Positions 1-64,000 of a DNA stretch of 64,000 nucleotides are shown here, piece after piece. The notes under the pieces were generated by a model. That model did no database searches and was not told the DNA's origin. It worked only from the letters and a program-made list of their open reading frames with translations. Location of the stretch: the IMG/VR virus record IMGVR_UViG_3300043571_000443, positions 10,187 through 74,186 of that record. One strand, 5' to 3'. Source of the stretch: a virus. Positions within the stretch are counted from its first letter, which is position 1. Each line of letters begins with the position of its first letter. Both the position numbers and the translations under genes were made by a program.

Positions 1-293
1 GTGGCTTGGCTGGTTTCCGTATCCCAGGTGAGATGCAGAATGCCTTCCATCCGCCCCACCATATCGGTGAATAGCTTGGCCGGTAGCAGGATCTCGCCCT
101 CTACGGCAATGCTGGCCCTGGTCTTGGCGGTAATGGTTACCGCTCCCAGGTCACTGCCTGTCACCGCCAGGGTATCCCCCTCAGCCTTGAGCAGCAGGTT
201 AGCCAGGACAGGGTTGCTGGGCCTGTTTGGCACCGCCCGGTTAGGCAGGGCCATGCTGTTGGCTAGGTCTTTGGCATCAATCGTTAGTTCCAT
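1..293 (-). CDS. dnaN: DNA polymerase III beta sliding clamp homologue (5' part; runs off the window edge)
   Basis: Not in the ORF track. Manual translation from ATG at 293 gives MELTIDAKDLANSMALPNRAVPNRPSNPVLANLLLKAEGDTLAVTGSDL...LLPAKLFTDMV, matching the DnaN N-terminal pattern RAVPxRPxxPVLANxLL and LPAKL. Confidence 0.8.
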   Translation of the reverse strand, partial: MELTIDAKDLANSMALPNRAVPNRPSNPVLANLLLKAEGDTLAVTGSDLGAVTITAKTRASIAVEGEILLPAKLFTDMVGRMEGILHLTWDTETSQA

Positions 294-843
294 GGGTTCT
301 CCAGTTAGTACAAAATTCAATCTCTGTTCCCTGGCTATTGCCGAAGCGGTGCCAGATAAACCAGGCGCTAGTCACCGAGTCGCGGATACCATCGTTGATG
401 CTGTGGTAGTTAAACACGATCAGTTTGGCCGGTGGGTGTTCTGCCAGCCATCTAGCCCGGTTTTCGCAGGGCTCCAGGTAGCTGAGGCGCAACAACATGG
501 CCATGCCCACTCGGCAATTCTGGAAGGCCAGGGGCAGGATCGCTGGGGCCTGGTTGTAGGGTGGGTTGGTGATCACCCAGTCGTAGCAGGCCATCCGGGC
601 CCAGGCTTGTGGATCCGTGGCGTCCATGGTCAGTGCAGCGGGCTTGGTTTCGTCAATGTCGGCGGTATCCACCAGGCGGAACAAGCCAGACTCCTTCAGT
701 ACGTCGCTGATCGCACCCTCGCCATTGCAGGGTTCCAGCACGGTGGCCTGGTTGCGCCAGGGGACAAAGCGATGGCTATCCAGCAAGGCCCAGGTGAGCA
801 GGCCGGGGGTGGGATAGAAGTCGAGGGGTTGGCGGGCAAGCAT
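277..843 (-). CDS. Phage DNA methyltransferase (N6-adenine type)
   Basis: SAM-binding motif VLEPCNGEG and catalytic ITNPPY; N-terminal DFYPTP is typical of small phage MTases. Confidence 0.8.
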   Translation of the reverse strand: MLARQPLDFYPTPGLLTWALLDSHRFVPWRNQATVLEPCNGEGAISDVLKESGLFRLVDTADIDETKPAALTMDATDPQAWARMACYDWVITNPPYNQAPAILPLAFQNCRVGMAMLLRLSYLEPCENRARWLAEHPPAKLIVFNYHSINDGIRDSVTSAWFIWHRFGNSQGTEIEFCTNWRTHGTND

Positions 844-918
844 GGCGGTTGTCCTTAAGTGTGTGGCTGATGGCTGGCGGCTTATGATTGGGTTTCAATA
901 CGGCAAAACACCGCCATT

Positions 919-1152
919 CTAGCCATTGCGCTGAGCCCGTTCGGCGGCGGCTAGCGTTGTTAGATCAGTTCCTAGGGCCGCTGCCAGATCCTCCATAGCC
1001 GCAGGGCTCAGGTGAGGGAATGATCTGCCAGCATCCCAATTACGGACGGTAGACACGGAGACATCTAGTTTCCGCGCCAATTGCTCCTGAGTGAGGCCGG
1101 AGGCCACCCTTAGGGATTTCATAGTTATCTCCTCTTGGCTGGACATTCCCAA
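919..1152 (-). CDS. XRE-family HTH transcriptional regulator
   Basis: LRVASGLTQEQLARKLDVSVSTVRNWDAG helix-turn-helix; divergent from a sigma70-like promoter. Confidence 0.85.
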   Translation of the reverse strand: MGMSSQEEITMKSLRVASGLTQEQLARKLDVSVSTVRNWDAGRSFPHLSPAAMEDLAAALGTDLTTLAAAERAQRNG

Positions 1153-1248
1153 TTATCACGCAGATCTCCCAAATCAGGGTAACACAATACCTGATGCTTT
1201 CTTGGGATACCTATAAGCGATAGCTATTAGAATATTGCTATTAATGAG

Positions 1249-1278
1249 TTGACAGATACCAAGCCCAGGCCCTACTAT
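1249..1278 (+). promoter_or_regulatory. Sigma70-like promoter for the early rightward operon
   Basis: TTGACA-18 nt-TACTAT upstream of the ORF at 1402. Confidence 0.55.
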
Positions 1279-1401
1279 TGAAATATCGACAGCAACCCAC
1301 AGCCGCTAGCTAATAGCCGGGTTCTGTCAGTCCAGAGAAAAGGGGTCCGTCGCGCCAACGACTCGCCCCAAGTTCAATCCACTTACAAAGGATCTTCCCT
1401 A

Positions 1402-1728
1402 ATGATACGCCAAATTTCCGTAACCGTCCTGGCCGCTTCCCTTTCCCTGTCTGCCCTGCCCACTATGCCCTCCGCGACTGCCGTGGCCTCGCGTGGGGAC
1501 GGCTACTGCCCATCGGAGCGCTACAGCTCCGATCCCGACTGTGCCCGCGAAGGCGCTCAACAGTTGAACAAGTCTAGCCGCGACGAGTATCCTCGCTGCC
1601 GCAATTGGAGAGCGGGCCAGCCCCGCCCCGCTGGCTGTCGCCGCAGCGCTGCCGTGCTAGCCAGCGCCGAAAGCGACAAGCGGGATCAATGGCCAGATCG
1701 CACCCCTCAGCCTGGCCACCTGGGCTAG
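1402..1728 (+). CDS. Small secreted Cys-containing protein
   Basis: Signal-peptide-like N-terminus; preceded by the CCACTTAC...AGGA leader. Confidence 0.55.
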   Translation: MIRQISVTVLAASLSLSALPTMPSATAVASRGDGYCPSERYSSDPDCAREGAQQLNKSSRDEYPRCRNWRAGQPRPAGCRRSAAVLASAESDKRDQWPDRTPQPGHLG

Positions 1729-1799
1729 AGTCCCCTGGGGCTGGCCCTCGCTGGCCCCAACTTGTTCCGCCACATCCACACCACTTACAGAGAACCACC

Positions 1800-2084
1800 A
1801 TGTATCCCACTACCATCGAACGCTACGAGCCCACCGTCCTGGACCTAGTCCAAGAGCCGATCAGCGACGATCCCCGAGTGAAAATTTACGTCGCCCAGGT
1901 CATCTACCCTTCCGGGGAATGGTTTAACCTTCATGTCCGGGTCATCCCTGGCCGTGGTGAAGTGTTCCTAGCCACTCAGCTAGCTGGGATCTTTGTTGAT
2001 GAAGTCCCTGGGGCCAGGATAGGCGATGTGTCCTGCCCCGCTGATGTGCGGGCCGAAGTGTTTTCTGACGACGACGAATTCTAA
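1800..2084 (+). CDS. Hypothetical early protein
   Basis: ATG at 1800 after CCACTTACAGAG; acidic C-terminus. Confidence 0.6.
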   Translation: MYPTTIERYEPTVLDLVQEPISDDPRVKIYVAQVIYPSGEWFNLHVRVIPGRGEVFLATQLAGIFVDEVPGARIGDVSCPADVRAEVFSDDDEF

Positions 2085-2123
2085 ACCACGCTGGGGCCTC
2101 CGGGCCCCTTAGGAGAACCACCC

Positions 2124-2600
2124 ATGGCCGCAACTTTACTGACTGCTACCGTCGAGACCATTGGCAAGCCTAAGACCAGCAAGTACGAAGGCAAGCCCGA
2201 CTACCGCCCGGTGGCCTTCAAGCTGCCGGATGGTAGCGAAGTTTGGCGCAACTACAACGTTGGATCGCCTGAACTAGCTTGGCTGCAACGTGGCCAGGCT
2301 TACCAAGTAGTCCTTGACGGCGACAGCGTGACTCCAGTGCAGCCGGAGCAAGCCACTAGCCAGCCACAGGCCCAGCCTAGCCAGCCTGCTACTGGCTATC
2401 AGTCAGCGCCCAGGCTAGACCAGATGGCCAGGGAGGAAAAGGCTGAAATTATCAGCTACATCACCTCCCTGGCTGGCCTCTACGCCTACGCCTACCAACA
2501 GGCCCAGGCTACGCTGACGCCCCATGGCGCACCCCTGGAGGCGATCCAGGCGGCTGCATCTACCACATTCATCCAGGCTGCTAGGCGCTTTCAACTGTGA
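2124..2600 (+). CDS. Hypothetical protein (possibly ssDNA-binding or recombination related)
   Basis: AGGAG RBS; beta-rich N-terminal domain, Q/P linker, helical C-terminus. Function is a guess. Confidence 0.55.
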   Translation: MAATLLTATVETIGKPKTSKYEGKPDYRPVAFKLPDGSEVWRNYNVGSPELAWLQRGQAYQVVLDGDSVTPVQPEQATSQPQAQPSQPATGYQSAPRLDQMAREEKAEIISYITSLAGLYAYAYQQAQATLTPHGAPLEAIQAAASTTFIQAARRFQL

Positions 2601-2778
2601 GCGCCACCATCGCCCGGCTGCGCCCCTGCCTGGCTGGGCGGCTATCCATTTTCCTGCACACACGGGCCCAGCACCTGCGCCAGATCATTGCTAGGCACCC
2701 TAAGGATAGGGCTGCACAGCAAGAGCTAGAGCTAGTGCTAGCCCAGATCAAGTACCTGCCTTTTATCGAGGAATAAGC

Positions 2779-2988
2779 ATGAACCTGCTACCCGCTGACC
2801 CGACCCGCGCCGAAATCCTGTCCTGCGCCATCGCCTACCTAGCCTACTGGCGGGGTGAGCTGGAGTCTGCGCTAGATGCAGCCAATGTGCTGCACAACAA
2901 CATCAATGCCCTCCAGGGCGACTTAGCCGCTGCCCTGTTTGCTGAAATGGCCAAGGTGAACCAGGCCCGGCTGGAGGAAGAACCATGA
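2779..2988 (+). CDS. Hypothetical protein
   Basis: GAGGA RBS; in the early operon. Confidence 0.55.
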   Translation: MNLLPADPTRAEILSCAIAYLAYWRGELESALDAANVLHNNINALQGDLAAALFAEMAKVNQARLEEEP

Positions 2989-3132
2989 AACGACGCAAGT
3001 CTTTGGCCGACAACGTGGCCGCTGAACTACGCCGGGAACTACGGCAACAGCAGCAAGGCCAGGAAACACAGCAAAGCCAGCAACAGGGCTGGTAGGAAAC
3101 CCTGCAGCAACAACTAGACGAGGTGTATTGAT

Positions 3133-3321
3133 ATGGCAACCTATGTTTTTCAGTGGGAAAAAGTTTATTCCCGGGGGATGGTAGAAGGCAGCTCCACTAT
3201 CCAGATCACCAGCGGAGACATCCGCATGGGTATCACTGCGGCTCAATTGCAGATCGCTCAGATCCATGCAGTGTCTCCGAACCAAGTCCACATCCGCGAC
3301 ATCCAGCGGATCCATGTTTAA
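3133..3321 (+). CDS. Hypothetical protein
   Basis: GAGGTG RBS; in the early operon. Confidence 0.5.
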   Translation: MATYVFQWEKVYSRGMVEGSSTIQITSGDIRMGITAAQLQIAQIHAVSPNQVHIRDIQRIHV

Positions 3322-3530
3322 CACCCTGGGGGGAGACTAACCAGGCCACTTACAGAGGAAGACTATGAACACCATCCAACCCGCCGATCTGCCCGTGCCC
3401 GCCAGCCAAGGCATTGCCAGCCCAGTCGATGCAGCCCTGTTTGCGGTGACTGGTGCCGTTGTGATTGCCATTGCCGCAGCGGAAAACCGGGAGAAAGGCA
3501 AGAAAAAGTAAGTCTTTTGCTGCCACCCAA

Positions 3531-3553
3531 GCCCCGGGCTGGCCGGGGTTTTA
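3531..3553 (+). terminator. Intrinsic terminator
   Basis: CCCCGG-GCTGG-CCGGGG hairpin plus T-run. Related terminators occur at 3681, 21347, 41806, 42168 and 43051. Confidence 0.7.
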
Positions 3554-3567
3554 TCTTGACTCTGGCG

Positions 3568-3630
3568 AGTCCCCACCCTGGTGGGAGTGTTTCAATTTGC
3601 AGTTTGCTATCCCACTTTGGTGGGAGCAAA
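3568..3630 (+). repeat. Two-copy CCCAC-N4-GTGGG hairpin cluster between two terminators
   Basis: CCCCACCCTGGTGGGAG at 3571 and TCCCACTTTGGTGGGAG at 3610. Confidence 0.65.
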
Positions 3631-3680
3631 ACCCAAACGTAAGCAAATTGCGGTAGACTGGATTTGTTAGATGCACTTCA

Positions 3681-3703
3681 GCCCCGGCCACCCGGGGTTT
3701 TTT
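3681..3703 (+). terminator. Intrinsic terminator
   Basis: CCCCGG-CCAC-CCGGGG followed by TTTTTT. Confidence 0.7.
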
Positions 3704-3723
3704 GTTGTGGGCATCCTGGATCC

Positions 3724-4347
3724 ATGGCAACCAAGAAACCCACACCAAAGCTACGATCCAAGCACGCCCCCAAGCCAGCTCCTGGTGCTAGGCGGGGTAA
3801 CCGGCAGGTGGTAAAGACTTCCGGCCAGCCTGCTACGCCAGCCTGCAAGGAGCGGGCCTTTGAGCTGTACTGCGAGCTGGGGCCACAATGGGCCGAAATA
3901 TCTAGGCGACTGAAGGGCGAAGGCTTTGACCGCTGTGGCAATACGACGATCAGCGGCTGGGCCAAGGCAGGCGACTGGCACGCCAGGAAGCTAGCTATGA
4001 CTGAAGCGCCAGGCGAGGCGGCAAAGGTGCCCCACAAGACCAAGGCAGCACCGCCCCCACCGCCAGCGACAGACCTGGGCAGCTACCGCACCAAGAAAAC
4101 CAACCTGGAGCATGTCAGGACGGCCATTGAGCAGGTGGTGCAGTCCATCTGTGATGCACGGGCCACCAGCGACCTGCGGGCCATTGGTAGCCTAGCAACG
4201 GCGTTGGTAAAGCTGATTGAACTTGAGGGGAAATTAAGCCCCGCCACGGCAGCCGAACTAGCGGCTAGGGCCGTAGAGCTGGGTATGGATCCAGAACAAT
4301 TTGTGGCGGCATTGGCAGAGCAATGGCGGATCGCCAAAGCTGGGTAA
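3724..4347 (+). CDS. Putative terminase small subunit (HTH)
   Basis: RAFELY...AEISRRL...TTISGWAKAGDW HTH pattern plus helical C-terminus; preceded by the late-motif variant GGGCATCCTG at 3709. Confidence 0.5.
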   Translation: MATKKPTPKLRSKHAPKPAPGARRGNRQVVKTSGQPATPACKERAFELYCELGPQWAEISRRLKGEGFDRCGNTTISGWAKAGDWHARKLAMTEAPGEAAKVPHKTKAAPPPPPATDLGSYRTKKTNLEHVRTAIEQVVQSICDARATSDLRAIGSLATALVKLIELEGKLSPATAAELAARAVELGMDPEQFVAALAEQWRIAKAG

Positions 4348-4350
4348 GCG

Positions 4351-4440
4351 CTCCCACGGGGTGGGGTTGCTCAGGGCAAAGAATAACTCCCACGATGGTG
4401 GGGTGATCTAGCGACCGGAGCGACTCCCACCGAAGTGGGG
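4351..4440 (-). repeat. Three short-period (36-37 bp) hairpin units adjoining the CRISPR-like array
   Basis: CTCCCAC-N3-4-GTGGGG at 4351, 4387 and 4424. Confidence 0.7.
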
Positions 4441-4457
4441 CTGGGCTGCTGGGTTTG

Positions 4458-4832
4458 GAAAAACCCCCACCGAAGTGGAGAGGCGTTTGCGAACAGGCCG
4501 GGGAGGGGCCGGGGGCCGGGGCATGGTGGGGAGAAACCCCCACCGAAGTGGGGAGGTGGTTGCGAGTTGTCAAGGCTGACTTTGAAGCTGGCGTGGCGGT
4601 CGAGAAACCCCCACCGCAGTGGGGAGGTGCTTGCGAGTGTGCTTAGCAGAGCCCTTGATGCCAGCCTAGGCGACGAGAAACCCCCACCGAAGTGGGGTGT
4701 GCTTTGCGAGAACCCGCTGATCGAGGGCTTGACGCTTCGAGACTGGGAGAAACCCCCACCGAAGCGGGGAGGTCTTTGCGAGCAGTTAGGACAAATTGAC
4801 TCGAAGACGGAAAAACCCCCACCGGAGTGGGA
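4458..4832 (-). CRISPR. CRISPR-like array: five 36-nt repeats plus one partial repeat; spacers of 37, 35, 37, 36 and 27 nt
   Basis: Repeats GAGAAACCCCCACCGAAGTGGGGAGGTGnTTGCGAG (+ strand) start at 4458, 4531, 4602, 4675 and 4747, with a partial copy at 4810. Periods of 73, 71, 73 and 72 are not all multiples of 3. Orientation is inferred from the hairpin position. Confidence 0.75.
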
Positions 4833-4931
4833 TCCACCACTGTCACCACAAATTGTCAATGTCCTGCCTACCACTATAGCACACATCCACCAACCTGGGC
4901 ACCCTATAAAAAATTCTCTGAGGGATCCACC

Positions 4932-5084
4932 ATGAGCGAGGACATCAAGCGCCAAGTTCAAGCCATTGCACTGGAGATTGCCCGCCGCGAGGTCTTTGAA
5001 CACGAGCTCCGCTTCACTCTGTCCGGTGCCCTGCTGGGCGCTGTCGCGGTGCTGTCCTGGCTGGTAGCCACGGGGCGGTTCTAG
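4932..5084 (+). CDS. Small single-TM protein
   Basis: C-terminal hydrophobic helix; preceded by GGGCACCCTA at 4897. Confidence 0.5.
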   Translation: MSEDIKRQVQAIALEIARREVFEHELRFTLSGALLGAVAVLSWLVATGRF

Positions 5085-5086
5085 GG

Positions 5087-5563
5087 CTACGACACCTTGA
5101 TCTCGCCATCCTGGGAACCGGCATAGCCCTCTTTGGCCAGCAGGAACCGGCCATCATAGCCATCCCCCACAAAAGCCCGCACAGCTTCGTAACCGACTGG
5201 CTGGATATACCAGACATAGGCAAAGTTCTTGGCCTCAGCGGTGCCTAGCAGGGTGCCTAGCTGGGCCGCTGTCACCTGGAGTAGGCCAGCCTGGCTGCTA
5301 GCGGTATTGGTGCTGCGGGTAATGCCAGAGCCTATGCTGAGCGACAGCGCTGGCGTAGTGCTGATCGGCTTAAACTTTTTGTCCAGCTCGAAAAACCGTA
5401 CCGATATACTGGCATTGGTGTAGTTGGTGGCAGTATCCGCACTAGGGCGGGTGAATCGCCAGGTTAGCCCGGCTAGGCCAGCTCCCACCAGCACCGTCTT
5501 TCCGTTCAAAGCATCAGTCACAGTCGCAGTCCTCCAGGCTAAGTGTGGGTGCAATGGATCCAA
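5087..5563 (-). CDS. Tail-associated structural protein (putative)
   Basis: Last gene of an overlapping minus-strand tail-fibre operon; beta-rich and S/T-rich. Confidence 0.55.
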   Translation of the reverse strand: MDPLHPHLAWRTATVTDALNGKTVLVGAGLAGLTWRFTRPSADTATNYTNASISVRFFELDKKFKPISTTPALSLSIGSGITRSTNTASSQAGLLQVTAAQLGTLLGTAEAKNFAYVWYIQPVGYEAVRAFVGDGYDGRFLLAKEGYAGSQDGEIKVS

Positions 5564-5801
5564 TATTCAACCCTGCGATAATGGCCGCTACCGCTAGGGC
5601 TGGGGCCAGGGTGGTCAGATCCAGGCTAGGAATAGTGCTAGCCAGTTCCAGGCTAGGATGCTGGGCTAGCAGGTCCAGGGCAGGGGCAAGGCTATCCAGG
5701 TGGATGCAGGGGATGCACTTGAGCAGGCGTAGCCCCAGGATCAGGCCAGGGTGCAGGCCAAGGGGATAGAGGGTGCCGGTTAGGCCGAGGGGGTAGATCA
5801 T
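5514..5801 (-). CDS. Hypothetical protein
   Basis: ATGA overlap with the upstream gene. Confidence 0.4.
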   Translation of the reverse strand: MIYPLGLTGTLYPLGLHPGLILGLRLLKCIPCIHLDSLAPALDLLAQHPSLELASTIPSLDLTTLAPALAVAAIIAGLNIGSIAPTLSLEDCDCD

Positions 5802-6217
5802 GGCAATGGCACCCGGTCGACGGCAGACTGGGCGTCGATGGCAGGGTTGCCCTGATCGTCTTGTAGGGCAAATACTTTCCGCACGGTGCCATCCGGGTTG
5901 TATTGGGTGGCAGTGCTATTGGGGTAGTCGATCTTGAAGCGCCCCAGGGTAAAGGCTTGGGCCAGGGCCAGGGTGCTAGCAATGTCCGGGTTCACAGCAC
6001 CCACCACATCGACCCCAAGCGGCACGGCCCCAGCGTTGGCAAACCAGCGCACCTCGCCGCCTGCATCAGGTAGCTCCACTACCGCCCGCCAGATGCCGCC
6101 GCCCAGGTGGGTAGGATTTTGCAAAGCACCCAGGGTGGTGCCGTCGAATAGGCGATACTGCACCCCGCTGGTATAGCGAGAGCCCAGGATCGCAGCACTG
6201 GTGATAGTTTGGGTCAT
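5798..6217 (-). CDS. Virion-associated hypothetical protein
   Basis: Translationally coupled within the tail-fibre operon. Confidence 0.6.
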   Translation of the reverse strand: MTQTITSAAILGSRYTSGVQYRLFDGTTLGALQNPTHLGGGIWRAVVELPDAGGEVRWFANAGAVPLGVDVVGAVNPDIASTLALAQAFTLGRFKIDYPNSTATQYNPDGTVRKVFALQDDQGNPAIDAQSAVDRVPLP

Positions 6218-6516
6218 TAGGCGACTCCTATGGCAGTAATAGCGCCATCGGTGCGGGTAATGGTCTTGGTACGCACTACCGCAGGGCTGCGGGTGTAGTC
6301 AGTCTCGGTGATGCTGGTAATGGCGCCATTGGTGCGGGTGATGTCTTTGCGGTATAGCTCCGCCCCGCCATTGCTGACATAGATGCTAATCCGCGTAATA
6401 GCGCCATTGGTGCGAGTAATGGTCTTGTAGAACGGTTCAGGCCGCAAGGAGACCAAGGGCAGGACGCTGGTGGTTTCCAGGTTGCCCGAACCGTTTAGCT
6501 GGATTGCCTTTGCCAT
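6217..6516 (-). CDS. Small repeat protein (KxITRTNGAIT x3)
   Basis: Three internal repeats; coupled within the operon. Confidence 0.65.
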   Translation of the reverse strand: MAKAIQLNGSGNLETTSVLPLVSLRPEPFYKTITRTNGAITRISIYVSNGGAELYRKDITRTNGAITSITETDYTRSPAVVRTKTITRTDGAITAIGVA

Positions 6517-6520
6517 GGCG

Positions 6521-7042
6521 CTACACCACTGTCAAGGTGATAGGTGGGTCATTTTCAAACACAATTGACGTGGCTGAAATCGCATTGCCAAGTCGTTGTA
6601 GGATGACGTTCGCGCCAGGGGTGGCAGGGGCGGTAGACGAGAAGGCCCCTGCCGCTGTGGCGCTCAAGAATACCGTGCCCACTGTGGCACCGGTGACGGC
6701 GGTATTGCGCCCAGATAGGTACACCGTGGCATTAGCGGGAGAGGTCACCCCCGTCAGCACATAGCCAAAAGCTTGTCGTCCGTTACTTGCATCTGCTTTC
6801 CTGGCGGTTGGAGTGCCGGAGTTGTCAAAGATATTCACAAAGTCGCCAGCCGTCAGGTTTTCACTGGTGGGCAAGAGTACCGTCTGAAGCTCAACCCCAG
6901 GGGGCAAGAAGGTGGTATCCAGCAGACCCGAGCTATTGGTAGCGATCAGCTTGTTGGCGTCGCCTGCCCCAGCACTGCTGCTAGGCGCTTCGGTTAGGGT
7001 AGTGGTGCCGCTTACAACGGTCAAAAACTTTTTCGTAGTCAT
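6521..7042 (-). CDS. Virion structural or fibre accessory protein
   Basis: T/A/G-rich; KADAS motif shared with the neighbouring gene (YADSS). Confidence 0.6.
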   Translation of the reverse strand: MTTKKFLTVVSGTTTLTEAPSSSAGAGDANKLIATNSSGLLDTTFLPPGVELQTVLLPTSENLTAGDFVNIFDNSGTPTARKADASNGRQAFGYVLTGVTSPANATVYLSGRNTAVTGATVGTVFLSATAAGAFSSTAPATPGANVILQRLGNAISATSIVFENDPPITLTVV

Positions 7043-7046
7043 GGGG

Positions 7047-7445
7047 TCAGATTCCTAAGAGAATGGGAACAGGTTGAAGAAGATTGATCGTCGTGGCTGA
7101 GACTGGCTGGGCTAGCACTAGCAGGATGCCCGTTGCCGGTGGCGTCTGGGTAAGCTGGCCATTGGTGCCCAAAAATATCGGGCTACCTCTGATCCAATTC
7201 CACACCGCATCGCTGATCTCGCCCAGTCGGTAGGCCACGCCTTCGGCGTCCTGGGGAACTGCATAGGGCAAGATGCCAGCGACTCGGTAGGCATGGCTGG
7301 GGGTGCTGCTATCTGCATAGGCAAACTGGCCAGCGTTGTCGAGAATCACCACCCTGAGGGCCGATAGGTTGATGCTGGCGGTAGCGGTGGTGACCGCATC
7401 ACCGAGGTCAGGGAGTAATGAGACTGCCTTGTAAATAACGCCCAT
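7047..7445 (-). CDS. Virion structural or fibre accessory protein
   Basis: IFLGTNGQLTQTPP motif typical of small phage fibre/decoration proteins; GAGGAG RBS. Confidence 0.6.
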   Translation of the reverse strand: MGVIYKAVSLLPDLGDAVTTATASINLSALRVVILDNAGQFAYADSSTPSHAYRVAGILPYAVPQDAEGVAYRLGEISDAVWNWIRGSPIFLGTNGQLTQTPPATGILLVLAQPVSATTINLLQPVPILLGI

Positions 7446-7453
7446 AGCTCCTC

Positions 7454-10400
7454 CTATAGCACCAATGCGGTAAGATCGCTGAGCTGGCTATCCAGATTGG
7501 CGCTAGCCAGCCCTACAGCTTGCCGGATCTCAGGACTGGTCAGACCTGTTGTTGCGCCAGTACCAAACACATCAGCGTTTAGGTTGATCGCATAGCTACT
7601 GGCGGCAATCCCGGTACTGCTGCCGGGGAACGTAATACTCCCGCCTGCAATGCTGAGGGGTGTCGTGCTGTTGGTATTTTCAACCTCTACCCGCCCCGCC
7701 TGGTAACTGGTGAACGACAGCGCCTCTAGGGTGTCAAAGCTAGCCAGCCGAATGCCTGCTTCTGTGCTGCGCACCCAGCACCACCAAAGAAAAATATTCT
7801 GAATCAACTCAACGCCGTCAGTATCATTGGAATTGATCTGAAGAGTGCCCACACCCTCTAGGGCAATGGCAAACTGAGATAGGCCAGAGCCCGTATTAGC
7901 CGGGGTTAGTACGCCATATTTATTGCTTTGGATCTGGGTGCTGGCAACAATGGCTTCGTGGATAGGCTCTAAGACGGTTGGGCCGATAGCTGCACCCACG
8001 GTAATACCGCCTGTGATACTCCACACTAGCAGGCTGTCTCGGGTATCTAGGAAGCTGCCAGAGGTCGCTGTTCCGCCAGACTCCGCCCAGTAGGTGGCCT
8101 TAAGCCGTACCAGGGCACCATTGGGCAGGCTTAAGTTTTGGGCAAGGCCGCTGCCGCCAGACACCACGACATTGAACAGTTCAGTCTCAGCGGCTAGAGT
8201 AAAGTCACCACTGCCCTGGCTGGTAAAGTCTACCGGGGTGCTGGGAATATTGGCGATGCTAGCGAAAAGTTTACCGTCGCTCCAGTAATAGAAGCCACCA
8301 TCCTTAAGGACATTACTGGTGGTCGTGGGCAAGGTTGCGCCGCTATTGAGGCTAAAGCGTACCTGGGTCCAAGGGGCAGCGGTGGCAAAGGCCGCAGGAC
8401 GCCCCTGGCTATCATTGCCCAGGGTGATCGCATCGGTGGTGGTATTGATAGCGGTGCTGGCTACGGTGAAGCTTTGCACCCTGGCCGCATAGGCTCTGGA
8501 TCCATCGGCAAAATTAGGTGCAGTGAATCGGATCTGGGAAACAATGATGATCTTGGTAGGGTCGTAGATTAGCCCAGGGTCGCTGTAGGGAATGGTGAGG
8601 GTGAACGGTCCAACATTGTTAGCCGCCACCACATTCGCCCCCGTCTGGAGGATCAGATTGCTGCCAATGGTGGTGTTCTGGCTGATCGCCAGGGTAGCTC
8701 CGGAAGAGACGGTAAAATTATCGTTATAGGTAGCTTTACTGCTAAGCGTCAGAGTGGTGCCAGCGGCCATGGTAAAGCGATAGGTGCCGGTAATACCTGC
8801 CGTGGCCCCAGACAAGGTAAATCCTTCGTTAAATGTGCCCTCGGCGTCGTCGGTAGCTGTGTAGGCGTAGGGGTAAAATTCACCATTGGCATAGCCGGTG
8901 CTGCCGTCGCTATTGCGCAAGCTGATCAAGCTAGCGCCAATCACCAAAATAGAGAGTGCCTGGAATGCGGTGATCGCAGTAAATAGAGTCAGCGCACCAT
9001 TGGCGGAGGTTTTGGTGATGGCCGGGGCAGTGGTATAGCTTTGGGTCAGCAGGTCAATGACCGTATTGAAGCGGTTGAGTTGATTTAGCCTAGCGATCCG
9101 GCTGTTATTGCCAGAGATGAAACTGTTGGCCGCATCGGTGCTGTTGTAGCTCAGCGCTAGGGGTGCGGTATAGGAGGGAATCTGGAAGCTGGATAGGTAC
9201 TCCGGCAACGTATATTGCCTGCTAGTGGGGGCGACCTGAGTGCCCTTCACGTTGACAGTCGCCGTGCCGTCAAAGGCGTCTAGGTTCAGCTCATAAGCAT
9301 TAACGCCAGCGGTGGTCACAAAAGCGATCACGGTGCGGTTAGCCACGGTGTTATGGTAGAGCGCACCTAAAAGTGAGTCGGTAGCAGTAGTATTGTGCAG
9401 CCAATAAAACAATGCTGCGCTGGTGGGCACCGCATAGCCGCTGGAGTGCGCAATGGTTTGGCCGTTGATAGTAATGGTGCCGGTGCCATCAAAAATGTTG
9501 TCAGCAAAGCGGTAGAGCAGGTTAATGGTGTCCCCCGCTACCAGCAGGACTAAATCAGAACCCGCCTTTGTAAAACTTAGATGACGGGGCGTAGAAGCAC
9601 TTAGCCCATTGGTGGTGAAGGTGGCCTTTACTGCTGGAGCGCTTGATACTGTTGCAGCATCAAAGGCGTAGAGAAATAGCTGATTAGTGGTGCTGGTGGC
9701 GATCAAATAGCTAGTGCCAGCTTTGTAATAAAAATCTAGGTCTCTAGCCGTAACATTGACTGAAAATACAGGGGTGGCGATGTTGTAATAGCCAATAGTA
9801 GTTTCGGCGTTGGGCGCAATGCTTGTCCCATTGACGGTCACCGAGCTGGTGCCATTGAAATTGGCAAGTATTAAATTACGATAAAACGTAGCGGTACTGG
9901 TATTGCGAATCGAGGCAAAGCCATTAGCAAGGTCCGTTGATAGGCGGGCAGCGCTAGGAAAGGCTACACTGGCTAACCGCAATCGGGCACTAACAAATTT
10001 GTTGCCAGCCCCCCAGAACTGTAGCGCATCACCAACGGCGACAGCGTTGGTCAGCCCTGGCGCAAAGGTAACCCTAGCTCGGGTGCCTGCATCAACTAGG
10101 TTCGTCCGAGGATTAACCACCGATACATTGTTGCTGGCGAAATTCACCACATAGATCCGATCACTGGTCGGCGCATAGGCAATGGCGAAAGGCGAACTGC
10201 CAACGGTGATAGTGGCTACGACTGCATTACTGACAGGATTAACCACCGATACATTGCCTTCATTCGCCACATAGATCCGATCACTAGTTGGCGCATAGCC
10301 AACGGCGATAGGCCCAGTGCCAACGGTGATAGTGGCTACGACCGCATTACTGACAGGATTGATCACCGATACATTGTTGGCGGTAGAATTCGCTACATAG

Positions 10401-11500
10401 ATCCGATCACTAGTTGGCGCATAGCCAACGGCGCGAGGCCCAGTGCCAACGGTGATAGTGGCTACGACTGCATTAGTGACAGGATCAACCACCGATACAT
10501 TGTTAGCGCTGTTATTCGCCACATAGATCCGATCACTAGTTGGCGCATAGCCAACGGCCCGAGGCGTAGTGCCAACGGTGATAGTGGCTACGACCGCATT
10601 AGTGACAGGATTAATTACCGACACATTCTGGCCGCTTTGATTCGCCACATAGATCCGATCACTAGTTGGCGCATAGGCAACGGCGAAAGGCCCAGTGCCA
10701 ACGGTGATAGTGGCTACGACCGCATTGGTATCAGGATTAACTACCGATACATTGTTGGTGGTAAGATTCGCCACATAGATCCGATCACTAGTTGGCGCAT
10801 AGCCAACGGCGCGAGGCCCAGTGCCAACGGTGATAGTGGCTACGACCGCATTACTGACAGGATTGATCACCGATACATTGTTAGCGCTGTTATTCGCCAC
10901 ATAGATCCGATCACTAGTTGGCGCATAGCTAACGGCGAAAGGCTGAGTGCCAACGGCGATGGTGCCGGACAGTGCAATAATGCTAGCCGCTGACAGGGTA
11001 TGAGTCGTTGCACCACCAGCCACCGTGAAGCTATCGCCTACCGTTGGCGCAGTCTGAAAGGTGCCATTGCCGTTGTTGAGGTCCAGCGTAGTGCTACCCG
11101 CCAATAGGTTAGCGGCAGTCGTCCCGGCATCTACCAAAATGACTGCACAGCCACCCACGACCGTTGATGGGTCAAAGGCATAGCACCAAATATTGCCCCG
11201 ATCTCCAGCGGTTAGCAAATAGCCTACGCCGCCTGAAAAGAAAAATTGTAGGTCAGAGCTAGTCGTGTCATTGGTTTGCCTAAATTGACCTTGGCGATTT
11301 GCTTCAGTAAAAGTGCCGCCATTGCGAAAGTCGCCCCGCCAAAAAGAAACTAGGCTGCCAAGTCCTGCAAACACTAGGCTATTGTTCGGCGCTGCATCGT
11401 TAAACCAATACACTAAGCTTTGATTGGCAAGGATAGGATCAGCCGCATAGGTGGCATTCGCAGGGGTAACTTCAGCCGTCAGGGCGGTATTGACGCTCAT
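7454..11500 (-). CDS. Large tail fibre / receptor-binding protein with YVTN-type beta-propeller repeats
   Basis: 1348 aa; seven ~42-aa repeats of ATITVGTGPxAVxYAPTSDRIYVAN...NVSVxNP. Confidence 0.8.
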   Translation of the reverse strand: MSVNTALTAEVTPANATYAADPILANQSLVYWFNDAAPNNSLVFAGLGSLVSFWRGDFRNGGTFTEANRQGQFRQTNDTTSSDLQFFFSGGVGYLLTAGDRGNIWCYAFDPSTVVGGCAVILVDAGTTAANLLAGSTTLDLNNGNGTFQTAPTVGDSFTVAGGATTHTLSAASIIALSGTIAVGTQPFAVSYAPTSDRIYVANNSANNVSVINPVSNAVVATITVGTGPRAVGYAPTSDRIYVANLTTNNVSVVNPDTNAVVATITVGTGPFAVAYAPTSDRIYVANQSGQNVSVINPVTNAVVATITVGTTPRAVGYAPTSDRIYVANNSANNVSVVDPVTNAVVATITVGTGPRAVGYAPTSDRIYVANSTANNVSVINPVSNAVVATITVGTGPIAVGYAPTSDRIYVANEGNVSVVNPVSNAVVATITVGSSPFAIAYAPTSDRIYVVNFASNNVSVVNPRTNLVDAGTRARVTFAPGLTNAVAVGDALQFWGAGNKFVSARLRLASVAFPSAARLSTDLANGFASIRNTSTATFYRNLILANFNGTSSVTVNGTSIAPNAETTIGYYNIATPVFSVNVTARDLDFYYKAGTSYLIATSTTNQLFLYAFDAATVSSAPAVKATFTTNGLSASTPRHLSFTKAGSDLVLLVAGDTINLLYRFADNIFDGTGTITINGQTIAHSSGYAVPTSAALFYWLHNTTATDSLLGALYHNTVANRTVIAFVTTAGVNAYELNLDAFDGTATVNVKGTQVAPTSRQYTLPEYLSSFQIPSYTAPLALSYNSTDAANSFISGNNSRIARLNQLNRFNTVIDLLTQSYTTAPAITKTSANGALTLFTAITAFQALSILVIGASLISLRNSDGSTGYANGEFYPYAYTATDDAEGTFNEGFTLSGATAGITGTYRFTMAAGTTLTLSSKATYNDNFTVSSGATLAISQNTTIGSNLILQTGANVVAANNVGPFTLTIPYSDPGLIYDPTKIIIVSQIRFTAPNFADGSRAYAARVQSFTVASTAINTTTDAITLGNDSQGRPAAFATAAPWTQVRFSLNSGATLPTTTSNVLKDGGFYYWSDGKLFASIANIPSTPVDFTSQGSGDFTLAAETELFNVVVSGGSGLAQNLSLPNGALVRLKATYWAESGGTATSGSFLDTRDSLLVWSITGGITVGAAIGPTVLEPIHEAIVASTQIQSNKYGVLTPANTGSGLSQFAIALEGVGTLQINSNDTDGVELIQNIFLWWCWVRSTEAGIRLASFDTLEALSFTSYQAGRVEVENTNSTTPLSIAGGSITFPGSSTGIAASSYAINLNADVFGTGATTGLTSPEIRQAVGLASANLDSQLSDLTALVL
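10110..10960 (-). repeat. Near-identical ~126-bp coding tandem repeats
   Basis: Repeated ACATAGATCCGATCACTAGTTGGCGCATAG and CCAACGGTGATAGTGGCTACGAC blocks. Confidence 0.9.
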
Positions 11501-12201
11501 GATGTCGCCTCACTTAGGTAATACTCTAAAGCCCCTTCTCCGCCCCAATAACGCCCAGTCGCTAGATCGTAGTGCCTACATTGCACCGCACGATGGATCA
11601 TGATTGGAATATCAAGCTGGTGGCAGCGATGGCAAAACCAGCCATCCTCACCAATCGGTGTTTCTCCTAGGTTGGCCGTCGCCCATACAATCGGCATCTC
11701 TGGATCATCTGCCTGCATCTGGCGAAACACATCACAGTGAATCAGCAAACAAGCAAACCCTGTCACCCAATTGCAAGGCACAATCTCGTCAGCATAGGAT
11801 AGGTCGGGATAGTAAAGCCGGTTGTTTTTACTGCAAATAGTGACTGGCAATAATGGATCTTGCTTGAGGGGCACCACTCCGCCAATCACCGGGTAGCCGT
11901 GCATCCTGGCGGCATAGAAAAGCTGCGCCAGTCCATGGAAGGGCACCACCGTGTCATCATCAACAAACCATAGATACTCTGCATTGTCATCCAGTGCCTT
12001 CTGAATTAAGGCAGTGCGAGCCTCTACGGTATTAAGCCCATCAGTACTGCCATAGCGAATGATCGTGCCATAGGGCCACGCTAGCCCCTCCATCTGGGGC
12101 AAGTTCTGTAGCAATGGCTGAGACGCATCGCGGCGCGGCTGGGCGATAAAAATGTTAGGCGCTAAATCTTGGATTGCTGTACCAAAAGGGTCTTTAGCCA
12201 C
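11497..12201 (-). CDS. Glycosyltransferase (GT-A / GT2-like)
   Basis: YLWFVDDD (DxD motif), GFACLLIH, GEDGWFC...H. Confidence 0.75.
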   Translation of the reverse strand: MAKDPFGTAIQDLAPNIFIAQPRRDASQPLLQNLPQMEGLAWPYGTIIRYGSTDGLNTVEARTALIQKALDDNAEYLWFVDDDTVVPFHGLAQLFYAARMHGYPVIGGVVPLKQDPLLPVTICSKNNRLYYPDLSYADEIVPCNWVTGFACLLIHCDVFRQMQADDPEMPIVWATANLGETPIGEDGWFCHRCHQLDIPIMIHRAVQCRHYDLATGRYWGGEGALEYYLSEATS

Positions 12202-12371
12202 TAAAGTACCCCCAATTTAGTCCACATCTAGTCCAGTCCTTGCACTGCTCCACCACAACCCCGCCATATTCGGGGCTTTCAAGGCTTGAATAGTTGCGGG
12301 GAGAGCAGTTAGTACCCATGTTCTCGTCTATGGCCCTACTTTTCCTGTTCACTCCTCCATAGTGTGCCCAA

Positions 12372-12658
12372 TGTGCCAGTTGCGATGTGCCAGTTACGCG
12401 ACTAAGCAATTATCCTTAGCCTGTGCCAGTTGGTTGTGACAATCGGCCTATGTGCCAGTTGGGCAAGCCAAGCTAACCCGGTTTTCGTTCTCACTATTCC
12501 CAATGTGAGACACTGTAACGAGACTTCAAGGGTTTCAGGCTGTCTCACGCTGTCTTACGGGCTGAAAGCCAGTGCCAGCGGCTAGGATGGCGTAAACGCG
12601 TTATTTCTACCTTATAAAATACAAATTAGTTAAGGTAAAATGGTTTTGAACTGGCACA
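12372..12658. promoter_or_regulatory. Candidate recombination site for the tyrosine recombinase
   Basis: TGTGCCAGTT at 12372, 12386, 12422 and 12451, inverted copy at 12649; 30-bp imperfect inverted repeat TACCTTA...TAAGGTA at 12608-12637. Confidence 0.5.
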
Positions 12659-12678
12659 CTTACAAAGGATGATCACCC

Positions 12679-13221
12679 ATGGCAGGACAAGCCAAAGTAT
12701 TAACCCAAGACGAGATAGACGCACTCCTGTACCATTGCTCCAGTCCTCGGGACCGGGCGCTGATCGGGTGCATGTTATTTTGTGGCCTGCGAGTAGCCGA
12801 AGCGGTGGCCCTCAGTCCGAGTGATATAAAAGGAGGGATGCTTGTACTACCCAAGGCTAAGACCAAGGGCAAGCTAGCCAGCCGGTCCATTCCGGTGCAT
12901 CCTAGCCTGGCCATGCTGCTGCGACAGTACGGCCCACCCCAGGGCGAGTACCTATTCCCTGGCCGCCATGGCCGGGGCCACCTGCACCCCGCTAGCGCCA
13001 GCCAAGTGATCCAAGATTGCCTTACCCTAGCTGGACTCTCCGGGCTGGGCATCACCACCCATAGCTTCAGGCGCACTGCCTTGACGAAGCTGAGTAATGC
13101 TGGAGTACCCCTGCGGGTGATCCAGCAGATCAGCGGCCATAAAAGCCTGGCCAGCCTGCAGTTGTACCTGCAAGTCACGCCAGACCAGGTGGAGTCGGCG
13201 GTGCTGGCGGCGTTTAGTTGA
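12679..13221 (+). CDS. Small tyrosine recombinase (catalytic domain only)
   Basis: GLRVAE, K, HSFRR, SGH and LQLY catalytic residues; 180 aa. Confidence 0.9.
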   Translation: MAGQAKVLTQDEIDALLYHCSSPRDRALIGCMLFCGLRVAEAVALSPSDIKGGMLVLPKAKTKGKLASRSIPVHPSLAMLLRQYGPPQGEYLFPGRHGRGHLHPASASQVIQDCLTLAGLSGLGITTHSFRRTALTKLSNAGVPLRVIQQISGHKSLASLQLYLQVTPDQVESAVLAAFS

Positions 13222-13316
13222 CTCCCACCATTGTGGGACATACACCATCTGGCCGAAGCACCCCCACCATTGTGGGGCCTGCACCCTCTGGCCGAGCCAC
13301 CCCCACCGCAGTGGGC
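13222..13316. repeat. Three-copy hairpin array (~39-bp period)
   Basis: CTCCCACCATTGTGGG, CCCCACCATTGTGGGG and CCCCACCGCAGTGGG, starting right after the recombinase stop codon. Confidence 0.8.
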
Positions 13317-13346
13317 AAGCTAAGGCTAGCATGAGGGGACTGCATT

Positions 13347-13526
13347 ATGAAAATCCAACTTGACTGGCTTGTATACCCGGCCCTATTCCTGGGCGGTGGC
13401 CTCTACGGCGGTTTCTGTGCCTGGCTGTGGCAGCGCACCCGCATCATTGTCATGGAGCGCCGCTACAACCGCATGTATCGAAGCTGGTTAAAGCAACGAT
13501 GGGAACTACTCGACAAGCATCGCTGA
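13347..13526 (+). CDS. Small membrane protein
   Basis: Manual translation MKIQLDWLVYPALFLGGGLYGGFCAWLWQR...; GAGGGG RBS. Confidence 0.4.
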   Translation: MKIQLDWLVYPALFLGGGLYGGFCAWLWQRTRIIVMERRYNRMYRSWLKQRWELLDKHR

Positions 13527-13817
13527 CCCGTCGCCAGCTAGCTGAGGCGGTGTCCCTGCTAGAACAGCACTGGCCAGCCCTGACGGCACAGCAGGCCCAG
13601 GCGCTACAGCGCATTTTGGCGAAGCTGGGGCCACTACCGTGAGCAGGCGTAGCCCGATCTGTTGCACCACCTCGGAGCGGCTCAGGCCGAGTTCCTTGGC
13701 AACCTGATCCAGGCCTTCCCAGGCCTCGTCAGTCATGCCCAAACTTCTTTCCTTTTTGCGGTGGCCCCAAAAAGCCTTGCGGGGCCGCAGGTTGGGGTAG
13801 ATGATGTCTGGTGGCAT
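13506..13817 (-). CDS. Ribbon-helix-helix (CopG-like) protein
   Basis: RSLGMTDEAWEGLDQVAKELGLSRSEVV. Confidence 0.65.
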   Translation of the reverse strand: MPPDIIYPNLRPRKAFWGHRKKERSLGMTDEAWEGLDQVAKELGLSRSEVVQQIGLRLLTVVAPASPKCAVAPGPAVPSGLASAVLAGTPPQLAGDGSAMLVE

Positions 13818-13870
13818 AAGGGTTCTCCAATTTACCCCTACTATACAGCATGGCCAGCGGAAAGGCTACC

Positions 13871-14434
13871 CTACAGCTTCCACACCCACAGCAGCAGTGC
13901 CGCTAGCCCGCCACTGGTGACCAGCATGATCCATTGCACGAATAGCGGTTGCTTGGTCCACCAGGCCCAGATGGACTCCACCCATTCTGCCCACCATGGA
14001 CGGGCACCCCGGGGTGCATCGCCGGTTACCTCAGTGTGGTGCTGCTCCTGCTTGACTGGCTCAGCCATTAGCTTTGTCCCGCTAGTGTCATCATCATCAT
14101 GGGAAACCCGGTAGACCAGCCCGCCTAGCCATAGTATGTCCTTCTCCATCAGGTCCACCCATAGGCCAGGCTTCAGCGCTCGACTGTTAATATAGGTGCC
14201 ATTGGTGCTAAAGCCATCCTTCAGTTCCCACAGCCACACCCGATCCCCCGCCTGGGTAACATCGGTGGCCCGTAGCTCTGCGTGTCGCTTCGAGAGTCGT
14301 GAGTCTATAATGTGAATATCGCATTGTGGATCCCGGCCAATACTCCACAGTCCAGCGGGGGGCGGCCAGGATCCATCCAGCACCCAGTAGGGGTGTTGGC
14401 CATCGACTGGGTGTAGGCAAAGTTTGCGGGTCAT
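13871..14434 (-). CDS. FHA-domain protein with C-terminal TM helix
   Basis: IGR, SKRHA and STNGT FHA motifs; hydrophobic C-terminus; late-motif variant at 14440-14449. Confidence 0.85.
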   Translation of the reverse strand: MTRKLCLHPVDGQHPYWVLDGSWPPPAGLWSIGRDPQCDIHIIDSRLSKRHAELRATDVTQAGDRVWLWELKDGFSTNGTYINSRALKPGLWVDLMEKDILWLGGLVYRVSHDDDDTSGTKLMAEPVKQEQHHTEVTGDAPRGARPWWAEWVESIWAWWTKQPLFVQWIMLVTSGGLAALLLWVWKL

Positions 14435-14519
14435 GGCTATAGAATGCCCAGCCCACCCATCCTGGGGAATGCTGAGAATGTTGTCAGTCCCTACCCGGCC
14501 TAGGCCGGGTTTCCTGCCA

Positions 14520-15830
14520 ATGGCCACCCTCGGCGCACTAGAGCTCAGAGCAGAATGGAAGAAATGGTTAGTCGCCAGCTATGCTGCGGTGCCCACCGAC
14601 TCGGTGGACCTCGACAAACTAGCCAGGAACCTGCTGCCCTGGGCCCAGCCATTGCTAGAGCCACGCCGGTACAAATGCCTATGGGGTGGCCGCGGATCGG
14701 GTAAGTCCACCGCTGCGGCTGATGCGCTGCTGATCGAAGGGGCCCGGCGTAAGTGTCGGGTGCTATGCGCCAGGGAATTTCAGGTGTCCATCAAGGACTC
14801 GGTTCACCATCTGCTAAAGCAACGCATTGAAGACCTGGGGCTGGAGTCCGTGTACTCTGTCCAGGAGGCCCAGATCCTTGGCCCACGTGGCACCCAGTTT
14901 ATTTTCAAAGGGCTGCGCCATAACATTAGCTCCATCAAGTCGATCAGCGGCATCACCCATTGCTGGGTAGAAGAGGCCCAAACGATCAGCCAAAAAAGCT
15001 GGAATGATCTGGTGCCATCTATCCGGGCCCCAGGTTCTGAGATCTGGGTAACCTTTAATCCATATCAAAAGACGGATCCTATCTATCAAACCTTCCTGAT
15101 CAACCCTGGCCAGCTGGGCGGTGGTAGCTACATCCAGCGGGTGAACTGGGATCTTAACCCGTACTTTCCGCCAGAGCTAGACGCTGAACGCCAAGCGATG
15201 CAGGCCACCGATCCTGATCTTTACCAACACATCTGGGAAGGAGAATGCCTGGAAAATGCAGACTCCCAGGTGCTATATGGCAAGTGGATTGTGGATGAGT
15301 TCAAGCCTGCCGCTGACTGGCAGGGGCCGTACTTTGGTGCTGACTGGGGCTTTGCTGCAGACCCGACCGCTGCGGTTAAGTGCTGGATCCATGGCAACCG
15401 GCTTTATGTGGAGCAAGAAAGCTATGCCCACCGGCTAGAGCTAGACGAAACAGCTAAGCGCTGGATTCGAGATATTCCAGGCATCGACGGCCATGTAGTG
15501 CGGGTGGACAATTCCAGGCCAGAAAGCATCAGCCATGTTAGCCGCCGCGGCATTCCCAGGCTGACAGCGGTGCGCAAGTGGCCGGGCAGTGTCGAAGACG
15601 GCATTGCCTACCTGCGCAACTTTGAGAAGGTTGTCATCCACCCTCGCTGCTCCAATATGGCAACTGAGGCCCGGCTGTACTCTTACAAAGTAGACAAGCT
15701 AAGCGGCGACATCCTGCCTCAGGTAATTGACGCCAACAACCACTTGATGGATGCGCTGCGCTATGCGCTGGGGCCCATGATCCAGCAACGGCAGACTGGC
15801 ATGGCTCAGTCAGTGGCTGTATGGGGCTAG
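14520..15830 (+). CDS. terL: Terminase large subunit (PBSX type)
   Basis: Walker A GGRGSGKS, CWVEEAQ, TFNP, nuclease GADWG and NHLMDALRY. Confidence 0.95.
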   Translation: MATLGALELRAEWKKWLVASYAAVPTDSVDLDKLARNLLPWAQPLLEPRRYKCLWGGRGSGKSTAAADALLIEGARRKCRVLCAREFQVSIKDSVHHLLKQRIEDLGLESVYSVQEAQILGPRGTQFIFKGLRHNISSIKSISGITHCWVEEAQTISQKSWNDLVPSIRAPGSEIWVTFNPYQKTDPIYQTFLINPGQLGGGSYIQRVNWDLNPYFPPELDAERQAMQATDPDLYQHIWEGECLENADSQVLYGKWIVDEFKPAADWQGPYFGADWGFAADPTAAVKCWIHGNRLYVEQESYAHRLELDETAKRWIRDIPGIDGHVVRVDNSRPESISHVSRRGIPRLTAVRKWPGSVEDGIAYLRNFEKVVIHPRCSNMATEARLYSYKVDKLSGDILPQVIDANNHLMDALRYALGPMIQQRQTGMAQSVAVWG

Positions 15831-15844
15831 GGCACACTATCAGC

Positions 15845-17341
15845 ATGAATGATCCATCCCTCCCTAACTACCACGACCCTGCGTTAAAAAAGCTGCAGCC
15901 AGCGCTGAAGCTATGCTTTGACGTATGGAATGGGCTCTATGGGCTCAAGGCTGACTACCTGCCCCAGGCTAGCCGGGAACCCCGGGCCGCCTACGATGAT
16001 CGGGTGAACCGGGCCGTATTCAACAACAAATACCGGGCCCAGGTGGAAAGCATCAGCGGCTTGCTGACAGCCTTCGACGTTGAGGGCTACCCGGCCAGCT
16101 TCGAGCAAGCTGAAGCGGATGGCCTATACCTGGACGGTAATGGATCCGACTGGACTAGCTTTTTACGCCAAGCGGATGAACTAGCCCTGCGGGATGGGCT
16201 AGTGTATGTGCTGACCAATAATGTGCAGCTGAGCCCGGAGGATGCCGCCACCCGCACCGCCGCCGACCGTCGCACCTACCCGCAATGGACGCTGGTAGAT
16301 CGGCGTAATGTGATCAACTGGCGGGGGGAGTTGCGTAATGGATCCATGGTGCTCACCCAGGTCACCCTTGTCATGCACCGGGATCAGACCGTTGGCAGCT
16401 ATGGATCCATCAGTGAGCCCTATTACCATACTTTTCGGCTGCTTCCGGGTGATGGCGGTGTCAGCCTGACGGTGGCCCGCATCAGTGACCGTGGGGCGGT
16501 GGATATTGTGGACGAACGCACCGCACCAGTCCAACGGATCCCGCTCCAGGCCTACCCGGATGTGACCAACCCATTCCCCCATGACGGCGACCTGCAGCTA
16601 CCGTACCTACTGAAAGCAGCCGAGCTAAACATTAAGCTATTCCGCCAAGAGTCTAGCCTAGATACAATCCAGTATCGGGTAAATGCGCCCACGGTCTATC
16701 GGGTAAGCAGCATGGACTTTACCCAGCGGCCACCGATCATTTTTGGACCCAACCATGTGATCGAGCTGATGCGGGACAGCAATACCACTGCTGCTGGCGA
16801 GGACTCGGTAGGGGTCATCGAGATTACTGGCCAGGGCATTGCTGAACTACGGGAAAGCTGCAACGAAACCCGCCGCGCCATCGACGAAGAAGGGGTAGGG
16901 TTCATTGGTGGTGGCAGTGTCCAGCGATCTGCAACAGAGGCCTACCTAGCCGCCAGCCGATCCAGTGCCAGCCTGAATGGCTATGCTAGGGCCAAAAGCC
17001 AGGCTGTCAAAGCGCTGGTGGCCGACTGGTGCCTATTTACTGGCGAAGACCCCAGTGACGTTGAAGTTGAGATGGATCAGTCTGTTCTGGAGATGCCGCT
17101 CGATGCCCAGGAGATGGGCGCATTGCTAGGCCTATGGCAAGCAGGCGCTATCGACCATCAAACCTTGCTGGAGCTATTGCGGATGGGTCGCCAGCTGCCG
17201 CCTGGTGTCGATATTGAAGAGATCATGGAGCGGGTAGCGGTGGAACGCGATGCCGCCATGCCGGGGGCGTCGGAGGTGATTAACGGGATCCTGATGCCAG
17301 CCAGCCAGCCCGGGCAACCTGAAGCTGTACCTGAAGACTGA
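15845..17341 (+). CDS. Portal protein
   Basis: Directly after terL; ~500 aa; YLPQ...E...AYDDRVNRAVF motif of DUF4055-type portals. Confidence 0.8.
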   Translation: MNDPSLPNYHDPALKKLQPALKLCFDVWNGLYGLKADYLPQASREPRAAYDDRVNRAVFNNKYRAQVESISGLLTAFDVEGYPASFEQAEADGLYLDGNGSDWTSFLRQADELALRDGLVYVLTNNVQLSPEDAATRTAADRRTYPQWTLVDRRNVINWRGELRNGSMVLTQVTLVMHRDQTVGSYGSISEPYYHTFRLLPGDGGVSLTVARISDRGAVDIVDERTAPVQRIPLQAYPDVTNPFPHDGDLQLPYLLKAAELNIKLFRQESSLDTIQYRVNAPTVYRVSSMDFTQRPPIIFGPNHVIELMRDSNTTAAGEDSVGVIEITGQGIAELRESCNETRRAIDEEGVGFIGGGSVQRSATEAYLAASRSSASLNGYARAKSQAVKALVADWCLFTGEDPSDVEVEMDQSVLEMPLDAQEMGALLGLWQAGAIDHQTLLELLRMGRQLPPGVDIEEIMERVAVERDAAMPGASEVINGILMPASQPGQPEAVPED

Positions 17342-17346
17342 CAACT

Positions 17347-18582
17347 ATGCACATTCTTGTTTTGGCGGATGCTCCGCCGATGCCGGGCCTGACAACAGGC
17401 TTCGGCAGGGTAGCGGCGCACCTATGCCAGGCTCTGGTAGATGGCGGCCACAGCGTTACCCAAGTGGCGATCAACTACCTGCAGAAGGCCCAGCATTCCT
17501 ACCCATGGCGGCTACTTACCACCAAGGCCGCTGATCCCCTTGGCAATGATCAGCTGGTGGGCCTGATCAAGCGGTTCAAGCCCGATGCCGTGGTGGGCTT
17601 CAATGATATCTGGGTATGCAATCGGTGGTTTTCTATCCTATGGGCGACCTGCAAGAACTTGGGCATCACCCAGATCCCATTCTTTGGTTACTTCCCGGTG
17701 GACTGTGCAGGCTATGAAGCCGAGCTAGCCCGGCTATTACCCCACTGGGCTGGGGTGGCCACCTACGCCCCCTTCGGGCTAGAGGTGCTGCGGGCCGCTG
17801 GCTACCAGGGCGACTGCGCCATCATCCCCCATGGCATCGAGCCACCCCTCCAGCCTAGCCGTAGCCTATTGCCAGAGCCACTTAAAGACGCCTGGGTTGT
17901 ACTGAGGACAGACATCAACCGCCCCCGCAAGCGCTATGACCTAGCCATTCAAGCCTTCTGTGAATTTGCCCAGGGCAAGCCATTGCCGCCAGAACCGGGT
18001 GCCCCCATCCTCTGGCTACACTGCGCCGACTATGGTGATGACCTGCCTGTACGGGAGTACTATGAACGCACCCTAGCCAGGACCGGCTATGCGTTCGAGC
18101 AACGGCCATTACTGCGCAGCCATACTGCTGGCGATAACCATCATCCCTTCTGCAGTGATGCCGACCTAGCGGCCATCTATGCCAGTGCTAACTGCTACCT
18201 GCAGACCAGCGATGCCGAGGGCTGGGGCCTATGCCCGGTCGAGGCTAGCCAGTACGGCGCAACCGTCATTCTAGGCAACCACTCGGTCCACGCTGACCTA
18301 TGGCCAGGGCGAGCACTTATGGTGGATCCAATTGACTCGCGCTCAGAAACCTTTGGGCTGCTGCAGATTGACAAGGCTGGTCAGGTGCGCCAGGTTAGGA
18401 CAGCGCTGGACTATCCGGTTGTCTCCAGCCATGACTACGCCAGGGCCCTAGAGCAGGCCTACAGCAACCCCGATCTATGTCAGCAATATCAGCAACAGGC
18501 CCGGGAGCATTGGCAGTCTAGCTCGTTCCAGTGGCCAGTGATTGAGCAACAATTTAGGGATTGGATCGACGGGGCACCCTAA
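17347..18582 (+). CDS. Glycosyltransferase (GT-B / GT4-like)
   Basis: TGFGRV, IIPHGI, RPRKR and EGWGLCPVEA motifs. Confidence 0.85.
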   Translation: MHILVLADAPPMPGLTTGFGRVAAHLCQALVDGGHSVTQVAINYLQKAQHSYPWRLLTTKAADPLGNDQLVGLIKRFKPDAVVGFNDIWVCNRWFSILWATCKNLGITQIPFFGYFPVDCAGYEAELARLLPHWAGVATYAPFGLEVLRAAGYQGDCAIIPHGIEPPLQPSRSLLPEPLKDAWVVLRTDINRPRKRYDLAIQAFCEFAQGKPLPPEPGAPILWLHCADYGDDLPVREYYERTLARTGYAFEQRPLLRSHTAGDNHHPFCSDADLAAIYASANCYLQTSDAEGWGLCPVEASQYGATVILGNHSVHADLWPGRALMVDPIDSRSETFGLLQIDKAGQVRQVRTALDYPVVSSHDYARALEQAYSNPDLCQQYQQQAREHWQSSSFQWPVIEQQFRDWIDGAP

Positions 18583-18604
18583 AGTCGTTGCATTGTTCAC
18601 CGCC

Positions 18605-19000
18605 ATGGCCCTCACCGCTGACGACCTTAACCGCATTGTCAAGTATCGCGCCTTTAGCCTAGGTGACGAAGCTGGAGGGCCGCTAACCTGGCAAAGCGTC
18701 ATGCAGTTAGTACAAAACCAGATCAACTTTGTCAATGCCCAAGATACTAAGTTCGGCACTGACGTTGCTGGCTTGATCCAGGCTGACCTGGACCAGATGG
18801 ATGCTGACGATGCCGCCCAGACCGCAGCAGCCGGCCAAGCAGGCCTAAAGCGAGTGGATGTGATTGAGTATTTTCAAAGTGGATCCACCGTTGGCTACAG
18901 CGCCAATATTGAACGACTGCGGCTGCGGGTAGCGGCCATGCTCAGCCAGACCTACTCGCCGATGATGGCCGCTGGCACATCTGAACTAGGCCGGGGGTAG
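18605..19000 (+). CDS. Head-associated protein (possible adaptor)
   Basis: Position in the head operon; own late motif at 18572. Confidence 0.5.
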   Translation: MALTADDLNRIVKYRAFSLGDEAGGPLTWQSVMQLVQNQINFVNAQDTKFGTDVAGLIQADLDQMDADDAAQTAAAGQAGLKRVDVIEYFQSGSTVGYSANIERLRLRVAAMLSQTYSPMMAAGTSELGRG

Positions 19001-19052
19001 GGCTGGGCACCCTATTTTATGACCGGCGTGAAGCCAATATGCGTGATGCACC

Positions 19053-19787
19053 ATGATTGACGAACAACAACAACCGACCCCTGACGCACCCCAGGCGACT
19101 CCCCCTAATCCGCCAGCCAATAGCAGTCAGGATCCAAACAGCGAGACCGCCTATGCTACTTTGCAAAAGGAGCGGGAGGCCCGCAAGGAACTAGAGAAGA
19201 AAGCCAAGCAGCTTGAAACCCAACTGCAAGCCTTCAGCGGCATCGACCCTGGCAAGTACAAAGAAGCCATGGAGATCGCCGCTAAGCAGGCTGAGTGGGA
19301 ACAACAACAGGCTGAACTACGGGCCCAGTTTGAGGCAGATGCCCAGGCCAAGTATGAGCCAGTGCTAGAGCAACAACGCCAGCAACTGGCAGCCGCCCAG
19401 CAGTCCTTGCTGGACTTTCAGCGAGATACGGCCCTGGAGCAGGCGTTTTATGCCGCCGAAGGATTCCCGGGTGAATTTGAGCCTGCAGCATTAGCGCTGC
19501 GGGGCCGAGTGCGGGTGTCGGCCAATGGGCTGGAGGTGTTAGAGCCGGACGGCAAGACACCCGCCTATGTGGCCGACAAGGGCCAGAGCAGGCCCAAGAC
19601 AGTCGCCGAGTTGATCGACGAACTGAAGGGCACCACATCCTGGTTTGCCCGCCATTTCAAAGGTTCTGACCGGCCAGGCTTTGGTGTACTGGGTAGCCCG
19701 GGCCAGGGCCTGCCCGCCGAGGCGACTGGTAAGGATGTATGGGCTGCGGTGACAGCGCAACGCCAAAAACAATTTGGCGGTAGGTAG
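19053..19787 (+). CDS. Capsid scaffolding protein
   Basis: Coiled coil (LQKEREARKELEKKAK) immediately before the capsid gene. Confidence 0.75.
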   Translation: MIDEQQQPTPDAPQATPPNPPANSSQDPNSETAYATLQKEREARKELEKKAKQLETQLQAFSGIDPGKYKEAMEIAAKQAEWEQQQAELRAQFEADAQAKYEPVLEQQRQQLAAAQQSLLDFQRDTALEQAFYAAEGFPGEFEPAALALRGRVRVSANGLEVLEPDGKTPAYVADKGQSRPKTVAELIDELKGTTSWFARHFKGSDRPGFGVLGSPGQGLPAEATGKDVWAAVTAQRQKQFGGR

Positions 19788-19873
19788 CCTGGGCACACTA
19801 GAACTATCGAGGCGTGATGCCTCATTAGCCTGCGTGATGCAGCACCACCACAAAAGCTTTTGAGGCATACCCC

Positions 19874-20815
19874 ATGGCATTAACATTAATCGAAGCAAGC
19901 AAGCTGACCCAAGACCCGGTTACCCGGGCAGTCATCAATGAATTTTCTGCAGGCGAGATCCTTGGATCCATTCCTTTTGAAAATGAGGAAGGTTCTGGGG
20001 TTCACTACAACCGGGTGGATCAACTGCCTGGTGTTGGCTTCCGCGCCCTAAACGAAGCCTTTGACGAGTCCACCGGCGTCATCAACCCGCAGTCTGAAGC
20101 ATTCCGGTTCTATGGCGGTGACATGGATGTTGACCGCGCTCTGGTTAACCTGAAGGGCCAACAGGCCCGGGTGGCCCATGAGCAACTGAAGATCGAAGCG
20201 CTGCGCCTTGGCTGGGAGTACCAGTTCATCAAGGGCGACTCCGCTGCTGATCCCCGTGGCTTTGATGGACTGCAAAAGCGGATCACTGGCAGCCAGTTGA
20301 TCAGCAATGCGGATGGCGGTGCAGCACTCAAGCTAACCAAGCTGGATGAACTGCTGAGCCAGGTCAAGTTTACTGGCGGCACCCCGTACCTGATGATGTC
20401 TCGCAAGATGAAGGATCTGCTAACCGCAGCCTCTCGCGATACCACTAAGAGCGGGTTTATCCAGTATGAACAGGATACTTTTGGCCGCAAGCTACCCCAG
20501 TATGGCGGGGTACCTATCCTGACCGATGACATCAGCTCCCCCATCCTGCCCTTTACTGAGGCCAGCCCTGATGGCGCTGTATCGACCTGCACCAGCGTTT
20601 ACTGTGTGGTCTTTGGCCCGCAGATGACCACTGGCATCCAGGGGCGCAATGATACGGCTAGCGGGTTCGGCATCAGCGCTCGGGACTTGGGCGAAGTCCA
20701 GGACAAGCCAGTATTCCGTACTCGGGTGGACTGGAACTGCAGCTTTGCCATCTACAACGGCTACAGCGTAGCCCGGCTGTATGGCATCACCAATGCTGCT
20801 GTAGTGGCCTCCTAG
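19874..20815 (+). CDS. Major capsid protein
   Basis: 313 aa; MALTLIEASKL start, FRALNE, FIKGD...FDGLQKR; position after the scaffold. Confidence 0.85.
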   Translation: MALTLIEASKLTQDPVTRAVINEFSAGEILGSIPFENEEGSGVHYNRVDQLPGVGFRALNEAFDESTGVINPQSEAFRFYGGDMDVDRALVNLKGQQARVAHEQLKIEALRLGWEYQFIKGDSAADPRGFDGLQKRITGSQLISNADGGAALKLTKLDELLSQVKFTGGTPYLMMSRKMKDLLTAASRDTTKSGFIQYEQDTFGRKLPQYGGVPILTDDISSPILPFTEASPDGAVSTCTSVYCVVFGPQMTTGIQGRNDTASGFGISARDLGEVQDKPVFRTRVDWNCSFAIYNGYSVARLYGITNAAVVAS

Positions 20816-20856
20816 GCTACACCGATAGTTACTAACCCTTACTGGACCTAACGACC

Positions 20857-21312
20857 ATGCCTAACCTATCTGGGGCTAACCCCTCTCTGACTACGCCTAA
20901 CCTCAAGGTGCGGCGCCATGACCCAATTGACGAAAGCCTGAAGCTAGCCGCCTTCTCTGGCATCAGCGCTAGCAATACCGCTAGCACCGGCATCGCCCTT
21001 AAGGCCGAGAAGATCGGCCCATACCTGGCGGTGGTTTGCTACAACGGCCACGAAGCTGATGGATCCAAGTATTGGACCGTCAATGTGACCGGTGCGGATA
21101 ACTCCAGCTTCACCAACGAAGTGGCCCTGGGCAGTATTAAGTTACTGTCTGGTAGCAGTGCTCGTAAAGAGTACCTGGCGCTTGATGGTGCGGCTGTTGC
21201 TAGCCTGATGGCAGCCGCTGGCGAAGGGGAAGCGGTCTATGTGCGGGCTACCGCCACCAAGACCAGCACCCCCGGCAACCTGACCGGCCAGGTTTACCTG
21301 ACCTCTGACTAG
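20857..21312 (+). CDS. Capsid decoration / cement protein (putative)
   Basis: Small beta-rich protein following the capsid gene, before a terminator. Confidence 0.55.
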   Translation: MPNLSGANPSLTTPNLKVRRHDPIDESLKLAAFSGISASNTASTGIALKAEKIGPYLAVVCYNGHEADGSKYWTVNVTGADNSSFTNEVALGSIKLLSGSSARKEYLALDGAAVASLMAAAGEGEAVYVRATATKTSTPGNLTGQVYLTSD

Positions 21313-21346
21313 CGTCTGTTAAGTTTCTCCTCCGTGGTTCTCCCTC

Positions 21347-21371
21347 GCCCCGGCTTAGGCTGGGGTTTTTT
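21347..21371 (+). terminator. Intrinsic terminator of the head operon
   Basis: CCCCGGC-TTAG-GCTGGGG followed by TTTTTT. Confidence 0.75.
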
Positions 21372-21372
21372 C

Positions 21373-22686
21373 TTACCGCTTAAACCGCACCTCTACCACC
21401 TCATTCCCTTGAATGATCACCCGCTCCACCAGTTCAGCATAGAGCTGTCGGCGCTCGGGCGCTTCCAATGTGCTCCAGTCCATCGTGGCTGCATCAATGG
21501 CCTGTTGCTGTAGCCGCTGGCTGCTGGCTAGCACCTGACCCTGGCTGCTACGCCTGGCCAGAATGTCGGCCTCGATAGCCGCTATCTCTTCAGCAATGGC
21601 GGAGCGGTGCGCCAGAGGCTTCAGGGCGGCTAGTTCTTGCTCTAGGGCAGCAATGGTAGGGTCAAAGGCTGTGTCGGCCTGCAGGCCATAGGCGATGGCC
21701 TCAGCATGATCGATCAAGGCCTCCTGGATAGCGGCTTCGATCATGTCCTGGCGACAGGAACGGGTCTGGGGGCACCGTGGCCGGGTAGGGTATCCTCCGC
21801 CATTGGCAGCACAGATAAAGTACCGGTTTTTTCCGCGAGAGTTGGGGCGGCACCGACAACCACAACTGCAGGACACAATCGGCGGCACCGCATGGATCCG
21901 GCCTTGGTTGTTGCCCCTCAGCTGACGGTTTAGGTCAATCCAGTACTCGATACGCTTGTACTCATCCTCGCTGATCAAGGCTGGGTGAGCATTGTAGCGC
22001 CATTCGTTAGTTTTGCGATAGTGCAGGTGACCGCGTAGGGTAGGGTTCTTTAGCCACGCCCGCCAGACTGTCCTGTTTCGACCAATGCCGTAGCGGTCTT
22101 GCATTAGATGGGTGAGCTGTAGCAGGTTGCCATGCTCCAGGTAGTAGCTAATGGCCTCCCTGGCCTTTTCCCAGTCTGGCCCCGGCTCGTAGCAGCTATT
22201 GTCAGCAGATCGTTGGTAGCCAAAAGGAGGTAGGCCACCCATCGGCCTGCCCTGTCGGCGTAGCTGCACGTTAGCCCGCTTCAGCCGTGCCGATAGCTCT
22301 TCAGAGTAGTAGTGGGCCATTAGCGACTTAACGCCGGTTGTAAGCAGCCCTGAGGCGGTCTGGAGTGTTATTTCCTGGCCGGTGGTAAGTTCTTTGACAA
22401 TGACGCCAGCGGTCTCTAGCTGGGCCAAGCTTTCCATCGCCCAGACGGTATCTCTTGCCCAGCGAGTCCATTCCACCACCCAGACGGTTACCTGGTGCCG
22501 GTGCTGGCGTAGTTCAAGCGCCCGGTCAACTAGGCGTAGAAACTCGGGCCGGTCCCGACGGCGGCCAGACAATGACTCGGTAAATAGTTCGTCAAACTCT
22601 ACCTGTTGTTGAAATTGCTGGATCTGCAGGTCCAGGTTTTGGTCCTTGCTGCTGACCCGGCCATAGCATAGTTGATAGTGCGCCAT
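21373..22686 (-). CDS. Large serine recombinase / integrase
   Basis: YGRVSS catalytic motif, PPFGY recombinase domain, Zn-ribbon CSCG...C...C, coiled coil. Confidence 0.9.
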   Translation of the reverse strand: MAHYQLCYGRVSSKDQNLDLQIQQFQQQVEFDELFTESLSGRRRDRPEFLRLVDRALELRQHRHQVTVWVVEWTRWARDTVWAMESLAQLETAGVIVKELTTGQEITLQTASGLLTTGVKSLMAHYYSEELSARLKRANVQLRRQGRPMGGLPPFGYQRSADNSCYEPGPDWEKAREAISYYLEHGNLLQLTHLMQDRYGIGRNRTVWRAWLKNPTLRGHLHYRKTNEWRYNAHPALISEDEYKRIEYWIDLNRQLRGNNQGRIHAVPPIVSCSCGCRCRPNSRGKNRYFICAANGGGYPTRPRCPQTRSCRQDMIEAAIQEALIDHAEAIAYGLQADTAFDPTIAALEQELAALKPLAHRSAIAEEIAAIEADILARRSSQGQVLASSQRLQQQAIDAATMDWSTLEAPERRQLYAELVERVIIQGNEVVEVRFKR

Positions 22687-22738
22687 GGGTTACGCCCTCC
22701 CCCACGACTAGCCTACTATGGCGCTACCAGCTAGGGGT

Positions 22739-22774
22739 GCCATGGCATAACACGCTTGCAGGATGTGTCATGGC
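22739..22774. other. Candidate att site
   Basis: Imperfect inverted repeat GCCATG...ACAC-N11-GTGT-CATGGC just upstream of the integrase. Confidence 0.3.
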
Positions 22775-22790
22775 GGTACTGGGGTGGGGG

Positions 22791-23885
22791 TCAAGCTGAT
22801 CGCTCGATTACAGCAGATGTCCGCCAATAGTAACTTACCTGAGGATCCGCGCCTAGCGTCGTCAACGTCAAGGTGTTTGACTCTGTGTCTATAATTCCGA
22901 ACCGGTTGCCGCCATCCTTAAGATATGGAATGCAGTAGATCTTTGTACCTACAACAGCAGATGTCCGCCAATAGTAACTTACCTGAGGATCCGCGCCTAG
23001 CGTCGTCAACGTCAAGGTGTTTGACTCTGTGTCTATAATTCCGAACCGGTTGCCGCCATCCTTAAGATATGGAATGCAGTAGATCTTTGTACCTACAACA
23101 GCGGACGTTAACCAGCGATACTGTATTTCCGGATCAGCTCCTAAGTCTACTAACTCTAGCGTGTCTGACTCGGTATCTAGAATACCAAACCGATTACCTG
23201 CTATTGGGCCAAGCGAAGGATCGCCTACACTGCTAAAAGGAATGGAATAAATTTTCATTCCTACGATAGCAGATGTATTCCATGAATATATTATATTAGG
23301 ATCAAGGCCTAATCTTGTTAACATCAATGTGTTTGACTGCACATTTATAATACCAAAATGATTACTTCCAATTAGCGCTACAGATGGAATGCAATAAATC
23401 TTTGTGCCTACACTAATACATGAAGACCAATTGTAAGTTACCTGAATATTCGCAGTTAGCGTGGTTAAGGTTAACAGATCTAATGCCGTGTCTATAATCC
23501 CAAACTGGGTTGTTCCACTTGTGCCAAAAGACGGAATGCAATAAACGCTTGTGCCTACAACAACAGATGCAAACCAGTTATAACTAACCTGAGAATTAAC
23601 ATTTAGTGTAGTCAATGTTAATGAGTTTGATCCTGCATTTATAATCCCGAATTGATTATTTCCGCTTGTGGCGACAGATGGGACACAATATATCTTTGAC
23701 CCTACGACAGCAGATGTAGCCCACTGATAATCAATTTGCGTATCAACTCCTAATGTTTTTAGGCCCAAGACATTTGATTGTGCATTGATAAGACCAAACT
23801 GATTCCCTCCAGAGCCTTCAAAAGGAATGCAATAAATATCGAATTTCTCCCCCCCAAACCATACCCAGCCTAGCTGCCTACCCAT
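22791..23885 (-). CDS. Beta-propeller (kelch-like) repeat protein, probable tail or receptor-binding component
   Basis: About seven repeats of VGTKIYCIP...FGII; visibly AT-richer than its neighbours. Confidence 0.7.
   Translation of the reverse strand: MGRQLGWVWFGGEKFDIYCIPFEGSGGNQFGLINAQSNVLGLKTLGVDTQIDYQWATSAVVGSKIYCVPSVATSGNNQFGIINAGSNSLTLTTLNVNSQVSYNWFASVVVGTSVYCIPSFGTSGTTQFGIIDTALDLLTLTTLTANIQVTYNWSSCISVGTKIYCIPSVALIGSNHFGIINVQSNTLMLTRLGLDPNIIYSWNTSAIVGMKIYSIPFSSVGDPSLGPIAGNRFGILDTESDTLELVDLGADPEIQYRWLTSAVVGTKIYCIPYLKDGGNRFGIIDTESNTLTLTTLGADPQVSYYWRTSAVVGTKIYCIPYLKDGGNRFGIIDTESNTLTLTTLGADPQVSYYWRTSAVIERSA
22811..23098. repeat. Exact 144-bp tandem duplication
   Basis: 22811-22954 equals 22955-23098 (one 48-aa blade). 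Confidence 0.85.
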
Positions 23886-23887
23886 CC

Positions 23888-24763
23888 CTACTCCTCCTCC
23901 ATGGCCAGGTCAAAGGCTGCTGACTGAAACTGCACCGTAAACGACAGCAGTTCAGGCCCGACGGTAACGCCGGTCAAGCCTAGCTTTAGCAAGCTCTTGG
24001 CCTCTAAAATCGTGGTGCCTAGGGTTACTGGCTGGTTCTGACCATTGGCGGTATCGACTAACAGCGTAGCCGTGATGGTGCGGTTTACCTGCTGGTTATT
24101 TTGGGTGACCGTCCAAGCTAATGTACTAGCCCCAGCGCCTTGGGTCACACTAGCCACAACGACTGGATCCGCATTGACCCGCAAGTGCAGCGCCATGATC
24201 TTACGCGGCTCATCGTTGTAGGTGATCAACGGGTATTGCTTAACTGCTGGCGTTTCAATGCCGCCGCTCAGCGAGTCCAGGCCAGAGGCGACCGGGATCC
24301 ACTTGCCGCCTGTGTTAGCGCCTGACTGCTGCCAGTAGTACAGCGTCATGGTGTCGCGGTCTAGGTAGCGGTCAAACAAGTACCTAGCCGCCAGAGGTGT
24401 CTCGCCCTGGCTTTGGGTGTTGGGGTCGCCTTGCCATGCCTGGAAGCCTCGCTCCTCAGCGACCTGGGCTAGGCGTTCCCGTAGGTCGCGGATAGCCTGG
24501 GCATCGCCGCCAAAGCTGGCAGGCATACCACCAACTAGGCCATTGTTAGCTGGTACAGCCTGGCCGACCGGCACCCCGCCAGAGGTGACCGTTCCCTTGG
24601 GGCGGTAGCTACCGGCTGCGCCAACGGTGCGATAGTTGCCGCCACCGTCATAGATGGCTGTGCGCTGGGCCTGGTCAGCACTGGCCGACTGGCTAGCCTG
24701 CTGGCCCTCTAGGCGTTGTTGTTGGCTGTTCAGCACCCGGCTGGTGATGGGTTGGGTTGCCAT
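23888..24763 (-). CDS. Tail protein (putative)
   Basis: Position in the tail operon; beta-rich C-terminus. Confidence 0.55.
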   Translation of the reverse strand: MATQPITSRVLNSQQQRLEGQQASQSASADQAQRTAIYDGGGNYRTVGAAGSYRPKGTVTSGGVPVGQAVPANNGLVGGMPASFGGDAQAIRDLRERLAQVAEERGFQAWQGDPNTQSQGETPLAARYLFDRYLDRDTMTLYYWQQSGANTGGKWIPVASGLDSLSGGIETPAVKQYPLITYNDEPRKIMALHLRVNADPVVVASVTQGAGASTLAWTVTQNNQQVNRTITATLLVDTANGQNQPVTLGTTILEAKSLLKLGLTGVTVGPELLSFTVQFQSAAFDLAMEEE

Positions 24764-24780
24764 GGCTAGTCAGGATAAGG

Positions 24781-25461
24781 TTAGCTAGTCGGTAATTCCG
24801 CCGTTGGGGCCGTAAAGTTTGCGGTGTATCGGGCAACACCTTTTGTTACCCTAAAATCGTCTATCCATGCGCCTCCAGAGGCTATAAGAGTATTAGCCTG
24901 GATCACGAATGGGTTATTGTTAATATTCCAGCTTGTGCTATTTGATGCAGACCCCAATGCGACGCCATTCTGAAAAACTCTCATGGTAGTGCCTTGCCTT
25001 GTTAAGGCAATGTGCGCCCAAGTATTAGCGCCAGCAGGCGTCCAGCTAAATTCAACTTCCCATGCTACGTTTTCCAAAAGTACGCCGATCCTTCTTCCAC
25101 TAGATATTCTGCTCCCAAAAGCAAACACGTTGCCGGTCTTGCCGAAGCAAAACCTAAAATCAGAGGCAAGGGTTCCGCTATACCTAAGCCAAAACTCTAT
25201 GGTAAAGTCCCCTGTACCCCAGTCAAACGCAGCATTGTAAGGGGTCTCAATCGCTCCGCCCGAGATGGATCCATTGCCATACCTAAACTGAGCTGTGGTA
25301 ATTACAGGGCTGCCGCTAGAAACTGTCACGGTTCTATTGGCCGGCCCAGAATCCACAAAAGTAGTACTATTATTCGTGCCGTTGCCAAGCAAAAGCAACG
25401 AAACATTGTTGTAGAATGGATCCCTTTCACCCCCAAGCAACCCGACAGGAAACGTAAACAT
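24781..25461 (-). CDS. LamG / concanavalin-like tail fibre protein
   Basis: DFTIEFW, WAHIALTR and IDDFRVTKGVARYTANF motifs. Confidence 0.85.
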   Translation of the reverse strand: MFTFPVGLLGGERDPFYNNVSLLLLGNGTNNSTTFVDSGPANRTVTVSSGSPVITTAQFRYGNGSISGGAIETPYNAAFDWGTGDFTIEFWLRYSGTLASDFRFCFGKTGNVFAFGSRISSGRRIGVLLENVAWEVEFSWTPAGANTWAHIALTRQGTTMRVFQNGVALGSASNSTSWNINNNPFVIQANTLIASGGAWIDDFRVTKGVARYTANFTAPTAELPTS

Positions 25462-26942
25462 TACTTGAGATCCTTCATCAGGTTACACAATAAAACGGAT
25501 CCATTGTAAACACAGCTTAAAACGTCAACCGCATTGGCGGTAGTCGTCAAGGCTGGGGCAGTCCCGCCAGGGAATTTGAATGCTGAGTTATAAGCCAACG
25601 TCCTAGATCCTGTACCATCTTGGGTAACAATCCATAGGTAAGTGCCCCCTGATCCTAAGTTAGTTGGAGCGCCTAACGTTCTATTGCCGCCTAGCGTGAC
25701 TGTAAAAACATTCCCTTGGCTGGCATCTGTGGCGATAGTGGCTGCATCTGTCAGGCTAACCGGAGCAACGACCTGAGCTGCCGTATAAGACTGGCTTCGG
25801 TTAGTAGCGGCTACGGTGTAAGTTGCGCCGTCGCTTTCAAGCCGCCATTGCAGGCTATTGTTGACGTTGACTAAATCAATCTCGTCTGCACCTGTGCTAG
25901 TAATCCCCGCCTGCTCCGCTAGCACTAACGCCGATGCAGAAGAAACGCTCCCTGACGCCCCTTGAGCCGCTAAGACCTGCCAATAAGTTGCATTGGGTGG
26001 AGTGTTGCCGGTAGTCTGAGCGATGGCTACATAGCTTGTGCCGTCCAGGAATACGCTATCTCTAATCAGATAGGTCGTTGCATTGTTGTAGACTCCTTGA
26101 GGATTAAGGCTAGCCCCCTGTGGCCCGGTAGGCCCCTGCGGCCCCGTCGCTCCTGTTGCCCCAGTGGGACCGGTCGCGCCCTGTGGCCCTGTTGCACCTT
26201 GAGGACCGGCAGGCCCAGTAGCGCCGGTTGCTCCAGTCGCTCCAGTCGGCCCGGCAGGCCCAGTAGCACCAGCCGCCCCAGCCACCCCCCAGGTCAGCGT
26301 CACCCCGCCCGCCAGGGTGCCATTGCTAGCCACATGGGTCACTGCTAGGGTGCGGTCTGTGCCGTTGTCAGTGCTGCTGGTGACGGTGTAGTAAGCAAAG
26401 GCCAATGGATCCGACTCGTCTAGGATCTGGATCGGGCTACCATTGGCGATGGTGCCAAGCAGGCTAGCGATAGCCGCCCCATTGCGGTCCGTCTCGCTGA
26501 CATAAAGCTGGGTGGCACTGGCTGGGCTGGCATTGTTAAGCCGTAGCAGGCCAGCCCCAGGACCGCTGCTGGTGCTAGTGCTGAAGGTATAGCGGATGCC
26601 AAAGGCCCCGGCCCCCGCGTCGCCCCGGGGGATGGTGAAGTCTAGCACCGCCGCTGATGTGGTGCCGCTGTTGGTGACTGTGGCATTGCTGCCAGCGCTG
26701 CCAGTCGTGATCGCCCCAATGCTCACCGTTGCCGCCTGGCCGTCGGCGGCACTGCCCGACATTAGCGCCCCTGCAGTAGTGCCCGTAGTGCGGTACAGCT
26801 TACCTGCATTGGGTGCCGTCAAGCATTGCACCAGGATACCTGCCTCAGTTGGCACATAGCTAGACGGATCGCCGGTGAAAGTCACCACTTTCGAGCTATG
26901 GAGCTGGGCCCCAGTCAGGGTATTATGTTCAACCTCTGGCAT
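25461..26942 (-). CDS. Collagen-like tail fibre protein
   Basis: Gly-X-Y run ([13 protein letters not shown]...); C-terminal QDGTGSRTL fibre domain. Confidence 0.85.
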
Positions 26943-26954
26943 ATCAGTCCCCGT

Positions 26955-27140
26955 TTATGCCTTAGTGTTCCCACTACTACGCCTGCGCTCTGGATCCCAG
27001 ATGATCGTACAGTCCTTGAGTGCGTAGTTATACCACGCGCCATCCGGGCCATGGATGATCAGCCGCTGTCCCTGGATCTGGGCAAGGCCCCGTACAGCCG
27101 TGCCATCGGTCTTGGTGACAATTGCCTGTCTTGGTACCAT
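26955..27140 (-). CDS. Hypothetical protein
   Basis: Coupled to the endolysin stop codon. Confidence 0.45.
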   Translation of the reverse strand: MVPRQAIVTKTDGTAVRGLAQIQGQRLIIHGPDGAWYNYALKDCTIIWDPERRRSSGNTKA

Positions 27141-27893
27141 TTAGTTCACCCCTGGATAGGTCCATCGAGCCCGGTAGCCCCGGCCATCAATATGCACAAA
27201 CCCCTGGCCCCGGGCTAGCCCACCTCGACTAGCCCACCATGGATCCAAACGATTATACACATTCACCAACGATACACCAGGGATGTGAAAGTCCACCGCA
27301 TCGCCGACCATGTGCCGACTCTGACTGGCACCGCCTATCCTGCGGTTAGTCACTGGATCCCGGTACCAGGAGTTAACCACGACTGGTGCGCCGCCGAATA
27401 GGCCACGCACATTCTGCATTACCTCAGCGATCTTGATAATTTTGTAGACCACATCCGGGTTAGCAGGTTGCCGGTAGCTGCCAGCGCTGTCCACATGGAG
27501 CGCTTCACCCCAGGTAAAGCTCTGGCTTTTTAGGCCAATTGAGTCGGTGCTGTAGTAGTTGCCATTGAACCCTGGCAGGACGATGCCATAGCCTTTGGCG
27601 GTATCGCTGGGGGTATCCTTGGGGTCATTGTCAGCGCCATGGCCTTGGGGGTCCAGGCAATGCTGAGCATAGATCCACCAGGTATTTTTGCGAGATGGGT
27701 GCAGGGTGGCCAGGTTAAAGCCGGTGGCATCGACCGTAAAGCAGATATGGCCATGCTCATGGCGATAGGCCAGGATCGGGATCACGGTGCCTTTTAGCAC
27801 CTTGGGAATTTCGTCAGCCTCGAAGCTAGCCGCTGGCTCAGGCAACGGCTTCAGGTAGGTATCGACGGTAATGGTAAGGGTGGGGCGTTCCAT
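27141..27893 (-). CDS. Endolysin, peptidase M15A family
   Basis: NSWYR...NRRIGGASQSRHMVGDAVD...FVHID Zn-peptidase motifs. Confidence 0.85.
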   Translation of the reverse strand: MERPTLTITVDTYLKPLPEPAASFEADEIPKVLKGTVIPILAYRHEHGHICFTVDATGFNLATLHPSRKNTWWIYAQHCLDPQGHGADNDPKDTPSDTAKGYGIVLPGFNGNYYSTDSIGLKSQSFTWGEALHVDSAGSYRQPANPDVVYKIIKIAEVMQNVRGLFGGAPVVVNSWYRDPVTNRRIGGASQSRHMVGDAVDFHIPGVSLVNVYNRLDPWWASRGGLARGQGFVHIDGRGYRARWTYPGVN

Positions 27894-28006
27894 AGGTTCT
27901 CCTGGGTGATATAACCTCGACGGCCACTACCAGAACGCCTACGGCCTGCATCCTGGATCCAAACGGCAGCAATGACGATAGTTAGTAGCAGGGCGATAGT
28001 ACGCAT
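27851..28006 (-). CDS. Small TM peptide upstream of the endolysin (holin-like?)
   Basis: Manual translation MRTIALLLTIVIAAVWIQDAGRRR...; follows the late motif at 28030-28039. Confidence 0.35.
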   Translation of the reverse strand: MRTIALLLTIVIAAVWIQDAGRRRSGSGRRGYITQENLWNAPPLPLPSIPT

Positions 28007-28079
28007 GACTGGACCGGGCTAGCTAGCTATAGGGTGCCCAGCCGGTTGACAGCCACTAGCCTACGGTTTATAGTTGGGT

Positions 28080-28142
28080 TGTGACCAAACGAACTCCTAA
28101 CTCTCAGCCCTCAGCACCTTGGGAAATGCTGGGGGTTTTTTA
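28080..28142 (+). ncRNA. Candidate ~60-nt small RNA
   Basis: TTGACA-17-TATAGT promoter at about 28046-28074 followed closely by a hairpin plus T6 terminator at 28108-28142. Confidence 0.45.
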
Positions 28143-30068
28143 TACTGTGGCAAACACTTGGATGCCGGAGGCCTCGACCGGCACAGCATTAGCCACCACG
28201 ATGGTGCCAGTGATGGGCTCTGGGTCAGGGGTGGGGTTGCCCACTGTCGGGGCTGGCGTGGTGCCCACCAGGATGCCAGACACCGCCACCTTGCAAGTAT
28301 CCACCGTATGCTCCCAGGTGACACTATCGGCCCGGTAGTGCAAGATCCGCCCGGATGGCTCCACCACATTGAAGGGAAACAAGGGCGGTGCGGTCAGCAG
28401 TGCATCGGTGACCGGCAACTCGACGATAGCGGCCCTGTGGCGGCCTGCAATCAGCTTTAGGTGTAGCTGCGCCATGGTTTCACACTGGGCCTGACTGAAG
28501 CCATAGGGAAGGGTATAGAGCCGCTTTCTGGTGCGGCCGCTGCCACCGCCAGGCTGGGTATAGTTGATGGTGGCCTGGTATTCAACATCCTCAGTAGAAA
28601 CACCGCCATCCCATAGCTCAGCTCGGGGTGGCTGGTTTTCGCCAGATGCGCTGGTGCTACTTGTGGCGGTGGTGACTGCAGCCCCAGCACCTACCTCAGG
28701 GCTGGAGTTTTTGAACTTTTTAGGATACTTTTCCACCCTGGCCTTTTTCCAGGTATTGTCACCAACCTTGGTCCAGGTGTCGATCTCGCGCTTTACTTCA
28801 GTCAGGCTAGTGTCAGGTTCAACAATGCCGCTTAAGCGGTTTTCTTCGCTTTGATCAACCCAGTACTGGGCCTGTTGCTCGACTCGCTCCACCCGGGTAA
28901 CAATCTCGTCATCGGTGTAGCTGTAAGTCGTGGTGGTGCGTTGTACCAAGTCTGCGACAGTTTTATTGCTGCTGCCTGCAAAGTAAGTATAGCGATCTTG
29001 GCGAATCTCTTCAATTTCCTCAGTCAACCGACCTTGTTTAGTCAGGTCAAAGCGGCGCTCAAGCGTCGTTACCTTCCAGTTGCGGGGAGTACAAGGCCCC
29101 ATGCCGACCGTCTCTAGCGGATCTTTGGCCACACCGGAGGGTGGTGCATCCAGCCTAGTGGTAGTGACATGGTACAAAATATTTCCCGTAGTAGACCAGT
29201 CGATCACCGTGTTGGTGCGGCCCACAATGCCAGTACCGGGGCACGACACATTGCCGACCTGGAATGGCTCTCTGTCCCCCTGCACCGTCACCACATCAAC
29301 AATCGGCTTGGCGATGGGTGTACTAACGGTGCCAGTACCCGCCACCTTGATCTGGTCCGGTGGGCTACCTTCGGTCTTTACAGCCTGGTAGGCGACATCG
29401 TTAGTACCCAGGGTGATGGTTGCTGTCGGGCTGGCGATGGCTAGGCTTAGCTGGCCAGCCACCACTGTTCCTGCCGTGTTCTGGTACAGGAACCGATAGT
29501 CATTGCTGTAGGCGATCTCGCCTGCCTGCTGGACAAAGCTACCGCTAGCGCCTTTGCCCTCTGGCACCGTCAGCGCATAGGGCCATGTGCCTAGGCTGAT
29601 CTGGCCGGATGGCATCTCATTAGCAACTAACAGGTTAGTGGCCGCTGTGGCTGAGTTGAGCGCTGTTCCTGTCGTCACCCCAGTTTTTTCGTCGTCGTAC
29701 TCAAAGGTATTGTGCCAGGCTAGCCGACAGCCTAGCTCCAACACAATGCCCTCCCCCGGCGCTGGAAACTCTGGCTCCTCCAGCAAGAACAAGCGCCCCA
29801 TCGGGTGGACGACATAGGCCCCTGCACTATTGGCTACCTCTACCCTGACGGGCTGGCCGGGCCGCCAACGGGTTGGGTTGTCGCGGGGGTCGATGCTTTC
29901 TGGGTTGGTGCTAACTTTGAGAATTTCCAGCGTTGCCGATACGGTGATCAGCCCCGACTCTGACAGGCTATCCCACTGGGGCAAGAACTCGCCCGCCGAT
30001 GTACTCCAGTCCTGCTGGTCAGCGCCAATAAATACCCGTATGCGTCGGCTGCGGATCAATGCAGGCAT
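28140..30068 (-). CDS. Tail tip / hub protein
   Basis: 642 aa downstream of the tape-measure and distal-tail genes; late motif at 30094. Confidence 0.6.
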   Translation of the reverse strand: MPALIRSRRIRVFIGADQQDWSTSAGEFLPQWDSLSESGLITVSATLEILKVSTNPESIDPRDNPTRWRPGQPVRVEVANSAGAYVVHPMGRLFLLEEPEFPAPGEGIVLELGCRLAWHNTFEYDDEKTGVTTGTALNSATAATNLLVANEMPSGQISLGTWPYALTVPEGKGASGSFVQQAGEIAYSNDYRFLYQNTAGTVVAGQLSLAIASPTATITLGTNDVAYQAVKTEGSPPDQIKVAGTGTVSTPIAKPIVDVVTVQGDREPFQVGNVSCPGTGIVGRTNTVIDWSTTGNILYHVTTTRLDAPPSGVAKDPLETVGMGPCTPRNWKVTTLERRFDLTKQGRLTEEIEEIRQDRYTYFAGSSNKTVADLVQRTTTTYSYTDDEIVTRVERVEQQAQYWVDQSEENRLSGIVEPDTSLTEVKREIDTWTKVGDNTWKKARVEKYPKKFKNSSPEVGAGAAVTTATSSTSASGENQPPRAELWDGGVSTEDVEYQATINYTQPGGGSGRTRKRLYTLPYGFSQAQCETMAQLHLKLIAGRHRAAIVELPVTDALLTAPPLFPFNVVEPSGRILHYRADSVTWEHTVDTCKVAVSGILVGTTPAPTVGNPTPDPEPITGTIVVANAVPVEASGIQVFATV

Positions 30069-30135
30069 GGTTGTTGTCCCTAGGTCACAGCCTTAGGGTG
30101 CCCTGGGCATTCTGGAAGCAGCATTTTGAGGGACT

Positions 30136-30885
30136 ATGACATACTGCGAAAAGACAGCCGAAGAGATCCGTGAATCGATGAATAGCCGCTATGACACCAA
30201 TACGGCCTATTCGCTGCAGCTATTGTGGGATATTGCCCGCATGGAAGACCTTAACCAAAAGACAATGACCTACCTGGGCGATGACCCAGGGCGGATCCTG
30301 GAAGTATGCTGCGGTCAGGGCGGCTCTGCGCCATACTTGGATCCATTGGCTGACTATACGGGCATCGACATTAGCGATGTGGCTATCGCGCTAGCCCAGC
30401 AAGCATTTCCTGAATTTAGCTACCAACAGGGTGATGTATGCCAGCTTGACTTTGAAGATGGCACCTTTAACACCGTCATCGCCAAGGAAGCCATCGAGCA
30501 CCTGTTAGAGCCTGACAGGGCGCTCAAGGAATGGCATCGGGTGCTAGCCCCAGGCGGGCTGCTAGTGCTAACTACCCCTAACCGCGACTCGCTCCACCTG
30601 CGTATCAATCGCGCTCTGGGCCACGGCGACTTTCTATGCTCCTACGATCATGTCAAAGAGTTTACCTTCAGCGAGATGACCGCCATGATGGAGTCTGCCG
30701 GGTTCAGCATAGAAGCTAGCTGCGGCTCATTCCTGATGCCCTACTGGGGGATCCCACATGTCGATGGGCCAGTGCGCTACCTGACCGATCAGGATCCATC
30801 TGTCGTTGAAATACTGCAAGACTTAGGCGATAAAGTTGGCGCTGACTATGGCTTTTGCATGGTCATCAAAGCTCGACGGCGGTAA
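30136..30885 (+). CDS. Class I SAM-dependent methyltransferase (small-molecule or glycan type)
   Basis: ILEVCCGQG, GIDIS, EAIEHL, RVLAPGG, TTPN; opposite strand to the tail operon. Confidence 0.85.
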   Translation: MTYCEKTAEEIRESMNSRYDTNTAYSLQLLWDIARMEDLNQKTMTYLGDDPGRILEVCCGQGGSAPYLDPLADYTGIDISDVAIALAQQAFPEFSYQQGDVCQLDFEDGTFNTVIAKEAIEHLLEPDRALKEWHRVLAPGGLLVLTTPNRDSLHLRINRALGHGDFLCSYDHVKEFTFSEMTAMMESAGFSIEASCGSFLMPYWGIPHVDGPVRYLTDQDPSVVEILQDLGDKVGADYGFCMVIKARRR

Positions 30886-31381
30886 TCGTCGCCGCCCTGG
30901 CCCCGGCATCCTCCTCCGCCCACTGGCCAATATATTCACTCCAGGCATCCTCTAGCTGTAGCTGCACCGAAAACACGCCATAGCCTACCCGATAGCCTGG
31001 CCCCCAGGAGGGCGTTGTCTGGCTCAGCAAGGTGCGGTTGTTATAGGCTGGGTCTATGACTACTTGATCGACTTCATCAATCAGCCTGAGGGCATTCTGA
31101 GTGGACTTTTGGTAGATGGCCAGGGCCTCTAGGTGTTGGGCCTCGCTGGTGGTTAGCCAGGGCGTCAAGGTCCACAGGAATTTCGGTGCATAGGCAGGGC
31201 CGATGATCGGGGTGGTGCCCCAGTTGGTGGGCGTGCCCGTGGTGTCATAGCCGATAGCGGCCCGCTGGCTGAAGGATATACCTTCCTCGCCCCGGTACAA
31301 GGTTAGTACAGCCAGGCTGGCGGTGTTAAAGTTGGTGGTGCTATTGCCAGCAATGCCGATCCTGATTTCCCCTGCTGCCAT
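30866..31381 (-). CDS. Distal tail protein (putative)
   Basis: Directly after the tape measure gene. Confidence 0.55.
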   Translation of the reverse strand: MAAGEIRIGIAGNSTTNFNTASLAVLTLYRGEEGISFSQRAAIGYDTTGTPTNWGTTPIIGPAYAPKFLWTLTPWLTTSEAQHLEALAIYQKSTQNALRLIDEVDQVVIDPAYNNRTLLSQTTPSWGPGYRVGYGVFSVQLQLEDAWSEYIGQWAEEDAGARAATITAVEL

Positions 31382-34300
31382 TACAGTACCCTCCCCCGGG
31401 CCAGCGCCCTGACTTGCTTGATCTGTAGTTCAACTGCATCACTGAGCGGGTTCTGAGTATTCAGGGTAAAGCTAGTGGGGGCCACTACCCGCCGCCCCTG
31501 CCGCACCTCTTGCAACAGCTCCGATAGCTTAGCCTCGACGCCTGCTATAGACTGGGGCTTGATGGCCATAACGGGCTGACGGGCCATGATGGCCGCTGTT
31601 TCGCCTGCAGTATGCACCCAGCCCCGTCGGGTGGGGGTGATCAGCTCAGGGCCTTCTTCGCCTACCAGGTAGGGCTGGCCAGCCGCAACCGGGCCACCGT
31701 CGCGCCGGGCACCAATGATCGAACTTAGTGAAGACCCCGACAAAGCGCCTTGAATAGTTGCAGCGGCTTGCTGGCCTCCTCGAACAATGCCTTGCTCTAT
31801 TTCATTGCCTGCCTGCTGGCCACCACTCAGAAACGTTTGATTAGCCTGATCGGCGTCAATCAGCTGCAAAATGTCACCTCGCCCTACAGCGCCAAGCAAC
31901 TCCCTTGCAATCTGGCTATCAGTGTTCTGCGCGAAATTGATCAAGTCCTTAAGTTGGCCGCCCTGGCTAAGAATCGATTGGAGCTGATTTGCAGCCTGCT
32001 CAAATTCTTGGCCTACACCTTTGAATAGGCCAGCCTGCTGAGCCTCCCTAAAACGATCCCTGATCAACTGCAATTGCTTCAGTGATTCCCTGTTCTCTTG
32101 CTGCTGACTGGTCAAGGCCTGGGCCAGCAAGCTTGCTCGCTTGCGGTCTAGCTCGACGATTGATTCTTTCAGGCTTTTCTGACTTTGCAGTCCCGCATTT
32201 TGATCGCCAATACTGTCAGTAGCCGCATTAGATTGTTCAGCAGACTGATCAGCGTTTTGTTTTGACGCCTCAGCTTGCTTTTGATCCTCCTCGCTGATCT
32301 TTTCTTGAACGTCTAGCTCTTCATTTTTTGCCTTAAATAGCTGATCGGTTGTCTTGCCAGCTTCCCTAGATGCCGCAGCCGCCTCTTTGCGCAGCCTGAC
32401 AATTTCCTGTAGCTGACCGATCTCTTGCTGAGTAGCGCCATTAGCCTGGGCTTTGGACACAGCGATCTCAGCTTCAGTCACCGCAATGTCAGCCAGGACC
32501 GTAGCCCGCTGCACCTCAGCCTGGGCCAACTGAAACTCAAGGTCTAACTGTTGACGCTTAAATTCAAACTCCTGGGCGATAGCTTGCCGGTTCAATGCGT
32601 CAATTTCTTGCTGAATGGCCTTTGCTTCAGCTGATCTACCCTCAGCCTCAGCCTGGGCTAGCTTTGTCTGCAGCCGTTCCTGCTCAAGAGTCAACAGCGC
32701 CGATTCAACGCCCTGCTGCTGGGCAAGTAAGGATTGTTCAGTGGAAATGGCCTCCGACCTAAGCCGGATCCGTTCAGATTCGATATTGCTCGACGCCTGG
32801 GCCGCGTTAAGCTGTTCATCTAATGCCTTAATTGCCGCTTCCTTGGCTTGCTCTTCTGCCTGTTTTTTCGCCTGCAGCACCTGCTGGGCTAGGGCAACCC
32901 GGTCATTGGCTAGGGTTAGCTCAACCTGGCGGATCTGGTCAGCGGTCTTCTGCGCGTCTTCACCCTCAGCCGGGGTCAGCTCCTTTAGCTGAGCCAGGAA
33001 GTCTTTGTTAGCATCAATGCGGTCTTTCAGTGCTTGCTGCTCCGCCTGGGCTAGCTTGGCCGGATCCCCGCCTGCCTCCAGGATGGTAGCCCGGGTGTTG
33101 GCAGCGGCTAGCTCCAGGTCGGATAGGGCCTGCTGGTTAGCAGCAGTAAGCCCTTCAAGGCTCTTTTTCTGTTCCTCAGCCGAATCAGCCAACGCATCAC
33201 TTACAGCCTGAGCGATCTCTTTCTGCTTGTTAGCAATCGCCAGCCGTGCATCAGCAGAATCACGCTCGATAGACTCAATTTCTAGCTGAGCCTGCTGGAC
33301 TTCTTTGGGATCCAAGATACCAGCCTCAATAGCTGTCTTTAGCTTGTCGGCATATACCCGATTTTGAGCTACCCGCTTGTTTAGTGCGTCAGCTTCAACC
33401 TGCAAAATGCGCGTCTGGGGCTCGCCTGCCTCGACAAGCTTAGCCTGGGCGTTGAGAGAATCTGTCTCAATTTTTTGTAAAGCCTTAGCGTTCTGAGTCA
33501 CTAGATCCTGGTAACTGTCCACCAAGTCAAAACGTCGCTGAAACTCTAGCTTTTCTTGCTCTAATGCTTTGATAGACGCATTGATCTGGGTGGTAAATTG
33601 CTGGTACGCATCGGCCCCAAGCGTGGCCGGATCCAAGCCTTCCTGCTGGCGTTGTAGCCCTAGCAGGGTGGCATTAATAGCTTCAAGCTGGGTTTGGGCT
33701 TGCTTTTGCGAACTGACGTACTGACCAGTGGCGTTAACCCCTGTCGTACCAAATTGTTCTGTTGATCGAATCACCTCATCGGTGGCAGTAAGTATATTTT
33801 CTAATGCTATCTTTTGGTCATTAAGCTGCTTTTCAGCATTGGTAGTATCGGGCAGTAAGTTAAGAGCTGCGTTTGCACCTGGCACCAAAAGAAGTGCCTG
33901 CTGCATACCAGGAACAGACTTTATAATCCCGTCAATTCGTTCCCTAATCTGCACCAACTTTTCAGTAATTTTGTCAAGAAAGTCAGTCGGCGGGGGCTCT
34001 GCAGGGAACAACTCCAGTAAACCCTGCCGAGTGGCTGCAGCTTGGCTGCTGGTTCCTTGCAGTTCAAGCTGGACTTCTGCCAAGCTCTTACGAATGTCGT
34101 CAGCACCTTCATTAAGCGCTGCGCCGCCATCCTTGAACCGGCTCAAGGCGACTGACACCGAAGCTATTGCTCCAGCCAGCAATGCGAACTGTGCGCCAGC
34201 GCCAGCGGCCCCGGCAAAGCCCTGGATCGCAGTCCTGGCGGCAGCACCTTGGGCGGCCAAGTTCTGGGCCAATAGCAGGCCGGACCTGGATCCCGTGGCC

Positions 34301-36210
34301 TGGGCGGTAGCCAGCGCTCTTGTAGCTGCAGTTGAAGCGATAACGCTTCTGGTCATGGCGACAAGGCCGCCAGTAATCTGGGTAAATGTGCTGACTAAGT
34401 TCTGAGCCCGCACAGCAATCATCTGCACTACTAATGCTTGGAAGGCTACCTCTACCAGCTTGGTATTGGACAGCAAAGGCTGGAGTGCTTGAACTGCGCT
34501 ATTGATGACTCCGACCAATGCGCTCAGGGTGGGGGCAAGACTGGTAAACAAAGATCCAGCTGCACCAGCAAACGATGCGCCAATCCTGCCGACAGTACCA
34601 GCGATCTGTAGCAAGGAGGCCACAAACCGGCCAGCCGCCTCAGCGGCGCTAACGAACCTAGCGGCTAACTCGCTGATGATTTGTGGGTTGGTCTGCAGTG
34701 CCGTGGTGATTCGGTTTATCTGATCAGCGATGCCTTGGCTAAGTATCTTGGCAATGTCCGTAAACGCCGCTGCCAGCTGGGTGACAAACTCTGGATTGCC
34801 GCGCAATGTTTCAGCAAAACGCTCTCCAGCGTCTGAAATAGCGGTAAAACTGTCGCCCGCCTTAATAATTTCGTTAATTACATCTGTTAAAAATCGAATA
34901 CTGCCCTCAAGGCCTATCTCAAAAGCTTTACCCAGCTGATTTCTAAGCGTGTCAATAGATCCACCAATAGTTCTTAAGCTACCATCCAACCCCTCCAGCA
35001 AAAGCTTGCCGGTCTTAACTGCAGCGCCTTCCCCTTGCTGGCTTAATACGGCAACCTCTTCGGTAATTTGCTGGATCCGCTCGATAGATGTGTTGGCAAT
35101 CGTTTGGAAGGCCCGACCTCCTTCGATACCAAACAAGGCCTTAAGCACCAGGTCTTGATCTCCCTGACTTAGTGTTTCTAGGCCTGCCTGAATCTCAGGA
35201 ACAACCTGCAAAAGATCCCTAACTTCGCCATTACTATCCCTGACGCTGGCCGCCAAAAGGTTATAAGCTTGGGTAGCTTTCTTGTTTCCCTTGACCAGAT
35301 CGCCATATTCACTGTTTGCGCCAGCCGAAGCGGTCTTTAGCCTGTCTAGCGCTGCAGCAAGGTTAGTCCCCGCCTGACTACCCTGGATGCCAGCATCACC
35401 CAATGCGCCCAAAAGGACAGCCGTTGTCGACACAGACTGATTAGCGGCAGCAGCAGCTGGGGCTACATATTTGAACGACTCTCCGAGGCCTGATACCGAT
35501 GTATTGGTGGCGTTTGCTGTTGCCACCAGGGTATTAGCGACCTCCAGGCTTTGACTAGCCTGCAACCCATAGGCCCGCAGCGTCTTGGCCACAATATCAC
35601 CGACTGTCGCCAGTGATTCTCCTGTAGCCTCTGAGGCCCTGGCAATGCCTTCAAGAGCGTCAGCTGTTTCTGTTGCACTAAAGCCCGCCCTAGTTAATTC
35701 AACAGCGGTCTTAGCGATTTCGATAGGTGTCTTACTCGTGACGATCCCCAGCCGCTCGATCTCGTTACCCAGCGCCTCAAACTGAGGAGTGCCAATGCTC
35801 TGGCTAATCGCGCCAGCCTGCTGCAATGCGCCTTGGAATTCTACAAAGCTAGAGATGGATCCACCGATGACATTACCAACGCCTCTGACGGCGCTGTTGA
35901 AGGCTTGAAACCCAATCTGGGTTAGCTGTTGCCCAAAGCCCTGCAATAGCCCCTGGAATACCGCATCCAGCTTCCTAGCCTCGCCTGCTGTTGATCGGGT
36001 CTGGCCTTCGAGTTGCCGTAGTTCGTTGATCAGCTGGTCTACCTCAGCCCCGCTCAAATTATAGGCTGCGCCAAGGGCCTTGGCTGTACTGGCCGCCTTT
36101 GCATTCTGGTCCTGCAGTCGCTTTACCTGATCATCCAGGTTCTTGATTTCTTTGGCCGACTGAGCGCCGCCCTGGACACCGATCTTCACCCCAAGTCGTA
36201 AATCAGCCAC
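31381..36210 (-). CDS. Tail tape measure protein (TP901 type)
   Basis: 1609 aa, helical; LGESFKYVAP, GIQGSQAGT and YLVGEEGPEL motifs. Confidence 0.95.
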   Translation of the reverse strand: MADLRLGVKIGVQGGAQSAKEIKNLDDQVKRLQDQNAKAASTAKALGAAYNLSGAEVDQLINELRQLEGQTRSTAGEARKLDAVFQGLLQGFGQQLTQIGFQAFNSAVRGVGNVIGGSISSFVEFQGALQQAGAISQSIGTPQFEALGNEIERLGIVTSKTPIEIAKTAVELTRAGFSATETADALEGIARASEATGESLATVGDIVAKTLRAYGLQASQSLEVANTLVATANATNTSVSGLGESFKYVAPAAAAANQSVSTTAVLLGALGDAGIQGSQAGTNLAAALDRLKTASAGANSEYGDLVKGNKKATQAYNLLAASVRDSNGEVRDLLQVVPEIQAGLETLSQGDQDLVLKALFGIEGGRAFQTIANTSIERIQQITEEVAVLSQQGEGAAVKTGKLLLEGLDGSLRTIGGSIDTLRNQLGKAFEIGLEGSIRFLTDVINEIIKAGDSFTAISDAGERFAETLRGNPEFVTQLAAAFTDIAKILSQGIADQINRITTALQTNPQIISELAARFVSAAEAAGRFVASLLQIAGTVGRIGASFAGAAGSLFTSLAPTLSALVGVINSAVQALQPLLSNTKLVEVAFQALVVQMIAVRAQNLVSTFTQITGGLVAMTRSVIASTAATRALATAQATGSRSGLLLAQNLAAQGAAARTAIQGFAGAAGAGAQFALLAGAIASVSVALSRFKDGGAALNEGADDIRKSLAEVQLELQGTSSQAAATRQGLLELFPAEPPPTDFLDKITEKLVQIRERIDGIIKSVPGMQQALLLVPGANAALNLLPDTTNAEKQLNDQKIALENILTATDEVIRSTEQFGTTGVNATGQYVSSQKQAQTQLEAINATLLGLQRQQEGLDPATLGADAYQQFTTQINASIKALEQEKLEFQRRFDLVDSYQDLVTQNAKALQKIETDSLNAQAKLVEAGEPQTRILQVEADALNKRVAQNRVYADKLKTAIEAGILDPKEVQQAQLEIESIERDSADARLAIANKQKEIAQAVSDALADSAEEQKKSLEGLTAANQQALSDLELAAANTRATILEAGGDPAKLAQAEQQALKDRIDANKDFLAQLKELTPAEGEDAQKTADQIRQVELTLANDRVALAQQVLQAKKQAEEQAKEAAIKALDEQLNAAQASSNIESERIRLRSEAISTEQSLLAQQQGVESALLTLEQERLQTKLAQAEAEGRSAEAKAIQQEIDALNRQAIAQEFEFKRQQLDLEFQLAQAEVQRATVLADIAVTEAEIAVSKAQANGATQQEIGQLQEIVRLRKEAAAASREAGKTTDQLFKAKNEELDVQEKISEEDQKQAEASKQNADQSAEQSNAATDSIGDQNAGLQSQKSLKESIVELDRKRASLLAQALTSQQQENRESLKQLQLIRDRFREAQQAGLFKGVGQEFEQAANQLQSILSQGGQLKDLINFAQNTDSQIARELLGAVGRGDILQLIDADQANQTFLSGGQQAGNEIEQGIVRGGQQAAATIQGALSGSSLSSIIGARRDGGPVAAGQPYLVGEEGPELITPTRRGWVHTAGETAAIMARQPVMAIKPQSIAGVEAKLSELLQEVRQGRRVVAPTSFTLNTQNPLSDAVELQIKQVRALARGRVL

Positions 36211-36811
36211 GGTTCAGCCCCCTTGCCTCTGCCATTTCTCGTTTCTTCTGGGTCAAGATTGCCTTGTCCTTTTCGTCCTGGCTGGCCATCGCCCAGGCCC
36301 TGGACTGCATCGCGGCTAGCAGATCCCTGGCGGGGGTACTATTGGCTAGCTCCACCGCATCGGCCATGTTGCCATCACAGACTGCCGCTAAGGCCGCTAG
36401 CAGCTCCACCCGGCTACTGACCGGCTCACCACCTAGCAAGGGTGGATGCTTGGCTGGGTAGGGGCTATTGAGGGCCACCAGGGGGGCTGGCGTTTCGCCA
36501 TCGGCCGGGAACAATAGCCAGCGCATCAGCATGGGCGATACCCAGTCAGGGTCGATGCCATTCAATTCCAAGCATCGGTCACAGTGTCGCCTAAAGGCTG
36601 GATGCTCCAGGTATAGTTCACTCAACGTTTTGTCATCCGGGGCGCTGGCTAGCAATTCCCGCACCAGATCCAGCCGCTCCCAAAATTCATGCCAGCCCTG
36701 GGCATTGCAACCCCAGACCAGTTGATACCGGCCATGACGGTCCCGAAACTCAAGCGCTCCAGTCGTCAATAGCCGGTAGTCAAACCCGTCATCGTCACTA
36801 ACCCAGGGCAT
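36203..36811 (-). CDS. Tail assembly chaperone (putative)
   Basis: Between the tail tube and tape measure genes. Confidence 0.55.
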   Translation of the reverse strand: MPWVSDDDGFDYRLLTTGALEFRDRHGRYQLVWGCNAQGWHEFWERLDLVRELLASAPDDKTLSELYLEHPAFRRHCDRCLELNGIDPDWVSPMLMRWLLFPADGETPAPLVALNSPYPAKHPPLLGGEPVSSRVELLAALAAVCDGNMADAVELANSTPARDLLAAMQSRAWAMASQDEKDKAILTQKKREMAEARGLNRG

Positions 36812-36821
36812 AGCCGCTTAC

Positions 36822-37598
36822 CTAGACTGTTGCCGTATCCAGGTTGAAGATACGGAATGGCTTATCCCAGCCCGCTGGCGTGGACATACCACAGACCACC
36901 TCAACCGTTGGCACCCCGTCATCAATGGTGATGGTCGGGTCTTCGGAGATCGACGCTTCGGGGATGTAGATCTTGGTGCCACTGCTAAGCGTTGGCATAA
37001 AGATAGTGCCCCAAAACTCGAACGTACCCCAGCTCTTAGCGCCCGTAGGACCGCCATAGTCCTGAGCATTGTAGGTGGAGCTGGCATAGGCCAGGTAGGC
37101 CACGCTAGCGCCCGCCTGGGCTGCATTGAACGTCAGCGTCGTACCCGACACTGCAACGGTACCGGCACCAGAGCCGCCCACCGTTAGCGCCTGGCCAGCT
37201 TGGCCCCACGCGCCAGACTTGGTAATGACCACCGATACATTGGTAGCACTGATGCCTGCATCGGTGATAGTGTAAGGCCCGGTCGCGGGGACGGTGCCAT
37301 ACTTCAGGGTGGGGATGGTGACAGCGCTGGCAGAGCGGGGAAACTGGTTTAGGGCAAAGCCCAGGGTGCCCCAGTCCACTTCGTTGTAGGACAGCGTAAA
37401 GCTATAGCTGGTGGAGCCCTTCACCCGGCTAGCGGTAACCAGGGTGCCTTCGCTGTTAAACTTTTGCGATTCTTTGGACTCAGATTCAGCCGTCAACTCG
37501 AAACTTAGTAGCCCCAGCACCATCATTCGTTGATCGTTTGCGCTGGTGCCAGAGAATGCCGTGGTGCGGATCCACGGATCGCCAATACCTTTGAACAT
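36822..37598 (-). CDS. Major tail tube protein
   Basis: Position; beta-rich and T/S/G-rich; own late motif and twin hairpin leader. Confidence 0.7.
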   Translation of the reverse strand: MFKGIGDPWIRTTAFSGTSANDQRMMVLGLLSFELTAESESKESQKFNSEGTLVTASRVKGSTSYSFTLSYNEVDWGTLGFALNQFPRSASAVTIPTLKYGTVPATGPYTITDAGISATNVSVVITKSGAWGQAGQALTVGGSGAGTVAVSGTTLTFNAAQAGASVAYLAYASSTYNAQDYGGPTGAKSWGTFEFWGTIFMPTLSSGTKIYIPEASISEDPTITIDDGVPTVEVVCGMSTPAGWDKPFRIFNLDTATV

Positions 37599-37680
37599 GA
37601 TTTTGCCTCTAAAGCTTTAGTGGGTTGCTGGCATCACGCCATCTTTAGGGGCATCACGCCCACTGGTTTAAGAGTGCCCA

Positions 37681-38106
37681 TCAGCCTGGCCGGTTCTGAA
37701 CCACCATGGCAAAGCGTACATCCTGGCGGTAGTCTGGGTCATTGTCAGCCGGTGGGATAATTTCACTGCCGCCATACTGCAGGAATGTTCCCTGGCTAAC
37801 CTGCCAGCCCGCTAGCCGTTGGTACAACAGATCGGCCACCTGGTCGCGTAGGCTAAGCTTACGCACCGATATACGACAGTTCAAGGTAATGGTTTGAGTA
37901 ACGGCACCGGAGACGCTGTTCCCTGCCCCCTGAACTGGGCTCCAGGCAATCCAGGCTAGCGTTACCGCATCATTGGCAACAAAGCCGCTCTCGCGCCTGC
38001 TATCGGGCAATCCTTGCACCGCTACGCCTAGGGCAGCGATGGGCGACAGCCGGGCCACCAGGACAGGGATCAGGGTCGTCGTTAGGCTGAATGGGGTGTT
38101 CATCAA
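37681..38106 (-). CDS. Tail terminator / completion protein (putative)
   Basis: Position between the neck and tube genes; size. Confidence 0.55.
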   Translation of the reverse strand: MMNTPFSLTTTLIPVLVARLSPIAALGVAVQGLPDSRRESGFVANDAVTLAWIAWSPVQGAGNSVSGAVTQTITLNCRISVRKLSLRDQVADLLYQRLAGWQVSQGTFLQYGGSEIIPPADNDPDYRQDVRFAMVVQNRPG

Positions 38107-38615
38107 GACTCCAGGTATTTTCCAAAGGCATCGACAAAGAATGGGATCGCCTTGTCTTGGAACCCATCAAAAATATTACGCTCCGGTAGGCCGGGGTGAT
38201 TGACCTGCTTAGCACTACGCCAGCCGTCCTGGGTATAAAACCGCAGCCGGGCTGCACTTTGGGGCCGGATGACATAGGGCTGGGTGCCTAGAATCACCCA
38301 TGGCGCATACTCCAGGTTAGTGCCCACCTGCACCTCGGTAGCGCTGGTGCGGGCAAAGGCTAGGCTAGCCAGTAGGCCGCCATCGCGGCGCAGAATACCC
38401 CGGGCCTTCTTGCGGTATTGCTTTTCGGCTACGGTGGAGGGTGCCAAGGGCGCTAGGGGCTTGCCGCCAATGGTCTGGCCACGGATGATGGCTTCCTTGG
38501 ATAGGCGCTCGATATAGGCCCCCGTGGCATTCAGCACCGGGCCTAGGTCGGAGATCTTAGCCGCATACTGGGCTAGGCTGATTCCCGTGGCAGTGTATTC
38601 AACAGAGACAGCCAT
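38103..38615 (-). CDS. Virion morphogenesis (neck) protein
   Basis: PLAPSTV...ILRRDGGLLASL...VGTNLEYA...HPGLPER motifs. Confidence 0.75.
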   Translation of the reverse strand: MAVSVEYTATGISLAQYAAKISDLGPVLNATGAYIERLSKEAIIRGQTIGGKPLAPLAPSTVAEKQYRKKARGILRRDGGLLASLAFARTSATEVQVGTNLEYAPWVILGTQPYVIRPQSAARLRFYTQDGWRSAKQVNHPGLPERNIFDGFQDKAIPFFVDAFGKYLES

Positions 38616-38655
38616 GACGGATCCAGAGCGCTGGATCTAGGGTGCCCTGGGGGTA

Positions 38656-38856
38656 TTACACTGAACGACTGCTACGGGCCTCAAAACGAATACCATTATC
38701 GCCGGGAAAAGGTTGGCGGTGATCGGCTACGCCTGTCAAAATTGCGCCAGGAATACCATTTGGGAACGCCTTACAGGACCATTTGCCAGGCTTGTTGCCA
38801 ATCAAGTGCTTGCATTGGTTGCATCCCGGGAAAGAGCTATAAGAATTCGTAGTCAT
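38656..38856 (-). CDS. Small Cys/His protein, candidate immunity partner of the MuF toxin
   Basis: CNQCKH...CKAFPNGIP...DHRQPFPGDNGIRFE; overlaps the end of muF. Confidence 0.6.
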   Translation of the reverse strand: MTTNSYSSFPGCNQCKHLIGNKPGKWSCKAFPNGIPGAILTGVADHRQPFPGDNGIRFEARSSRSV

Positions 38857-40750
38857 CTTCCTCCGGCCACTGGCTAACATAGTCTACATTTTTTTCATCC
38901 CGATCTAACCTGCCCAATACTCTACCATTCGGGTTCTCTCTAACCCATTTTTCCTCATCATCATTAACTTTCTGTCTAGTTAACTCCCTCCTCCTCTCTC
39001 TGGCCTCAGCTGCGTCTTCATTTCTAACGGTGACGACCTGCTTGGTGTCAAACGCGATCCCATAGCCAAAGTCCTGCAAATAGACAGAATCGTAACCTTT
39101 GGCTCTCAAGAATTGGTTAAGGGCCACGCTATCAATAAGGTTGCTTTGATCCCCTGGAAAGTTCTTGCCTATGTTTGCCAGGTCTTTGGAATTAGTAATG
39201 TAAGGCTTTTTGGCCCTAATGTGAGATGTCAGAATACCTACATCTAGCTCAGTAGTAACTGCTCCGGCATATTGCTCGCCTATTCTTCTGTCAATTCCAA
39301 AGTAAACTCCCTGGCCGAAAATGCCTCGACTATTGCGCTCTGGCATTGCGCCTTCATTAGCAATACTATCAGTCACATCCTTGCGGTTGGCGTGATACCA
39401 AGCCATCTGGCCAAAATAACTATCTTTGAGATAGTCAGATGCTTCCTCGTCACTCATTCGGGCCTTCCAGCTCCGGTTGGCTTTGTCGTCAGCCATAGGA
39501 GCATTTATGGCTCTGTCGACACGGACAACTTGATCGCTCCAATCTGCCTGTTCTTTTCGATTGGCTTCGACCTTTGTAATTTGTGTTTTAGTCAGCTTTG
39601 CATCAGCAATTGCTTTCTTGCTCGGCACATAGCCAGCCTCAATGGCGTTAGCTATCTCTATCTTGTACGCATTGACTGATAACCCCGACTCTTTTCGATC
39701 CTTATTCCATGTAGCATCAGGACTAGACTGATCGGCAAGTAGCTGTTTCCGCAGAATGTGTGCTCTAAAATCTTTGGCGCTTAAATCTGGGATAGCATCA
39801 GGGTTCCAATCGACTGCCTTAAGAACGGGCTCAGCCTTCGCAATCGCCTGCCCTGGCACCCAGCTAGGCTTAGCCGGGCTGACGCCTGCCTTCTTCTCCC
39901 AGTAGGTGGGCCCATTGTCTGGCTGCAGGCCCTGGCGCTCCAGGTCGTCTAAGCCTTGCTTGCTGTAGTCTTCGTAAAATGCCGTGTCAATGTCGCTCAG
40001 CGACGCCGTTGGCAGGTAGGTGCAACGACAGCGGGGATGGGCCGGGATCGCTGGCGCTTCGCTGGTCTTCCAGGCTTTGGTGTTGCGGGCATAGCATAGG
40101 CTACAGGTGCCCTCAGCCGGGGTAGCAATCCATTGCACATAAGCGACGCCTGCCTGCTCGTAGCGACTCTTTGCCGCCCCATTGTAGGCGCTCATGGTTT
40201 CTGTCCTGGCAATGGTTTCCGCATTGCTCTTGAAGCTTACCCCCAGCGTCTTTAGCTGGCCTTCGATCTTGCGGGTGCCCCAGCCTTGGATTAAACCTTG
40301 CTCTACTACAGCGCTGATCTGGCTAGCTTGCTGGTTGGAATAGTTGACCAGGCGCTCTCTGAACCGCTCCGCTTGATTACGGACTGCGCCAATCGGGATG
40401 GTGGTAAATGGGGCCTGGAGGCCGATATAGTTCAAGCTATCGCCTGCCATCTGCTGGCCCAGGTCAACCGCCTGCTGGATTACGTCATAGCCTAGCTGCT
40501 CAATGGCTTGCTCATTGCCAGGGTTAAGGAACTTCAACGCCTCGCCCATCTCCGCTGCAATCGCACCTTGGCGCACCAGGGTAGAAATGCTACCAGCCTG
40601 CTGCAGCCGTGGCATGGCATCCCGCAGCTTAGCCACCATCGCTCGGTAGCTAACGTCATAGGCCGCTGCAATGCGCTTCAGCACATCCTGACTGGCCTTG
40701 TCTAGTTCGGCGTCGTAGCGGTCGGCAATGTTGACTAGCTGGCGGCTCAC
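38837..40750 (-). CDS. MuF minor head protein with C-terminal ADP-ribosyltransferase-like extension
   Basis: IARTET...C..C...PAHPRCRC MuF motif; C-terminal WYHAN...GIFGQGVYF...QYA...GYDSV. Confidence 0.75.
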   Translation of the reverse strand: MSRQLVNIADRYDAELDKASQDVLKRIAAAYDVSYRAMVAKLRDAMPRLQQAGSISTLVRQGAIAAEMGEALKFLNPGNEQAIEQLGYDVIQQAVDLGQQMAGDSLNYIGLQAPFTTIPIGAVRNQAERFRERLVNYSNQQASQISAVVEQGLIQGWGTRKIEGQLKTLGVSFKSNAETIARTETMSAYNGAAKSRYEQAGVAYVQWIATPAEGTCSLCYARNTKAWKTSEAPAIPAHPRCRCTYLPTASLSDIDTAFYEDYSKQGLDDLERQGLQPDNGPTYWEKKAGVSPAKPSWVPGQAIAKAEPVLKAVDWNPDAIPDLSAKDFRAHILRKQLLADQSSPDATWNKDRKESGLSVNAYKIEIANAIEAGYVPSKKAIADAKLTKTQITKVEANRKEQADWSDQVVRVDRAINAPMADDKANRSWKARMSDEEASDYLKDSYFGQMAWYHANRKDVTDSIANEGAMPERNSRGIFGQGVYFGIDRRIGEQYAGAVTTELDVGILTSHIRAKKPYITNSKDLANIGKNFPGDQSNLIDSVALNQFLRAKGYDSVYLQDFGYGIAFDTKQVVTVRNEDAAEARERRRELTRQKVNDDEEKWVRENPNGRVLGRLDRDEKNVDYVSQWPEEDDYEFL

Positions 40751-41241
40751 ACCACATCACCCCACTGCACCCGATAGCTAAATACCCCTGATAGCTTTTT
40801 GCCTAGCAGTTGATCAGGGAGCTGGTACTGGCTAGCCAGGGTAGCGCCTAGCGTAAACTGGCCTTCGTGGTCGAGGTGGCGGCGGTTGCGCTCAACAAAG
40901 GCATTGAAGCTGGCTAAGCTTCCCCAAGTACGCAATAGGCCAGTGCTGGGGTTAATCAGCGTGAAATCCTGTGACAGTCGCCATAGGTAGGCGGGCATCG
41001 TCACCCCTGGCCGGATCGTCGAGGCTGGCCGCTGGGGTGCCAGGAAGTAACCCTCTAGCGGGATCTCAGTCAGGGTACTGCCCGCCTCCTGCAGTAGCCG
41101 ATCATTGCCGACCTTGATCCACGCTACGCCGACCTGGGTAGTCACCAACGACTCCGGCAGCCCGCTGGCGTTGGTGGTAGCCGTAGCTGGCACCGTCATT
41201 ACCAAAGTAAGGCTAGCGTACTGGTCAAGGGGCGTCGGCAT
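40747..41241 (-). CDS. Head-tail joining protein (putative)
   Basis: Operon position and size. Confidence 0.45.
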   Translation of the reverse strand: MPTPLDQYASLTLVMTVPATATTNASGLPESLVTTQVGVAWIKVGNDRLLQEAGSTLTEIPLEGYFLAPQRPASTIRPGVTMPAYLWRLSQDFTLINPSTGLLRTWGSLASFNAFVERNRRHLDHEGQFTLGATLASQYQLPDQLLGKKLSGVFSYRVQWGDVV

Positions 41242-41581
41242 CCCAGGCCTCCACCACCGCTGGATCGGTGCTATAGGGCCTTGCCAGCACCCTAGGGCAT
41301 TGCTCCCAGATAGCAGCTAGGGACGGGTAGCCACCCTCTGGCCGGGCCTCCAGGATCAGCTTGGCCGCACCCTTGCCGATGGTGGGCAGGACGCTGATCT
41401 CATCAGCCGTAGCTGCTGCATTGATCAGGGCCAAAGCTTGGGGCATGGCAGCTGGGCTAGGCGCTGGCAATGGGGCCGGGCTTGACGGCGGCTCAGTAGT
41501 CATGCCATGGAGTCGGATCCAAGCAGGCGCGTCAATGTCTGGAATGGTGATGGACTGGCCATCAGGGTAATAAAGCAACAT
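41225..41581 (-). CDS. Helix-hairpin-helix protein
   Basis: INAAATADEISVLPTIGKGAAKLILEAR (ComEA-like HhH). Confidence 0.7.
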   Translation of the reverse strand: MLLYYPDGQSITIPDIDAPAWIRLHGMTTEPPSSPAPLPAPSPAAMPQALALINAAATADEISVLPTIGKGAAKLILEARPEGGYPSLAAIWEQCPRVLARPYSTDPAVVEAWDADAP

Positions 41582-41584
41582 AGT

Positions 41585-41767
41585 TTAGTGCCACAACTGC
41601 ATCAGGCCACGGACAGCGACCACGACCCAGCCAGCGCTGATCACCGAGGCCCATGCGGTGGATACCCAGGAGCGATGGCGGCGACGGATAGCGACCCGGG
41701 TGGCCCCGGCAAACAGGAGGCAGGCTGTCATCGCAGCCAGGCCCAGGACAATGTAGACAATAGCCAT
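41585..41767 (-). CDS. Small two-TM protein
   Basis: Two hydrophobic segments; first gene after the late motif at 41790. Confidence 0.5.
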   Translation of the reverse strand: MAIVYIVLGLAAMTACLLFAGATRVAIRRRHRSWVSTAWASVISAGWVVVAVRGLMQLWH

Positions 41768-41850
41768 AGCAGATCCCCATCGTTTTGCTTAGGGTGCCCA
41801 GGCAATAAAAAACCCCGGGCTGGCCGGGGTGGAAGTAGCGTGGAGTCAGG

Positions 41851-42096
41851 CTACTCTGGCTTATAAAAACATTTGCCAACGGCGCCCCATACCGAGTGAG
41901 TGGTGATGTTTTTATGCGGAATGATAACACGACTACCATCGAAGATGATGATCAAGTCATCCTTCCGATAGCTGCAACCATCACGATCACCATACAAAAA
42001 TTGCTGAACTGTGCCGCCCATGTACTCAGGCGCAAACATGAATAACGCCTGATTTACCTCGGCCCCAAAAGACTGACACATAGTAGGCGTAGACAT
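41851..42096 (-). CDS. Small protein in promoter cassette 1
   Basis: Own promoter at 42105-42168 and terminator at 41806-41830. Confidence 0.65.
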   Translation of the reverse strand: MSTPTMCQSFGAEVNQALFMFAPEYMGGTVQQFLYGDRDGCSYRKDDLIIIFDGSRVIIPHKNITTHSVWGAVGKCFYKPE

Positions 42097-42104
42097 AACT
42101 CAAT

Positions 42105-42168
42105 CCTCGTAAGTGGTTCGATACCTTCACTATACCCCCCCTGTATCGAACCGTCAACAGCCTGCAAC
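42105..42168 (-). promoter_or_regulatory. Repeated promoter cassette, copy 1
   Basis: TTGACG-17-TATAGT, inverted repeat GTTCGATA/TATCGAAC, CCACTTACGAGGA leader. Confidence 0.8.
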
Positions 42169-42211
42169 AAAAAACCCCGGACTGGCCGGGGCAATGCAAC
42201 AGCCTAGCAGA

Positions 42212-42670
42212 TCAGACCCTGGCCGCCCAGTGGCGCTCTAGCAGGTCGTCTGCCGTCCTGGCTAAGTTAATTCGGGCACCGTCGTTGATAGCCTCAGAGA
42301 TAGCGCCAATGTGGTATGCCGCCATCTTCGAGTAGTATTTCAGCGCCCCAGTCAGGCAGGACATCCACAGCGGCAATTTCTCCCAGGTGGGGCGCTGACT
42401 ATTGTAAAACTGGCTGAACCCGCTGATCGGCTCTTGCAACGCCTTGCGGCACTGGGCCAGGCTACTGCCTTGCTGGCTGGCCAGGACCACCAGGGCCTCC
42501 ATGCAAGCCACATACCGGCTAGCCATGGTATCAACAGGCTCACCGCTGACTAGGCCATCGTTCACCAGCTGGATAGCCCGTTGCAGGTCACCCAGGGCAT
42601 CAGTACTAGCTGGCCGGATAGCCAGGATGGCTGGCTCTAGATCGGCGAGTCGGGCGAGAGTCTTAGTCAT
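42212..42670 (-). CDS. Hypothetical protein
   Basis: ORF followed by a terminator at about 42168-42191. Confidence 0.5.
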   Translation of the reverse strand: MTKTLARLADLEPAILAIRPASTDALGDLQRAIQLVNDGLVSGEPVDTMASRYVACMEALVVLASQQGSSLAQCRKALQEPISGFSQFYNSQRPTWEKLPLWMSCLTGALKYYSKMAAYHIGAISEAINDGARINLARTADDLLERHWAARV

Positions 42671-42753
42671 GGGTGGATCCGGTAAACGTCCCCACTAGCC
42701 TAGCAGAAACCCGAACAAAAGCCTATGGCCGGAAGGAAAAAGCCTAAAGCGGG

Positions 42754-42811
42754 GTTGACGGTTCGATATGCAGGGGGTATATTGAAGGTATCGAACCACT
42801 TACACCGAGGA
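42754..42811 (+). promoter_or_regulatory. Repeated promoter cassette, copy 2
   Basis: TTGACG (42755)-17-TATATT (42778); same inverted repeat and leader. Confidence 0.8.
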
Positions 42812-42818
42812 CCGACCC

Positions 42819-43022
42819 ATGCCCAAGTTCATTTCCATCCAAGACGGCGCTTACCTGCTCAACCTGGCCCATATCGTCAGCATCGAGGTAAATAAAGGAT
42901 CCCTGGAAGTTACCTGCAATGATGGCCAAGGGGCCTACACCATAGATGACCCTGACGAGATGGGGACACTGATGGACGCGATCCAAATCGTGGATTCAAG
43001 CGAAGAAGGGATGCAAATGTAA
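42819..43022 (+). CDS. Small acidic protein in promoter cassette 2
   Basis: GAGGA RBS; terminator at 43051-43073. Confidence 0.65.
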   Translation: MPKFISIQDGAYLLNLAHIVSIEVNKGSLEVTCNDGQGAYTIDDPDEMGTLMDAIQIVDSSEEGMQM

Positions 43023-43058
43023 CCCACCCTCCCCACCGCTTCCCCGCAGACCCCCGGC

Positions 43059-43733
43059 CTAGCTGGGGGTTTTGCTTTGGGCCACATAGCTGAGCAGGTC
43101 CATTAACCGGCTGCCCCGCACTGGCGCGATCTGGTCCTCCAGTGGCTGATACTGGCTGATCGCCCGCATCAGCCTGTCGCTGTGGTACAAACCGCTATCG
43201 ATCTCCGTCTTGCTAAACCCCAGCGCCATTAGCCCCTCATAGGCAGCTAGAAGGCCCGTGAAGCGTTCCCGGCCTATCCACAGGGTATCTAGCTCGAACT
43301 GCACCGGGAAATGGTCTCTGCTATGGCCATCCTGGGCCCAGGGCAGCACATGTTTCTGGCCAGACTCAGCAATGACAATCGTAAACGGTGGCTCCGGTGG
43401 CTCCAGTAGCCAGCCACGGATCTGAGCTCGGGTGGGCAAGTCCGAGACTACCGGAAAGATGTCTTTGCCGATGGCCTTGGCCTCACCGATCGCAGGCGAC
43501 AGCAGCACATCGCCCTGGTACAACCGGCTCAGGGACCGGCCCCATAGCTTACTCCACTTGTCCTTGCCCTGATTCCAGTACCACAGCAGCTTCTCATGGC
43601 CGTCGATGGCACCATAGCACCGCCCGCATAGCTGGTCGGAGTCTGGGCAACGGGCCATGCTGTGGCCGGTGAAAGTGTCCTTGAGCGCCAAGGGGAAGCT
43701 GGCGGGCTTGCCGCATAGGTAGCACTCAGCCAT
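43059..43733 (-). CDS. csf1: Type IV CRISPR large subunit Csf1 (Cas8-like)
   Basis: N-terminal Zn finger CYLCG...TFT...CPDSDQLCGRC and LLEPPEPPF...SGQKHVL motifs; ATG at 43733 overlaps the cysH stop. Confidence 0.75.
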   Translation of the reverse strand: MAECYLCGKPASFPLALKDTFTGHSMARCPDSDQLCGRCYGAIDGHEKLLWYWNQGKDKWSKLWGRSLSRLYQGDVLLSPAIGEAKAIGKDIFPVVSDLPTRAQIRGWLLEPPEPPFTIVIAESGQKHVLPWAQDGHSRDHFPVQFELDTLWIGRERFTGLLAAYEGLMALGFSKTEIDSGLYHSDRLMRAISQYQPLEDQIAPVRGSRLMDLLSYVAQSKTPS

Positions 43734-44469
43734 GGTCTGCAACCTCCGGAAAGTGTTTACAAAATTCAGCCCAAAATTCTGGATGGTAGCGCCGCAGGTC
43801 ACTGAGTCGCCCCCAGTTTACGCCAGTAGTCCCGATGGGTGGCCCATTGCGCACCGTCAGCCGGTCCCGGTCGTACATGGCAGGGTAGGGCAGTCGGTGG
43901 GCGTCGATATAGCACCAAATATCCTGGGTGCTCCAAAAGCCGACCGGCGAACATACCCACAGGCCATCCTTACGCTGGTATAGCTCGCCCTTGCCCTTCA
44001 GGTACATAGCGCGGCCCCGAGACTCTTTGCGTAGCCCCCAGGCATAGCCTCGCACGCCATGGGCCTCCTGGTAGTCATCCAGCGGGCCATACATTAGCGC
44101 TGCATTAATGCGCTTGTCCAGGCCGGTCGCCATGGTGCCATCCAAGGGAATGCCATAGTCCTGGTACAGCTTCAGTAGGCTGCGGGGTGGGCATAGCTCG
44201 ATGATGTTCCAGCCCTGGCCCTGCAGGTGGTGCAATAGCTCGATGCAGTCCGGCCATTCTGCCAACGGCCCTTGGTTTACCCAGGCAAAAGGGCAGTCCG
44301 GCCATACCTGGCGGATTAAGTGAGCCATTACCAAGCTATCCTTGCCGCCACTGACTGAGCCATAGGCGTAGCGATCTGTGGCCTCCAGCCAGCGGCCAAT
44401 AACAGAAAGCGCCCGGTCAACCTTGCGGGTCAACCAGGGCGCTCGTGAGCCGGTGCCGGTGTTAAGCAA
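43726..44469 (-). CDS. cysH: CysH / PAPS-reductase-like protein of the type IV-B locus
   Basis: PP-loop SVSGGKDS, WGLRKESRGR, PVGFWS...IWCYI...LPYPAMYD. Confidence 0.85.
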   Translation of the reverse strand: MLNTGTGSRAPWLTRKVDRALSVIGRWLEATDRYAYGSVSGGKDSLVMAHLIRQVWPDCPFAWVNQGPLAEWPDCIELLHHLQGQGWNIIELCPPRSLLKLYQDYGIPLDGTMATGLDKRINAALMYGPLDDYQEAHGVRGYAWGLRKESRGRAMYLKGKGELYQRKDGLWVCSPVGFWSTQDIWCYIDAHRLPYPAMYDRDRLTVRNGPPIGTTGVNWGRLSDLRRYHPEFWAEFCKHFPEVADHG

Positions 44470-44770
44470 GCTGCATCCGCTCGCTCATTGCATCCGCAAA
44501 CCATTCGCGGATCTTGTCTTCGGCATTGTCATAAAAGCGAGTGTTGGAGTCGTCATCCCACTCTTCGTCGTTGAGGTGGGGGACGGTAAGAATGAGTCCG
44601 GGGCTATCGTACAGGTTCCCAACAGAACCCTTGTCCAGGGATCGGTAGGTGCCATCCTCAAACAGCTCAACAACGTAAGCACCGCCGCCCCAGGATGCCT
44701 TTGTGGAAGAATCAACGGTGGCCTCGAAGTCGATGGCCATGAAGTTATCGAAAGCCTTTTGAATAGTCAT
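44462..44770 (-). CDS. Small, very acidic protein in promoter cassette 3, inside the cas operon
   Basis: D/E-rich (NDEEWDDDS); own promoter. Confidence 0.7.
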   Translation of the reverse strand: MTIQKAFDNFMAIDFEATVDSSTKASWGGGAYVVELFEDGTYRSLDKGSVGNLYDSPGLILTVPHLNDEEWDDDSNTRFYDNAEDKIREWFADAMSERMQLA

Positions 44771-44777
44771 CAGTCAG

Positions 44778-44837
44778 TCCTCATAAGTGGTTTGTTCCAT
44801 GCCTTCAATATACCCCCTGCATATCGAACTGTCAACA
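44778..44837 (-). promoter_or_regulatory. Repeated promoter cassette, copy 3
   Basis: TTGACA-17-TATATT; the -35 overlaps the cas6 stop codon; CCACTTATGAGGA leader. Confidence 0.8.
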
Positions 44838-45440
44838 CTTTTCGACAAAATAGCCACAGCCTAGGCGCTGTCTACCTCCTAGCCCTTGCCGCTGGAGAGT
44901 CAGCGACGCATCCGGCGATAGGTCGGCAAAGCTTACCCCGTAGCCCACCACGGCAGCATCCTTGATCCGCAGGGTTTTGCGCTCCCCCAGTACCGGCATA
45001 GACTGTACCCCCAACCGTTCCAGCGCCTTGCCTAGGGCTATCCCGAACTCAAAAGGTGACACCTGGTCCTGGTACTGGGCTTTGATGGTCACCAGCCTTG
45101 CCTCCAGGCTAGGACATGGCTGCAGGGATGCACCCGTGAAGGTGCCTAGCTGCACCAGCGCCTTACCCACCCGCAATACTTGCCCGTCCAGGCTACCGAA
45201 TAGCTCCAGGTTGGCCAGCTCAGTCCGCACCCCTAGCCAGCTTTCGCTACCCAGTTGCACCCAGCCCTGGCGGTCCGGGATACCGTTGATCGTCTTCAGC
45301 GACCAGGCCAGCTCCTTTAGCCCCGGCAGGCGTTCCACCAGAGCGCTATAAAGCCGGTAGCCATGGTCGGCGGGTATCCTATCGCCCTGCACCGGCCAAG
45401 CTAGCTGTATCCAGGTAGGCGGTGTGGACGGGCATGGCAC
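44832..45440 (-). CDS. cas6: CRISPR-associated endoribonuclease Cas6 (Myxan / I-B-like)
   Basis: LAWPVQGDRIPADHGYRLYSAL N-terminal motif; C-terminal Gly-rich loop GLGGRQRLGCGYF; probable GTG start at 45440. Confidence 0.85.
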   Translation of the reverse strand: MPCPSTPPTWIQLAWPVQGDRIPADHGYRLYSALVERLPGLKELAWSLKTINGIPDRQGWVQLGSESWLGVRTELANLELFGSLDGQVLRVGKALVQLGTFTGASLQPCPSLEARLVTIKAQYQDQVSPFEFGIALGKALERLGVQSMPVLGERKTLRIKDAAVVGYGVSFADLSPDASLTLQRQGLGGRQRLGCGYFVEKC

Positions 45441-46107
45441 AGCGGGCTTTGTTGGCTGATAGCCAGGCGGGGGGTCGCCAGCCCCAGTCGCGGATGGCAA
45501 TATCAATCGGTCGGTCCCGGGGCAGGTGGACGGCGGGGATGGGTCGCATAAGTTCACCGTTTGGCCCCCATAGGTGCCAGTCTTGGTCATGGTCCTCTAC
45601 CTCCCAGTTGGTAACTTGCCCGTAGCCATGGGCGCGTTTCTTGCCTAGCCCAGTACAGCCTTGCAATAATGCCGCGATGCCTTCCCGGTCGCCCTGGCAG
45701 TACCAGGTGATTGTCGGTGCCAGCCGCACAAACAAGGGCAGGTCGTAGGCTTTCTCCGCCCCCTGACTGGTATCCCACTTTGCCTTGCGCTTCCCCCAGG
45801 CCGGTGGTGGGCTATCGATCCCAGGTGCCCAGCGCTTCCTAAATTTGCTAACCGACTCATTGCGGTAGGTGTAGCACGGACTAGAGGTTTGCCAGTACCA
45901 ATCCTCGCCCAGCCAACCCTTAGCCAGTGGCATGTGTTCATCCACTACCGGGCGGCTAGCTTCTACGTCCTGGGCGCTAGGGTTGGGGGCCGCCATGCCC
46001 CGGGCATCGAGGATCAACCACTCCAGCAGGCTAGCCAGATCAGGACTCCAGTCATCAAAGACGGCAATGCCCGACGATAGCCGGGCGGTGACTCGCAGGT
46101 TAGCCAT
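45379..46107 (-). CDS. csf3: Type IV Csf3 (Cas5 group)
   Basis: LRVTARL RAMP start, WYCQGD...LGKKRAHGYGQV Gly loop, MRPIP, WRPPAW. Confidence 0.8.
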   Translation of the reverse strand: MANLRVTARLSSGIAVFDDWSPDLASLLEWLILDARGMAAPNPSAQDVEASRPVVDEHMPLAKGWLGEDWYWQTSSPCYTYRNESVSKFRKRWAPGIDSPPPAWGKRKAKWDTSQGAEKAYDLPLFVRLAPTITWYCQGDREGIAALLQGCTGLGKKRAHGYGQVTNWEVEDHDQDWHLWGPNGELMRPIPAVHLPRDRPIDIAIRDWGWRPPAWLSANKARCAMPVHTAYLDTASLAGAGR

Positions 46108-47263
46108 TGAGCAAACCCTTCAGCTCGCTGGACTCCTGGGCCTGGGCTAGAAATTCCTGGTAGACGCTCAGGTAGTCCTGATAGGCATGGTGGGCCTCCT
46201 GAGCGGCGCTGGATAGCGTCTGGCTGCCAGTAGCTAGCGATAGGAAATGGCCGCGCTCCTGGCCACGCTGATACCAAAATTCTAGCGACACCAACCCATT
46301 GCCGCGGTTAGCCTTGCCGCCGATATAGGGACTTTCGGCAAAGCGCAGTAGGGTATCGACTACCCAGCCAGTCTCGATGGCGGTGGTGTGCAGATCCCAG
46401 CGGCTATAGAGCCTGGAACCCGCCATGATCAGCCGGTCGCTGGCGATCATCTGGTCAGACTTTTTGGCCTTATCCTCACCCTTAGCCTTTGACTTGGCCT
46501 CACCCAATAGGCTCATCTGGCCTTCCTCCGTACCGCCTGGGAGGAACTTTTGCAACGCTGGATCGTGGGTACTATCGCGGCGGGTGGTTTGGTCTACCGT
46601 CAGGTACTGGGTCCAGTTGCGCAGCATCTTGCGCAGGTAGGGCAGGTGGTCTGCCTTGGCCTGGCGGTAGACTTCAACCTGCTCAGCCGTAGGTGGCTCA
46701 AACGGATTAGCTGTTAGCCTGTCTTTGTACTCCAGTAGTTCCTGCAGCCTGGGCAGTACATCTGGCGGCAATAGGCCGGGAAATTCCCGGTAGATCAGCT
46801 CCGCCGACTCGTAGCACAGCAGATACGCACTACCCACCGCCAGTCGGCCATGGACCATCTGGGCATTCTTCACCCCAAATACCCCGGCAGGCTTGGCCGT
46901 ACCCAGCACCGACAGCCAGGGCATCAACTGCCGGATGCGGGTGTCCAGGTCCATATCGTTGGCGGTGCTGCCATCAATGCGGCCGCCAGCAAATAGGGTG
47001 TGGTGAACATCTGGCGATACCTGCAGGGCCAGCGCATCCAGCACACTAGCCATGCCACGGCGGCGTAGGATACCATTCCGCAGCGCATTGCCAGAATAGA
47101 CAAAGCAGGAGACCGGGTTCCCCTCCAGGTCCAGCAGCTTGGCCGTCTTGAGGTTACTGACATTGCCTGCTACCTCGCCAATGTGGGACAGCGGGCTTTG
47201 CAGGGTCACCTGGCAGTGCAAGGTGATCCGCTGCCGATCATGGATATCGTAAGCTTCAAACAT
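46100..47263 (-). CDS. csf2: Type IV Csf2 (Cas7 group backbone)
   Basis: TLQSPLSH, YSGNALRNGILRR, LFAGG, TTRRD, IGGKANRGNG. Confidence 0.85.
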   Translation of the reverse strand: MFEAYDIHDRQRITLHCQVTLQSPLSHIGEVAGNVSNLKTAKLLDLEGNPVSCFVYSGNALRNGILRRRGMASVLDALALQVSPDVHHTLFAGGRIDGSTANDMDLDTRIRQLMPWLSVLGTAKPAGVFGVKNAQMVHGRLAVGSAYLLCYESAELIYREFPGLLPPDVLPRLQELLEYKDRLTANPFEPPTAEQVEVYRQAKADHLPYLRKMLRNWTQYLTVDQTTRRDSTHDPALQKFLPGGTEEGQMSLLGEAKSKAKGEDKAKKSDQMIASDRLIMAGSRLYSRWDLHTTAIETGWVVDTLLRFAESPYIGGKANRGNGLVSLEFWYQRGQERGHFLSLATGSQTLSSAAQEAHHAYQDYLSVYQEFLAQAQESSELKGLLNG

Positions 47264-47771
47264 CGGTGGTTACCTCTACGTCGATAGCATCGTCTGGCGC
47301 ATCCTGGCCTAGCGCCCGGTCTTCCTCAAAGCGCAGGCGGCACAGCACCTGAATGATAGCCGCCCGGGTCCGGCATAGCTCAAGCACATCCCACTCGGTA
47401 AAGCCGTCCTTGGCGATCTGCTGCAGCAAGTCCCGCCAGCCGACAAAGACTAGCGCCTCATCCTGGGTCAGCTCCTGGATCTCGCTCAGGTCAGCGTTTA
47501 CCCGTAGGATGCGCTGCTCTGGCTGCACGATGCCGGTCAGTACCGCTGGCCGTAGGTGGCTGATCAAGGCATTGACCAGGCGTTGTAGGTAGTCCTCCAG
47601 CGTGGTGGATACCTCAGCGCTATTCTGGATAGTGGACTCCAGAAAAGTCCAGGTCTTGGTGCCCATGGCTGGACTTTTGGCCCGGTCGCGGCACTTGAAC
47701 ACCCAATAGCTAAGGGCTGCCGCTAGCCCATAGGCGCTATCGGAGGCATTGGAAAAACCGAATTGACTCAT
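47256..47771 (-). CDS. Type IV-B small subunit (Cas11-like)
   Basis: All-helical ~170 aa protein coupled upstream of csf2; TATAAT on the minus strand at 47791-47796. Confidence 0.55.
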   Translation of the reverse strand: MSQFGFSNASDSAYGLAAALSYWVFKCRDRAKSPAMGTKTWTFLESTIQNSAEVSTTLEDYLQRLVNALISHLRPAVLTGIVQPEQRILRVNADLSEIQELTQDEALVFVGWRDLLQQIAKDGFTEWDVLELCRTRAAIIQVLCRLRFEEDRALGQDAPDDAIDVEVTTDV

Positions 47772-47885
47772 AATGCTTGACAAAACTGCCATTATAGTAT
47801 CACAACCCTGGCCAGCCACGACAAAGCCCGCCAGGTGGCCAGCGGGCTGGGGTGGGGGAGTGGGGTGGAGGGGGAGTGTCCTCTT

Positions 47886-48197
47886 TTACTCAAATACGAC
47901 TCGCCGCATCTCCTCTTGCACACCAAGCATTAGTTCTAAAGCTTGGTCAAATGTTCGATTTACTCTGCCCATGCGCTGACGGACATCTGGCTCAACTTCA
48001 GACCCCAAGGCCCTTTTTGCCAATAAATCGAAGATAGCTTCTTCCAAAAGCGCTTGAACGCTAGTATTCTCCTGAGAAGCTATTTCCCGCAGCTTGACGG
48101 AGACCTCTGGATCAAAGCGACCAGCTATCATCTTTTTGTTTCGTCTAGCTTTGTTGGCATCAACATCAAGCATGAAATACAGCTCCATCAGAAACAA
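47886..48197 (-). CDS. Ribbon-helix-helix regulator
   Basis: IAGRFDPEVSVKLREIASQENTSVQALLEEAI. Confidence 0.65.
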   Translation of the reverse strand: MFLMELYFMLDVDANKARRNKKMIAGRFDPEVSVKLREIASQENTSVQALLEEAIFDLLAKRALGSEVEPDVRQRMGRVNRTFDQALELMLGVQEEMRRVVFE

Positions 48198-49413
48198 AAG
48201 TTAGAATTTCGGTCATGTCAGTCAACATCACCCTGTTCTTTTTGGCCATGTTATTCATCCTTGCCATGTTGGGATTTTGGGCCTGCTGAATGCGCCTAGA
48301 GGCATAGGCCTTGTCGTAGAGCGAGTAACCCGCTTGCGTGAAAACACTTTCAACAATGCAAGTAACCGGCAGGATCTTTTTTGTAGAAACATCCCGATAG
48401 TTGGGAGTCATGACAGTGCAAAGCCCTTTGCCCTTTTGAGCCGCTGCACAATTCCTGGCTATGCCTGCCATCGATCTTGCCCACAAGTCAAATTCCATAT
48501 TGGCTATATCGTCAGACCGATCCGAGTACTGGTTGACCACCATGCCATAGTAGGGAATGTCCATCACGATGTAATCAACGTCAGCCACGGGTAGACCTAG
48601 CCTAAGGTCGTTCTGCTGAATCTGATCTGCATAGCGACCCCGGGGGGAAAGGTCGAAGCATCGCAAGTCAATGTCCCATTGGTCGCCAACCATCCATTGA
48701 GCCCGGTTTTCCCAGACGTTTATAATCTGGCCGCTACCCGCCATCGGTGCGACTACCTTAGCGCCCGGAAAGGTGTAATACCAAAGGCAATTTGCGTAAA
48801 TATCCCCTGGGATATAGCCATGGGAATGATCATTCTCCGGCAGCCGATCAAAAGCAACTTGAGAAAAGTTCCAGTTGTCAGTAGGCTTTATGATCGGGCT
48901 AAACTCAGGCTCTTTGCCGGTGCGCGGGTTCAGGTACAAAGGGATATTGTTCTCTATCTTGTACTGCTTGACCACGTTGGTGACAACGGCTGCAGTTGGC
49001 TTTGCCTCTGACGTAAGCACAGCCTCAAGCACCTCTGCCTTTTGCTCTTGACTTAGACCAGATGTAGCTATCGGACGAACAGAGCCTTCAGATAAGCCCA
49101 GCTTATCAATATTGGCTTGAATGATTACAGGATCGGCGTTTTTGGTGACAATTGGCACCGAGTTAACTGTGTCTGCGAACGCAATTGATCTGTTGACATA
49201 GTTGCTGCCTAAGTTCCATCTTTCTTGGCAATAGGCTTCAAAGGTTGTAAACCCCAGGTCTTGATAATGCCGATCGTCCCGGATCTCCTTTAAGGCCATG
49301 GCAAGAATATACAGCTTGCCGATTGCTTCCCCAATGTGATCCTCAAGCTGCTTTAGCCGGTCTTGCTTGCTTAAGCCTGCCCCTGGCGGCAGTTGAGCAA
49401 AAGTCATACTCAT
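48166..49413 (-). CDS. DNA methyltransferase-like protein with N-terminal helical domain
   Basis: VVAPMAGSG (motif I variant) and MDIPYY (DPPY variant); N-terminal LKEIRD...FTTFEAYCQERW phage domain. Confidence 0.6.
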   Translation of the reverse strand: MSMTFAQLPPGAGLSKQDRLKQLEDHIGEAIGKLYILAMALKEIRDDRHYQDLGFTTFEAYCQERWNLGSNYVNRSIAFADTVNSVPIVTKNADPVIIQANIDKLGLSEGSVRPIATSGLSQEQKAEVLEAVLTSEAKPTAAVVTNVVKQYKIENNIPLYLNPRTGKEPEFSPIIKPTDNWNFSQVAFDRLPENDHSHGYIPGDIYANCLWYYTFPGAKVVAPMAGSGQIINVWENRAQWMVGDQWDIDLRCFDLSPRGRYADQIQQNDLRLGLPVADVDYIVMDIPYYGMVVNQYSDRSDDIANMEFDLWARSMAGIARNCAAAQKGKGLCTVMTPNYRDVSTKKILPVTCIVESVFTQAGYSLYDKAYASRRIQQAQNPNMARMNNMAKKNRVMLTDMTEILTFVSDGAVFHA

Positions 49414-51047
49414 TCTGCGTAGTCCTCCGGGTTCTGCTCTTTGCTGATCAGAAACGGAGAAGGAAGCATTCTGGCCTTGACGTAAGTAGGGGAACCGTAA
49501 ACCCTTACAAAGGCATCGCCAGGACAGAACGTTGTAGTTTGACCTGCTGCATAATCATTACCTTCTAGGGCTTTGATCGCCATCGGTTTAGCGCCATGCC
49601 TCATGATGATCCGAGTGTTGCAGTAGTTCACAATGTTGTCAGGTATCTCGGTAAATGCCTGGACACAGAAGAACGAACCTACGTGCTTAGACCTGCCTTT
49701 CCGGGTGATCTCCTCAAAAGCTTTGACAGCAATTTTCCTTAAAGACTCCCCGCCATTAAAGATGTCCTGAGCCTCGTCGATGATATTGGCGATCCATGCC
49801 TCGATCTTGCCGCTGGCCCTTCCCTTAAGCTGGAAGTTAAGGAGAGTCACGGTAAACATTGCATATTCAGACGAAGAGCAATTGGTGACGTTGATGACAT
49901 TAATCCTTCCAGCTTGAAACACCTCAGAATTTTCAAGGAAGTTAGAGTAGTTCTTTTTCTGGATCTTGAGAATACTGGAAGATCCCGCATTGTCCCTATC
50001 AATCCACTTTGGTACCCGGCAAGGCAGCTTATAAGCAGTCGCCAAGATAGCTTGGTGGACATTAGCCCCCTTGAAAATCCCTCGACCCATCTCAGTAAGC
50101 TCTCTACCTCCGTTCTTTTCCCTGGTTACAGTATTGTTGAACCATTCCATGAAGTCCTGGAGAGACCAATATTGATCTTTGTGGTCTTCCGCATAGGCAT
50201 CAAACAGCAAGCCAAAAACAGCCCGCTGCTTGTCGTCGCTATCTCCCGGGAACAGGCAAGTTTCCAGAAGAAACTCTCGGTTAACCTCCGAAAAAGGAAT
50301 GCTGATCACGTTTTCGCCTGGCTTAGGATCGCCAAGTGTCCACATCTGGACAACCTCTTCAGGAAATCCAGCCGGATCTGGCCCAAAATCGTTAGGACTC
50401 GTCAAATCCTGATAGTCAGGCTTATGATCGAGCATAAATACACAGTGGCCGGGATAGGTGCCATTAGCTTCAAACCCATTCAGAACAGATACTATTCGGC
50501 CGACTGTCTCCGTTTTACCGCTGCCAATGGTACCCGCAACTATCGCATTATGGTCAATGACCCGTTTATTAAGCGCTACAGGAATTTCAGTGCCGTCAAT
50601 ATGCCCGATGACGTTAGAAGCCTTGGCCTTAGGAAGCCTGAGAGCAACTGTTACATTTAACTCGCAGGCCTTTACCGCCTTCAATCCGTCCTTTGGACGG
50701 TAAAGTATAGGGGAAGCAACGCCGTCCACAATCATCCCAATAGGTTCCGTCACATACATCTGGACAGTGCTGCCAAGAAAACTTTGCTCTAGCTTTCCAG
50801 CGGCTACTCTGCTCATGGCTGCTGTTAATCTAGGATCTTTCCGGTCCAGTCCACCCAACGGCAAGTTCCTGTTAGGTTCTTTAACGACTAAAACCCAAGT
50901 GTCCTTGTCGCTAGAGATCTGCAGAAAAGTGTTGACAGGAATAAAAACATTGGACTTTTTGTCAAAAGACAATAGTTTTATGACTGCAGCATCAGTACCT
51001 TCTTCGTCAGACCAAACAATCAATGCGTTTAATGGATCAGAAGACAT
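49410..51047 (-). CDS. herA: HerA-like (DUF87) ATPase
   Basis: Walker A AGTIGSGKT, LDHKPDY, Walker B IIDEAQ, arginine finger RKGRS. Confidence 0.8.
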   Translation of the reverse strand: MSSDPLNALIVWSDEEGTDAAVIKLLSFDKKSNVFIPVNTFLQISSDKDTWVLVVKEPNRNLPLGGLDRKDPRLTAAMSRVAAGKLEQSFLGSTVQMYVTEPIGMIVDGVASPILYRPKDGLKAVKACELNVTVALRLPKAKASNVIGHIDGTEIPVALNKRVIDHNAIVAGTIGSGKTETVGRIVSVLNGFEANGTYPGHCVFMLDHKPDYQDLTSPNDFGPDPAGFPEEVVQMWTLGDPKPGENVISIPFSEVNREFLLETCLFPGDSDDKQRAVFGLLFDAYAEDHKDQYWSLQDFMEWFNNTVTREKNGGRELTEMGRGIFKGANVHQAILATAYKLPCRVPKWIDRDNAGSSSILKIQKKNYSNFLENSEVFQAGRINVINVTNCSSSEYAMFTVTLLNFQLKGRASGKIEAWIANIIDEAQDIFNGGESLRKIAVKAFEEITRKGRSKHVGSFFCVQAFTEIPDNIVNYCNTRIIMRHGAKPMAIKALEGNDYAAGQTTTFCPGDAFVRVYGSPTYVKARMLPSPFLISKEQNPEDYAE

Positions 51048-51049
51048 GG

Positions 51050-52156
51050 TTATTTCCCTCTAAAATCGTCACTGTCAATCAAATCGAAAGCCTGGCCAGG
51101 GTTATGTTCCATCACCACTGACTCAAGCCTGGCCTGCACACTACTCCTGTCATGGCAGCCATCTAGAAAAGCATCTACATGGTCAAGCAAGAAAGGAATC
51201 TCGTGTCCAGGCGTATCAGAACGCTCCCCGTACATCATTGCCAACGCCCAATGCAGCTGATCAATGCGACACTCGAAACCGAAATACTTAGACTGCCCTG
51301 TAGTTGGATTACCTGGACGATACACACCCCTGCAATATTTGGCGGGCACCCGCTCCATCCATGCAGCCTTGTTCTTAGACGAAGCCCAGGTTTTATTCCT
51401 TTTCTGAAGCAGAGTCCGGCAATCCGTTATGATGTAAGCCTCTCCATCTTTAAGCACCTGCCCAGAAATCTGCTCCTCAGGAGAAGAGGCAGATAAATTC
51501 TTGATCACACCAACCACACGCTTGCCAGACTTCAAGATTTTTTCTGTCAGCTTTTCCCCATCTGGCTGAGTAATCAAATTCTGAGTAAGGATGGGGCCGT
51601 CTACAATAACCGACTGGCTAGAACAGTTAAGAGCCAGCTCCCTCTCTTTGTACTCTCGGAACGTGTTAGGCCACGACCTGTCTTGAATGGTCAACGACTC
51701 AATCAACTGATCAAAGGAAAAACCTTTTTTGCCAGCTAAAGCTGGGGTCGCCTGCGCTCTAAACACTTGAGGGTCAGACATGCTAGTGGTGTACCCTATG
51801 CCAGCGACAATAACCTCATAAAACTGCCCAACCAAAGTCTGAATCAAGGGACTGTCGGTCGCATCTATTGCAAAAAGATCGTCCCTATACTGCTGAATTT
51901 CAGGATCGTAGTAGTCAAACCAATCTTGCAGGTTGCAAAGAAATCCAACATCAGGCAAAGAATCCTTAGAAGATTCGTTCCACTGATCTGGGGTCATAAA
52001 GCAACCCTCGACAAAATGCCTCATCTCTGCCAATGCAGGCTGCGACCTTTCAAACAAATCCAGTACTTCTGCGGTCTGATAATGCAACGGATCGTTGTAA
52101 ACGTCGTCAGTAATGTCTTTGCAGCCTGCAAGAATCTTTGAAAACTCAGACGCCAT
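51050..52156 (-). CDS. nurA: NurA-like nuclease
   Basis: FAIDAT, VIVDGPI, VVGVIKN and IPFLLDHVD motifs; directly upstream of herA. Confidence 0.65.
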   Translation of the reverse strand: MASEFSKILAGCKDITDDVYNDPLHYQTAEVLDLFERSQPALAEMRHFVEGCFMTPDQWNESSKDSLPDVGFLCNLQDWFDYYDPEIQQYRDDLFAIDATDSPLIQTLVGQFYEVIVAGIGYTTSMSDPQVFRAQATPALAGKKGFSFDQLIESLTIQDRSWPNTFREYKERELALNCSSQSVIVDGPILTQNLITQPDGEKLTEKILKSGKRVVGVIKNLSASSPEEQISGQVLKDGEAYIITDCRTLLQKRNKTWASSKNKAAWMERVPAKYCRGVYRPGNPTTGQSKYFGFECRIDQLHWALAMMYGERSDTPGHEIPFLLDHVDAFLDGCHDRSSVQARLESVVMEHNPGQAFDLIDSDDFRGK

Positions 52157-52251
52157 CTATAAAACTCCAGTCTGCGTACTGTCAACAAAGTCATGCTAAC
52201 ACAACTAAGCTTAAAGTTGGCGGCTATTATTTGGATTTTATAACTTTTGGG

Positions 52252-52506
52252 TTCCCCCACCCCTGTGGGGCCTGCACCATCTGGTTGAACCACCCCCACC
52301 GCAGCGGGGCAGTTAACGCCCTTCAGCAGGACACACCCCCACCCCGTGGGGCCTCTGAAAAGCTACCGATCCACCCCCACCATCATGGGACACCATAACC
52401 CTGTAGGAGTCACCCCCACCCGGTGGGGCACAGGAGCTAAACCGATCAACTCCCACCGCAGTGGGGCCTTTATCCCGAGTGACTCACCCCCACCAGCGTG
52501 GGGCCT
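52252..52506 (-). repeat. Seven-unit hairpin array (period about 37-43 bp) with I-E-like repeats and short linkers
   Basis: CACCCCCACC-N2-3-GTGGGGC(C) units at about 52254, 52291, 52334, 52372, 52411, 52448 and 52485, with non-identical linkers. Confidence 0.8.
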
Positions 52507-52509
52507 GGC

Positions 52510-52707
52510 CTACGCCGCGTCCTGCTGCTCTCCCTCCTCCATTACCACCACGGGCTCTAGCACCTGCCGGGCCAGGGCCTGCATGGCTGGCGGGGCGTCT
52601 GGCTGGGCTAGCACCAGGGCGGCTAGCTCCTTGGCCGCAGCCTGGGCGGCTTTGGTGCGGGCAATGCCCTTGCGGAAAATAGCCTTCGACTGTGCAGTTA
52701 GTTGCAT
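52510..52707 (-). CDS. Hypothetical protein
   Basis: Last gene of the replication operon; the array starts right after its stop codon. Confidence 0.5.
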   Translation of the reverse strand: MQLTAQSKAIFRKGIARTKAAQAAAKELAALVLAQPDAPPAMQALARQVLEPVVVMEEGEQQDAA

Positions 52708-52709
52708 GG

Positions 52710-52937
52710 CTACTTCCCTCCCAGGCTAAAGGGCGAGGTCCGCCTGTCCTCAGCCAGTATCCGCAGGCTCAATGCCAACGATACCCCTGGCTCTGACCTG
52801 GGCATCAGCGCTGCCACAGCTTGCAGGTTCTCCGGGCTGGCCTGCTCTAGCAGGTAGCCGATAGCGACTTCCACCAGCTTGCTGGTTTCTTCAGGGTTGG
52901 CGGTGCAATAGGCCGCCAGTTGTCGGGCTAAGTTCAT
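52710..52937 (-). CDS. Hypothetical protein
   Basis: Coupled within the operon. Confidence 0.5.
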   Translation of the reverse strand: MNLARQLAAYCTANPEETSKLVEVAIGYLLEQASPENLQAVAALMPRSEPGVSLALSLRILAEDRRTSPFSLGGK

Positions 52938-53170
52938 GGTCGTGGCTCTTGATCAGGGCAAGTATCGTCAGTTGGTGGGCCGTAGGGGCGCACCGCACAG
53001 GGCAGATAAAACCGGCTGCTAAGGTTGTGGTACTGGCAGCCCAGACAAACGTCTGGGGCTATAGCTTTCCGGCAGTGGCCTACGGTGCTAGGCATGGCCA
53101 GCGCCCGGCCATTGTTGCGGTGGCGTTGCATCCGGCGCAGTAGGCCGATCAGGCGATAGGCTTCACTCAT
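52934..53170 (-). CDS. Small Cys-rich protein
   Basis: CLGCQYH...CAVRPYGP...C motif. Confidence 0.5.
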   Translation of the reverse strand: MSEAYRLIGLLRRMQRHRNNGRALAMPSTVGHCRKAIAPDVCLGCQYHNLSSRFYLPCAVRPYGPPTDDTCPDQEPRP

Positions 53171-53384
53171 GGCACGCCTCCCAGTCGGCGCATTGGTTCC
53201 AGATGGCTGGCCCGCCAGGGTAAAGGCCACAGTACAGCGCCACCCCGAATTCTTTCTTGCCGTGGTAGTGGCGGCAGCTATAGCAAGCCGCTGGCCTTGG
53301 CACTAGCTCGACGGTCATGGGTAGCAAGTCCTGGTTCCTCACACCGCCACCTCCTGACGGCAGTTGTAGACCGGACTGCGCCAA
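53163..53384 (-). CDS. Small Cys-rich protein (paralogous motif)
   Basis: CYSCRHYHG...CGLYPGGP...C; start uncertain. Confidence 0.5.
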   Translation of the reverse strand: MAQSGLQLPSGGGGVRNQDLLPMTVELVPRPAACYSCRHYHGKKEFGVALYCGLYPGGPAIWNQCADWEACHE

Positions 53385-53674
53385 TAGGCTGGCGGCGCAT
53401 AGCCAGCTTGGGACTCGAACACTAGCCGCCCGCTAAAAGACAGCTCGTAAAACAGCGTGTACTGCTCTAGCGGCCAGGGCCAGGGCTTGCCGGGGGGAAC
53501 CAGCATGTCGCCCCACTTACGCCACAGCCAGACAGCGGCAGCAGCCGCTGGATCCGGCTCTTCGCTAAAGTCAGGGATCTGGCACTCGAAGCTTTGAGAC
53601 ATTCCAGGCTCAGTGGCAACAACCACATGCACTGGCAGAAAAGGTAATGGCATGATTAATCTCCACAAAAACAA
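53339..53674 (-). CDS. Hypothetical protein
   Basis: Within the operon. Confidence 0.45.
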   Translation of the reverse strand: MFLWRLIMPLPFLPVHVVVATEPGMSQSFECQIPDFSEEPDPAAAAAVWLWRKWGDMLVPPGKPWPWPLEQYTLFYELSFSGRLVFESQAGYAPPAYWRSPVYNCRQEVAV

Positions 53675-54504
53675 GATTGTCGATTGTCGTCAAAAACGTC
53701 TAACACTGGCTGGCGCAGGATTTCGGCCAATGGACGGGTGCCAAAACTAGCCCCAACCCGCTCTTCCTGTGCTAGCCACCATTGCAAGTTTTCGGGTTCC
53801 AACACGGCTTGGCGTTGCAGCTGCACCGCTGTATGGTGAAAGCAAAAACGACAGTTGCTAATTTCAGGGAACACCCAGCCCTTACGGTTCCAGAATTGGC
53901 GGATAGTGTTGTGGCTGATCCTGTCGTTGTACAAAGGAAACTGGGGCACTCGCCATTCGACGGTGGTATACTGCCAGCGCTTATCAGGCGTTAGCCCACA
54001 AGCCACTGGCGCTTTTACCTTGTCGTTGTCGCAGTTCCAGCCTTCTACCCGTCTGGGTTCATCCCACCTAAAGCCAATATTCATCAGCACCGGATCGCGG
54101 TCCCACCAAAACCGCCATACATGCCAAAAGATCGGCATGATCTTTTGCTGAATAGTGCAGAACCGCAACCGCTTATTAGGTAGCATCGGGCCACCTGAAC
54201 GGCAGCCAGGAAGATCGGTTTGTTGCGAAACAAACCGATCTAGGCTGTATTCTGCCGCCACCCATTGGATCGGCTTGCCTAGCTCTTGCTCTAGCCTTAG
54301 GACATTGACCAAAGTCTGGTCAGCTTCATGGGTAGCAATAAAGCCAGGAATCCTAGCCTGAGCCTCCCGCAGCAGGCCAGAATCCTTAGGTGCTGATGGC
54401 GCATGGTCAGTCAGGACTACTGAAAAAATGTAGTAGTCCGTTGGGTAGTGAAACGCCATATAAGCGCTCGTCTTGCCGCCGCTGACTGATGTAACGCTTT
54501 TCAT
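53656..54504 (-). CDS. PAPS-reductase-like (PP-loop) phage protein
   Basis: SVSGGKTS, RFCT...K, IGFRWDE, SNCRFCF. Confidence 0.75.
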   Translation of the reverse strand: MKSVTSVSGGKTSAYMAFHYPTDYYIFSVVLTDHAPSAPKDSGLLREAQARIPGFIATHEADQTLVNVLRLEQELGKPIQWVAAEYSLDRFVSQQTDLPGCRSGGPMLPNKRLRFCTIQQKIMPIFWHVWRFWWDRDPVLMNIGFRWDEPRRVEGWNCDNDKVKAPVACGLTPDKRWQYTTVEWRVPQFPLYNDRISHNTIRQFWNRKGWVFPEISNCRFCFHHTAVQLQRQAVLEPENLQWWLAQEERVGASFGTRPLAEILRQPVLDVFDDNRQSCFCGD

Positions 54505-63566: not shown

Positions 63567-63938
63567 ATGACTATGGCAACCACTACCAACCTTCTAACTA
63601 TCTCTATCCATCAGGACGAAGACCCCGCCGTGGCCATGGCCGAAAACTGGGGATCGTCCTACTTCTTGTCCAAGACCAAGCCAAAGACGGAGGCCATGCA
63701 GGCCTTGCTGGCTGGCAAGATCAACCAGCAGGTGGTGGAGGACGGCAAGCGGCGACGACTATCATTCTGGGTGGTGCGCAAGCCACCCCGCCAGCAAGGC
63801 GACCAGCCCAAGGCCAAGGTAGCGATTACCCTGGATGCCGACCTACTGGCCCAAGTGGATGCCCGGGCGGAGGCGGATCGCTCCTACCGCAGCACTGTGA
63901 TCGAGGCTGCTTTGCGAGAGTATTTGGATCCAAAATAG
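63567..63938 (+). CDS. Protein with C-terminal ribbon-helix-helix domain
   Basis: KVAITLDADLLAQVDARA...RSTVIEAALREYL; upstream GTATGAC/CATAC operator-like repeats. Confidence 0.65.
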   Translation: MTMATTTNLLTISIHQDEDPAVAMAENWGSSYFLSKTKPKTEAMQALLAGKINQQVVEDGKRRRLSFWVVRKPPRQQGDQPKAKVAITLDADLLAQVDARAEADRSYRSTVIEAALREYLDPK

Positions 63939-64000
63939 GCCGAAAAATGGCCTGGGGGAATTAATGCCTATTATCTTTTAGAGGTAAGGCGCTAAACCCT

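Follow-up and report, generated by a model that had tools for sequence, protein, structure and literature searches.

A CRISPR array in a temperate phage genome, with one guide matched to a foreign phage-like contig

Window 4347–4895 carries on its minus strand a genuine CRISPR array, designated array C, which was recognized from its repeats, leader, stem conservation, spacer turnover and protospacers. The window is the whole stretch of DNA that was analyzed, 64,000 nucleotides corresponding to bases 10187–74186 of the IMG/VR virus record IMGVR_UViG_3300043571_000443, and positions given below are those of the window unless stated to be of the genome. Judging from the sequence match of one guide, the array is most likely aimed at competing phages, the rival being known from a 3.5-kb phage-like contig alone. 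We consider it likely that array C is part of a phage-borne CRISPR locus for inter-phage conflict, which would use the phage's own Cas6e, Cas7e and Cas5e proteins. CRISPR arrays in general possess at least three direct repeats of 23–55 nt, with regular unique spacers of similar length between them. Found here were at least three regular direct repeats and unique spacers, as well as a conserved leader, foreign protospacers, polymorphic spacers and cas genes in the genome.

Five full 36-nt repeats are present, at 4458–4493 (R5, the last full repeat, having four differences from the consensus), 4531–4566 (R4), 4602–4637 (R3), 4675–4710 (R2) and 4747–4782 (R1, in which an A-to-G change in the stem gives a G·U pair). 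Their start-to-start distances are 73, 71, 73 and 72 nt, with a period of 73 nt being returned by Tandem Repeats Finder, and pairwise identity among the five averages 87% (range 81–94%). The spacers between them measure 37, 35, 37 and 36 nt, namely C4 (4494–4530, G+C-rich and of low complexity), C3 (4567–4601), C2 (4638–4674) and C1 (4711–4746), and a spacer of 26 nt, C0 (4783–4808), lies on the other side of R1. An earlier note on this DNA, made from the sequence alone, had placed five 36-nt repeats with distinct spacers of 35–37 nt at these same coordinates. Similarity between the spacers of array C was at the level of chance when compared with shuffled sequence (all p > 0.09). An origin of the spacers by tandem duplication and drift was rejected on the grounds that spacer pairs are dissimilar and that a reverse-complement counterpart of one of them occurs in another phage.

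When read on the minus strand, the repeat consists of a 13-nt 5′ extension, followed in the predicted fold by a G+C-rich stem of 6–7 bp with a UUCG-type tetraloop and then a 7-nt tail. The tail comprises seven conserved nucleotides and one variable base, and the hairpin with a tail of 7–8 nt that had been described for this strand was thus recovered. Of the extent previously assigned to the array (4458–4832), the five repeats stand, but the array is longer, having a truncated repeat and C0 on its leader side and decayed units at 4347–4457. The truncated, leader-proximal repeat (R0, 4809–4831, minus strand) possesses the hairpin and tail without the 13-nt 5′ extension. The trailer (4347–4457, minus strand) is made up of three decayed minimal units, with hairpins at 4426–4439, 4389–4402 and 4353–4365 and linkers of 16–17 nt. 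The tail of the last of these overlaps the stop codon (TAA, 4345–4347) of a 207-aa ORF (3724–4347, plus strand) that is convergent with the array; the gap of 110 bp which had been proposed between this stop codon and the array is filled by the decayed units. No Pfam or PHROG family was found for this ORF, leaving the terS label it had been given without support, and the large terminase gene is located at 14424–15830.

The CCCAC-N4-GTGGG core of the hairpin occurs in 23 copies in the window against 3.9 expected, a number reached in none of 100 shuffles. A repeat-protein origin of array C was considered and set aside, since the periods do not keep to multiples of three and no family match was obtained for the ORFs that overlap it. 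An Rfam scan identified neither CRISPR-DR nor any other family, at the gathering threshold or at E ≤ 1, and no tRNA was found.

Four relatives of this phage (G000) that have the same repeat were identified in IMG/VR and are referred to as sister phages (G001–G004); their identity to this phage is 80–95% over most of the shared DNA. The leader of array C (4832–4895, minus strand) is a block of approximately 60 nt common to arrays A, B and C of this genome and to the arrays of the sister phages. It contains an extended −10 element (TG-n-TATAGT, 4873–4883, minus strand), and the block is invariant from this element to the first hairpin in all three arrays and in the sister phages also. Upstream of the element, the sequences of arrays A, B and C are unrelated to each other. 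A half repeat of the R0 type stands at the head of arrays A, B and C and of the sister-phage arrays.

Conservation of the stem was analyzed using 48 oriented long repeats from the five phages. In this set there is hardly any change in the 3′ arm of the stem and the two bases after it (two exceptions, in one column), with variation being restricted to the 5′ arm and the extension that precedes it and with pairing being kept. Non-Watson–Crick pairs in the stems of these repeats, taken in the minus-strand orientation, are G·U in 14 of 16 cases and A·C in 1 of 16. The common stem changes are all transitions and are all located in the 5′ arm, where at least five different positions have changed, some of the copies being inherited. 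When the opposite strand is read, the same changes become A·C mismatches. That the changes are compatible with G·U pairing in one orientation fits an RNA hairpin formed from the minus strand of the window, with the direction set by the leader. Such G·U-tolerant evolution of the stem, together with the predicted hairpin, offers indirect support for putative transcription of the minus strand and processing into crRNAs. The drift of the repeats had previously been taken as consistent with a want of active Cas1/Cas2 maintenance. This explanation does not agree with variation that is confined to the 5′ part while pairing is kept, or with spacers that turn over.

This turnover can be seen at the syntenic site in the relatives, which is flanked by the conserved leader and by the 3′ end, likewise conserved, of the homolog of ORF 3724–4347. 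The number of long units at this site is five in G000, six in G001, one in G002 and approximately six in G003. None of the long spacers of array C in this phage is common to G001–G003 at the syntenic site, with the leader and trailer being kept, and the minimal units of the trailer are partly common to G001, G002 and G003. Identical spacers in related phages, which had been suggested as a sign of a fixed structural repeat, were therefore not found for array C. In array B, two spacers are each common to one relative and the trailer is common to all. This mosaic sharing of spacers in array B hints at recombination between phages.

A foreign target was identified for spacer C3. This spacer is the reverse complement (28/35) of an array spacer of G002, and in the comparison of the two all four differences are at the third position of codons in a single reading frame. 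A metagenome collection was scanned with a wobble-degenerate pattern for the peptide of C3 and the G002 spacer, giving 29 matches. One of these, a metagenomic contig of 3,549 bp (L081), is identical at positions 1920–1953 to window 4567–4600 (34/34 bases), the mismatched base of the spacer being 4601, which adjoins the repeat tail. The other matches of the scan reach at most 28/35. The best 30-nt window of C3 on this contig was 30/30, and that of shuffled spacers reached a maximum of 20/30. The G002 spacer covers the C3 site of L081 on the opposite strand. Further protospacers on the same contig were found for spacers of G004 (1987–2024, 33/38), of G003, from its own array C (1675–1709, 32/35), and of G001, from array B (3300–3339, 32/40, with seven of the eight mismatches in one codon phase). 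These last three spacers are independent of the search that found L081. The occurrence of protospacers on both DNA strands argues for targeting of DNA and not of RNA. A shared PAM, which it had been proposed to look for, was not seen among the five protospacers.

L081 has no hairpins of this family, and its DNA similarity to this phage is limited to the spacers and two short motifs. The sites of C3, G002 and G004 fall in an ORF of 198 aa (1841–2437 of the contig) with a weak N-terminal HTH, and the product of this ORF is a homolog (30% identity, E 2e-10) of that of window ORF 3724–4347, the gene adjoining array C. A Dam methylase gene adjoins the targeted ORF. Approximately 30 metagenomic variants of the target protein were identified; the 11-residue peptide of C3 is identical in about ten of these, and the 12-residue peptide of the G004 spacer is identical in another subgroup. 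When all long spacers were compared at the peptide level with 38 variants of the target protein, significance was reached by C3 and the G004 spacer alone. One of the sister-phage guides lies just upstream of this targeted HTH-type gene, with operator-like repeats at that location, and such repeats also occur near window 63468–63498.

The proposal that the array is aimed at competing phages is borne out by the C3 match to this foreign phage-like contig, and the absence of a self-match noted earlier also agrees with the present results: targeting of the phage's own genome by long spacers was rejected, as the best self-matches were at the level of shuffled sequence, and apart from the counterpart of C3 in G002 the long spacers had no match above chance in the four relatives either. 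For C0, C1 and C2, no targets were found in INPHARED, in this phage or in the sister phages, and exact 20-mers of C1 and C2 had no match in IMG/VR. C4 matches L081 at 433–469 (24/37) and has a weak likeness to a Gly-rich linker of the target family, neither being significant. In its reverse-complement frame, C1 has a six-residue stretch in common with C2 (5/6 identical), with a marginal p of ~0.03. The degenerate C3 pattern retrieved only a sister phage's spacer from IMG/VR and, from species genomes, only chance matches to a 9-residue peptide. A profile of the target protein found no members in species genomes, and a search of IMG/VR with the L081 protein found only the sister phage's own homolog.

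The virus record is 74,186 bp in length with a terminal repeat of 127 bp, which indicates that the phage genome is complete. It is the genome of a tailed temperate phage encoding, besides the large terminase, a portal protein, a Mu F-like head protein and an integrase. Two more arrays with the same leader as array C were found, both in the part of the genome upstream of the window: array B, a twin of array C (genome 6066–6540, plus strand), and array A, which has minimal hairpin units only (genome 622–213, minus strand). Also outside the window, approximately 10 kb upstream of array C, are cas6e, cas7e and cas5e (genome 2210–4609). With this operon and the other two arrays in the genome, array C is not the orphan it had been taken for. 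The cas operon as a whole spans genome 1566–4609 and also encodes a nuclease-like protein (a weak SfsA-type match, below the Pfam cut-off). Homologs of Cas6e (genome 2210–2821; PF08798; TIGR01907, 54.3 bits against a cut-off of 45.2), Cas7e (TIGR01869) and a short Cas5e (TIGR01868) are all above the NCBIfam cut-offs for type I-E. Cas6e can be aligned with CasE/Cse3 enzymes of solved structure, and the alignment takes in its C-terminal glycine-rich loop. Its relatives in metagenomes have 71–97% identity and the next best match has 26%, which makes it an isolated lineage; no relative was found with a Cas6e profile in species genomes.

The CCCAC-N3-5-GTGGG hairpin is present in about 50 copies in 12 clusters over the whole genome, often directly after stop codons. 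With regard to the cyanobacterial host hinted at in the earlier note, GCGATCGC was absent, and TGGATCCA was counted 24 times against one expected. The statement of the earlier note that adaptation genes are missing agrees with searches of the complete genome, in which no Cas1 or Cas2 was detected (PF01867, PF09707 and PF09827, the last two being Cas2 families; no match at E ≤ 1), and no Cas1 was found in G001–G003. Similarly, there was no match at E ≤ 1 in the complete genome to Cse1 (Cas8e), Cse2 (Cas11) or Cas3 (PF09481, PF09485, TIGR01587). For an ORF of 354 aa (genome 674–1738), searches with HMMs, of PDB sequences and of the Atlas gave no support for an identity as Cas8e. When arrays C and B were compared with the cultured phages of INPHARED by blastn, only chance matches (E ~0.6) were obtained, and the flanking 6 kb were unmatched.

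Given a phage that has no Cas8e, Cas11, Cas3, Cas1 or Cas2, it may be asked if the array acts through proteins of the host, with the guides loading a host type I-E Cascade and Cas3, or with the repeats serving as Racr-like decoys for host Cas6e, Cas7 and Cas5. Virus-borne mini-arrays relying on host effectors have been documented, as have Racr decoys (PMC6858448; PMC10651486), and the ~50 hairpin units scattered over the genome would suit a decoy. However, the phage has its own Cas6e, Cas7e and Cas5e, and an exact-pattern scan found the repeat hairpin and tail in none of 185,579 species genomes, whereas known mini-arrays copy the repeat of the host; relatives of Cas6e, moreover, are from metagenomes only. 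Neither targets on both strands nor rapid spacer turnover would be expected of a pure decoy. We regard the involvement of host proteins in either of these ways as unlikely; in particular, no observation favors the hijacked host Cascade that the earlier note had named as a second possibility.

The earlier note had considered array C to be the guide source for a type IV-B complex, encoded approximately 38 kb away, and the cas genes it had reported at 43–48 kb are indeed present. The IV-B-like genes (43059–47819, minus strand) encode Csf1-like, CysH-like, Cmx6-type Cas6, Csf3-like and Csf2-like proteins and a 187-aa ORF without a family match. Of these, the Cmx6-type Cas6 (44832–45590; PF09559, 5e-47; TIGR02807) and the CysH-like PAPS reductase are clear, and the matches to Csf1, Csf3 and Csf2 are weak and below threshold. 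In such an arrangement the Cmx6-type Cas6 would process the transcript of array C. The presence of a Cas6 in a IV-B-like operon is unusual, no other repeat family is found near the operon, and a repeat of 36–37 nt is atypical of type I-E, all of which would suit a IV-B user; IV-B systems described to date are without arrays (PMC11656645). Against this, the genes are held in an island of 9.3 kb (~42964–52251) that is absent from G001 and G002, in which its two flanks are present and adjacent to each other. No match to the Cmx6-type Cas6 or the Csf2-like gene was found in G001–G003, yet these phages keep the same long repeats, leaders and arrays, and Cas7e is found in all four of the array-carrying phages. 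The arrays thus travel with the I-E-like operon and not with the IV-B-like genes, which are found only in this phage, and the geometry of the hairpin stem is as expected of a Cas6e substrate. From these comparisons the IV-B-like complex is probably not the user of array C, and a role for it as the effector of these guides appears improbable.

That array C is a structural repeat and not a CRISPR array (tandem terminators or attenuators, palindromes bound by a protein, or a relic in decay) is very improbable, for while the palindrome occurs in 12 clusters often directly past stop codons, the hairpin and its T-rich tail score as terminator-like and an adaptation module is missing, such a repeat would not account for regular units of 71–73 nt with unique spacers and a dedicated conserved leader, for G·U-tolerant stems on one strand, for the wholesale replacement of spacers among close relatives, or for the near-perfect matching of spacers from five phages to a single foreign contig of 3.5 kb, where the mismatches keep to a codon phase.

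The reading we prefer is that of a phage-borne locus serving the phage's own Cas proteins. What the sequences show is the anatomy of repeats and spacers, the conserved leader, stem conservation of the RNA type, the turnover of spacers, the protospacers and the co-occurrence with I-E-like genes; we infer transcription, cleavage by Cas6e, the composition of a complex, the outcome for the target and the route by which spacers are acquired. The conserved leader promoter would drive a minus-strand pre-crRNA, which the phage Cas6e would cut at the 3′ base of each hairpin. The guides produced would be approximately 72 nt in length, with a 5′ handle of 7–8 nt, a spacer of 33–38 nt and, at the 3′ end, the 13-nt linker and hairpin, and they would assemble with the phage Cas7e and short Cas5e. 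The resulting complex may bind the DNA of distantly related rival phages, for which the identified target is the HTH-type gene homologous to the ORF adjoining the array, and could then either block the target or recruit a nuclease. As no Cas3 is encoded, silencing, or cleavage by a partner nuclease, is probable. New spacers would be derived from outside the phage gene set, either by host Cas1–Cas2 acting in trans or by recombination between phages. As R0, the repeat next to the leader, is without the 13-nt extension, long repeats cannot arise by its simple duplication.

A number of observations count against this scheme. Of the five spacers of array C, C3 alone has a clear target, and the protospacers are without a common PAM. 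The repeat length of 36–37 nt and the sequence of the handle are not those of type I-E. The second Cas6, that of the IV-B-like island, might share the repeat as a substrate. There is also no Cas8e, Cas11 or Cas3 identifiable by HMM that would open the DNA for a Cas6e–Cas7–Cas5 complex.

A bolder proposal, which we offer tentatively and consider rather doubtful, is that this family of ~74-kb temperate phages possesses a self-contained, three-protein mini-Cascade derived from type I-E, with leader-driven arrays whose spacers change rapidly among near-identical genomes and repeatedly sample the homolog of the array-adjoining ORF. Were this so, the array would be the guide store of a natural, compact RNA-guided DNA silencer that serves to exclude superinfecting phages, no integrase of the phage would be needed for the gain of spacers, and the rival would be a hetero-immune phage or a satellite. 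The system allows it to be asked how spacers are gained without Cas1–Cas2, and if three Cas proteins are enough for the targeting of DNA. Window 4567–4600 and L081 1920–1953 represent a defined guide–target pair for reconstitution.

Canonical type I-E systems, such as those of E. coli and Thermus thermophilus, have repeats of 28–29 nt and spacers of 32–33 nt. The locus of this phage resembles them in its G+C-rich hairpin of 6–7 bp with a tetraloop, in the 7–8-nt tail that would become the 5′ handle and in having Cas6e alongside. It differs in its repeat of 36–37 nt with a 13-nt insert 5′ of the hairpin, its spacers of 33–38 nt and its different handle, as well as in having no Cas8e, Cas11, Cas3, Cas1 or Cas2, no common PAM and no Rfam CRISPR-DR match. 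For a Cascade of three proteins there is a precedent in type I-Fv of Shewanella putrefaciens CN-32, for which an interference complex of Cas6, Cas7 and Cas5 variants with crRNA has been reported; that system is derived from type I-F, is chromosomal and provides immunity to phage (PMC4937334), whereas the one described here is I-E-derived, located on a phage and without Cas3 or adaptation genes.

Virus mini-CRISPR arrays with a role in interviral conflict have been reported in the Saccharolobus portogloboviruses SPV1 and SPV2 (PMC6858448; PMC11656645). These are alike to array C in being viral arrays without an adaptation module that target a virus related to but distinct from their own, with spacers differing between close relatives. 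They differ in having one or two spacers, a repeat copied from the host and use of host Cas proteins, where this phage has five to six spacers per array, three leader-driven arrays, its own repeat and its own Cas6e, Cas7e and Cas5e. Racr decoys, the units of which mimic the host repeat and have no functional spacer, differ from array C in that the spacers here have near-perfect foreign targets and the repeat is one not found in the species genomes searched.

CRISPR-Cas systems of phages include the type I-F system of ICP1, directed against PLE, and those of huge phages that lack an adaptation or a nuclease module; CRISPR systems are described as rare in phages smaller than 200 kb (PMC11656645). 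Effector genes and arrays carried by the phage and aimed at competing elements are features common to these and to the present phage, which differs in its genome of 74 kb, in having Cas6e, Cas7e and Cas5e only and in arrays that are hybrids of long and minimal repeats. Plasmid-borne type IV-A3 systems, which gain spacers in trans from the adaptation module of a host type I-E system (bioRxiv 10.1101/2023.06.23.546257; PMC11656645), are similar as CRISPR systems of mobile elements that target rivals without adaptation genes or a nuclease; they differ in their plasmid location, Csf proteins and DinG, and acquisition in trans would be by analogy in the case of this phage.

Virus arrays against related viruses are already known (PMC6858448), and so are phage CRISPR systems from which adaptation or nuclease modules are missing (PMC11656645). 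Most virus-borne arrays are copies of host arrays with one or two spacers, whereas this phage family keeps several multi-spacer arrays, and it represents a natural and testable case of phage-versus-phage RNA-guided exclusion in which the spacers are tied to a concrete rival element. What sets this phage apart is the occurrence of such a system in a genome of ordinary size, with a private repeat of 36–37 nt built on a hairpin of the I-E type and with arrays that end in minimal units, together with a cas gene set limited to Cas6e, Cas7e and Cas5e and spacers that converge on a homolog of the array's own neighbor gene.

Spacers C1 and C2 of array C, the CRISPR array of the window, (window 4638-4746) were compared at the peptide level, each in its reverse-complement reading. 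Each spacer was found to encode a stretch of six residues, five of the six being identical between them (p about 0.03), with different codons used for Arg and Ser. The two spacers may have originated from one site in two variants of a single gene. Read in the plus-strand sense, the leader block of this array also contains a -35/-10-like pair (window 4853-4882) that points away from the array, and downstream of it on the same strand is a 50-aa ORF (window 4932-5084) with a Shine-Dalgarno-like GAGG and a hydrophobic C-terminus. Divergent promoters may lie in the leader.

The ORF at window 3724-4347, described in the earlier note as a putative terS, has no Pfam or PHROG match. Its homologue on L081, a rival metagenomic contig matched by CRISPR spacers of this phage and its sisters, gave only a weak HTH match. 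The large terminase and portal genes are located 10 kb from this ORF, at window 14424-17341.

A 9.3-kb island (window 42964-52251) was found in this phage only, and comprises IV-B-like csf genes, CysH, a Cmx6-type Cas6, an RHH antitoxin-like gene and three large ORFs, with G+C content dropping to 47-48% at window 48-52 kb. In two sister phages, the same flanks enclose other DNA, of 1.9 kb in G001 and 4.3 kb in G002.

A 31-nt motif is common to this phage (window 63468-63498) and L081 (1717-1747), being identical at 29 of 31 positions, flanked by half-repeats and located upstream of a gene in both. It adjoins the target of a spacer of sister phage G003 (L081 1675-1709), and looks like an operator or origin-type element common to phage and rival. 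Across the whole genome, the palindrome TGGATCCA occurs in 24 copies (1.05 expected) and GGATCC in 86 (22 expected), while the cyanobacterial HIP1 octamer GCGATCGC has none. Long coding tandem repeats of 126-nt units (6.8 copies, window 10109-10964, within the 1348-aa ORF 7454-11500) and 144-nt units (2.7 copies, window 22810-23192, within ORF 22791-23885) probably encode repeat domains of fibre or tail proteins. The short non-coding tandem repeats, of 21-nt units containing a C-run (4.9 copies, window 56336-56441) and of 10-nt units (4.5 copies, window 59661-59705), are iteron-like.

Two further arrays sharing the leader of array C lie upstream of the window on locus L001 (genome coordinates). 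Array B (6066-6540, plus strand) has five long repeats followed by minimal hairpin-plus-tail units, and array A (213-622, minus strand) is composed solely of such minimal units with linkers of 13-26 nt. One long linker of array A (457-513) is kept in G001 and G002, and matches the phage's own DNA at 18 of 19 positions about 300 bp away, at 793-811, between the array and the cas6e operon. This linker could be a self-directed, regulatory guide, like those described for repeat-like RNA elements (bioRxiv 10.1101/2023.03.03.530964).

Follow-up and report, generated by a model that had tools for sequence, protein, structure and literature searches.

Reiterated terminator-promoter-leader cassettes, probably of the PeSL kind, front exchangeable small genes in an uncultured freshwater phage

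T4-type myoviruses carry composite terminator/promoter cassettes named promoter-early stem-loops, or PeSLs (Arbiol et al. 2010, PMC2839356; Comeau et al. 2014, PMC4122927), and PeSL stem-loops overlapping the -10 element have already been described (PMC2839356). A PeSL combines a terminator or stem-loop, placed upstream of the -35 or overlapping the -10, with a sigma-70-consensus promoter that ends in a Shine-Dalgarno sequence and a start codon; PeSLs front small ORFan genes in plastic regions, and the indels and replacements found between close relatives break in the motifs. Each of these traits recurs at the locus described here. PeSLs differ in number, with about 50 per T4-type phage against four copies per genome here, and they are also defined by measured promoter and terminator activity and by mini-circles.

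Several other systems resemble the locus in part. Lambdoid morons are promoter-gene-terminator units inserted between conserved genes; they too are autonomous accessory-gene units, present or absent between otherwise collinear relatives, but they are not known to have a common reiterated promoter/leader, while here the shared module is the apparent recombination substrate. In the start-associated sequences (SAS/ESAS) of Cluster K mycobacteriophages, a conserved word that includes the ribosome-binding site stands directly 5' of many starts; a start-adjacent word is likewise conserved here, but SAS elements are not known to go with exchange of cargo or with a promoter that is reiterated. Integron cassettes are also exchangeable single-gene units at a fixed site, but they are promoterless, carry attC and depend on an integrase, whereas the units here have their own promoter, no integrase nearby and junctions that resemble homologous exchange. 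The acr-aca operons, which consist of a strong promoter, an inverted-repeat operator, small acr genes and an Aca repressor, are compared below.

The DNA comes from an uncultured freshwater phage with a 74-kb genome that has terminal repeats, and the window is the whole stretch of 64,000 nucleotides that was analyzed. The degenerate 34-nt pattern TTGACR GTTCGATA N4 GGGGGTATAKTGAAGG matched the window exactly three times, at 42124-42157 (minus strand), 42755-42788 (plus strand) and 44802-44835 (minus strand), and none of 100 shuffled sequences, the chance expectation being none. A repeat search independently paired the three copies through arms of 43-50 nt that are 90-93% alike, and in a consensus scan of the 14 kb between 38 and 52 kb the three modules were the three best sigma-70-like sites, with TTGACA or TTGACG, a 17-nt spacer and TATATT or TATAGT (10-11 of 12 consensus matches). 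These results agreed with the original prediction of three cassettes of about 60 bp with a consensus spacing of 17 bp. All copies in the window lie inside 2.7 kb. The predicted number was correct for the window and too low for the whole genome, which has four copies: a fourth, diverged one, with a leader of about 100 nt, was found beyond the window (G000:C1, around 8520, minus strand). The features of the first two cassettes are the following.

42212-42670, minus strand: orf152, constant neighbor, upstream of T1 and P1 and divergent from P2
42174-42192, minus strand: predicted intrinsic terminator T1, following orf152, with the copy 1 -35 located 16 nt downstream; left boundary of cassette 1
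42124-42157, minus strand: promoter core P1 (copy 1), -35 TTGACG at 42157-42152, -10 TATAGT at 42134-42129
42097-42123, minus strand: leader 1, with the right arm TATCGAACC, the conserved CCACTTAC and the Shine-Dalgarno sequence GAGGA
41851-42096, minus strand: orf81, cargo of cassette 1, an orphan of 81 aa
41812-41830, minus strand: predicted intrinsic terminator T0, right boundary of cassette 1 and crossover partner of T1 in relatives without the cassette
41790-41799, minus strand: GGGCACCCTA motif, candidate second-class promoter; the next conserved gene (41585-41767) has its ATG 22 nt downstream
42755-42788, plus strand: promoter core P2 (copy 2), -35 TTGACG at 42755-42760, -10 TATATT at 42778-42783
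42789-42818, plus strand: leader 2, with TATCGAACC, CCACTTAC and GAGGA
42819-43022, plus strand: orf67, cargo of cassette 2, 67 aa
43042-43081, no strand assigned: GC-rich hairpin (-25.3 kcal/mol), candidate bidirectional terminator between the convergent orf67 and csf1-like gene

Each core in the window is followed by a leader of 27-31 nt with (G)AACCACTTAY and GAGGA and then by ATG, and in all copies a Shine-Dalgarno sequence (GAGGA or GGAG) stands 6-8 nt 5' of the ATG. As predicted, the -10 of copies 1 and 2 is spanned by an inverted repeat, GGTTCGATA / TATCGAACC (9-10 bp), of which copy 3 has only a degenerate right arm. Across 21 aligned copies there is little or no variation in the spacer GTTCGATA and the G-run, and none in the G before TTGAC, the module consensus being (G)TTGACR-N17-TATAKT with CGATA in the spacer and GGGGG before the -10 as invariant extras. 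Since these copies are far more alike (invariant spacer, G-run and leader word CCACTTAY), they form a true sequence family, whereas PeSL is a loose motif class. Strong predicted intrinsic terminators lie on both sides of cassette 1 as part of the repeated unit; T1 has a 7-bp stem with 6 GC pairs, a T-run and a folding energy of -16.4 kcal/mol, and forms a repeat pair with T0.

The stem-loop of a PeSL thus has its counterparts in T1, 16 nt upstream of P1, in a weak hairpin with a T-run at P3 and in the inverted repeat across the -10 of P1 and P2, with a stability not above that of shuffled sequences (z -0.3 to -1.5 for the promoter-overlapping stems); no clear hairpin was seen upstream of P2. 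The promoter, the 3' end formed by a Shine-Dalgarno sequence and an ORFan start, and the position of the breakpoints also correspond to those of PeSLs. TerL and DnaB are nearest to those of non-T4 phages (45-50% identity), and the match is therefore one of design, not of lineage. A role of the leader as an RNA hairpin was considered and rejected, since transcription probably starts downstream of the left arm and the folding z-scores are unremarkable. An Rfam search of the long-leader variants, and of a non-coding stretch driven by a cassette in relative G006, gave nothing above noise.

The copies are best explained as a PeSL-type family of self-contained expression cassettes (four in the genome, three in the window), a reading to which we assign a probability of about 0.7. 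One unit comprises a predicted upstream terminator or stem-loop, a promoter of housekeeping-sigma consensus, a short leader, one small accessory gene and usually a terminator. Host RNA polymerase with its primary sigma factor would fire the module promoters strongly, and probably early, while the terminators would insulate the units from their neighbors and from the downstream operon, which includes a minor capsid (virion) gene. Shared stretches of 60-110 bp would be portable homology for recombination, so that accessory genes could plug in ready for expression. Promoter strength, timing and terminator function are predicted here from consensus. The PeSL strategy would then be seen outside T4-type phages, in unusually clear molecular detail, with one reiterated terminator-promoter-leader module both expressing and shuffling orphan genes.

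A further difference from PeSLs is that one copy lies inside a cas operon. Type IV-B systems have csf1, csf2 (cas7), csf3 (cas5), cas11 and a cysH-like gene, and cas6 and the array are usually absent. The third copy was found, as predicted, between cas6 and a CysH-like gene followed by a weakly matching Csf1-like gene.

44832-45590, minus strand: cas6 (Cmx6-type), Pfam Cas6 at 5e-47
44856-44871, minus strand: weak hairpin with T-run, within the cas6 3' end and upstream of copy 3
44802-44835, minus strand: promoter core P3 (copy 3), -35 TTGACA at 44835-44830, -10 TATATT at 44812-44807
44771-44801, minus strand: leader 3, with the degenerate right arm CATGGAACAAACC, then CCACTTAT and GAGGA
44462-44770, minus strand: orf102, 102 aa, cargo of cassette 3; its conserved family comprises 32 clusters
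43726-44469, minus strand: CysH-like gene with a PAPS-reductase domain (Pfam PAPS_reduct, 1.5e-10), whose TTG start overlaps the cargo stop (TTGCTTAA)
43059-43802, minus strand: Csf1-like gene, last of the unit (NCBIfam TIGR03114 at 6.6e-10, weak at 39 bits against a cutoff of 140)

The NCBIfam matches of Csf1, Csf2 and Csf3 range from 1e-9 to 1e-14, every one below its curated cutoff, and the putative cas11 (47256-47819) gave no match. As listed, the cas6 ORF runs into csf3, so its true start probably lies downstream of 45590. The TGA stop codon of cas6 falls inside the -35 hexamer of P3, the glycine-rich loop at the Cas6 C-terminus is encoded in the P3 flank, and the weak hairpin belongs to a flank of about 38 nt that travels with the P3 cassette. 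There is no convincing terminator between orf102 and cysH, and because the TTG start of cysH overlaps the cargo stop, transcription of cysH is predicted to start both at P3 and further upstream. The anatomy is thus that expected if copy 3, sitting on the cas6 stop codon, were also an internal promoter driving cysH-csf1 separately, which may uncouple these genes from the rest of the phage-borne type IV-B-like operon. A search for more distant cas6 relatives without a cassette, which bears on whether an older cas6-cysH junction was split by P3, returned the same clade only. The possibility that orf102 is itself a cas component was rejected: close relatives have unrelated genes in its place, and the neighbors of its homologues in other phages, in the minority of contexts seen, have no informative Pfam domain and none is Cas-like.

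About 40 further module copies were found in about 20 related freshwater contigs, where they occupy at least four distinct genomic contexts, also in otherwise different phages; a megablast of the region against isolate phages gave no match. The slot of copy 1 is empty, single or double in relatives, with sizes of 86, 256, 448, 610-613 or 979 nt. Cassette 1 is absent from L013, which lacks window positions 41830-42163 and joins the left flank of T1 to the right flank of T0 through a crossover inside the terminator hairpin, and three relatives (L026, L032 and G006) carry tandem cassettes. The copy 3 cargo differs between relatives that are 94-97% identical, being orf102, a protein of 73-75 aa or one of 85 aa, and the right breakpoint of the replacement is the cysH start codon; in L012, L027 and L029 a gene of 93 aa, preceded by a duplicate of the leader tail, comes after the 73-75-aa cargo. 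The copy 2 unit varies at its 3' end, the N-terminal 50 aa of orf67 being constant in relatives and the C-terminus giving forms of 58, 65 and 67 aa. The hairpin at 43042-43081 is one boundary of a cas-operon indel in G006. Cargo is therefore gained, lost and replaced between near-identical phages, with breakpoints in the shared terminator, leader or start-codon regions, and comparison of related phages for cargo swapping, proposed together with the idea that the cassettes are exchangeable, supported that idea.

Copies within one genome evidently homogenize each other, as in gene conversion: in L015 the P3 core equals the P2 core of the same contig, and spacer variants are shuffled across contexts. 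Two otherwise different phages (L014 and L021) match the window over no more than about 111 bp (87% identical) and have no cas proteins in common with it, and their flank still encodes a DRQRLGYSYFIEKC-type Cas6 C-terminus remnant behind stop codons. Since they carry the copy 3 module together with this dead 3' piece of cas6, the module has moved between phages. The transferred remnant, the conversion between copies and the crossover inside the terminator hairpin are notable details of the exchange. Recent local duplications without a role of their own, with ordinary mosaicism or assembly chimeras behind the cargo differences, would suit the clustering of the window copies within 2.7 kb and the metagenomic origin of the contigs, in which repeats can cause mis-joins. 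However, the junctions are the same across independent samples and collections, the module is conserved while flanks and cargo are unrelated, and it occupies at least four genomic contexts, including otherwise different phages to which the cas6 remnant was co-transferred, so this account is very improbable.

The original prediction had called the cassettes immediate-early. This is plausible, because the promoters fit the housekeeping-sigma consensus, a separate GGGCACCCTA class precedes larger genes, at least one virion gene among them, and the phage has its own sigma factor. Eight GGGCACCCTA motifs lie in the genome (expected number 0.18), and each is followed at 20-40 nt by a start codon in the same orientation. 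The sigma factor (196 aa, G000 7562-8152) is truncated and SigF-like and is encoded convergently with the fourth cassette; Pfam detected region 2 (2e-17) and not region 4, and the best match was cyanobacterial SigF (2e-37). Similarities of TerL, DnaB and this sigma factor point weakly to a cyanobacterial host.

Reading of the promoters, wholly or additionally, by the phage SigF-like sigma through GGGGGTATA would make the cassettes middle/late or dual-sigma units. GGGGGTATA is of the GGGTAT/GGTAA type that serves group 3 sigmas as a -10, a GGTAA -12 element is used by SigF of Synechocystis (PMC2532724), neither the G-run ahead of TATA nor the G ahead of TTGAC varies, and sigma homologues are also encoded by two cassette-bearing relatives, G001 and G004. 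Yet a 10-11/12 match to the primary-sigma consensus with ideal spacing would be an odd coincidence for an alternative sigma, no TAGGC-like -32 element was seen, and the GGGCACCCTA motif is the better candidate target of the phage factor; moreover, the cassette is shared where that motif is absent (G001) or single (G004), which fits a portable promoter read by the host. Use of the phage factor is thus decidedly improbable. The CGATA and GGGGG elements, which ordinary sigma-70 recognition does not need and which expression from PeSL-like cassettes leaves unexplained, may be bound by a regulator or by the SigF-like sigma.

The cargo proteins of the window are mutually unrelated by BLASTP and two of them are strongly acidic, as predicted (net charge -10 for orf67 and -13 for orf102, about neutral for orf81). 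Across the module copies BLASTP separated at least 12 mutually unrelated families of small proteins, four with a net charge of -9 or below and several not acidic; homologues of orf81 form six clusters, all inside this phage group. Searches of all cargo proteins against Pfam, PHROG, NCBIfam and PDB sequences gave no match, and no DNA-binding domains were found. Structure prediction, which had been suggested as a check, succeeded in part: the AlphaFold model of orf102 is confident (pLDDT 90.6) and resembles no known fold convincingly (Foldseek against PDB and BFVD, E > 0.6; best Z 5.7 in a wide VIA search), and the model of orf67 was too poor for a fold search. ESM Atlas searches returned only sub-threshold or unnamed clusters for orf102 and for orf152, the latter having no family match and no DNA-binding domain. 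With about a dozen small, rapidly exchanged proteins behind strong predicted promoters, the cargo constitutes a test list for counter-defence or host-takeover roles.

The cassettes had been proposed to form one anti-defence regulon, encoding Acr-like proteins or DNA mimics under a single phage repressor bound to GGTTCGATA...TATCGAACC across the -10. They do recall acr-aca operons in their strong consensus promoter, in the inverted repeat around the -10 of some copies and in their small, acidic, orphan and rapidly exchanged first genes; distant orf102 homologues (L037-L040) are each the first gene behind a palindrome-overlapped consensus promoter, as in acr-aca operons. The cargo varies between near-identical phages and adjoins accessory genes (the type IV-B-like cas operon and a weakly HerA-like ATPase gene), the spacer GTTCGATA and the G-run are nearly invariant though ordinary promoter function needs neither, four cargo families are strongly acidic, and an RHH protein gene lies 3 kb away, in another unit (47886-48197). 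Against this, the units are single genes, no HTH or RHH gene of aca type lies within or beside any cassette, and the cargo has no match to a known Acr or anti-restriction family or structure, several families not being acidic. The idea of one repressor is weak in particular, because conservation is limited to the left arm, and about half of the copies, including orthologous P1 copies (L012, L015 and L020) and most P3 copies, lack the right arm TATCGAACC or have it in degenerate form; no compensating changes accompany this, and arm centers 29 bp apart are unusual for a dimeric operator. Such a regulon is possible but unlikely; an anti-defence function of the cargo, taken by itself, is possible.

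On the same footing, it may tentatively be imagined that PeSL-like cassettes serve as a plug-and-play counter-defence platform common to phages of one host, with new proteins as cargo that inhibit host immunity or modulate the type IV-B system of the phage itself, immediate expression by the host polymerase and re-timing at CGATA/GGGGG by the SigF-like sigma or a repressor. Candidate cargo would be orf102, orf67 and the alternatives of 75 and 85 aa, which are unrelated and mostly acidic. Through exchange at the cas6-cysH junction, a phage-borne CRISPR effector would then be linked to an anti-defence gene that keeps changing.

The window holds three copies of a promoter cassette, as the original prediction had claimed: exactly three matches to the pattern were found, shuffled sequences gave none, and the copies were independently paired by a repeat search. 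The elements of the region are listed below (window coordinates, except for the fourth cassette, which is placed on the whole phage record G000:C1):

42124-42157 (-): P1, promoter of cassette 1, with cargo gene orf81
42755-42788 (+): P2, promoter of cassette 2, with cargo gene orf67
44802-44835 (-): P3, promoter of cassette 3, with cargo gene orf102
41812-41830: T0, predicted intrinsic terminator
42174-42192: T1, predicted intrinsic terminator
G000:C1 8198-8620 (-), some 1.7 kb to the left of the window: fourth cassette (terminator, TTGACA-18-TATATT, leader, 60-aa ORF, terminator)
at or below 41.6 kb, left of the cassettes: virion gene for an SPP1 gp7-like minor capsid protein
minus strand, right of the cassettes: type IV-B-like cas block, in the order possible cas11, csf2, csf3, cas6, orf102, cysH-like, csf1-like
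beyond the cas block: weakly HerA-like ATPase, second PAPS-reductase-like gene, DnaB helicase and replication initiator

P1, P2 and P3 were the three best sigma-70-like sites in a consensus scan of 14 kb. The spacer is 17 nt in each, and a leader of 27-31 nt leads on to an ATG. Cassette 1 is located between the near-identical T1 and T0, a hairpin pair found nowhere else in the genome; orf67 and csf1 are convergent, with a strong GC hairpin at their meeting point. The fourth copy, which has diverged, came to light in a relaxed search of the whole genome, beyond the window at about 8520 (-). A GGGGTATATT word is duplicated in it, and its leader of about 100 nt, without a match in Rfam, ends in the same CCACTTACACCGAGGACCGAC tail as the other copies. 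A stretch of some 75 additional bases in the leader of this copy (GGGAGGCGG...CCTCCC) recurs in the related contigs L013 (at P2) and L032 and is missing from the orthologous copy in the relative G006, which makes it an indel inside the leader.

The 74,186-bp record, of which the window covers bases 10187-74186, bears direct terminal repeats, and between about 21 and 58 kb of the window nearly every gene is on the minus strand. Since virion genes lie on one side and replication genes on the other, the cassettes occupy an accessory region in between. The cas operon is headed by a promoter-like stretch containing TATAAT, and immediately upstream of this stretch and of a terminator lies a gene for a 103-aa ribbon-helix-helix protein (47886-48197, minus strand; Pfam Antitox_RHH, 6e-15), a candidate regulator of that operon.

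Public collections were scanned with the promoter core, which identified 13 viral and 8 metagenome contigs, as well as a single 3.4-kb contig from the bin of a lake MAG; about 40 copies were extracted from them. The context of each copy was defined by its upstream flank:

P1 context: terminator plus GTTGCAGGCKG
P2 context: divergent from orf152, the constant neighbour
P3 context: cas6 3' end
P4 context: flank known from relatives only
variant-type context: duplicated GGGGTATATT word

Alignment of 21 distinct copies showed GTTGAC, G, T, CGATA, GGGGGTATA and TG to be invariant, and (G)AACCACTT, A and GAGGA, followed by 6-8 nt to the ATG, to be near-invariant. The closest known system is the promoter-early stem-loop (PeSL) cassette of T4-type phages (PMC2839356, PMC4122927), all of whose sequence-level defining features are present here. 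The phage in question is not T4-type, however. Judged by their sequence features, the cassettes probably belong to the known PeSL design, and three aspects of them are of particular interest: one copy sits on the cas6 stop codon, a remnant of cas6 was transferred along with the cassette, and copies have undergone conversion.

The left arm of the inverted repeat lies within the spacer and is nearly universal among copies. The right arm, at about +3 to +11, is complete in every P2 copy with a short leader, in the converted P3 copies and in some of the P1 copies; elsewhere it is replaced by CATGGAAC(AA)ACC, AAAGAAACC or GTGTTGAACC; no changes compensating for an altered right arm were found in the copies compared. 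Because PeSL stem-loops have been described between the promoter boxes or over the -10 (PMC2839356), the inverted repeat can be explained without a repressor. A regulator could possibly bind CGATA or the G-run.

The proposal that the cassettes are exchangeable was borne out among close relatives, in which the slot is empty, single or multiple and the cargo of P3 has been replaced. L013 is 96-97% identical on either side and lacks window 41830-42163, its junction joining the T1 left flank to the T0 right flank inside the hairpin; this is what would be left by an exchange between the two terminators. The slot from orf152 to the conserved gene that follows varies in length across contigs: 86 nt where it is empty, otherwise 256, 448, 610-613 or 979 nt. 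Two or three tandem cassettes are found in L026, L032 and G006, with the same terminator-promoter composite between them. Between cas6 and cysH there are 362-366 nt with orf102 and 608 nt with an alternative cargo. The left breakpoint of this replacement lies in the leader, after CCACTTA, and the right one at the cysH start codon, a TTG that overlaps the stop codon of whichever cargo is present. P3 in L015 and L022 has a core and right arm identical to those of the same contig's P2, whereas in P3 of the window the spacer differs and the arm is degenerate; together with the spread of spacer variants TGCA, CAGG and TGGT across contexts, the identity of P3 with its own P2 indicates conversion between copies. 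G006, with a TerL 98% identical, lacks the entire cas operon (window 43039-47878 versus L065 7791-9127, a stretch of G006), and the terminators that bound it (47803-47870 upstream, 43039-43081 after csf1) are side by side there, so the cas block is itself an exchangeable unit. This abutting terminator pair is also duplicated in G006, with roughly 1 kb of other genes enclosed between the two copies.

Cargo differed between contexts. P2 is followed by the orf67 family in every case (C-terminal forms of 58, 65 and 67 aa, with an extra downstream gene in some relatives), P1 by orf81 in most cases, and P3 by orf102, a 73-75-aa acidic protein or an 85-aa protein. In L012, L027 and L029, a 93-aa gene comes after the 73-75-aa cargo and has a duplicate of the leader tail in front of it. 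Alternatives to the three cargo proteins of the window include proteins of 75, 85, 77, 87 and 60 aa. Counting tandem and P4 cassettes, there are at least 12 cargo families, which BLASTP found mutually unrelated apart from a single weak 20-residue match and for which Pfam and PHROGs gave no match. The orf102 family (32 clusters, 15 invariant residues; AlphaFold pLDDT 90.6) is a real, conserved family, and structure searches with its model returned no fold match. Distant orf102 homologues were found in four other, unrelated phage contigs (L037-L040), each as the first gene behind a consensus promoter, 130-200 nt upstream of position 4001. A palindrome overlaps every one of these promoters and differs from contig to contig (three GTATAC units in one case, TTGTACTACAA/TTGTAGTACAA in another), which suggests operator-controlled early units. 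Such placement, the small size of the cargo, a net charge of -9 or below in four families, fast turnover and the accessory location would suit proteins directed against host defence, a role compatible with exchangeable PeSL-type cassettes. Against it, the searches matched the cargo to no known inhibitor, an aca-like partner is absent and several families are neutral, and the role seems rather unlikely. A tandem array in G006 includes, as its third member, a cassette (L066 2590-2950, plus strand) that drives about 300 nt without an obvious ORF, GC-rich and hairpin-rich, which possibly represent a non-coding RNA; Rfam gave no match for this stretch.

The PeSL-type cassettes have also moved between phages. 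G001 (92.5 kb) and G004 (76 kb) each contain one P3-type cassette, alone amid opposite-strand genes and sharing only about 111 bp with the cassette region at 87% identity. Neither has a TerL or Csf2 homologue, and both carry only a mosaic subset of this phage's other genes. In the 38-50 nt upstream of their promoters, an in-frame reading gives DRQRLGYSYFIEKC-stop or DRQHLGCSYFIEKC-stop, with stop codons before it. This stretch is what is left of the Cas6 C-terminus, non-coding, with 13-17 in-frame codons behind stops, and it precedes the cassette at two positions:

L014 10594-10650 (-): Cas6 C-terminus remnant
L021 7946-8000 (-): Cas6 C-terminus remnant

No cas genes are near the remnant in the phages of these contigs. 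In the window the same stretch codes for the Cas6 C-terminus GLGGRQRLGCGYFVEKC, and the Pfam match reaches residue 249/252. A glycine-rich loop is characteristic of Cas6 proteins, and GLGGRQRLGCGYFVEKC fits it. On the simplest reading, the cassette would first have been at the cas6 end, and other phages would later have received a copy of it along with a piece of cas6.

Judging by their match to the primary-sigma consensus, the cassette promoters are more likely to be read by the host polymerase. The phage encodes a 196-aa sigma factor (G000:C1 7562-8152, plus strand; Pfam Sigma70_r2, 2e-17) whose best match is cyanobacterial SigF (NCBIfam PRK07408, 2e-37) and in which no region 4 was detected; G001 and G004 have homologues with 34% identity. 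Genes for SSB and the beta clamp are found on the opposite strand, at distances of about 0.7 and 1.2 kb. The cassette promoters may be read by both host and phage sigma, as their invariant G-run and TATA together look like the GGTAA-type -12 element of SigF (PMC2532724). The 10-mer GGGCACCCTA occurs eight times, versus 0.18 expected from shuffles (window coordinates):

4897 (+), 18572 (+), 19005 (+): GGGCACCCTA
28039 (-), 30103 (-), 38647 (-), 41799 (-), 58499 (-): GGGCACCCTA

Every copy is 20-40 nt upstream of a co-oriented ATG; the minor capsid gene is one of the genes concerned, and the gene that directly follows T0 is another. GGGCACCCTA looks like a candidate second, phage-specific promoter class (phage-sigma or late) or a leader motif. 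G001 has no copy of it and G004 almost none, whereas the cassette is present in both, a distribution that might fit a host-read portable early promoter and a later class read by the phage sigma.

Similarities of TerL, DnaB and the sigma factor point, weakly, to a cyanobacterial host. Dispersed hairpin arrays of CCCCCACC-N4-GTGGGG, with periods of about 72 nt or shorter, were observed at window 4417-4830, 13220-13330, 52250-52510 and 63347-63386. In-frame tandem repeats at 10130-11059 and 22781-23802 (periods of 126 nt and 144-147 nt) sit within large minus-strand ORFs of 1348 aa and 364 aa, and probably encode repeat domains in tail or fibre proteins.

Follow-up and report, generated by a model that had tools for sequence, protein, structure and literature searches.

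A temperate phage encodes a type IV-B CRISPR effector operon with a Cmx6-family Cas6 and carries two CRISPR arrays in the same genome

Among the described systems closest to the locus reported here is the Csf complex encoded on a plasmid of Mycobacterium sp. JS623, a type IV-B system with csf1, cas11, csf2, csf3 and a cysH-like gene without a catalytic cysteine, and with helicase, nuclease and adaptation genes absent; the solved complex carried heterogeneous non-CRISPR RNA (PDB 7JHY; PMC7937560). Type IV-B loci with a Cas6 are rare exceptions, of which 12 instances have been described, and arrays, mini-arrays and palindromic repeats were all reported absent near IV-B loci (Pinilla-Redondo et al. 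2020, PMC7038947). A virus-encoded IV-B locus linked to a CRISPR array is known from Fuxivirus, a virus of Bathyarchaeia, which has no adaptation module and for which no protospacer was found (PMC10848311). Type IV-A systems carry out crRNA-guided transcriptional interference and acquire their spacers in trans from type I-E systems of the host (PMC11656645).

The operon analysed here was found in a window of 64,000 nt, the whole stretch of DNA under study, from the virus record IMGVR_UViG_3300043571_000443 (positions 10,187 to 74,186); all coordinates below are those of the window. The source record is a 74,186-bp virus genome with 127-bp terminal repeats, in which genes for a terminase, portal, major head protein, tape measure and DnaB were found. 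The element that hosts the operon is a phage, as proposed by the first-pass annotation, which had been made from the sequence alone; it is tailed and temperate. That annotation had also recognised no cas1, cas2, cas3 or dinG in the window, and this holds across the whole 74,186-bp genome, where searches for Cas1, Cas2, Cas3-HD and DinG-type Helicase_C_2 returned nothing while the positive controls gave matches. PADLOC likewise reported no helicase match within the type IV operon. By these searches, a nuclease or helicase partner for the operon is absent from the phage genome.

The operon (43059-47819) comprises seven co-oriented genes, all on the minus strand, and its 5' end lies at 47792-47819 rather than at 47771. 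The series of overlapping genes proposed earlier (cas11, csf2, csf3, cas6, a cassette, cysH and csf1) was confirmed by position throughout and, for all but the cassette, by profile or structure matches; the profiles for Csf1, Csf2, Csf3, Cas6 and PAPS_reduct, drawn from PADLOC/CCTyper and NCBIfam where cas genes were called, all found their counterparts. The small subunit gene cas11 (47256-47819, with its likely start at the ATG at 47792) matched PADLOC typeIV_Cas11 at 1.9e-5. The top structural match of its AF2 model, which is of moderate confidence (pLDDT 66), was chain g of 7JHY, the type IV-B Cas11 (Z 9.0, rmsd 3.5 Å over 116 residues; runner-up Z 4.0), and the gene is kept at 61-84% identity across nine related phage loci. 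The type IV Cas7 gene csf2 (46100-47263; Csf2_0_IV 4.9e-40, TIGR03115 3.2e-9; dN/dS 0.06) has 325 homologues, and a profile built from 14 of these had 7JHY Csf2 as its best PDB match. The type IV Cas5 gene csf3 lies at 45379-46107 (Csf3_0_IV 2.2e-42, TIGR03116 7e-14; dN/dS 0.10-0.12). The large subunit gene csf1 (43059-43802; Csf1_0_IV 2.9e-27, TIGR03114 6.6e-10; dN/dS 0.07-0.11) encodes a small Cas8-like protein that probably starts at Met24 (position 43733) and carries an N-terminal cysteine cluster of a CxxC, a single C and a second CxxC. The matches to the NCBIfam Csf1, Csf2 and Csf3 equivalogs are significant, yet below the curated cut-offs. Overlaps of 8 nt join cas11 to csf2, csf2 to csf3 and orf102 to cysH, as well as cysH to csf1 given a csf1 start at Met24, while csf3 overlaps the cas6 core by 14 nt. 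Values of dN/dS over the six cas genes (0.06-0.18) indicate purifying selection.

The cysH-like gene (43726-44469; PAPS_reduct 1.5e-10; dN/dS 0.07-0.11) encodes a CasCysH-type PP-loop enzyme. Across nine homologues its SGGKDS PP-loop motif is invariant and there is no conserved C-terminal cysteine, which agrees with the description of IV-B CysH as having a PP-loop without the catalytic cysteine (PMC8175902). The neighbouring orf102 (44462-44770; dN/dS 0.43) encodes a small acidic protein for which family searches gave no significant match and an AF2 model was uninformative (pLDDT 54.6). In a related locus, L005, two other small ORFs stand in its place behind the same promoter, and orf102 is an exchangeable cassette and not a core cas gene. 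The promoter is a candidate sigma-70-like internal element on the minus strand (44807-44835), immediately past the cas6 stop, predicted from the top promoter match of the region (11/12). It sits in a 43-nt element (44794-44836) that has an inverted copy at 42754-42796, recurs several times per locus and is fully (100%) conserved in L004, L005 and L056.

Csf1, Csf2, Csf3, Cas11 and the cysH-like gene, with DinG-type helicase and Cas3_HD absent, are features of subtype IV-B, and the operon is an intact type IV-B effector set plus a Cmx6-family Cas6. As the first-pass annotation had stated, IV-B loci normally have neither cas6 nor a CRISPR array (PMC7038947, PMC12669027, PMC11656645), a trait that is usual rather than strictly defining; because cas6 lies in this operon and two arrays lie in the genome, it is called a variant of IV-B. 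The phage operon resembles that of JS623 in gene content, in the missing CysH cysteine and in lacking helicase, nuclease and adaptation genes, and 7JHY is the best match for both its Csf2 and its Cas11. It differs in its internal Cas6, in residing on a tailed temperate phage instead of a plasmid, in the two real arrays of its genome and in a large sequence divergence. The 12 reported IV-B instances with a Cas6 share its gene content. Fuxivirus, in contrast, infects archaea and has a mini-array of one spacer adjoining the locus, and cas6 is unmentioned in the paper describing it (PMC10848311), whereas the phage combines a Cas6 with a second Cas module and two arrays, each holding 5-6 spacers.

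The cas6 gene spans 44832-45590, with a core probably at 44832-45392 (186 aa), since most homologues are 180-215 aa long and the Pfam match begins at residue 61. Membership of the Cmx6 family is well supported (TIGR02807 cas6_cmx6 6.7e-46, at 156.7 bits against a curated cut-off of 98.85; PF09559 5e-47; PADLOC/CCTyper Cas6 1.2e-48; dN/dS 0.15). This is the family of the type I-MYXAN Cas6, whose cellular members share at most 42% identity with the phage protein. His10 and the C-terminal glycine-rich loop are invariant among 20 Cas6 sequences; the catalytic motifs are intact, and cleavage activity is predicted. In a phylogenetic tree, a single branch (support 90/86) splits 15 IV-B-linked Cas6 proteins from 71 cellular-type Cmx6 proteins and places the phage Cas6 on the IV-B side, which argues for a long association with IV-B; judged by sequence, this Cas6 looks dedicated to the subtype. 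The first-pass annotation was correct in calling it Myxan-like, but its description of the gene as recruited is misleading, as the IV-B-linked Cas6 proteins form a deep lineage of their own and not a recent capture. The gene also occurs, at varying positions, within IV-B operons of several other phage contigs, and the majority of relatives in this phage IV-B clade are without it.

Two arrays of 36-nt repeats are present in the genome, in line with the hairpin arrays proposed previously. Array B and its leader occupy 4417-4885 on the minus strand, the array itself (4417-4835) comprising five full repeats (4458-4782) with spacers of 35-37 nt; the first repeat, near 4805-4835, is degenerate, as are the trailer hairpins at 4417-4455. 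The leader holds an extended -10 near 4872-4880. Array A lies outside the window. The arrays have 5-6 spacers each, all distinct and 33-37 nt long, and a leader of ~55 nt in common despite differing neighbour genes. Among the genomes G000, G001, G002 and G003 the leader-side spacers differ, and the trailer-end spacer is common to G000 and G001. Both are real CRISPR arrays, since their repeats are regular, their spacers are unique, a leader is present and the spacers turn over among relatives in a polarised way. Each repeat consists of a 12-nt flank, a 7-bp stem, a tetraloop and a 6-nt tail, a geometry that matches the 36-nt repeats adjoining cellular Cmx6 genes, but without sequence similarity to them (9/36 identities, shuffle p 0.53). 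The first repeat is without its 5' flank and the last without its 3' tail, a pattern that fits a functional unit made up of tag, spacer and hairpin. The stem family (CCCCAC/GTGGGG) recurs at 47 sites in the genome with two tail classes. Seven short-period hairpins of this family, with GTG..TC tails, lie on the minus strand at 52252-52506, at the head of a 9-kb accessory block that the operon ends; near relatives have 4-10 such units, and the cluster is still present in G001, from which the operon is missing. These short-period clusters sit at operon junctions, one of them being the head of the accessory block.

Collinear relatives bear on which module the arrays serve. The genomes G001 (terminase 98% identical) and G002 keep both arrays, and csf2 and the Cmx6-type cas6 are absent from them; the arrays can thus exist independently of the operon. 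In all three array-bearing genomes, of which one has IV-B, there is a type I-E-like Cas6e-Cas7e-Cas5e module, which is followed, 1.4 kb downstream, by array A in the same orientation. The arrays may be owned by the I-E-like mini-Cascade (Cas6e, Cas7e and a short Cas5e) or by a host system, with the IV-B and Cas6 operon as separate cargo of a swappable island that uses other RNA. This is a serious possibility, though we place it well short of an even chance. The island in question (42963-52252) is replaced in G001 and partly different in G004, and another phage, G007, has IV-B and Cas6 with no detectable array. The stem and tetraloop also appear to resemble those of I-E repeats. Typical I-E arrays, however, have 29-nt repeats and 32-33-nt spacers, a pattern from which the phage departs with its 36-nt repeats and its spacers of varying length (32-40 nt). 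A likely form of such separate use is that host CRISPR transcripts with Cmx6-type repeats are cut by Cas6, after which the Csf proteins capture or sequester the host crRNAs, either as counter-defence or to borrow host guides; earlier work has proposed that IV-B scavenges or sponges crRNA (PMC8175902, PMC7038947). Against this, a search of 185,579 species, at one genome per species, turned up no host whose repeat matches, and the long-lived IV-B Cas6 lineage points to phage-encoded substrates in some members at least.

The same is indicated by a distant relative, G008, a complete phage with IV-B and Cas6 and without Cas6e or Cas1. Inside its IV-B operon lie a mini-array of two repeats and one isolated repeat, both from the repeat family of its five-repeat array. 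That main array may belong to a TnpB/Cas12f-like gene, which it adjoins. The G008 repeats have no similarity to those of the present phage once the register is corrected. The embedded repeats also weigh against a reading in which the Csf complex assembles on non-CRISPR RNA, as in Mycobacterium IV-B, and acts with the CysH-like enzyme without being guide-programmed, Cas6 serving as a structural cap or processing phage mRNAs wherever the dispersed hairpins occur. The heterogeneous RNA of the solved complex (PMC7937560), the absence of cas6 from most relatives in the clade and the short-period clusters at operon junctions favour such a role, but the purifying selection on Cas6 and its intact motifs do not, and we regard it as decidedly improbable.

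The explanation we prefer, tentatively and at slightly less than an even chance, is a functional type IV-B ribonucleoprotein with a dedicated Cas6 whose likeliest substrates are the two phage arrays. The operon would be a lineage variant whose Cas6 is drawn from the IV-B-specific branch of the Cmx6 family, and its product a complex of a Csf2 backbone with Cas11, Csf3 and Csf1, plus the CysH-like PP-loop enzyme. From cleavage of the arrays onward, we infer every step. Cas6 would bind hairpin-repeat transcripts and cut at the 3' base of the stem, giving guides of ~72 nt with a 6-8-nt 5' tag, a ~36-nt guide and a 3' hairpin, on which Csf2, Cas11, Csf3 and Csf1 would assemble. The complex would bind complementary nucleic acid without cutting it, and may act by blocking transcription or by handing the target to the CysH-like enzyme, its likely use being competition with other mobile elements or host-gene silencing. 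Spacers would be gained in trans via host Cas1-Cas2. The phage lacks the Cas1-Cas2 that spacer gain needs, and for adaptation the system thus falls short of the self-contained one proposed by the first-pass annotation, while the nuclease-free part of that proposal stands. The model resembles type IV-A, at the level of proposal only, in Cas6-matured guides, nuclease-free binding and host-borrowed adaptation, and differs in having no DinG, another Cas6 family, Cas11 and CysH.

The link from Cas6 to the arrays is plausible, if a little under even. It is supported by the repeats embedded in the G008 operon, the separate IV-B-linked Cas6 lineage and the match in geometry to cellular Cmx6 repeats, and weakened by the persistence of the arrays without the operon, by Cas6e in every array-bearing genome and by the arrayless G007. 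Further points against it are that the arrays lie at least 38 kb from the operon, with no repeat within it, that the repeat sequence is unlike that of Cmx6 repeats, that no protospacer was found for the array spacers and that the solved IV-B complex held non-CRISPR RNA.

A further proposal joins the two modules. In type I-E, the complex includes Cas6 as a subunit that stays attached to the hairpin. The Cas6 of type IV-A does the same (PMC7038947). With one stem family at 47 sites and two Cas6 genes in one genome, both enzymes may recognise one hairpin family, so that the I-E-like and IV-B modules use one phage crRNA pool, each Cas6 staying hairpin-bound and seeding its own complex. This proposal, which we consider quite unlikely, is a special case of the preferred explanation, compatible with it and counted within it. 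The fuller scheme, in which the phage arrays program IV-B through Cas6-matured guides and host-renewed spacers, the CysH-like enzyme acts on guide-selected nucleic acid, and the crRNA pool may be common with the I-E-like mini-Cascade via the second Cas6 and the same hairpin, is rather unlikely.

The arrays may feed either the IV-B operon or the second Cas module that the phage carries. The new element is the presence of real CRISPR arrays in one genome with a IV-B operon and its Cas6, and this phage could reveal which RNA the unexplained IV-B complexes use. If the fuller scheme is true, it would provide the first defined guide RNA for type IV-B and overturn the view that IV-B recognises no targets.

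Seven minus-strand ORFs, all co-oriented, fill window positions 43059-47819. Together they almost certainly form an intact and genuine type IV-B variant that is phage-borne and includes a Cas6 of its own. The assignment to subtype IV-B is based on gene content together with profile and PDB matches. The first gene, cas11 (47256-47819), matched typeIV_Cas11 at 1.9e-5, and its AF2 model (pLDDT 66) gave 7JHY_g as the top VIA-align match with a Z of 9.0, the next match reaching 4.0. It is followed by csf2 (46100-47263; Csf2_0_IV, 4.9e-40), the profile of which has 7JHY, a type IV-B structure, as its best PDB match, and by csf3 (45379-46107; Csf3_0_IV, 2.2e-42). The cas6 gene (44832-45590) matched PADLOC Cas6 at 1.2e-48, TIGR02807 (cas6_cmx6) above the curated cut-off and PF09559 at 5e-47; its refined core is approximately 186 aa (44832-45392). 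Beyond orf102 (44462-44770) lie a cysH-like gene (43726-44469; PAPS_reduct, 1.5e-10) and csf1 (43059-43802; Csf1_0_IV, 2.9e-27), which encodes an N-terminal cysteine cluster and likely starts at 43733. The cysH-like protein has an invariant SGGKDS and lacks a conserved cysteine at the C-terminus, traits that it has in common with IV-B CysH (PMC8175902). Profiles for Csf1, Csf2, Csf3, Cas6 and PAPS_reduct were thus all matched, and the co-orientation, profile or structure matches and 8- or 14-nt overlaps at the gene junctions bear out the six genes (cas11, csf2, csf3, cas6, cysH and csf1) proposed in the first-pass annotation. The lack of cas1, cas2, cas3 and dinG noted there for the window extends to the whole genome, in which no Cas1, Cas2, Cas3-HD or DinG-type helicase domain was found while positive controls were detected. 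Comparison with near relatives (93-97% nucleotide identity in these genes) gave dN/dS values of 0.06-0.18 across the six cas genes, indicating that they are maintained by selection.

The virus record in IMG/VR is 74,186 bp long and bounded by 127-bp direct terminal repeats, and the window takes in its positions 10187-74186. The phage is tailed, with genes for the large terminase, portal, major head protein, tape measure, a head-morphogenesis protein and a DnaB helicase. An integrase encoded just beyond the window suggests that it is probably temperate. The closest terminase in reference genomes (57% identity) belongs to a contig from the metagenome-assembled genome of a cyanobacterium, and one Csf2 homologue carries the label Spirulinaceae cyanobacterium, both of which are weak hints that the host may be cyanobacterial. 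The operon DNA returned no matches among GenBank phages. Near the DnaB region, four to five iteron-like repeats of 21-22 nt, in which a C-run comes after an inverted-repeat core, occupy window 56336-56441 and are possibly a replication origin. Two large ORFs contain in-frame tandem repeats, of 126 nt (10109-10964, in ORF 7454-11500) and of 144-147 nt (22781-23802, in ORF 22791-23885), which probably correspond to repeat domains in structural proteins or fibre proteins.

The operon sits within an island (window 42963-52252) that is swappable, with unrelated genes in its place in G001, a phage genome that is otherwise collinear with this one nearly end to end and has a 98% identical terminase. 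Directly 3′ of the cas6 stop is a strong promoter-like site, the best of the region (11 of 12 positions matched), which lies inside a 43-nt element and would also feed cysH and csf1. The small acidic protein encoded by orf102, behind this element, had no family match and only Atlas matches below 0.8, and its single-sequence AF2 model (pLDDT 54.6) was too poor for a fold search. A weak GIY-YIG match (E 0.044) failed to reach the Pfam cut-off and was discounted. In the related phage locus L005, the identical 43-nt element is followed by two other small ORFs in place of orf102, which marks orf102 as an exchangeable, moron-type cassette rather than a core component. An inverted copy of the element (42754-42796) precedes, and may drive, a 67-aa ORF on the plus strand (42819-43022) that is convergent on csf1 and contains the G001 breakpoint. 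Upstream of the operon and on the same strand, a low-GC block (47886-52156; 0.47-0.48) encodes a ribbon-helix-helix antitoxin-like protein, a methyltransferase-like protein (weak match), a HerA-type ATPase and a 368-aa unknown. The block varies between near relatives and so is separate cargo within the same island.

A search with Csf2 found 325 homologues. In the wider phage clade of IMG/VR (55-67% identity) the canonical cas11-csf2-csf3-cysH-csf1 order prevails and cas6 is absent, as it also is from the rearranged locus L009 (67%), whose modules are duplicated (sets of csf3, cysH and csf1). The gene does occur in near relatives, and also in several further lineages, and its place in the operon varies. 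In a maximum-likelihood tree, one branch with support of 90/86 parted 15 IV-B-linked Cas6 proteins from 71 cellular-type Cmx6 proteins, the latter classed as non-IV-B solely by the absence of tblastn matches to the operon’s Csf proteins. This single branch points to an old and specific association of Cas6 with IV-B and not to a recent capture. The earlier description of a recruited Myxan-like Cas6 therefore holds for the family, given the TIGR02807 match, but not for the implied recency.

Two further observations support the link between Cas6 and IV-B. Arrays adjoining cellular Cmx6 genes share the 36-nt repeat length and tetraloop hairpin geometry of the phage repeat, although the sequences are unrelated (p 0.53, not significantly similar). 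In G008, a complete 89.7-kb phage with IV-B and Cas6 but no Cas6e or Cas1, the operon interior holds a two-repeat mini-array (45940-46046) and a solitary repeat (46495-46530) of the same family as the phage’s five-repeat array (17192-17540). However, that main array adjoins a TnpB/Cas12f-like gene, and in G007, another phage with IV-B and Cas6, no array was detectable. The G008 repeats were not significantly similar to the 36-nt repeat of the present phage when register and strand were allowed for (p 0.065 to 0.6). A complex prediction for Csf2 and Cas6 scored 0.00, which gives no verdict and carries no weight for or against.

The phage carries two CRISPR arrays, array A in plus orientation beyond the window (genome 6052-6450; five spacers) and array B in minus orientation (window 4417-4835). 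They have in common one 36-nt repeat, which folds into a 12-nt 5′ flank, 7-bp stem, tetraloop and 6-nt tail, and their 5-6 spacers apiece are distinct and 33-37 nt long; the flank is missing from the first repeat and the tail from the last. An identical leader of ∼55 nt, with an extended -10 reading inward, precedes both arrays, while the genes on its far side differ. The related genomes G001, G002 and G003 have arrays at the corresponding positions, with spacers that mostly differ; the spacer at the trailer end of array A also occurs in G001, and one other in G003. To judge from these sequences, the differences are the pattern expected of polarised acquisition, which must occur in trans as the phage lacks Cas1 and Cas2. 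Searches for the host or for homologous arrays, using the repeat core and tail against 185,579 species represented by a single genome apiece, gave no matches. Spacer targets were found neither in the phage’s own genome or ∼160 fetched loci, shared array spacers excepted, nor in GenBank phages for either array, and the cores of two leader-side spacers had no match in IMG/VR.

It had been proposed that the phage Cas6 matures guides from these arrays for the Csf complex. This is plausible, though unproven, and we place it slightly short of an even chance, since the same arrays occur without the operon in relatives, the island is swappable and a second, I-E-like Cas module lies beside array A. That module (genome 1566-4609, upstream of the window) comprises a PD-(D/E)XK-like ORF, Cas6e (2210-2821), Cas7e (2917-4170) and a short Cas5e (4163-4609), with no Cas8, Cas11 or Cas3 recognised; array A lies 1.4 kb downstream. 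Scanned against Rfam, the genome’s first 10 kb, which include both, matched no CRISPR repeat family. Short-period hairpin clusters flank the I-E-like module, which is kept in this phage, G001 and G002. The latter two retain the arrays and lack csf2 and the Cmx6-type cas6, so that arrays co-occur with the I-E-like module in three of three genomes and with IV-B in one of three. The I-E-like Cas7e was also sought in phages at greater distance, and G001 alone was returned. In the main rival explanation the arrays work for the I-E-like module or for the host, and a different RNA is used by IV-B. This explanation draws on the co-occurrence just described and is set against the Cas6 lineage and the G008 operon repeats; we regard it as a substantial possibility, if a somewhat less likely one.

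Co-resident effectors recur in the clade, being either an I-E-like mini-Cascade or a Cas12f/TnpB-like gene. Arrays near the Cas6-less IV-B operons of L017, L020 and L023 were rejected as IV-B arrays, each standing directly after a ∼620-aa Cas12f/TnpB-like gene. In this clade, then, IV-B is often found in the same genome as a second minimal effector that has an array. The Cas12f/TnpB-like genes (L017:17722-19605, L020:16339-18210, L023:14188-16056 and L136:17781-19184; 467-627 aa) adjoin arrays of 5 to 28 repeats, and in the first three loci gene and array lie a few kilobases from the IV-B operon. In the 2025 classification (PMC12669027) a plasmid shows a comparable pairing, its IV-B being accompanied by an inactivated V-B variant. 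Such co-residence is a hint that IV-B may use guides produced for the co-resident system. A second operon flavour, with a divergent cysH (25-29% identity), was seen in L008, L009, L011, L020 and L054; in L011, L020 and L054 this cysH is followed by an extra protein of 230-255 aa, with Coq4-like Pfam matches just above the cut-off for L054 and below it for L011.

The repeat stem motif occurs at 47 sites in total, ∼35 of them outside full array repeats, as short-period clusters and solitary hairpins (window 3572-3626, 13224-13331, 52252-52506, 60423-60504 and 63411; genome 213-640, 2829-2866 and 4619-4846). Clustered hairpins have periods of 37-43 nt and varying tails, number 4-10 units between near relatives, and in some cases have been duplicated together with a linker. 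They could be Cas6 sites, could mimic repeats in the manner of RNA anti-CRISPRs (PMC10651486), or could act as short-guide regulatory RNAs (bioRxiv 10.1101/2024.10.29.618823).

Type IV-B is described as being without cas6 and arrays; the exceptions are 12 cases with Cas6 (PMC7038947) and one archaeal virus that has a mini-array (PMC10848311). The IV-B complex bound heterogeneous RNA (PMC7937560). Reviews up to 2025 likewise give it as lacking arrays and possibly target recognition, and its function as unknown (PMC11656645, PMC12669027). The RNA partner and the function of this CRISPR subtype both await explanation. New here are real arrays in the genome of a phage with IV-B and Cas6, and an IV-B-specific Cas6 lineage. 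In this one small genome the IV-B operon is intact, the Cas6 is a dedicated member of that lineage, and both arrays show turnover of spacers; with the parts needed in a single phage, the question of the IV-B RNA partner can be tested directly.

Follow-up and report, generated by a model that had tools for sequence, protein, structure and literature searches.

We found that a type IV cas operon in a phage genome is preceded by a four-gene cassette which probably represents an autonomous, horizontally acquired restriction-modification (R-M)-like defence system, carried as phage cargo and built on the gene logic of TdpABC with methylation replacing phosphorothioation. This reading draws on the folds and catalytic motifs of the encoded proteins, the conservation of the operon, the replacement of its methyltransferase (MTase) by a PF01555 enzyme, the swapping of cassettes between phages and the foreign composition of the DNA. 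The stretch analysed (64,000 nucleotides, referred to as the window) belongs to a tailed phage with three recombinase genes, whose capsid is 44% identical to that of cyanophages. The cassette and its borders comprise the following features.

52252..52506, minus strand: hairpin array of GCCCCAC-N4-GTGGGGGTG units, upstream border of a variable cargo slot
52157..52251, minus strand: AT-rich cassette leader, peculiar to the cassette of the window, with a presumed promoter
52156-51050, minus strand: predicted NurA-fold nuclease gene (368 aa)
51047-49410, minus strand: predicted HerA ATPase gene (545 aa)
49413-48166, minus strand: methyltransferase gene (415 aa, two-domain)
48197/48173-47886, minus strand: RHH gene (103/95 aa by start), last in the cassette
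47825..47885, minus strand: downstream slot border, made up of a C-rich tract, then a conserved hairpin and UUUGU

The initial annotation had described four tightly coupled, AT-richer genes oriented like the cas operon, and the four co-oriented, tightly packed ORFs found on the minus strand at the coordinates it had given (47886-52156) agree with this description. The NurA and HerA genes are separated by 2 nt, the HerA and MTase genes share an ATGA overlap and the MTase and RHH genes overlap by 8-32 nt. The GC content of the cassette is 47.4% versus 56.7% in the remainder of the phage window, and GC3 is 0.43-0.54 for the cassette genes versus 0.68-0.75 for the cas genes, an offset that indicates a separate, foreign origin of the cassette. 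With a GC content of 46%, the RHH gene matches the composition of the NurA-HerA-MTase trio. The leader has no counterpart sequence in sister phages, and a consensus scan called no promoter within it. The order of the genes, with the nuclease gene ahead of its methylase and the regulator last, is unusual for R-M systems and counts against an R-M reading.

The first gene is predicted to encode a very divergent NurA-fold nuclease. Foldseek ranked NurA (2ygk) first for its AF2 model (pLDDT 83) with an E value of 5e-7, and VIA-align gave a Z score of 16.5 to S. solfataricus NurA (2ygk_A; rmsd 4.0, 261 residues aligned). Further NurA structures scored 16.3 and 16.1 and TdpB 14.8, and the NurA entries ranked approximately 6 Z units over EndoV and Argonaute PIWI (Z ~10). 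The RNase H/PIWI-like NurA fold covers most of the protein. At the sequence level, no match was obtained at E<=0.01 in Pfam (including its NurA model PF09376), NCBIfam, PADLOC or PHROGs, and a profile search of PDB sequences retrieved no NurA and revealed no detectable similarity. Residues D98, E168, E171, D186, H318 and D328 are invariant among 13 sequences, follow the order D-E-D-H-D and lie, in the model, where strands end or helices begin. Their order and their position in the model suggest that they are equivalent to the catalytic residues of NurA, which we take to be a metal-binding D...E...D...H set.

By its sequence, the second gene product is predicted to be a bona fide HerA-type hexameric translocase ATPase. 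It matched PF01935 (1.2e-10, 42.4 bits; cut-off 23.2) and PF05872 (5.4e-6, 25.8 bits; cut-off 22), and the top PDB match of its profile was S. solfataricus HerA (4d2i, 3.3e-18). Walker A (G175-S-G-K178), Walker B (D424-E425), the arginines R449/R452 and the sensor Q463 are invariant. Scores against NCBIfam equivalog models lay far under the cut-off, indicating that this HerA represents a distinct subfamily, and the PADLOC mad8 and HerA models gave weak matches (1e-8 to 1e-12), all of them partial and generic. The NurA and HerA genes are paired in every locus long enough to reveal the pairing, and the two proteins may form a physical complex here.

The third gene product consists of a helical, variable N-terminal domain (residues ~1-165) and a conserved Rossmann amino-MTase domain of the class I SAM type. 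Between phyla, identity amounts to 52-60% in the C-domain, and the N-terminus cannot be aligned. Motif I (P-M-A-G-S-G) and motif IV (D285-I-P287-Y288) are both invariant. Over residues 170-412 the VIA Z scores were highest for Trm14 (16.6), TrmN (16.5) and Trm11 (15.1), the nearest solved folds thus being tRNA m2G methyltransferases and not DNA methylases. The protein has no match in Pfam, including its DNA-methylase models, and matched PADLOC MTase_II weakly (6.9e-6 and 4.4e-5). At two loci (L059 and L064) the third position of the operon is occupied by a canonical PF01555 N6/N4 DNA methylase instead of the trio MTase. We infer that the MTase, with its putative DNA-binding N-domain, acts on DNA, for which this replacement offers indirect support.

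The last gene encodes an Arc/antitoxin-like RHH protein (PF20605, 6.3e-15, 55.5 bits with a cut-off of 27.2; PHROG 3180 Arc-like repressor, 3.4e-6). No toxin partner adjoins it, and no RHH gene lies beside the trio in any other locus surveyed. Its sequence cluster contains near-identical copies only; of two looked-up forms, one occurs on 36 contigs and the other on 17, and these come from several data sources. Most likely, the RHH protein regulates transcription of the cassette in the style of a controller protein. Taken together, the identities proposed in the initial annotation were borne out for HerA by Pfam and the PDB profile search, for the methyltransferase by its fold together with motifs I and IV and for the RHH protein by PF20605 and the PHROG repressor model; that of NurA was upheld by structure and not by sequence models.

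We surveyed 28 genome loci collected via the MTase and 29 metagenome loci collected independently via the NurA-like protein. NurA, HerA and MTase genes occurred in the same order in 24 of the 28 genome loci, the other four comprising three at contig ends and one decayed locus, and in 17 of the 29 metagenome loci, where contig ends interrupted eight others. The same order was found on one other viral contig (L002), with a DnaB-family gene downstream. The loci span cyanobacteria, Chloroflexota, Latescibacterota and Gammaproteobacteria, and the copies are nearly all chromosomal and distributed over five or more phyla. Among 1.84 billion proteins the family has 142 representatives at 50% identity in at least five bacterial lineages. 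Restriction or abortive-infection genes are often near the trio; its neighbours include Mrr_cat, a type IIG/I RM fusion, HsdR, AAA_21/AAA_15 ATPases and a ParE toxin-antitoxin pair, and Schlafen/AlbA_2 is the fourth gene in 10 cyanobacterial loci. Several chromosomal copies lie amid housekeeping genes and not in evident defence islands, and eight loci carry split or decayed copies (L009, L010, L012, L017, L018, L027, L050, L052), some of which concern HerA. Housekeeping neighbours, split or decayed HerA copies and the proximity of the MTase fold to tRNA m2G enzymes count against an R-M reading.

One could envisage the trio as a phage module for DNA metabolism and anti-restriction, in which NurA-HerA resects ends for recombination-dependent replication or degrades host DNA and the MTase shields phage DNA from host restriction. 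Orphan methylases are common in phages, and the trio lies near replication genes in both viral records (a DnaB-like helicase gene at 54504-55862 of the window and the DnaB-family gene of L002). Moreover, NurA-HerA is the classical machine for end resection (PMC12977600). However, the trio is missing from sister phages whose replication genes are the same, it was found in only two records among 2.9 million IMG/VR contigs, and the chromosomal copies in at least five phyla lie outside phage replication modules and often by restriction or Abi genes. We consider this explanation unlikely. Quite unlikely, too, is that the cassette is selfish or decaying cargo without current function, either an addiction-type R-M-like hitch-hiker or a recent acquisition that is being lost. 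The split or decayed copies elsewhere, the rapid turnover of the slot and the unameliorated foreign composition would fit this idea, but the four ORFs are intact here with all invariant catalytic residues kept, conservation of the catalytic domains extends across phyla, and the RHH forms of the window lineage recur on contigs from several data sources.

The turnover of the slot became apparent from four sister phage contigs (L031-L034) with 93-97% nucleotide identity to the window. They align with the window up to 47871-47878, resume from 52336-52411, and carry in the same slot three different, unrelated cassettes of ~2.9 kb that are also AT-richer. Downstream, all four possess the same cas11-csf2-csf3-cas6-cysH-csf1 operon, whose proteins are 94-99% identical. 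A more distant relative (L035) has the cas operon and is devoid of the NurA-HerA-MTase module. For the GCCCCAC-N4-GTGGGGGTG pattern of the upstream border, the window as a whole contains 19 occurrences versus 0.38 expected; the sister phages keep the hairpin array with a differing number of units, and their homology to the window stops within or just past it. The four sister phages all share an identical downstream border, irrespective of the cassette upstream. Its hairpin (47848-47825; 10-bp stem, 4-nt loop) is followed by UUUGU and ends 5 nt ahead of the cas11 GTG, a 101-nt stretch as a whole being no stabler than its shuffles (z -0.27). The cassette appears to be horizontally acquired cargo in a swappable hotspot directly ahead of the type IV cas operon, bounded by the hairpin array upstream and the conserved hairpin downstream.

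In the window, the operon downstream of the cassette (cas11, csf2, csf3, cas6, cysH-like, csf1) has the same orientation, and the RHH stop is separated from the cas11 start by 66 nt that include a 10-bp GC hairpin. The initial annotation had viewed the module as fused upstream of type IV-B; adjacency and co-orientation hold, but nothing beyond adjacency was found, and the 66 nt with the hairpin intervene. As for the separate -10 box it had assigned to the cas genes, this TATAAT falls inside what is predicted to be the cas11 ORF. The sister phages do not conserve it as such, but they do conserve an overlapping TGnTAYYAT-like element. With only 66 nt in between and no clear independent promoter, read-through into the cas genes is possible. 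This would suit a scenario in which the cassette serves a nuclease-less IV-B-like Csf complex as its effector arm, with crRNA-guided recruitment of NurA-HerA, self-marking by the MTase and the slot as an exchangeable effector bay. Neither a nuclease nor a helicase is encoded in the type IV operon itself. CRISPR type III is known to use HerA and NurA as accessories, and the HerA of the cassette weakly matched the PADLOC 'Type III coevolved' HerA model (6.5e-9). Accessory effectors likewise behave as variable cargo beside a conserved cas operon.

Several observations argue against such an arrangement. No csf genes lie within 10 kb of the trio in any of the 58 other loci (28 genome, 29 metagenome and one viral), and the near-identical cas operon coexists with unrelated cassettes in the four sister phages and occurs without the module in L035. 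Csf2 was not found in five trio-bearing genomes or in 401 sampled genomes of the cyanobacterial phylum of one trio genome; a type IV Cas7 HMM matched 12 of the 28 trio genomes weakly, at positions away from the trio. Furthermore, the base composition indicates a separate origin, a conserved terminator-like hairpin stands between the cassette and cas blocks, and our literature search found no paper linking type IV-B with HerA. We also looked for evidence that the cassette evolved as part of the cas operon and found none. We consider the effector-arm scenario very unlikely, and co-option of the cassette by the Csf complex in the window phage is just as unlikely. That the slot upstream of cas11 is an exchangeable effector bay for a Cas6- and array-equipped IV-B-like complex, with the trio as one alternative effector, is highly improbable; if true, it would provide type IV-B with a degradative output and explain the unrelated cassettes at one position in the sister phages. 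According to the main proposal of the initial annotation, the module could provide type IV-B with the nuclease and motor it lacks. This is not supported and fails the refutation test set out with it: the trio never adjoins csf in the 58 other loci, and five relatives carry the cas genes without the module. Its alternative proposal of an independent superinfection-defence island is the one we favour, given the trio loci without csf, the swapping in the slot and the foreign composition.

TdpABC combines the HerA-like TdpA, the NurA-like TdpB and a modification gene for phosphorothioation (PMC12914056). Like TdpABC of thermophiles (TdpAB structures 8wfd/8wet), the trio is a three-gene unit of HerA-like, NurA-like and presumed DNA-modification genes, and TdpB is among the best structural matches of the NurA-like protein. 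In contrast to TdpABC, its third gene encodes a SAM-dependent amino-MTase with a putative N-terminal DNA-binding domain rather than the PT-synthesising TdpC, the NurA profile shows no detectable sequence similarity, and it occurs in mesophilic hosts, cyanobacteria and Chloroflexota, as well as in a phage. For want of a TdpC-type enzyme, we rejected membership in TdpABC and retained the likeness in gene logic only. With the NurA-HerA end-resection complex (2ygk, 3tai, 4d2i, 7f6d, 9x1m) the pair shares the nuclease fold, the HerA profile match and adjacent, translationally coupled genes, but PF09376 does not match, there is no mre11/rad50 linkage, and the pair is mobile and has a methyltransferase as its obligate partner. 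A HerA-family ATPase with an effector is also found in Sir2-HerA, DUF4297-HerA and MADS, the latter comprising a MAD7-MAD8 ATPase-nuclease module and a methylase. In MADS, methylation serves self/non-self discrimination (PMC13662399). Unlike in Sir2-HerA and DUF4297-HerA, the effector here is NurA, and the trio has three core genes where MADS has eight (mad1-mad8); assignment to MADS was rejected since a partial mad8 match on HerA (7.6e-8) was the sole match to any mad model. Compared with type IV-B accessory genes (cysH-like), the cassette has in common a place next to csf genes, directly upstream of an operon with cas11 and a cysH-like gene. Other cargo replaces it in the sister phages, and it was rejected as a type IV-B accessory module because of the missing csf linkage and the five related csf operons without the trio.

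For the favoured R-M-like system we propose the following mechanism. At its core would be the conserved three-gene operon, in which the hypervariable N-terminal DNA-binding domain of the MTase would set specificity and the conserved amino-MTase domain would mark resident DNA, both that of the phage or prophage and that of the host chromosome. A NurA-type nuclease dimer with a HerA hexamer docked to it would load onto incoming unmarked DNA and degrade it processively in an ATP-driven manner, and methylation would protect resident DNA by preventing loading or progression of NurA-HerA. The cassette may thereby serve defence, and its transcription would be regulated by the RHH protein, which among the trio copies is found in that of the window only.

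If this mechanism is true, the trio would constitute a methylation-based NurA-HerA restriction system, of which we found no description in the defence HMM libraries or the literature searched. It would also represent a third immune use of the HerA motor, after Sir2/DUF4297-HerA and TdpABC, and one whose specificity domain varies naturally. Although rare, the family is present in at least five bacterial lineages and carried by phage. For type IV-B the outcome is negative but useful, as adjacency of the cassette should not be taken to indicate the missing nuclease. Our data further document a fast-turnover cargo slot that is bounded by hairpin repeats and lies beside a phage-borne type IV CRISPR operon, making the lineage of the window phage a convenient natural system to study the shuffling of phage defence cargo and the cooperation between cargo and CRISPR.

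The cassette comprises four genes, all encoded on the minus strand within positions 47886-52156 and in the same orientation as the cas11, csf2, csf3, Cmx6-type cas6, PAPS-reductase-like cysH and csf1 genes downstream.

Genes of the cassette (window coordinates)
52156-51050, minus strand: gene 1, NurA-like protein
51047-49410, minus strand: gene 2, HerA
49413-48166, minus strand: gene 3, methyltransferase (MTase)
48173-47886, minus strand: gene 4, RHH protein

Genes 1 and 2 are separated by 2 nt, genes 2 and 3 share an ATGA overlap and genes 3 and 4 overlap shortly. The GC content of the cassette is 47.4% compared with 56.7% elsewhere in the window, GC3 values range from 0.43 to 0.54 compared with 0.68-0.75 for the downstream cas genes, and the base composition of the RHH gene matches that of the cassette. 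ORFs, junctions and GC/GC3 thus bear out the initial annotation, which had described four tightly coupled, AT-richer genes oriented like the cas operon.

The sequence models of Pfam, NCBIfam, PADLOC and PHROGs did not match gene 1, nor did its profile find anything among PDB sequences. An AlphaFold model derived from nine homologues (pLDDT 83) adopted a NurA fold. Its best Foldseek matches were S. solfataricus NurA, the D. radiodurans HerA-NurA complex and TdpAB, which belongs to TdpABC, a phosphorothioate-based system of thermophiles. VIA-align scored three NurA structures at Z 16.5, 16.3 and 16.1 and TdpB at 14.8, while EndoV and Argonaute PIWI domains reached only about 10. Residues D98, E168, E171, D186, H318 and D328 did not vary among 13 family members of several phyla and occur in an order that we take to resemble the NurA metal site. 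The suggested NurA identity is therefore supported by structure prediction and not by sequence models. The family is small, with 142 representatives at 50% identity among 1.84 billion proteins.

Gene 2 encodes a HerA protein, with PF01935 and PF05872 both scoring above cut-off, S. solfataricus HerA ranking first when its profile is compared with PDB sequences (3.3e-18) and invariant Walker A and B motifs. The MTase combines a helical, poorly conserved N-terminal part of ~165 residues with a C-terminal domain that shows 52-60% identity across phyla and carries PMAGSG as motif I and DIPY as motif IV. Its nearest folds are the amino-methyltransferases Trm14, TrmN and Trm11 (Z 16.6-15.1); some sources label its relatives 'ParB family'. 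Gene 4 matched PF20605 (6.3e-15) and a PHROG of Arc-like repressors, and most plausibly regulates expression of the cassette. Its sequence cluster held near-identical copies only, and two forms that we looked up were present on 36 and 17 contigs.

The first three genes form a conserved trio. Scanning 185,579 species genomes with an MTase alignment yielded 28 loci, 24 of which showed the order NurA-like, HerA, MTase; three others ended at a contig edge and one was decayed. When metagenome contigs were scanned independently with an alignment of the NurA-like protein, 29 loci emerged, where a single NurA protein as query had found nothing. Here the complete trio was present in the same order in 17 loci and eight ended at a contig edge. 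The MTase was absent, or the locus decayed, in L050 and L052. The trio recurs on a second viral contig, L002, with identities of 29%, 28% and 52%. The closest relatives, encoded on Logan/ENA contigs (P0002-P0005, P0010 and P0020-21), show 54-70% identity. In two loci (L059 and L064) the third position is occupied by a canonical PF01555 N6/N4 DNA methylase. Because a bona fide DNA methylase replaces gene 3 there, we regard gene 3 as a putative DNA-modification gene; this swap is the best in silico argument for that role and for modification being an integral part of the system.

Judged by genome record names, the hosts of the trio are mostly filamentous cyanobacteria, joined by Dehalococcoidia, Chloroflexia, Caldilineaceae, Latescibacterota, Thiomargarita and another gammaproteobacterium. 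The neighbouring genes vary and include an Mrr-type endonuclease, a large type IIG/I RM fusion, HsdR, AAA_21/AAA_15 ATPases and a ParE toxin pair; some Microcoleus copies are surrounded by housekeeping genes. In ten cyanobacterial loci the MTase is followed by a fourth gene encoding a protein of ~650 aa with Schlafen/AlbA_2, HATPase_c_4 and Fic-like_C domains (e.g. L004:10855-12840), which may represent an optional sensor or regulator subunit. The RHH gene was not found beside the trio in any other locus surveyed, no similarity to the RHH protein was seen in the small ORFs that follow the MTase in L023 and L030, and a scan of viral sequences with the RHH query gave no match.

The initial annotation had further suggested that the module could supply the nuclease and motor that type IV-B lacks, or could equally be an independent superinfection-defence island. 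We searched for Cas11, Csf2, Csf3, Cas6, CysH and Csf1 of the window within 10 kb of the 58 other trio loci and obtained no match. A type IV Cas7 HMM produced weak, partial matches in 12 of the 28 trio-bearing genomes, none of which overlapped the trio locus. With Csf2 as query, neither five trio genomes nor a sample of 401 genomes from the phylum of a trio-bearing Microcoleus genome (cyanobacterial by record name) gave a match. The csf operon itself was also present on five viral contigs. In four of these, the sister phages L031-L034, the sequence flanking the module on either side shares 93-97% identity with the window. Their homology ends at 47871-47878 and restarts at 52336-52411, and the intervening cassettes of about 2.9 kb are of three kinds, unrelated to one another, with a GC content of 47.5-52%, compared with 57-59% for the backbone.

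Alternative cassettes of the sister phages (contig coordinates)
L031:4947-7740: PADLOC PDC-S13/Bro-N protein and two unknown proteins
L032:2652-5497: 543-aa unknown protein and 376-aa protein with a ParB-like N-terminus
L033:6289-9028 (cargo type shared with L034): 555-aa and 218-aa unknown proteins

These cargoes could be defence or counter-defence genes. As the sister phages keep the csf operon together with other cassettes, the module is one cargo among several that can be exchanged, and the operon is independent of it. Neither the trio loci nor the sister phages yielded evidence tying the trio to the type IV operon; trio loci free of csf genes within 10 kb and cassettes swapped between sister phages match what the initial annotation had named as refuting its idea, and the proposed service to type IV-B is not supported.

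The cas operon varies as well. In L035, a more distant relative with a Csf2 80% identical to that of the window, the order is cas11-csf2-cas6-cysH-csf3-csf1 (L035:888-5586), unlike in the window, and Cas6, CysH and Csf3 are far more divergent (29-48% identity). Between cas6 and cysH the window has a 362-nt gap of lower GC content (52%; 44470-44831), where L032 lacks homology and the alignment breaks at 44470 and 44784. The gap forms another short site of variation, this one within the cas operon.

On its upstream side the cargo slot is flanked by arrayed GCCCCAC-N4-GTGGGGGTG hairpins (52252-52506), whose unit number varies between phages. Its downstream border consists of a C-rich tract and a conserved hairpin with a 10-bp stem (47848-47825), ending 5 nt short of the cas11 GTG. 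In all, 19 sites of the hairpin family CCCCAC-N4-GTGGGG lie between positions 3571 and 63364 (0.38 expected), with clusters at 4388-4832, 13262-13316, 52255-52503 and 60422-60501; the units are possible sites of recombination or RNA processing. At 4457-4840, about 38 kb from the cas operon, there is a CRISPR-like array in which 5-6 drifting repeats of 36 nt (GAGAAACCCCCACCGAAGTGGGGAGGTGCTTGCGAG) alternate with spacers of ~36 nt; its repeat hairpin has the same stem as the dispersed hairpins. Given this array, the 'type IV-B-like' system combines cas6 with a candidate array, an atypical arrangement for IV-B.

The cas genes had also been credited with a TATAAT -10 box of their own. The motif is present at 47797-47792, but it lies inside the longest cas11 ORF and reads CATAGT, TATAGT or CATGGT in the sister phages, with three of four substitutions on third codon positions. 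An overlapping TGnTAYYAT element, at about 47803-47795, is conserved in these phages. Scanning the minus strand at both slot borders for consensus promoters and terminators gave nothing informative. cas11 may be transcribed either from its own promoter or by read-through across the hairpin.

The window covers bases 10187-74186 of a 74,186-bp IMG/VR record with direct terminal repeats. Its products include a large terminase, a portal, a major head protein, a tape measure and a DnaB-like helicase; two tyrosine recombinases and one serine recombinase are present in the record. Identity of the capsid protein to its counterparts in Microcystis phage Mwe-JY26 and cyanophage PSS2 does not exceed 44%, and no close relatives were found among GenBank phages or in PLSDB. 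On these grounds the virus is a novel tailed phage. No plasmid counterpart was matched by megablast, and tblastn of HerA against GenBank phages gave no match. The host of the phage is possibly a cyanobacterium; the cyanobacterial marker motif HIP1 (GCGATCGC) had 0 matches. Beside the DnaB-like helicase gene, a 282-aa protein (53656-54504, minus strand) matched PADLOC SspD, a PP-loop ATPase (2.1e-9), with no Pfam match, and may be a second PAPS-reductase/PP-loop-type enzyme of the phage beyond the cysH-like gene. Tandem 13-nt and 21/42-nt repeats (TGTCAATCTGACACCCCCCCCA-like) at 56292-56441, in or adjoining a 304-aa ORF upstream of DnaB, could be replication-origin iterons. Long tandem repeats with periods of 126/378 nt (10109-10964, in a 1348-aa ORF) and 144 nt (22810-23192, in a 364-aa ORF) probably encode repetitive tail-fibre or structural domains.

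No model for the NurA-like protein or for the MTase exists in PADLOC, Pfam, NCBIfam or PHROGs, and full-text literature searches returned neither a description of a NurA-HerA-methylase system nor a link between HerA and type IV-B. In TdpABC, a HerA-like/NurA-like pair is accompanied by a single modification gene (PMC12914056). The trio would work alike by analogy, yet it did not classify as TdpABC. HerA-effector systems and MADS, an eight-gene defence operon (mad1-mad8), resemble the trio more loosely than TdpABC does, and it did not classify with either; MADS membership, raised by mad8 matches, was rejected as generic HerA similarity only. By analogy with TdpABC and with NurA-HerA, whose structures matched, we propose that the trio is an R-M-like system; beyond fold, motifs and gene linkage we infer each step. 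The MTase would mark resident DNA through its variable N-terminal domain, and incoming DNA that lacks the mark would be threaded and degraded by the HerA-NurA machine. On a phage, such a system would act in superinfection exclusion or in competition with co-infecting elements.

Follow-up and report, generated by a model that had tools for sequence, protein, structure and literature searches.

The question raised by this locus is to which CRISPR-Cas proteins, if to any, a closely spaced series of seven small hairpins in a phage genome belongs. The hairpins lie within a 64,000-nt stretch of DNA (the window; bases 10187-74186 of the 74,186-bp IMG/VR virus record IMGVR_UViG_3300043571_000443). Coordinates given here are those of the window unless they carry the prefix G000, which denotes the full phage record. 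That record has direct terminal repeats and encodes DnaB and SSB for replication along with integrases and a sigma-like factor, and sequence near-identical to it is present in many lake-water metagenomes. Scanning the window at the Rfam gathering threshold recovered no family, and a tRNA scan recovered no tRNAs.

Anatomy of the array and its flanks

The array occupies 52255-52503 and consists of seven GC-rich hairpins with the minus-strand core CCCCAC-N3-4-GTGGGG; the pattern CCCCAC-N2-7-GTGGGG has 10 matches in the window against 0.05 expected from shuffles. Stems are of 6 bp, CCCCAC/GTGGGG with the variants TCCCAT and CCCCGC, the loops of 3-4 nt are variable in sequence, and local folding energies range from -7.4 to -12.4 kcal/mol. 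From unit 1 to unit 7 the periods are 37, 37, 39, 38, 43 and 39 bp, and the linkers, taken from the end of one stem to the start of the next, are 21, 22, 23, 23, 27 and 23 nt. A 7-nt tail of the form GTNNNTC lies 3' of units 1-6 and is missing from unit 7.

All seven units are read on the minus strand. Unit 1 (52488-52503; CCCCAC-gctg-GTGGGG, the most stable at -12.4 kcal/mol) lies 6 nt past the TAG stop of the gene at 52510-52707 and carries the tail GTGAGTC at 52481-52487. It is followed by unit 2 (52451-52466; CCCCAC-tgcg-GTGGGA, tail GTTGATC), whose 3' linker is identical in all eight phages compared, and by unit 3 (52414-52428; CCCCAC-cgg-GTGGGG, tail GTGACTC). Unit 4 (52375-52390; TCCCAT-gatg-GTGGGG, tail GTGGATC) contains two G.U wobbles and for that reason pairs only on the minus strand, and unit 6 (52294-52309; CCCCGC-tgcg-GTGGGG, tail GTGGTTC) likewise has a G.U wobble on that strand. 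Between them, unit 5 (52337-52351; CCCCAC-ggg-GTGGGG, tail GTGTGTC) precedes the sole 27-nt linker of the array. Unit 7 (52255-52270; CCCCAC-aggg-GTGGGG) is terminal and has no GTNNNTC tail.

Measured against a type I-E array, the units possess the 6-7-bp GC stem, 4-nt loop and 7-8-nt 3' handle of an I-E repeat. The whole 28-29-nt repeat with its 5' flank GTGTT or GTCTT is absent, the three bases 5' of the stem being variable (AGG, GTG, CTG) and the conserved stretch only ~20-23 nt long, and in place of a ~61-bp period with 32-33-nt spacers there is a period of 37-43 bp with linkers of 21-27 nt. The pseudo-spacers amount to 8-10 nt under the canonical 29-nt-repeat accounting, or 13-15 nt when counted from the handle to the next stem, the variable part after unit 5 reaching 19-20 nt. 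Inspection of the sequence thus bears out much of the original prediction, which had described seven minus-strand units at 37-43 bp with a ~20-nt core, spacers of about 10 nt, far under the normal length, and a likeness to type I-E repeats; stem and tail do match canonical I-E repeats, those beside related Cas7e genes most closely. Folded as a whole, the array is no more stable than its shuffles (z = -0.93), a score that says little, the arms of one unit being free to pair with the identical arms of another. A scan of 51900-53400 for promoters and terminators found none, and there is no T-run.

The position of the array coincides exactly with the junction of a conserved operon and variable cargo. 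On its upstream side, also on the minus strand, the conserved operon, which is the replication module, ends with a 65-aa gene (52510-52707) that has the array as its 3' UTR. On the other side, at the edge of a cargo island of low GC content (0.47-0.48), an AT-rich spacer (52157-52254, minus strand) separates the array from a NurA-like gene (51050-52156), the stem of unit 7 lying 98 nt upstream of its ATG (52156). This gene forms, with HerA (49410-51047) and a weakly MTase-like gene (48166-49413), all three on the minus strand, a stretch of cargo (48166-52156) that is found in this phage only. Further downstream, also on the minus strand, is a variable type IV-B-like block (43059-47819) comprising cas11, csf2, csf3, a Cmx6-type cas6, a cysH-like gene and csf1. 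This csf operon is co-oriented with the array, 4.4 kb downstream of it, and is unusual in having its own Cas6.

The hairpin family and the phage's own type I-E module

The array is one member of a family that is spread through the phage genome. A relaxed scan of the whole record of 74 kb finds ~50 units scattered over about 10 loci, nearly all of them intergenic, co-oriented with the flanking genes and starting 1-8 nt past a stop codon, with single and double units sitting at operon junctions. The full GT...TC tail is found on one given side in ~40 of 50 units, so that each unit has an orientation; this is the unfiltered figure, the tail positions in the alignment termed A2 being fixed by its filter. 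Short-period clusters lie between cas6e and cas7e (G000 2828-2880) and directly 3' of cas5e (G000 4618-4859). Pairs of units are found on the plus strand at 3571-3626, at 60422-60502 between plus-strand genes, and at 63349-63426 after the stop codon of the gene at 62068-63342. A three-unit short-period cluster on the minus strand (13223-13316) comes right after the stop of a plus-strand integrase-family gene and is the sole cluster antisense to its upstream gene; its linkers are resembled by the linker 3' of unit 6 in the main array. The phage also has two long-period CRISPR arrays of ~72 bp with a 36-nt repeat, one at 4465-4832 on the minus strand, with short units at its distal end (4352-4440), and one at G000 6065-6541. 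In the 36-nt repeat the hairpin of the family, with the same stem, is extended by 13 nt on its 5' side and bears GTTTCTC as its tail. Exact searches of IMG/VR with the long-repeat core and the short-unit core gave no match outside the phage record.

Cognate cas6e, cas7e and cas5e genes are present in the same genome, in a type I-E module (G000 674-4609) that lies entirely outside the window. Cas6e (G000 2210-2821; PF08798, 1.5e-31) has a glycine-rich loop at the C-terminus, and the catalytic histidine may lie in its N-terminal SLHRY motif. Cas7e (G000 2917-4170; PF09344, 4.9e-69) is only 33-34% identical to the nearest named proteins, from Dehalococcoidia and Oceanithermus, and is followed by Cas5e (G000 4163-4609), a type I-E protein. 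A divergently transcribed, truncated Cas8e-like ORF (G000 674-1738) has a homologue of 300 aa in a related locus (39% identity, E = 5e-50), and this homologue matches the N-terminus of Cas8e models at 8e-17. Models of Cse1, Cse2, Cas1 and the Cas3 core had no match in the whole record and did have matches in control genomes.

The kinship of the units with type I-E repeats is borne out by two sets of loci. Metagenomic homologues of the phage Cas7e (36-48% identity) are flanked by normal arrays of 62-64 bp whose repeat, GTCTT-CCCCAC-N4-GTGGGG-GTG(G/A)GTCG, has both the stem seen in the short units and their GTGNNTC handle, and one of these loci has the same order of genes, namely truncated cas8e-like, cas6e, cas7e and cas5e. 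Loop sequences also vary among repeats in this Cas7e-homologue lineage. A scan of bacterial genomes with stem plus tail led to genuine 61-bp I-E arrays, among others in Thermus, Nocardiopsis and Anaerolineae. REP-like repeats of the host with no link to cas genes, the outcome on which the original prediction was to fall, are thus not what is seen: across 120 bacterial loci the motif occurs almost only as genuine 61-bp I-E arrays.

The pairing of the stems is strand-specific. At the five internal stem pairs of 155 units from the clade, G.U pairs number 28 on the tail strand and 3 on the other, the 3 being A.C changes that would be G.U if the other strand were read. The outermost stem pair is loosely kept. 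In a formal count over 88 units, 93.4% of cells pair against 50-62% in slid controls, and one-sided changes are nearly all G.U; significant compensatory covariation is absent from these 88 units because the stem sequence itself is conserved. There are 58 distinct loop sequences, and the retention of stems and tails where loops and linkers have diverged argues against neutral decay.

The linkers, too, are ordered, in that their lengths advance in steps of 6 nt. Among 113 unique linkers, 52 measure 20-24 nt, 15 measure 27-29 nt and 3 measure 33 nt, with none at 25-26, 30-32 or 34-39 nt, and a long class peaks at 52-53 and 57 nt; these counts are not independent, related units sharing lengths by descent. 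The lengths fit 8 + 6n + 1, as would be expected of a handle bound by Cas5 with n Cas7 subunits, each covering 6 nt, behind it; under this formula the canonical value is the 45 nt (n = 6) seen in bacterial I-E arrays. The ruler is approximate, the main linker class being 3-4 nt wide (20-23 nt). Assembly on short RNAs has a precedent in E. coli Cascade, which forms on shortened crRNAs with fewer Cas7 subunits and with 14-nt spacers still recognises targets (PMC5159557).

Related phages, target searches and RNA evidence

Comparison with close relatives, which are seven IMG/VR contigs whose DnaB is 95-99% identical to that of the phage, makes clear what the array accompanies. In all seven a homologous array of 4-11 units lies directly 3' of the homologue of the 52510-52707 gene. 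Array linkers are common to the relatives and in the same order, with whole units lost or duplicated and one triplicated, and the terminal hairpin lacks a tail in all eight arrays, that of the phage included. What lies downstream varies by lineage, the NurA-like, HerA and MTase-like genes occurring only here and Bro-N or unknown genes elsewhere, and each lineage has different contents in the stretch that separates array from csf genes. Three relatives, G001 (77.5 kb), G002 (72.8 kb) and G004, keep the array and have no csf gene and no Cmx6-type Cas6 anywhere in their records; the two that are near full length, G001 and G002, encode Cas6e and Cas7e, and both carry long and short units, often joined in a single array whose period changes from long to short. 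The I-E module and the hairpins are thus found together in three phages (this one, G001 and G002), and five more distant phages of 75-85 kb (DnaB ~45% identical) have neither Cas7e nor any hairpin; this co-occurrence rests on a single clade. Judged by the gene contents of the relatives, the array goes with the I-E module and with the replication operon's end, irrespective of the type IV-B or NurA-HerA cargo. Two ties drawn in the original prediction therefore come undone: the one to the nurA-herA-MTase block, which only this phage has, and the one to type IV-B, which is contradicted by the relatives that keep the array in the absence of csf genes.

Searches for targets of the pseudo-spacers, which at this length are not meaningfully searchable in large databases, gave no protospacer match beyond chance in the phage, its relatives or 2.9 Mb of other loci. 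Elsewhere in the phage the pseudo-spacers had no match with up to 2 mismatches allowed; of seed-type matches there were 7-9 against 3-3.6 in shuffles, an unconvincing excess, with none in a cas promoter. For 19 pseudo-spacers, 12-mer matches in 2.9 Mb of unrelated loci came to 27 against 31 expected. The long spacers of the 72-bp arrays yielded nothing convincing among the collected loci, the one 15-nt match in cas7e comparing with ~2 expected by chance, and nothing among INPHARED phages (E about 0.4-0.5), and exact 22-nt scans of IMG/VR with two of them were empty. Spacers of the 120 bacterial I-E loci did not match the phage.

Assembled contigs from RNA libraries (four metatranscriptome runs, from relatives at ~90-95% identity) cover 52477-54000. 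Those from two studies end at 52477-52504, within unit 1, which is at best a weak hint of an RNA 3' end there, carry-over of DNA being possible in such libraries; that the contigs do not extend over the other units carries no weight.

Proposed processing, rival readings and known systems

We lean, with some caution, towards reading the array as seven pseudo-repeats and six ultrashort pseudo-spacers that serve the phage's own minimal type I-E module, with the transcript cut by Cas6e and the products loaded into truncated particles. Minus-strand transcripts of the replication-gene operon would include the array as their 3' UTR, and Cas6e would cut at the 3' base of each stem, leaving the upstream mRNA capped by a hairpin and releasing six RNAs of ~37-43 nt. 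Each RNA is predicted to comprise a 7-8-nt 5' handle (GUGNNUC), a variable part of 13-15 nt (19-20 in one case) and a 16-nt 3' hairpin, and could nucleate a truncated particle of Cas5e, two or three Cas7e and Cas6e. Such particles could only bind, since no nuclease is present. The anatomy, the homology to I-E repeats, the co-occurrence with the I-E module, the independence from type IV-B, the strand-specific pairing and the 6-nt steps rest on observation; cleavage, loading and any target are inferred. Several observations speak against this reading: the 8-10 nt free to pair under canonical accounting fall short of the 14 nt tested in E. coli, no target of any pseudo-spacer was found in the searches described above, the cluster at 13223-13316 is antisense, the stems show no compensatory covariation, and the I-E module has no detected Cas11 and only a truncated Cas8e-like protein.

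Placed beside canonical I-E arrays, such as those of E. coli and T. thermophilus Cascade with their Cas6e/Cse3, the phage array has the same 6-bp GC stem, 4-nt loop and 7-8-nt handle, and in the Thermus-type repeat class even the same stem, CCCCAC/GTGGGG. In both, moreover, spacers number one fewer than repeats, the last repeat can do without a handle, the genome also encodes Cas6e, Cas7e and Cas5e, and linker lengths conform to the 6-nt Cas7 step. The phage array departs from them in having spacers of 13-15 nt (8-10 by the 29-nt repeat) instead of 32-33 nt, a 5-nt flank before the stem that is not conserved, and loops that differ from unit to unit; it has no leader, Cas1, Cas2, Cas3 or I-E Cas11, and such arrays are placed inside mRNA 3' UTRs at about 10 loci. 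The closest described elements are viral Cracr arrays, crRNA-like regulators and Racrs, from which this system is set apart by more units, shorter spacers, its position in operon 3' UTRs and a phage-encoded Cas backbone. Cracr arrays and crRNA-like regulators (CreR, CreA and viral mimics) have been described in some detail (bioRxiv 10.1101/2024.10.29.618823, 10.1101/2023.03.03.530964), viral pseudo-spacers being of 21-24 nt in I-E examples and mostly 17-21 nt in I-F (bioRxiv 10.1101/2024.10.29.618823). The phage array has the stacked pseudo-repeat and pseudo-spacer units, with shortened spacers and on a mobile element, by which Cracrs are recognised, and in both cases the expected products are binding-only Cascade particles with fewer Cas7 subunits. 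Described Cracr arrays, however, have 2-3 spacers of 17-24 nt, depend on Cas proteins of the host and match its cas or creT promoter, the pseudo-spacer pairing there over 9 or more PAM-proximal bp, whereas the phage array has 6 spacers (3-10 in relatives), all shorter, and its own Cas5e, Cas6e and Cas7e.

Racrs, which mimic the repeat of a host CRISPR-Cas system and inhibit that system, are solitary repeat units that lack a 5' handle (PMC10651486), and because of that lack Cas5 and Cas8 are excluded from the Racr particle. The phage array is similarly a phage-borne mimic of the CRISPR-repeat hairpin that Cas6 should bind and cut; it is unlike a Racr in consisting of seven tandem units, of which units 2-7 are each preceded by a handle-bearing linker. 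Virus-borne mini-CRISPR arrays are, like this one, small, carried on a virus genome and located away from adaptation genes, but have 1-2 full-length spacers that match sister viruses (PMC11656645), in contrast to ultrashort spacers with no match found in sister phages or IMG/VR. The minimal Cascade of type I-Fv/I-F2 (Cas5fv, Cas7fv, Cas6f; PMC4937334) provides a precedent for a backbone without canonical large and small subunits whose size follows the length of the crRNA, although I-Fv is another subtype and has Cas3 and normal spacers, whereas the phage module has a truncated Cas8e-like protein and no Cas3.

Three readings, those of guides, of a competitor of a host I-E system and of mRNA processing and capping, have the processing step in common. 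It is rather unlikely, if worth serious attention, that the array is an anti-CRISPR RNA sponge or regulator directed at a host I-E system in the manner of Racrs or Cracr arrays, such that host Cas6e, Cas5e and Cas7e would be trapped in useless short particles or Cascade would be steered to its own cas promoter. On processing it overlaps with the preferred account; the sole differences concern the owner of the proteins and the purpose they serve. That some host has matching repeats is plausible, given that stem and handle belong to a repeat class common in bacterial I-E arrays; ~50 copies would provide a high dosage, the spacers lack targets in the other phages searched, and multi-unit viral Cracr arrays with shortened pseudo-spacers are documented (bioRxiv 10.1101/2024.10.29.618823). 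The Racr-like decoy is weakened by the full crRNA layout of the internal units, which includes the 5' handle that Racrs lack (PMC10651486), and by the phage's own Cas6e, Cas7e and Cas5e, a module that the hairpins track; the pseudo-spacers are also shorter than in any described Cracr, and no acr genes were recognised nearby. A still less probable alternative dispenses with guide function and has Cas6e process mRNAs and cap their 3' ends, uncoupling operons and stabilising upstream messages, with tandem copies for reliability. The placement of nearly all units between co-oriented genes and 1-8 nt past a stop, with single and double copies at operon junctions, is what such a role would predict, as are the position of the array at the exact border of conserved operon and variable cargo, the failure of the scan of 51900-53400 to find a promoter or leader specific to the array and, as a weak hint, the RNA-library contigs of two studies that stop at 52477-52504 in unit 1. 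One or two hairpins would be enough for capping, yet the locus has 4-11, and neither the 7-nt handle-like tail nor the 6-nt length steps would be needed, nor would the tail be expected to be dropped at the terminal unit in the fashion of a CRISPR array.

A function unconnected with CRISPR, whether as REP- or terminator-like hairpins, as ssDNA hairpins for replication or packaging, or as decaying old arrays, is very unlikely. The units are dispersed, intergenic and palindromic, they show no compensatory covariation, the whole-array fold is unremarkable (z = -0.93), and ssDNA can also tolerate a G.T pair. Against such a function stand the missing T-run, the empty terminator scan, the lack of an Rfam match and the upkeep of stems and tails beside diverged loops and linkers; the asymmetric tail equals an I-E handle, linker lengths are quantised, and the bacterial genomes scanned show the motif as CRISPR arrays and not as REP elements. 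The least probable account, largely refuted by the relatives, is that the array supplies short guides, cut by the Cmx6-type Cas6, to the neighbouring type IV-B (Csf) complex. What recommends it is the position of the array 4.4 kb upstream of a co-oriented csf operon with its own Cas6, together with the stem that is common to the 36-nt long repeats and the short units. G001, G002 and G004, however, have neither Cas6(Cmx6) nor Csf2 and keep the array, the first two of them keep long arrays as well, the tail matches I-E handles, and the interval from array to csf differs in every lineage.

A wider form of the preferred reading, in which the ultrashort RNAs of the array are only part of a genome-wide set, is possible and well short of probable. 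A temperate lake phage would here run a nuclease-free minimal I-E Cascade of truncated Cas8e, Cas5e, Cas6e and Cas7e on dozens of ultrashort crRNAs drawn from the 3' UTRs of its own operons, forming particles 2-4 Cas7 long, with a set for each transcription unit. As to annotation, an attractive but wrong link of the array to the adjacent type IV-B and NurA-HerA genes is corrected, and mRNA 3' UTRs, which array finders leave out of account, are shown to be capable of concealing CRISPR-like arrays. The combination in one virus of Cas backbone proteins and repeat mimics is an instance of an uptake that reviews call rare. The lower length limit of natural crRNAs, and with it a Cascade of two or three Cas7 subunits, has so far been studied only with engineered E. 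coli constructs, and about 35 such RNAs, natural and conserved, are now available in this phage clade, their length steps being suggestive of real assembly. If the wider reading is true, guides of seed length would constitute a natural class of low-specificity RNA-guided binders that standard CRISPR finders miss; they could act by timed silencing or marking of nucleic acid, DNA or RNA, of the host or a rival, or could combine protein and RNA in a decoy for host Cascade.

A minimal type I-E module and neighboring hairpin units

The 74-kb phage carries a minimal type I-E module outside the window, at positions 674-4609 of the whole record (G000). It comprises a truncated and divergently transcribed Cas8e-like protein, a 214-aa protein with a weak match to the SfsA-type nuclease domain (E = 0.0024), Cas6e, a Cas7e of 417 aa and a short Cas5e of 148 aa, and a family HMM search of the whole record detected no Cse2, Cas3 or Cas1. 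The same module architecture is present on a 109-kb metagenome contig (L237), together with normal 63-bp arrays. Nine hairpin units of the family under study lie at G000 212-623, likewise outside the window and near the left end of the record, where they are situated 3' of the Cas8e-like gene and are separated by linkers of 20-63 nt.

A bacterial type I-E array in a Chloroflexota MAG (L176, 1860-2100) has a stem identical to that of the phage units. This array is otherwise normal, with linkers of 44-54 nt, but includes two units with linkers of 28 and 30 nt, corresponding to spacers of 15-17 nt.

Long-period arrays and their spacers

Two convergent CRISPR arrays with a 36-nt repeat and a 72-bp period are located at window 4465-4832 and at G000 6065-6541, and in both the leader-proximal repeat is truncated and short units occupy the distal end. 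In the close relatives G001 and G002 the switch from long to short period occurs within single arrays. No targets of the long-array spacers were found among the loci compared, in INPHARED phages or, for two spacers, in IMG/VR. One long spacer of G001 (L225; G001 ~24050-24080) has a 15-nt exact match to G000 3689-3703, inside the phage cas7e; chance alone would give about two matches of this kind.

Replication module, low-GC island and type IV-B-like operon

Within or adjoining the gene upstream of DnaB is a tandem 21/42-bp repeat (window 56336-56441) of about five copies, each TGTCA-N-TGACA followed by a C-run, which looks like iterons or an origin. The replication module also includes a second PAPS-reductase-like protein (53656-54504; PHROG 424, 5.5e-24), which is missing in some relatives and is encoded apart from the type IV-B-like operon and its cysH-like gene.

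The island at window 48166-52156 is low in GC (0.47-0.48 versus 0.58) and, relative to the relatives compared, is found only in this phage. It encodes a NurA-like protein recognized by ESM Atlas (score 0.90) and by structure (TM 0.75), with no Pfam match, together with HerA (PF01935, 1.2e-10) and a product with weak likeness to type II MTases; a ribbon-helix-helix antitoxin-like gene (47886-48197) comes next after the island genes.

The type IV-B-like operon (window 43059-47819) consists of cas11, csf2, csf3, the cysH-like gene and csf1, plus its own Cmx6-type Cas6 (PF09559, 5e-47). Type IV-B systems are usually described as being without cas6 and without arrays. Found in four of the seven relatives, this operon is variable cargo in the phage clade.
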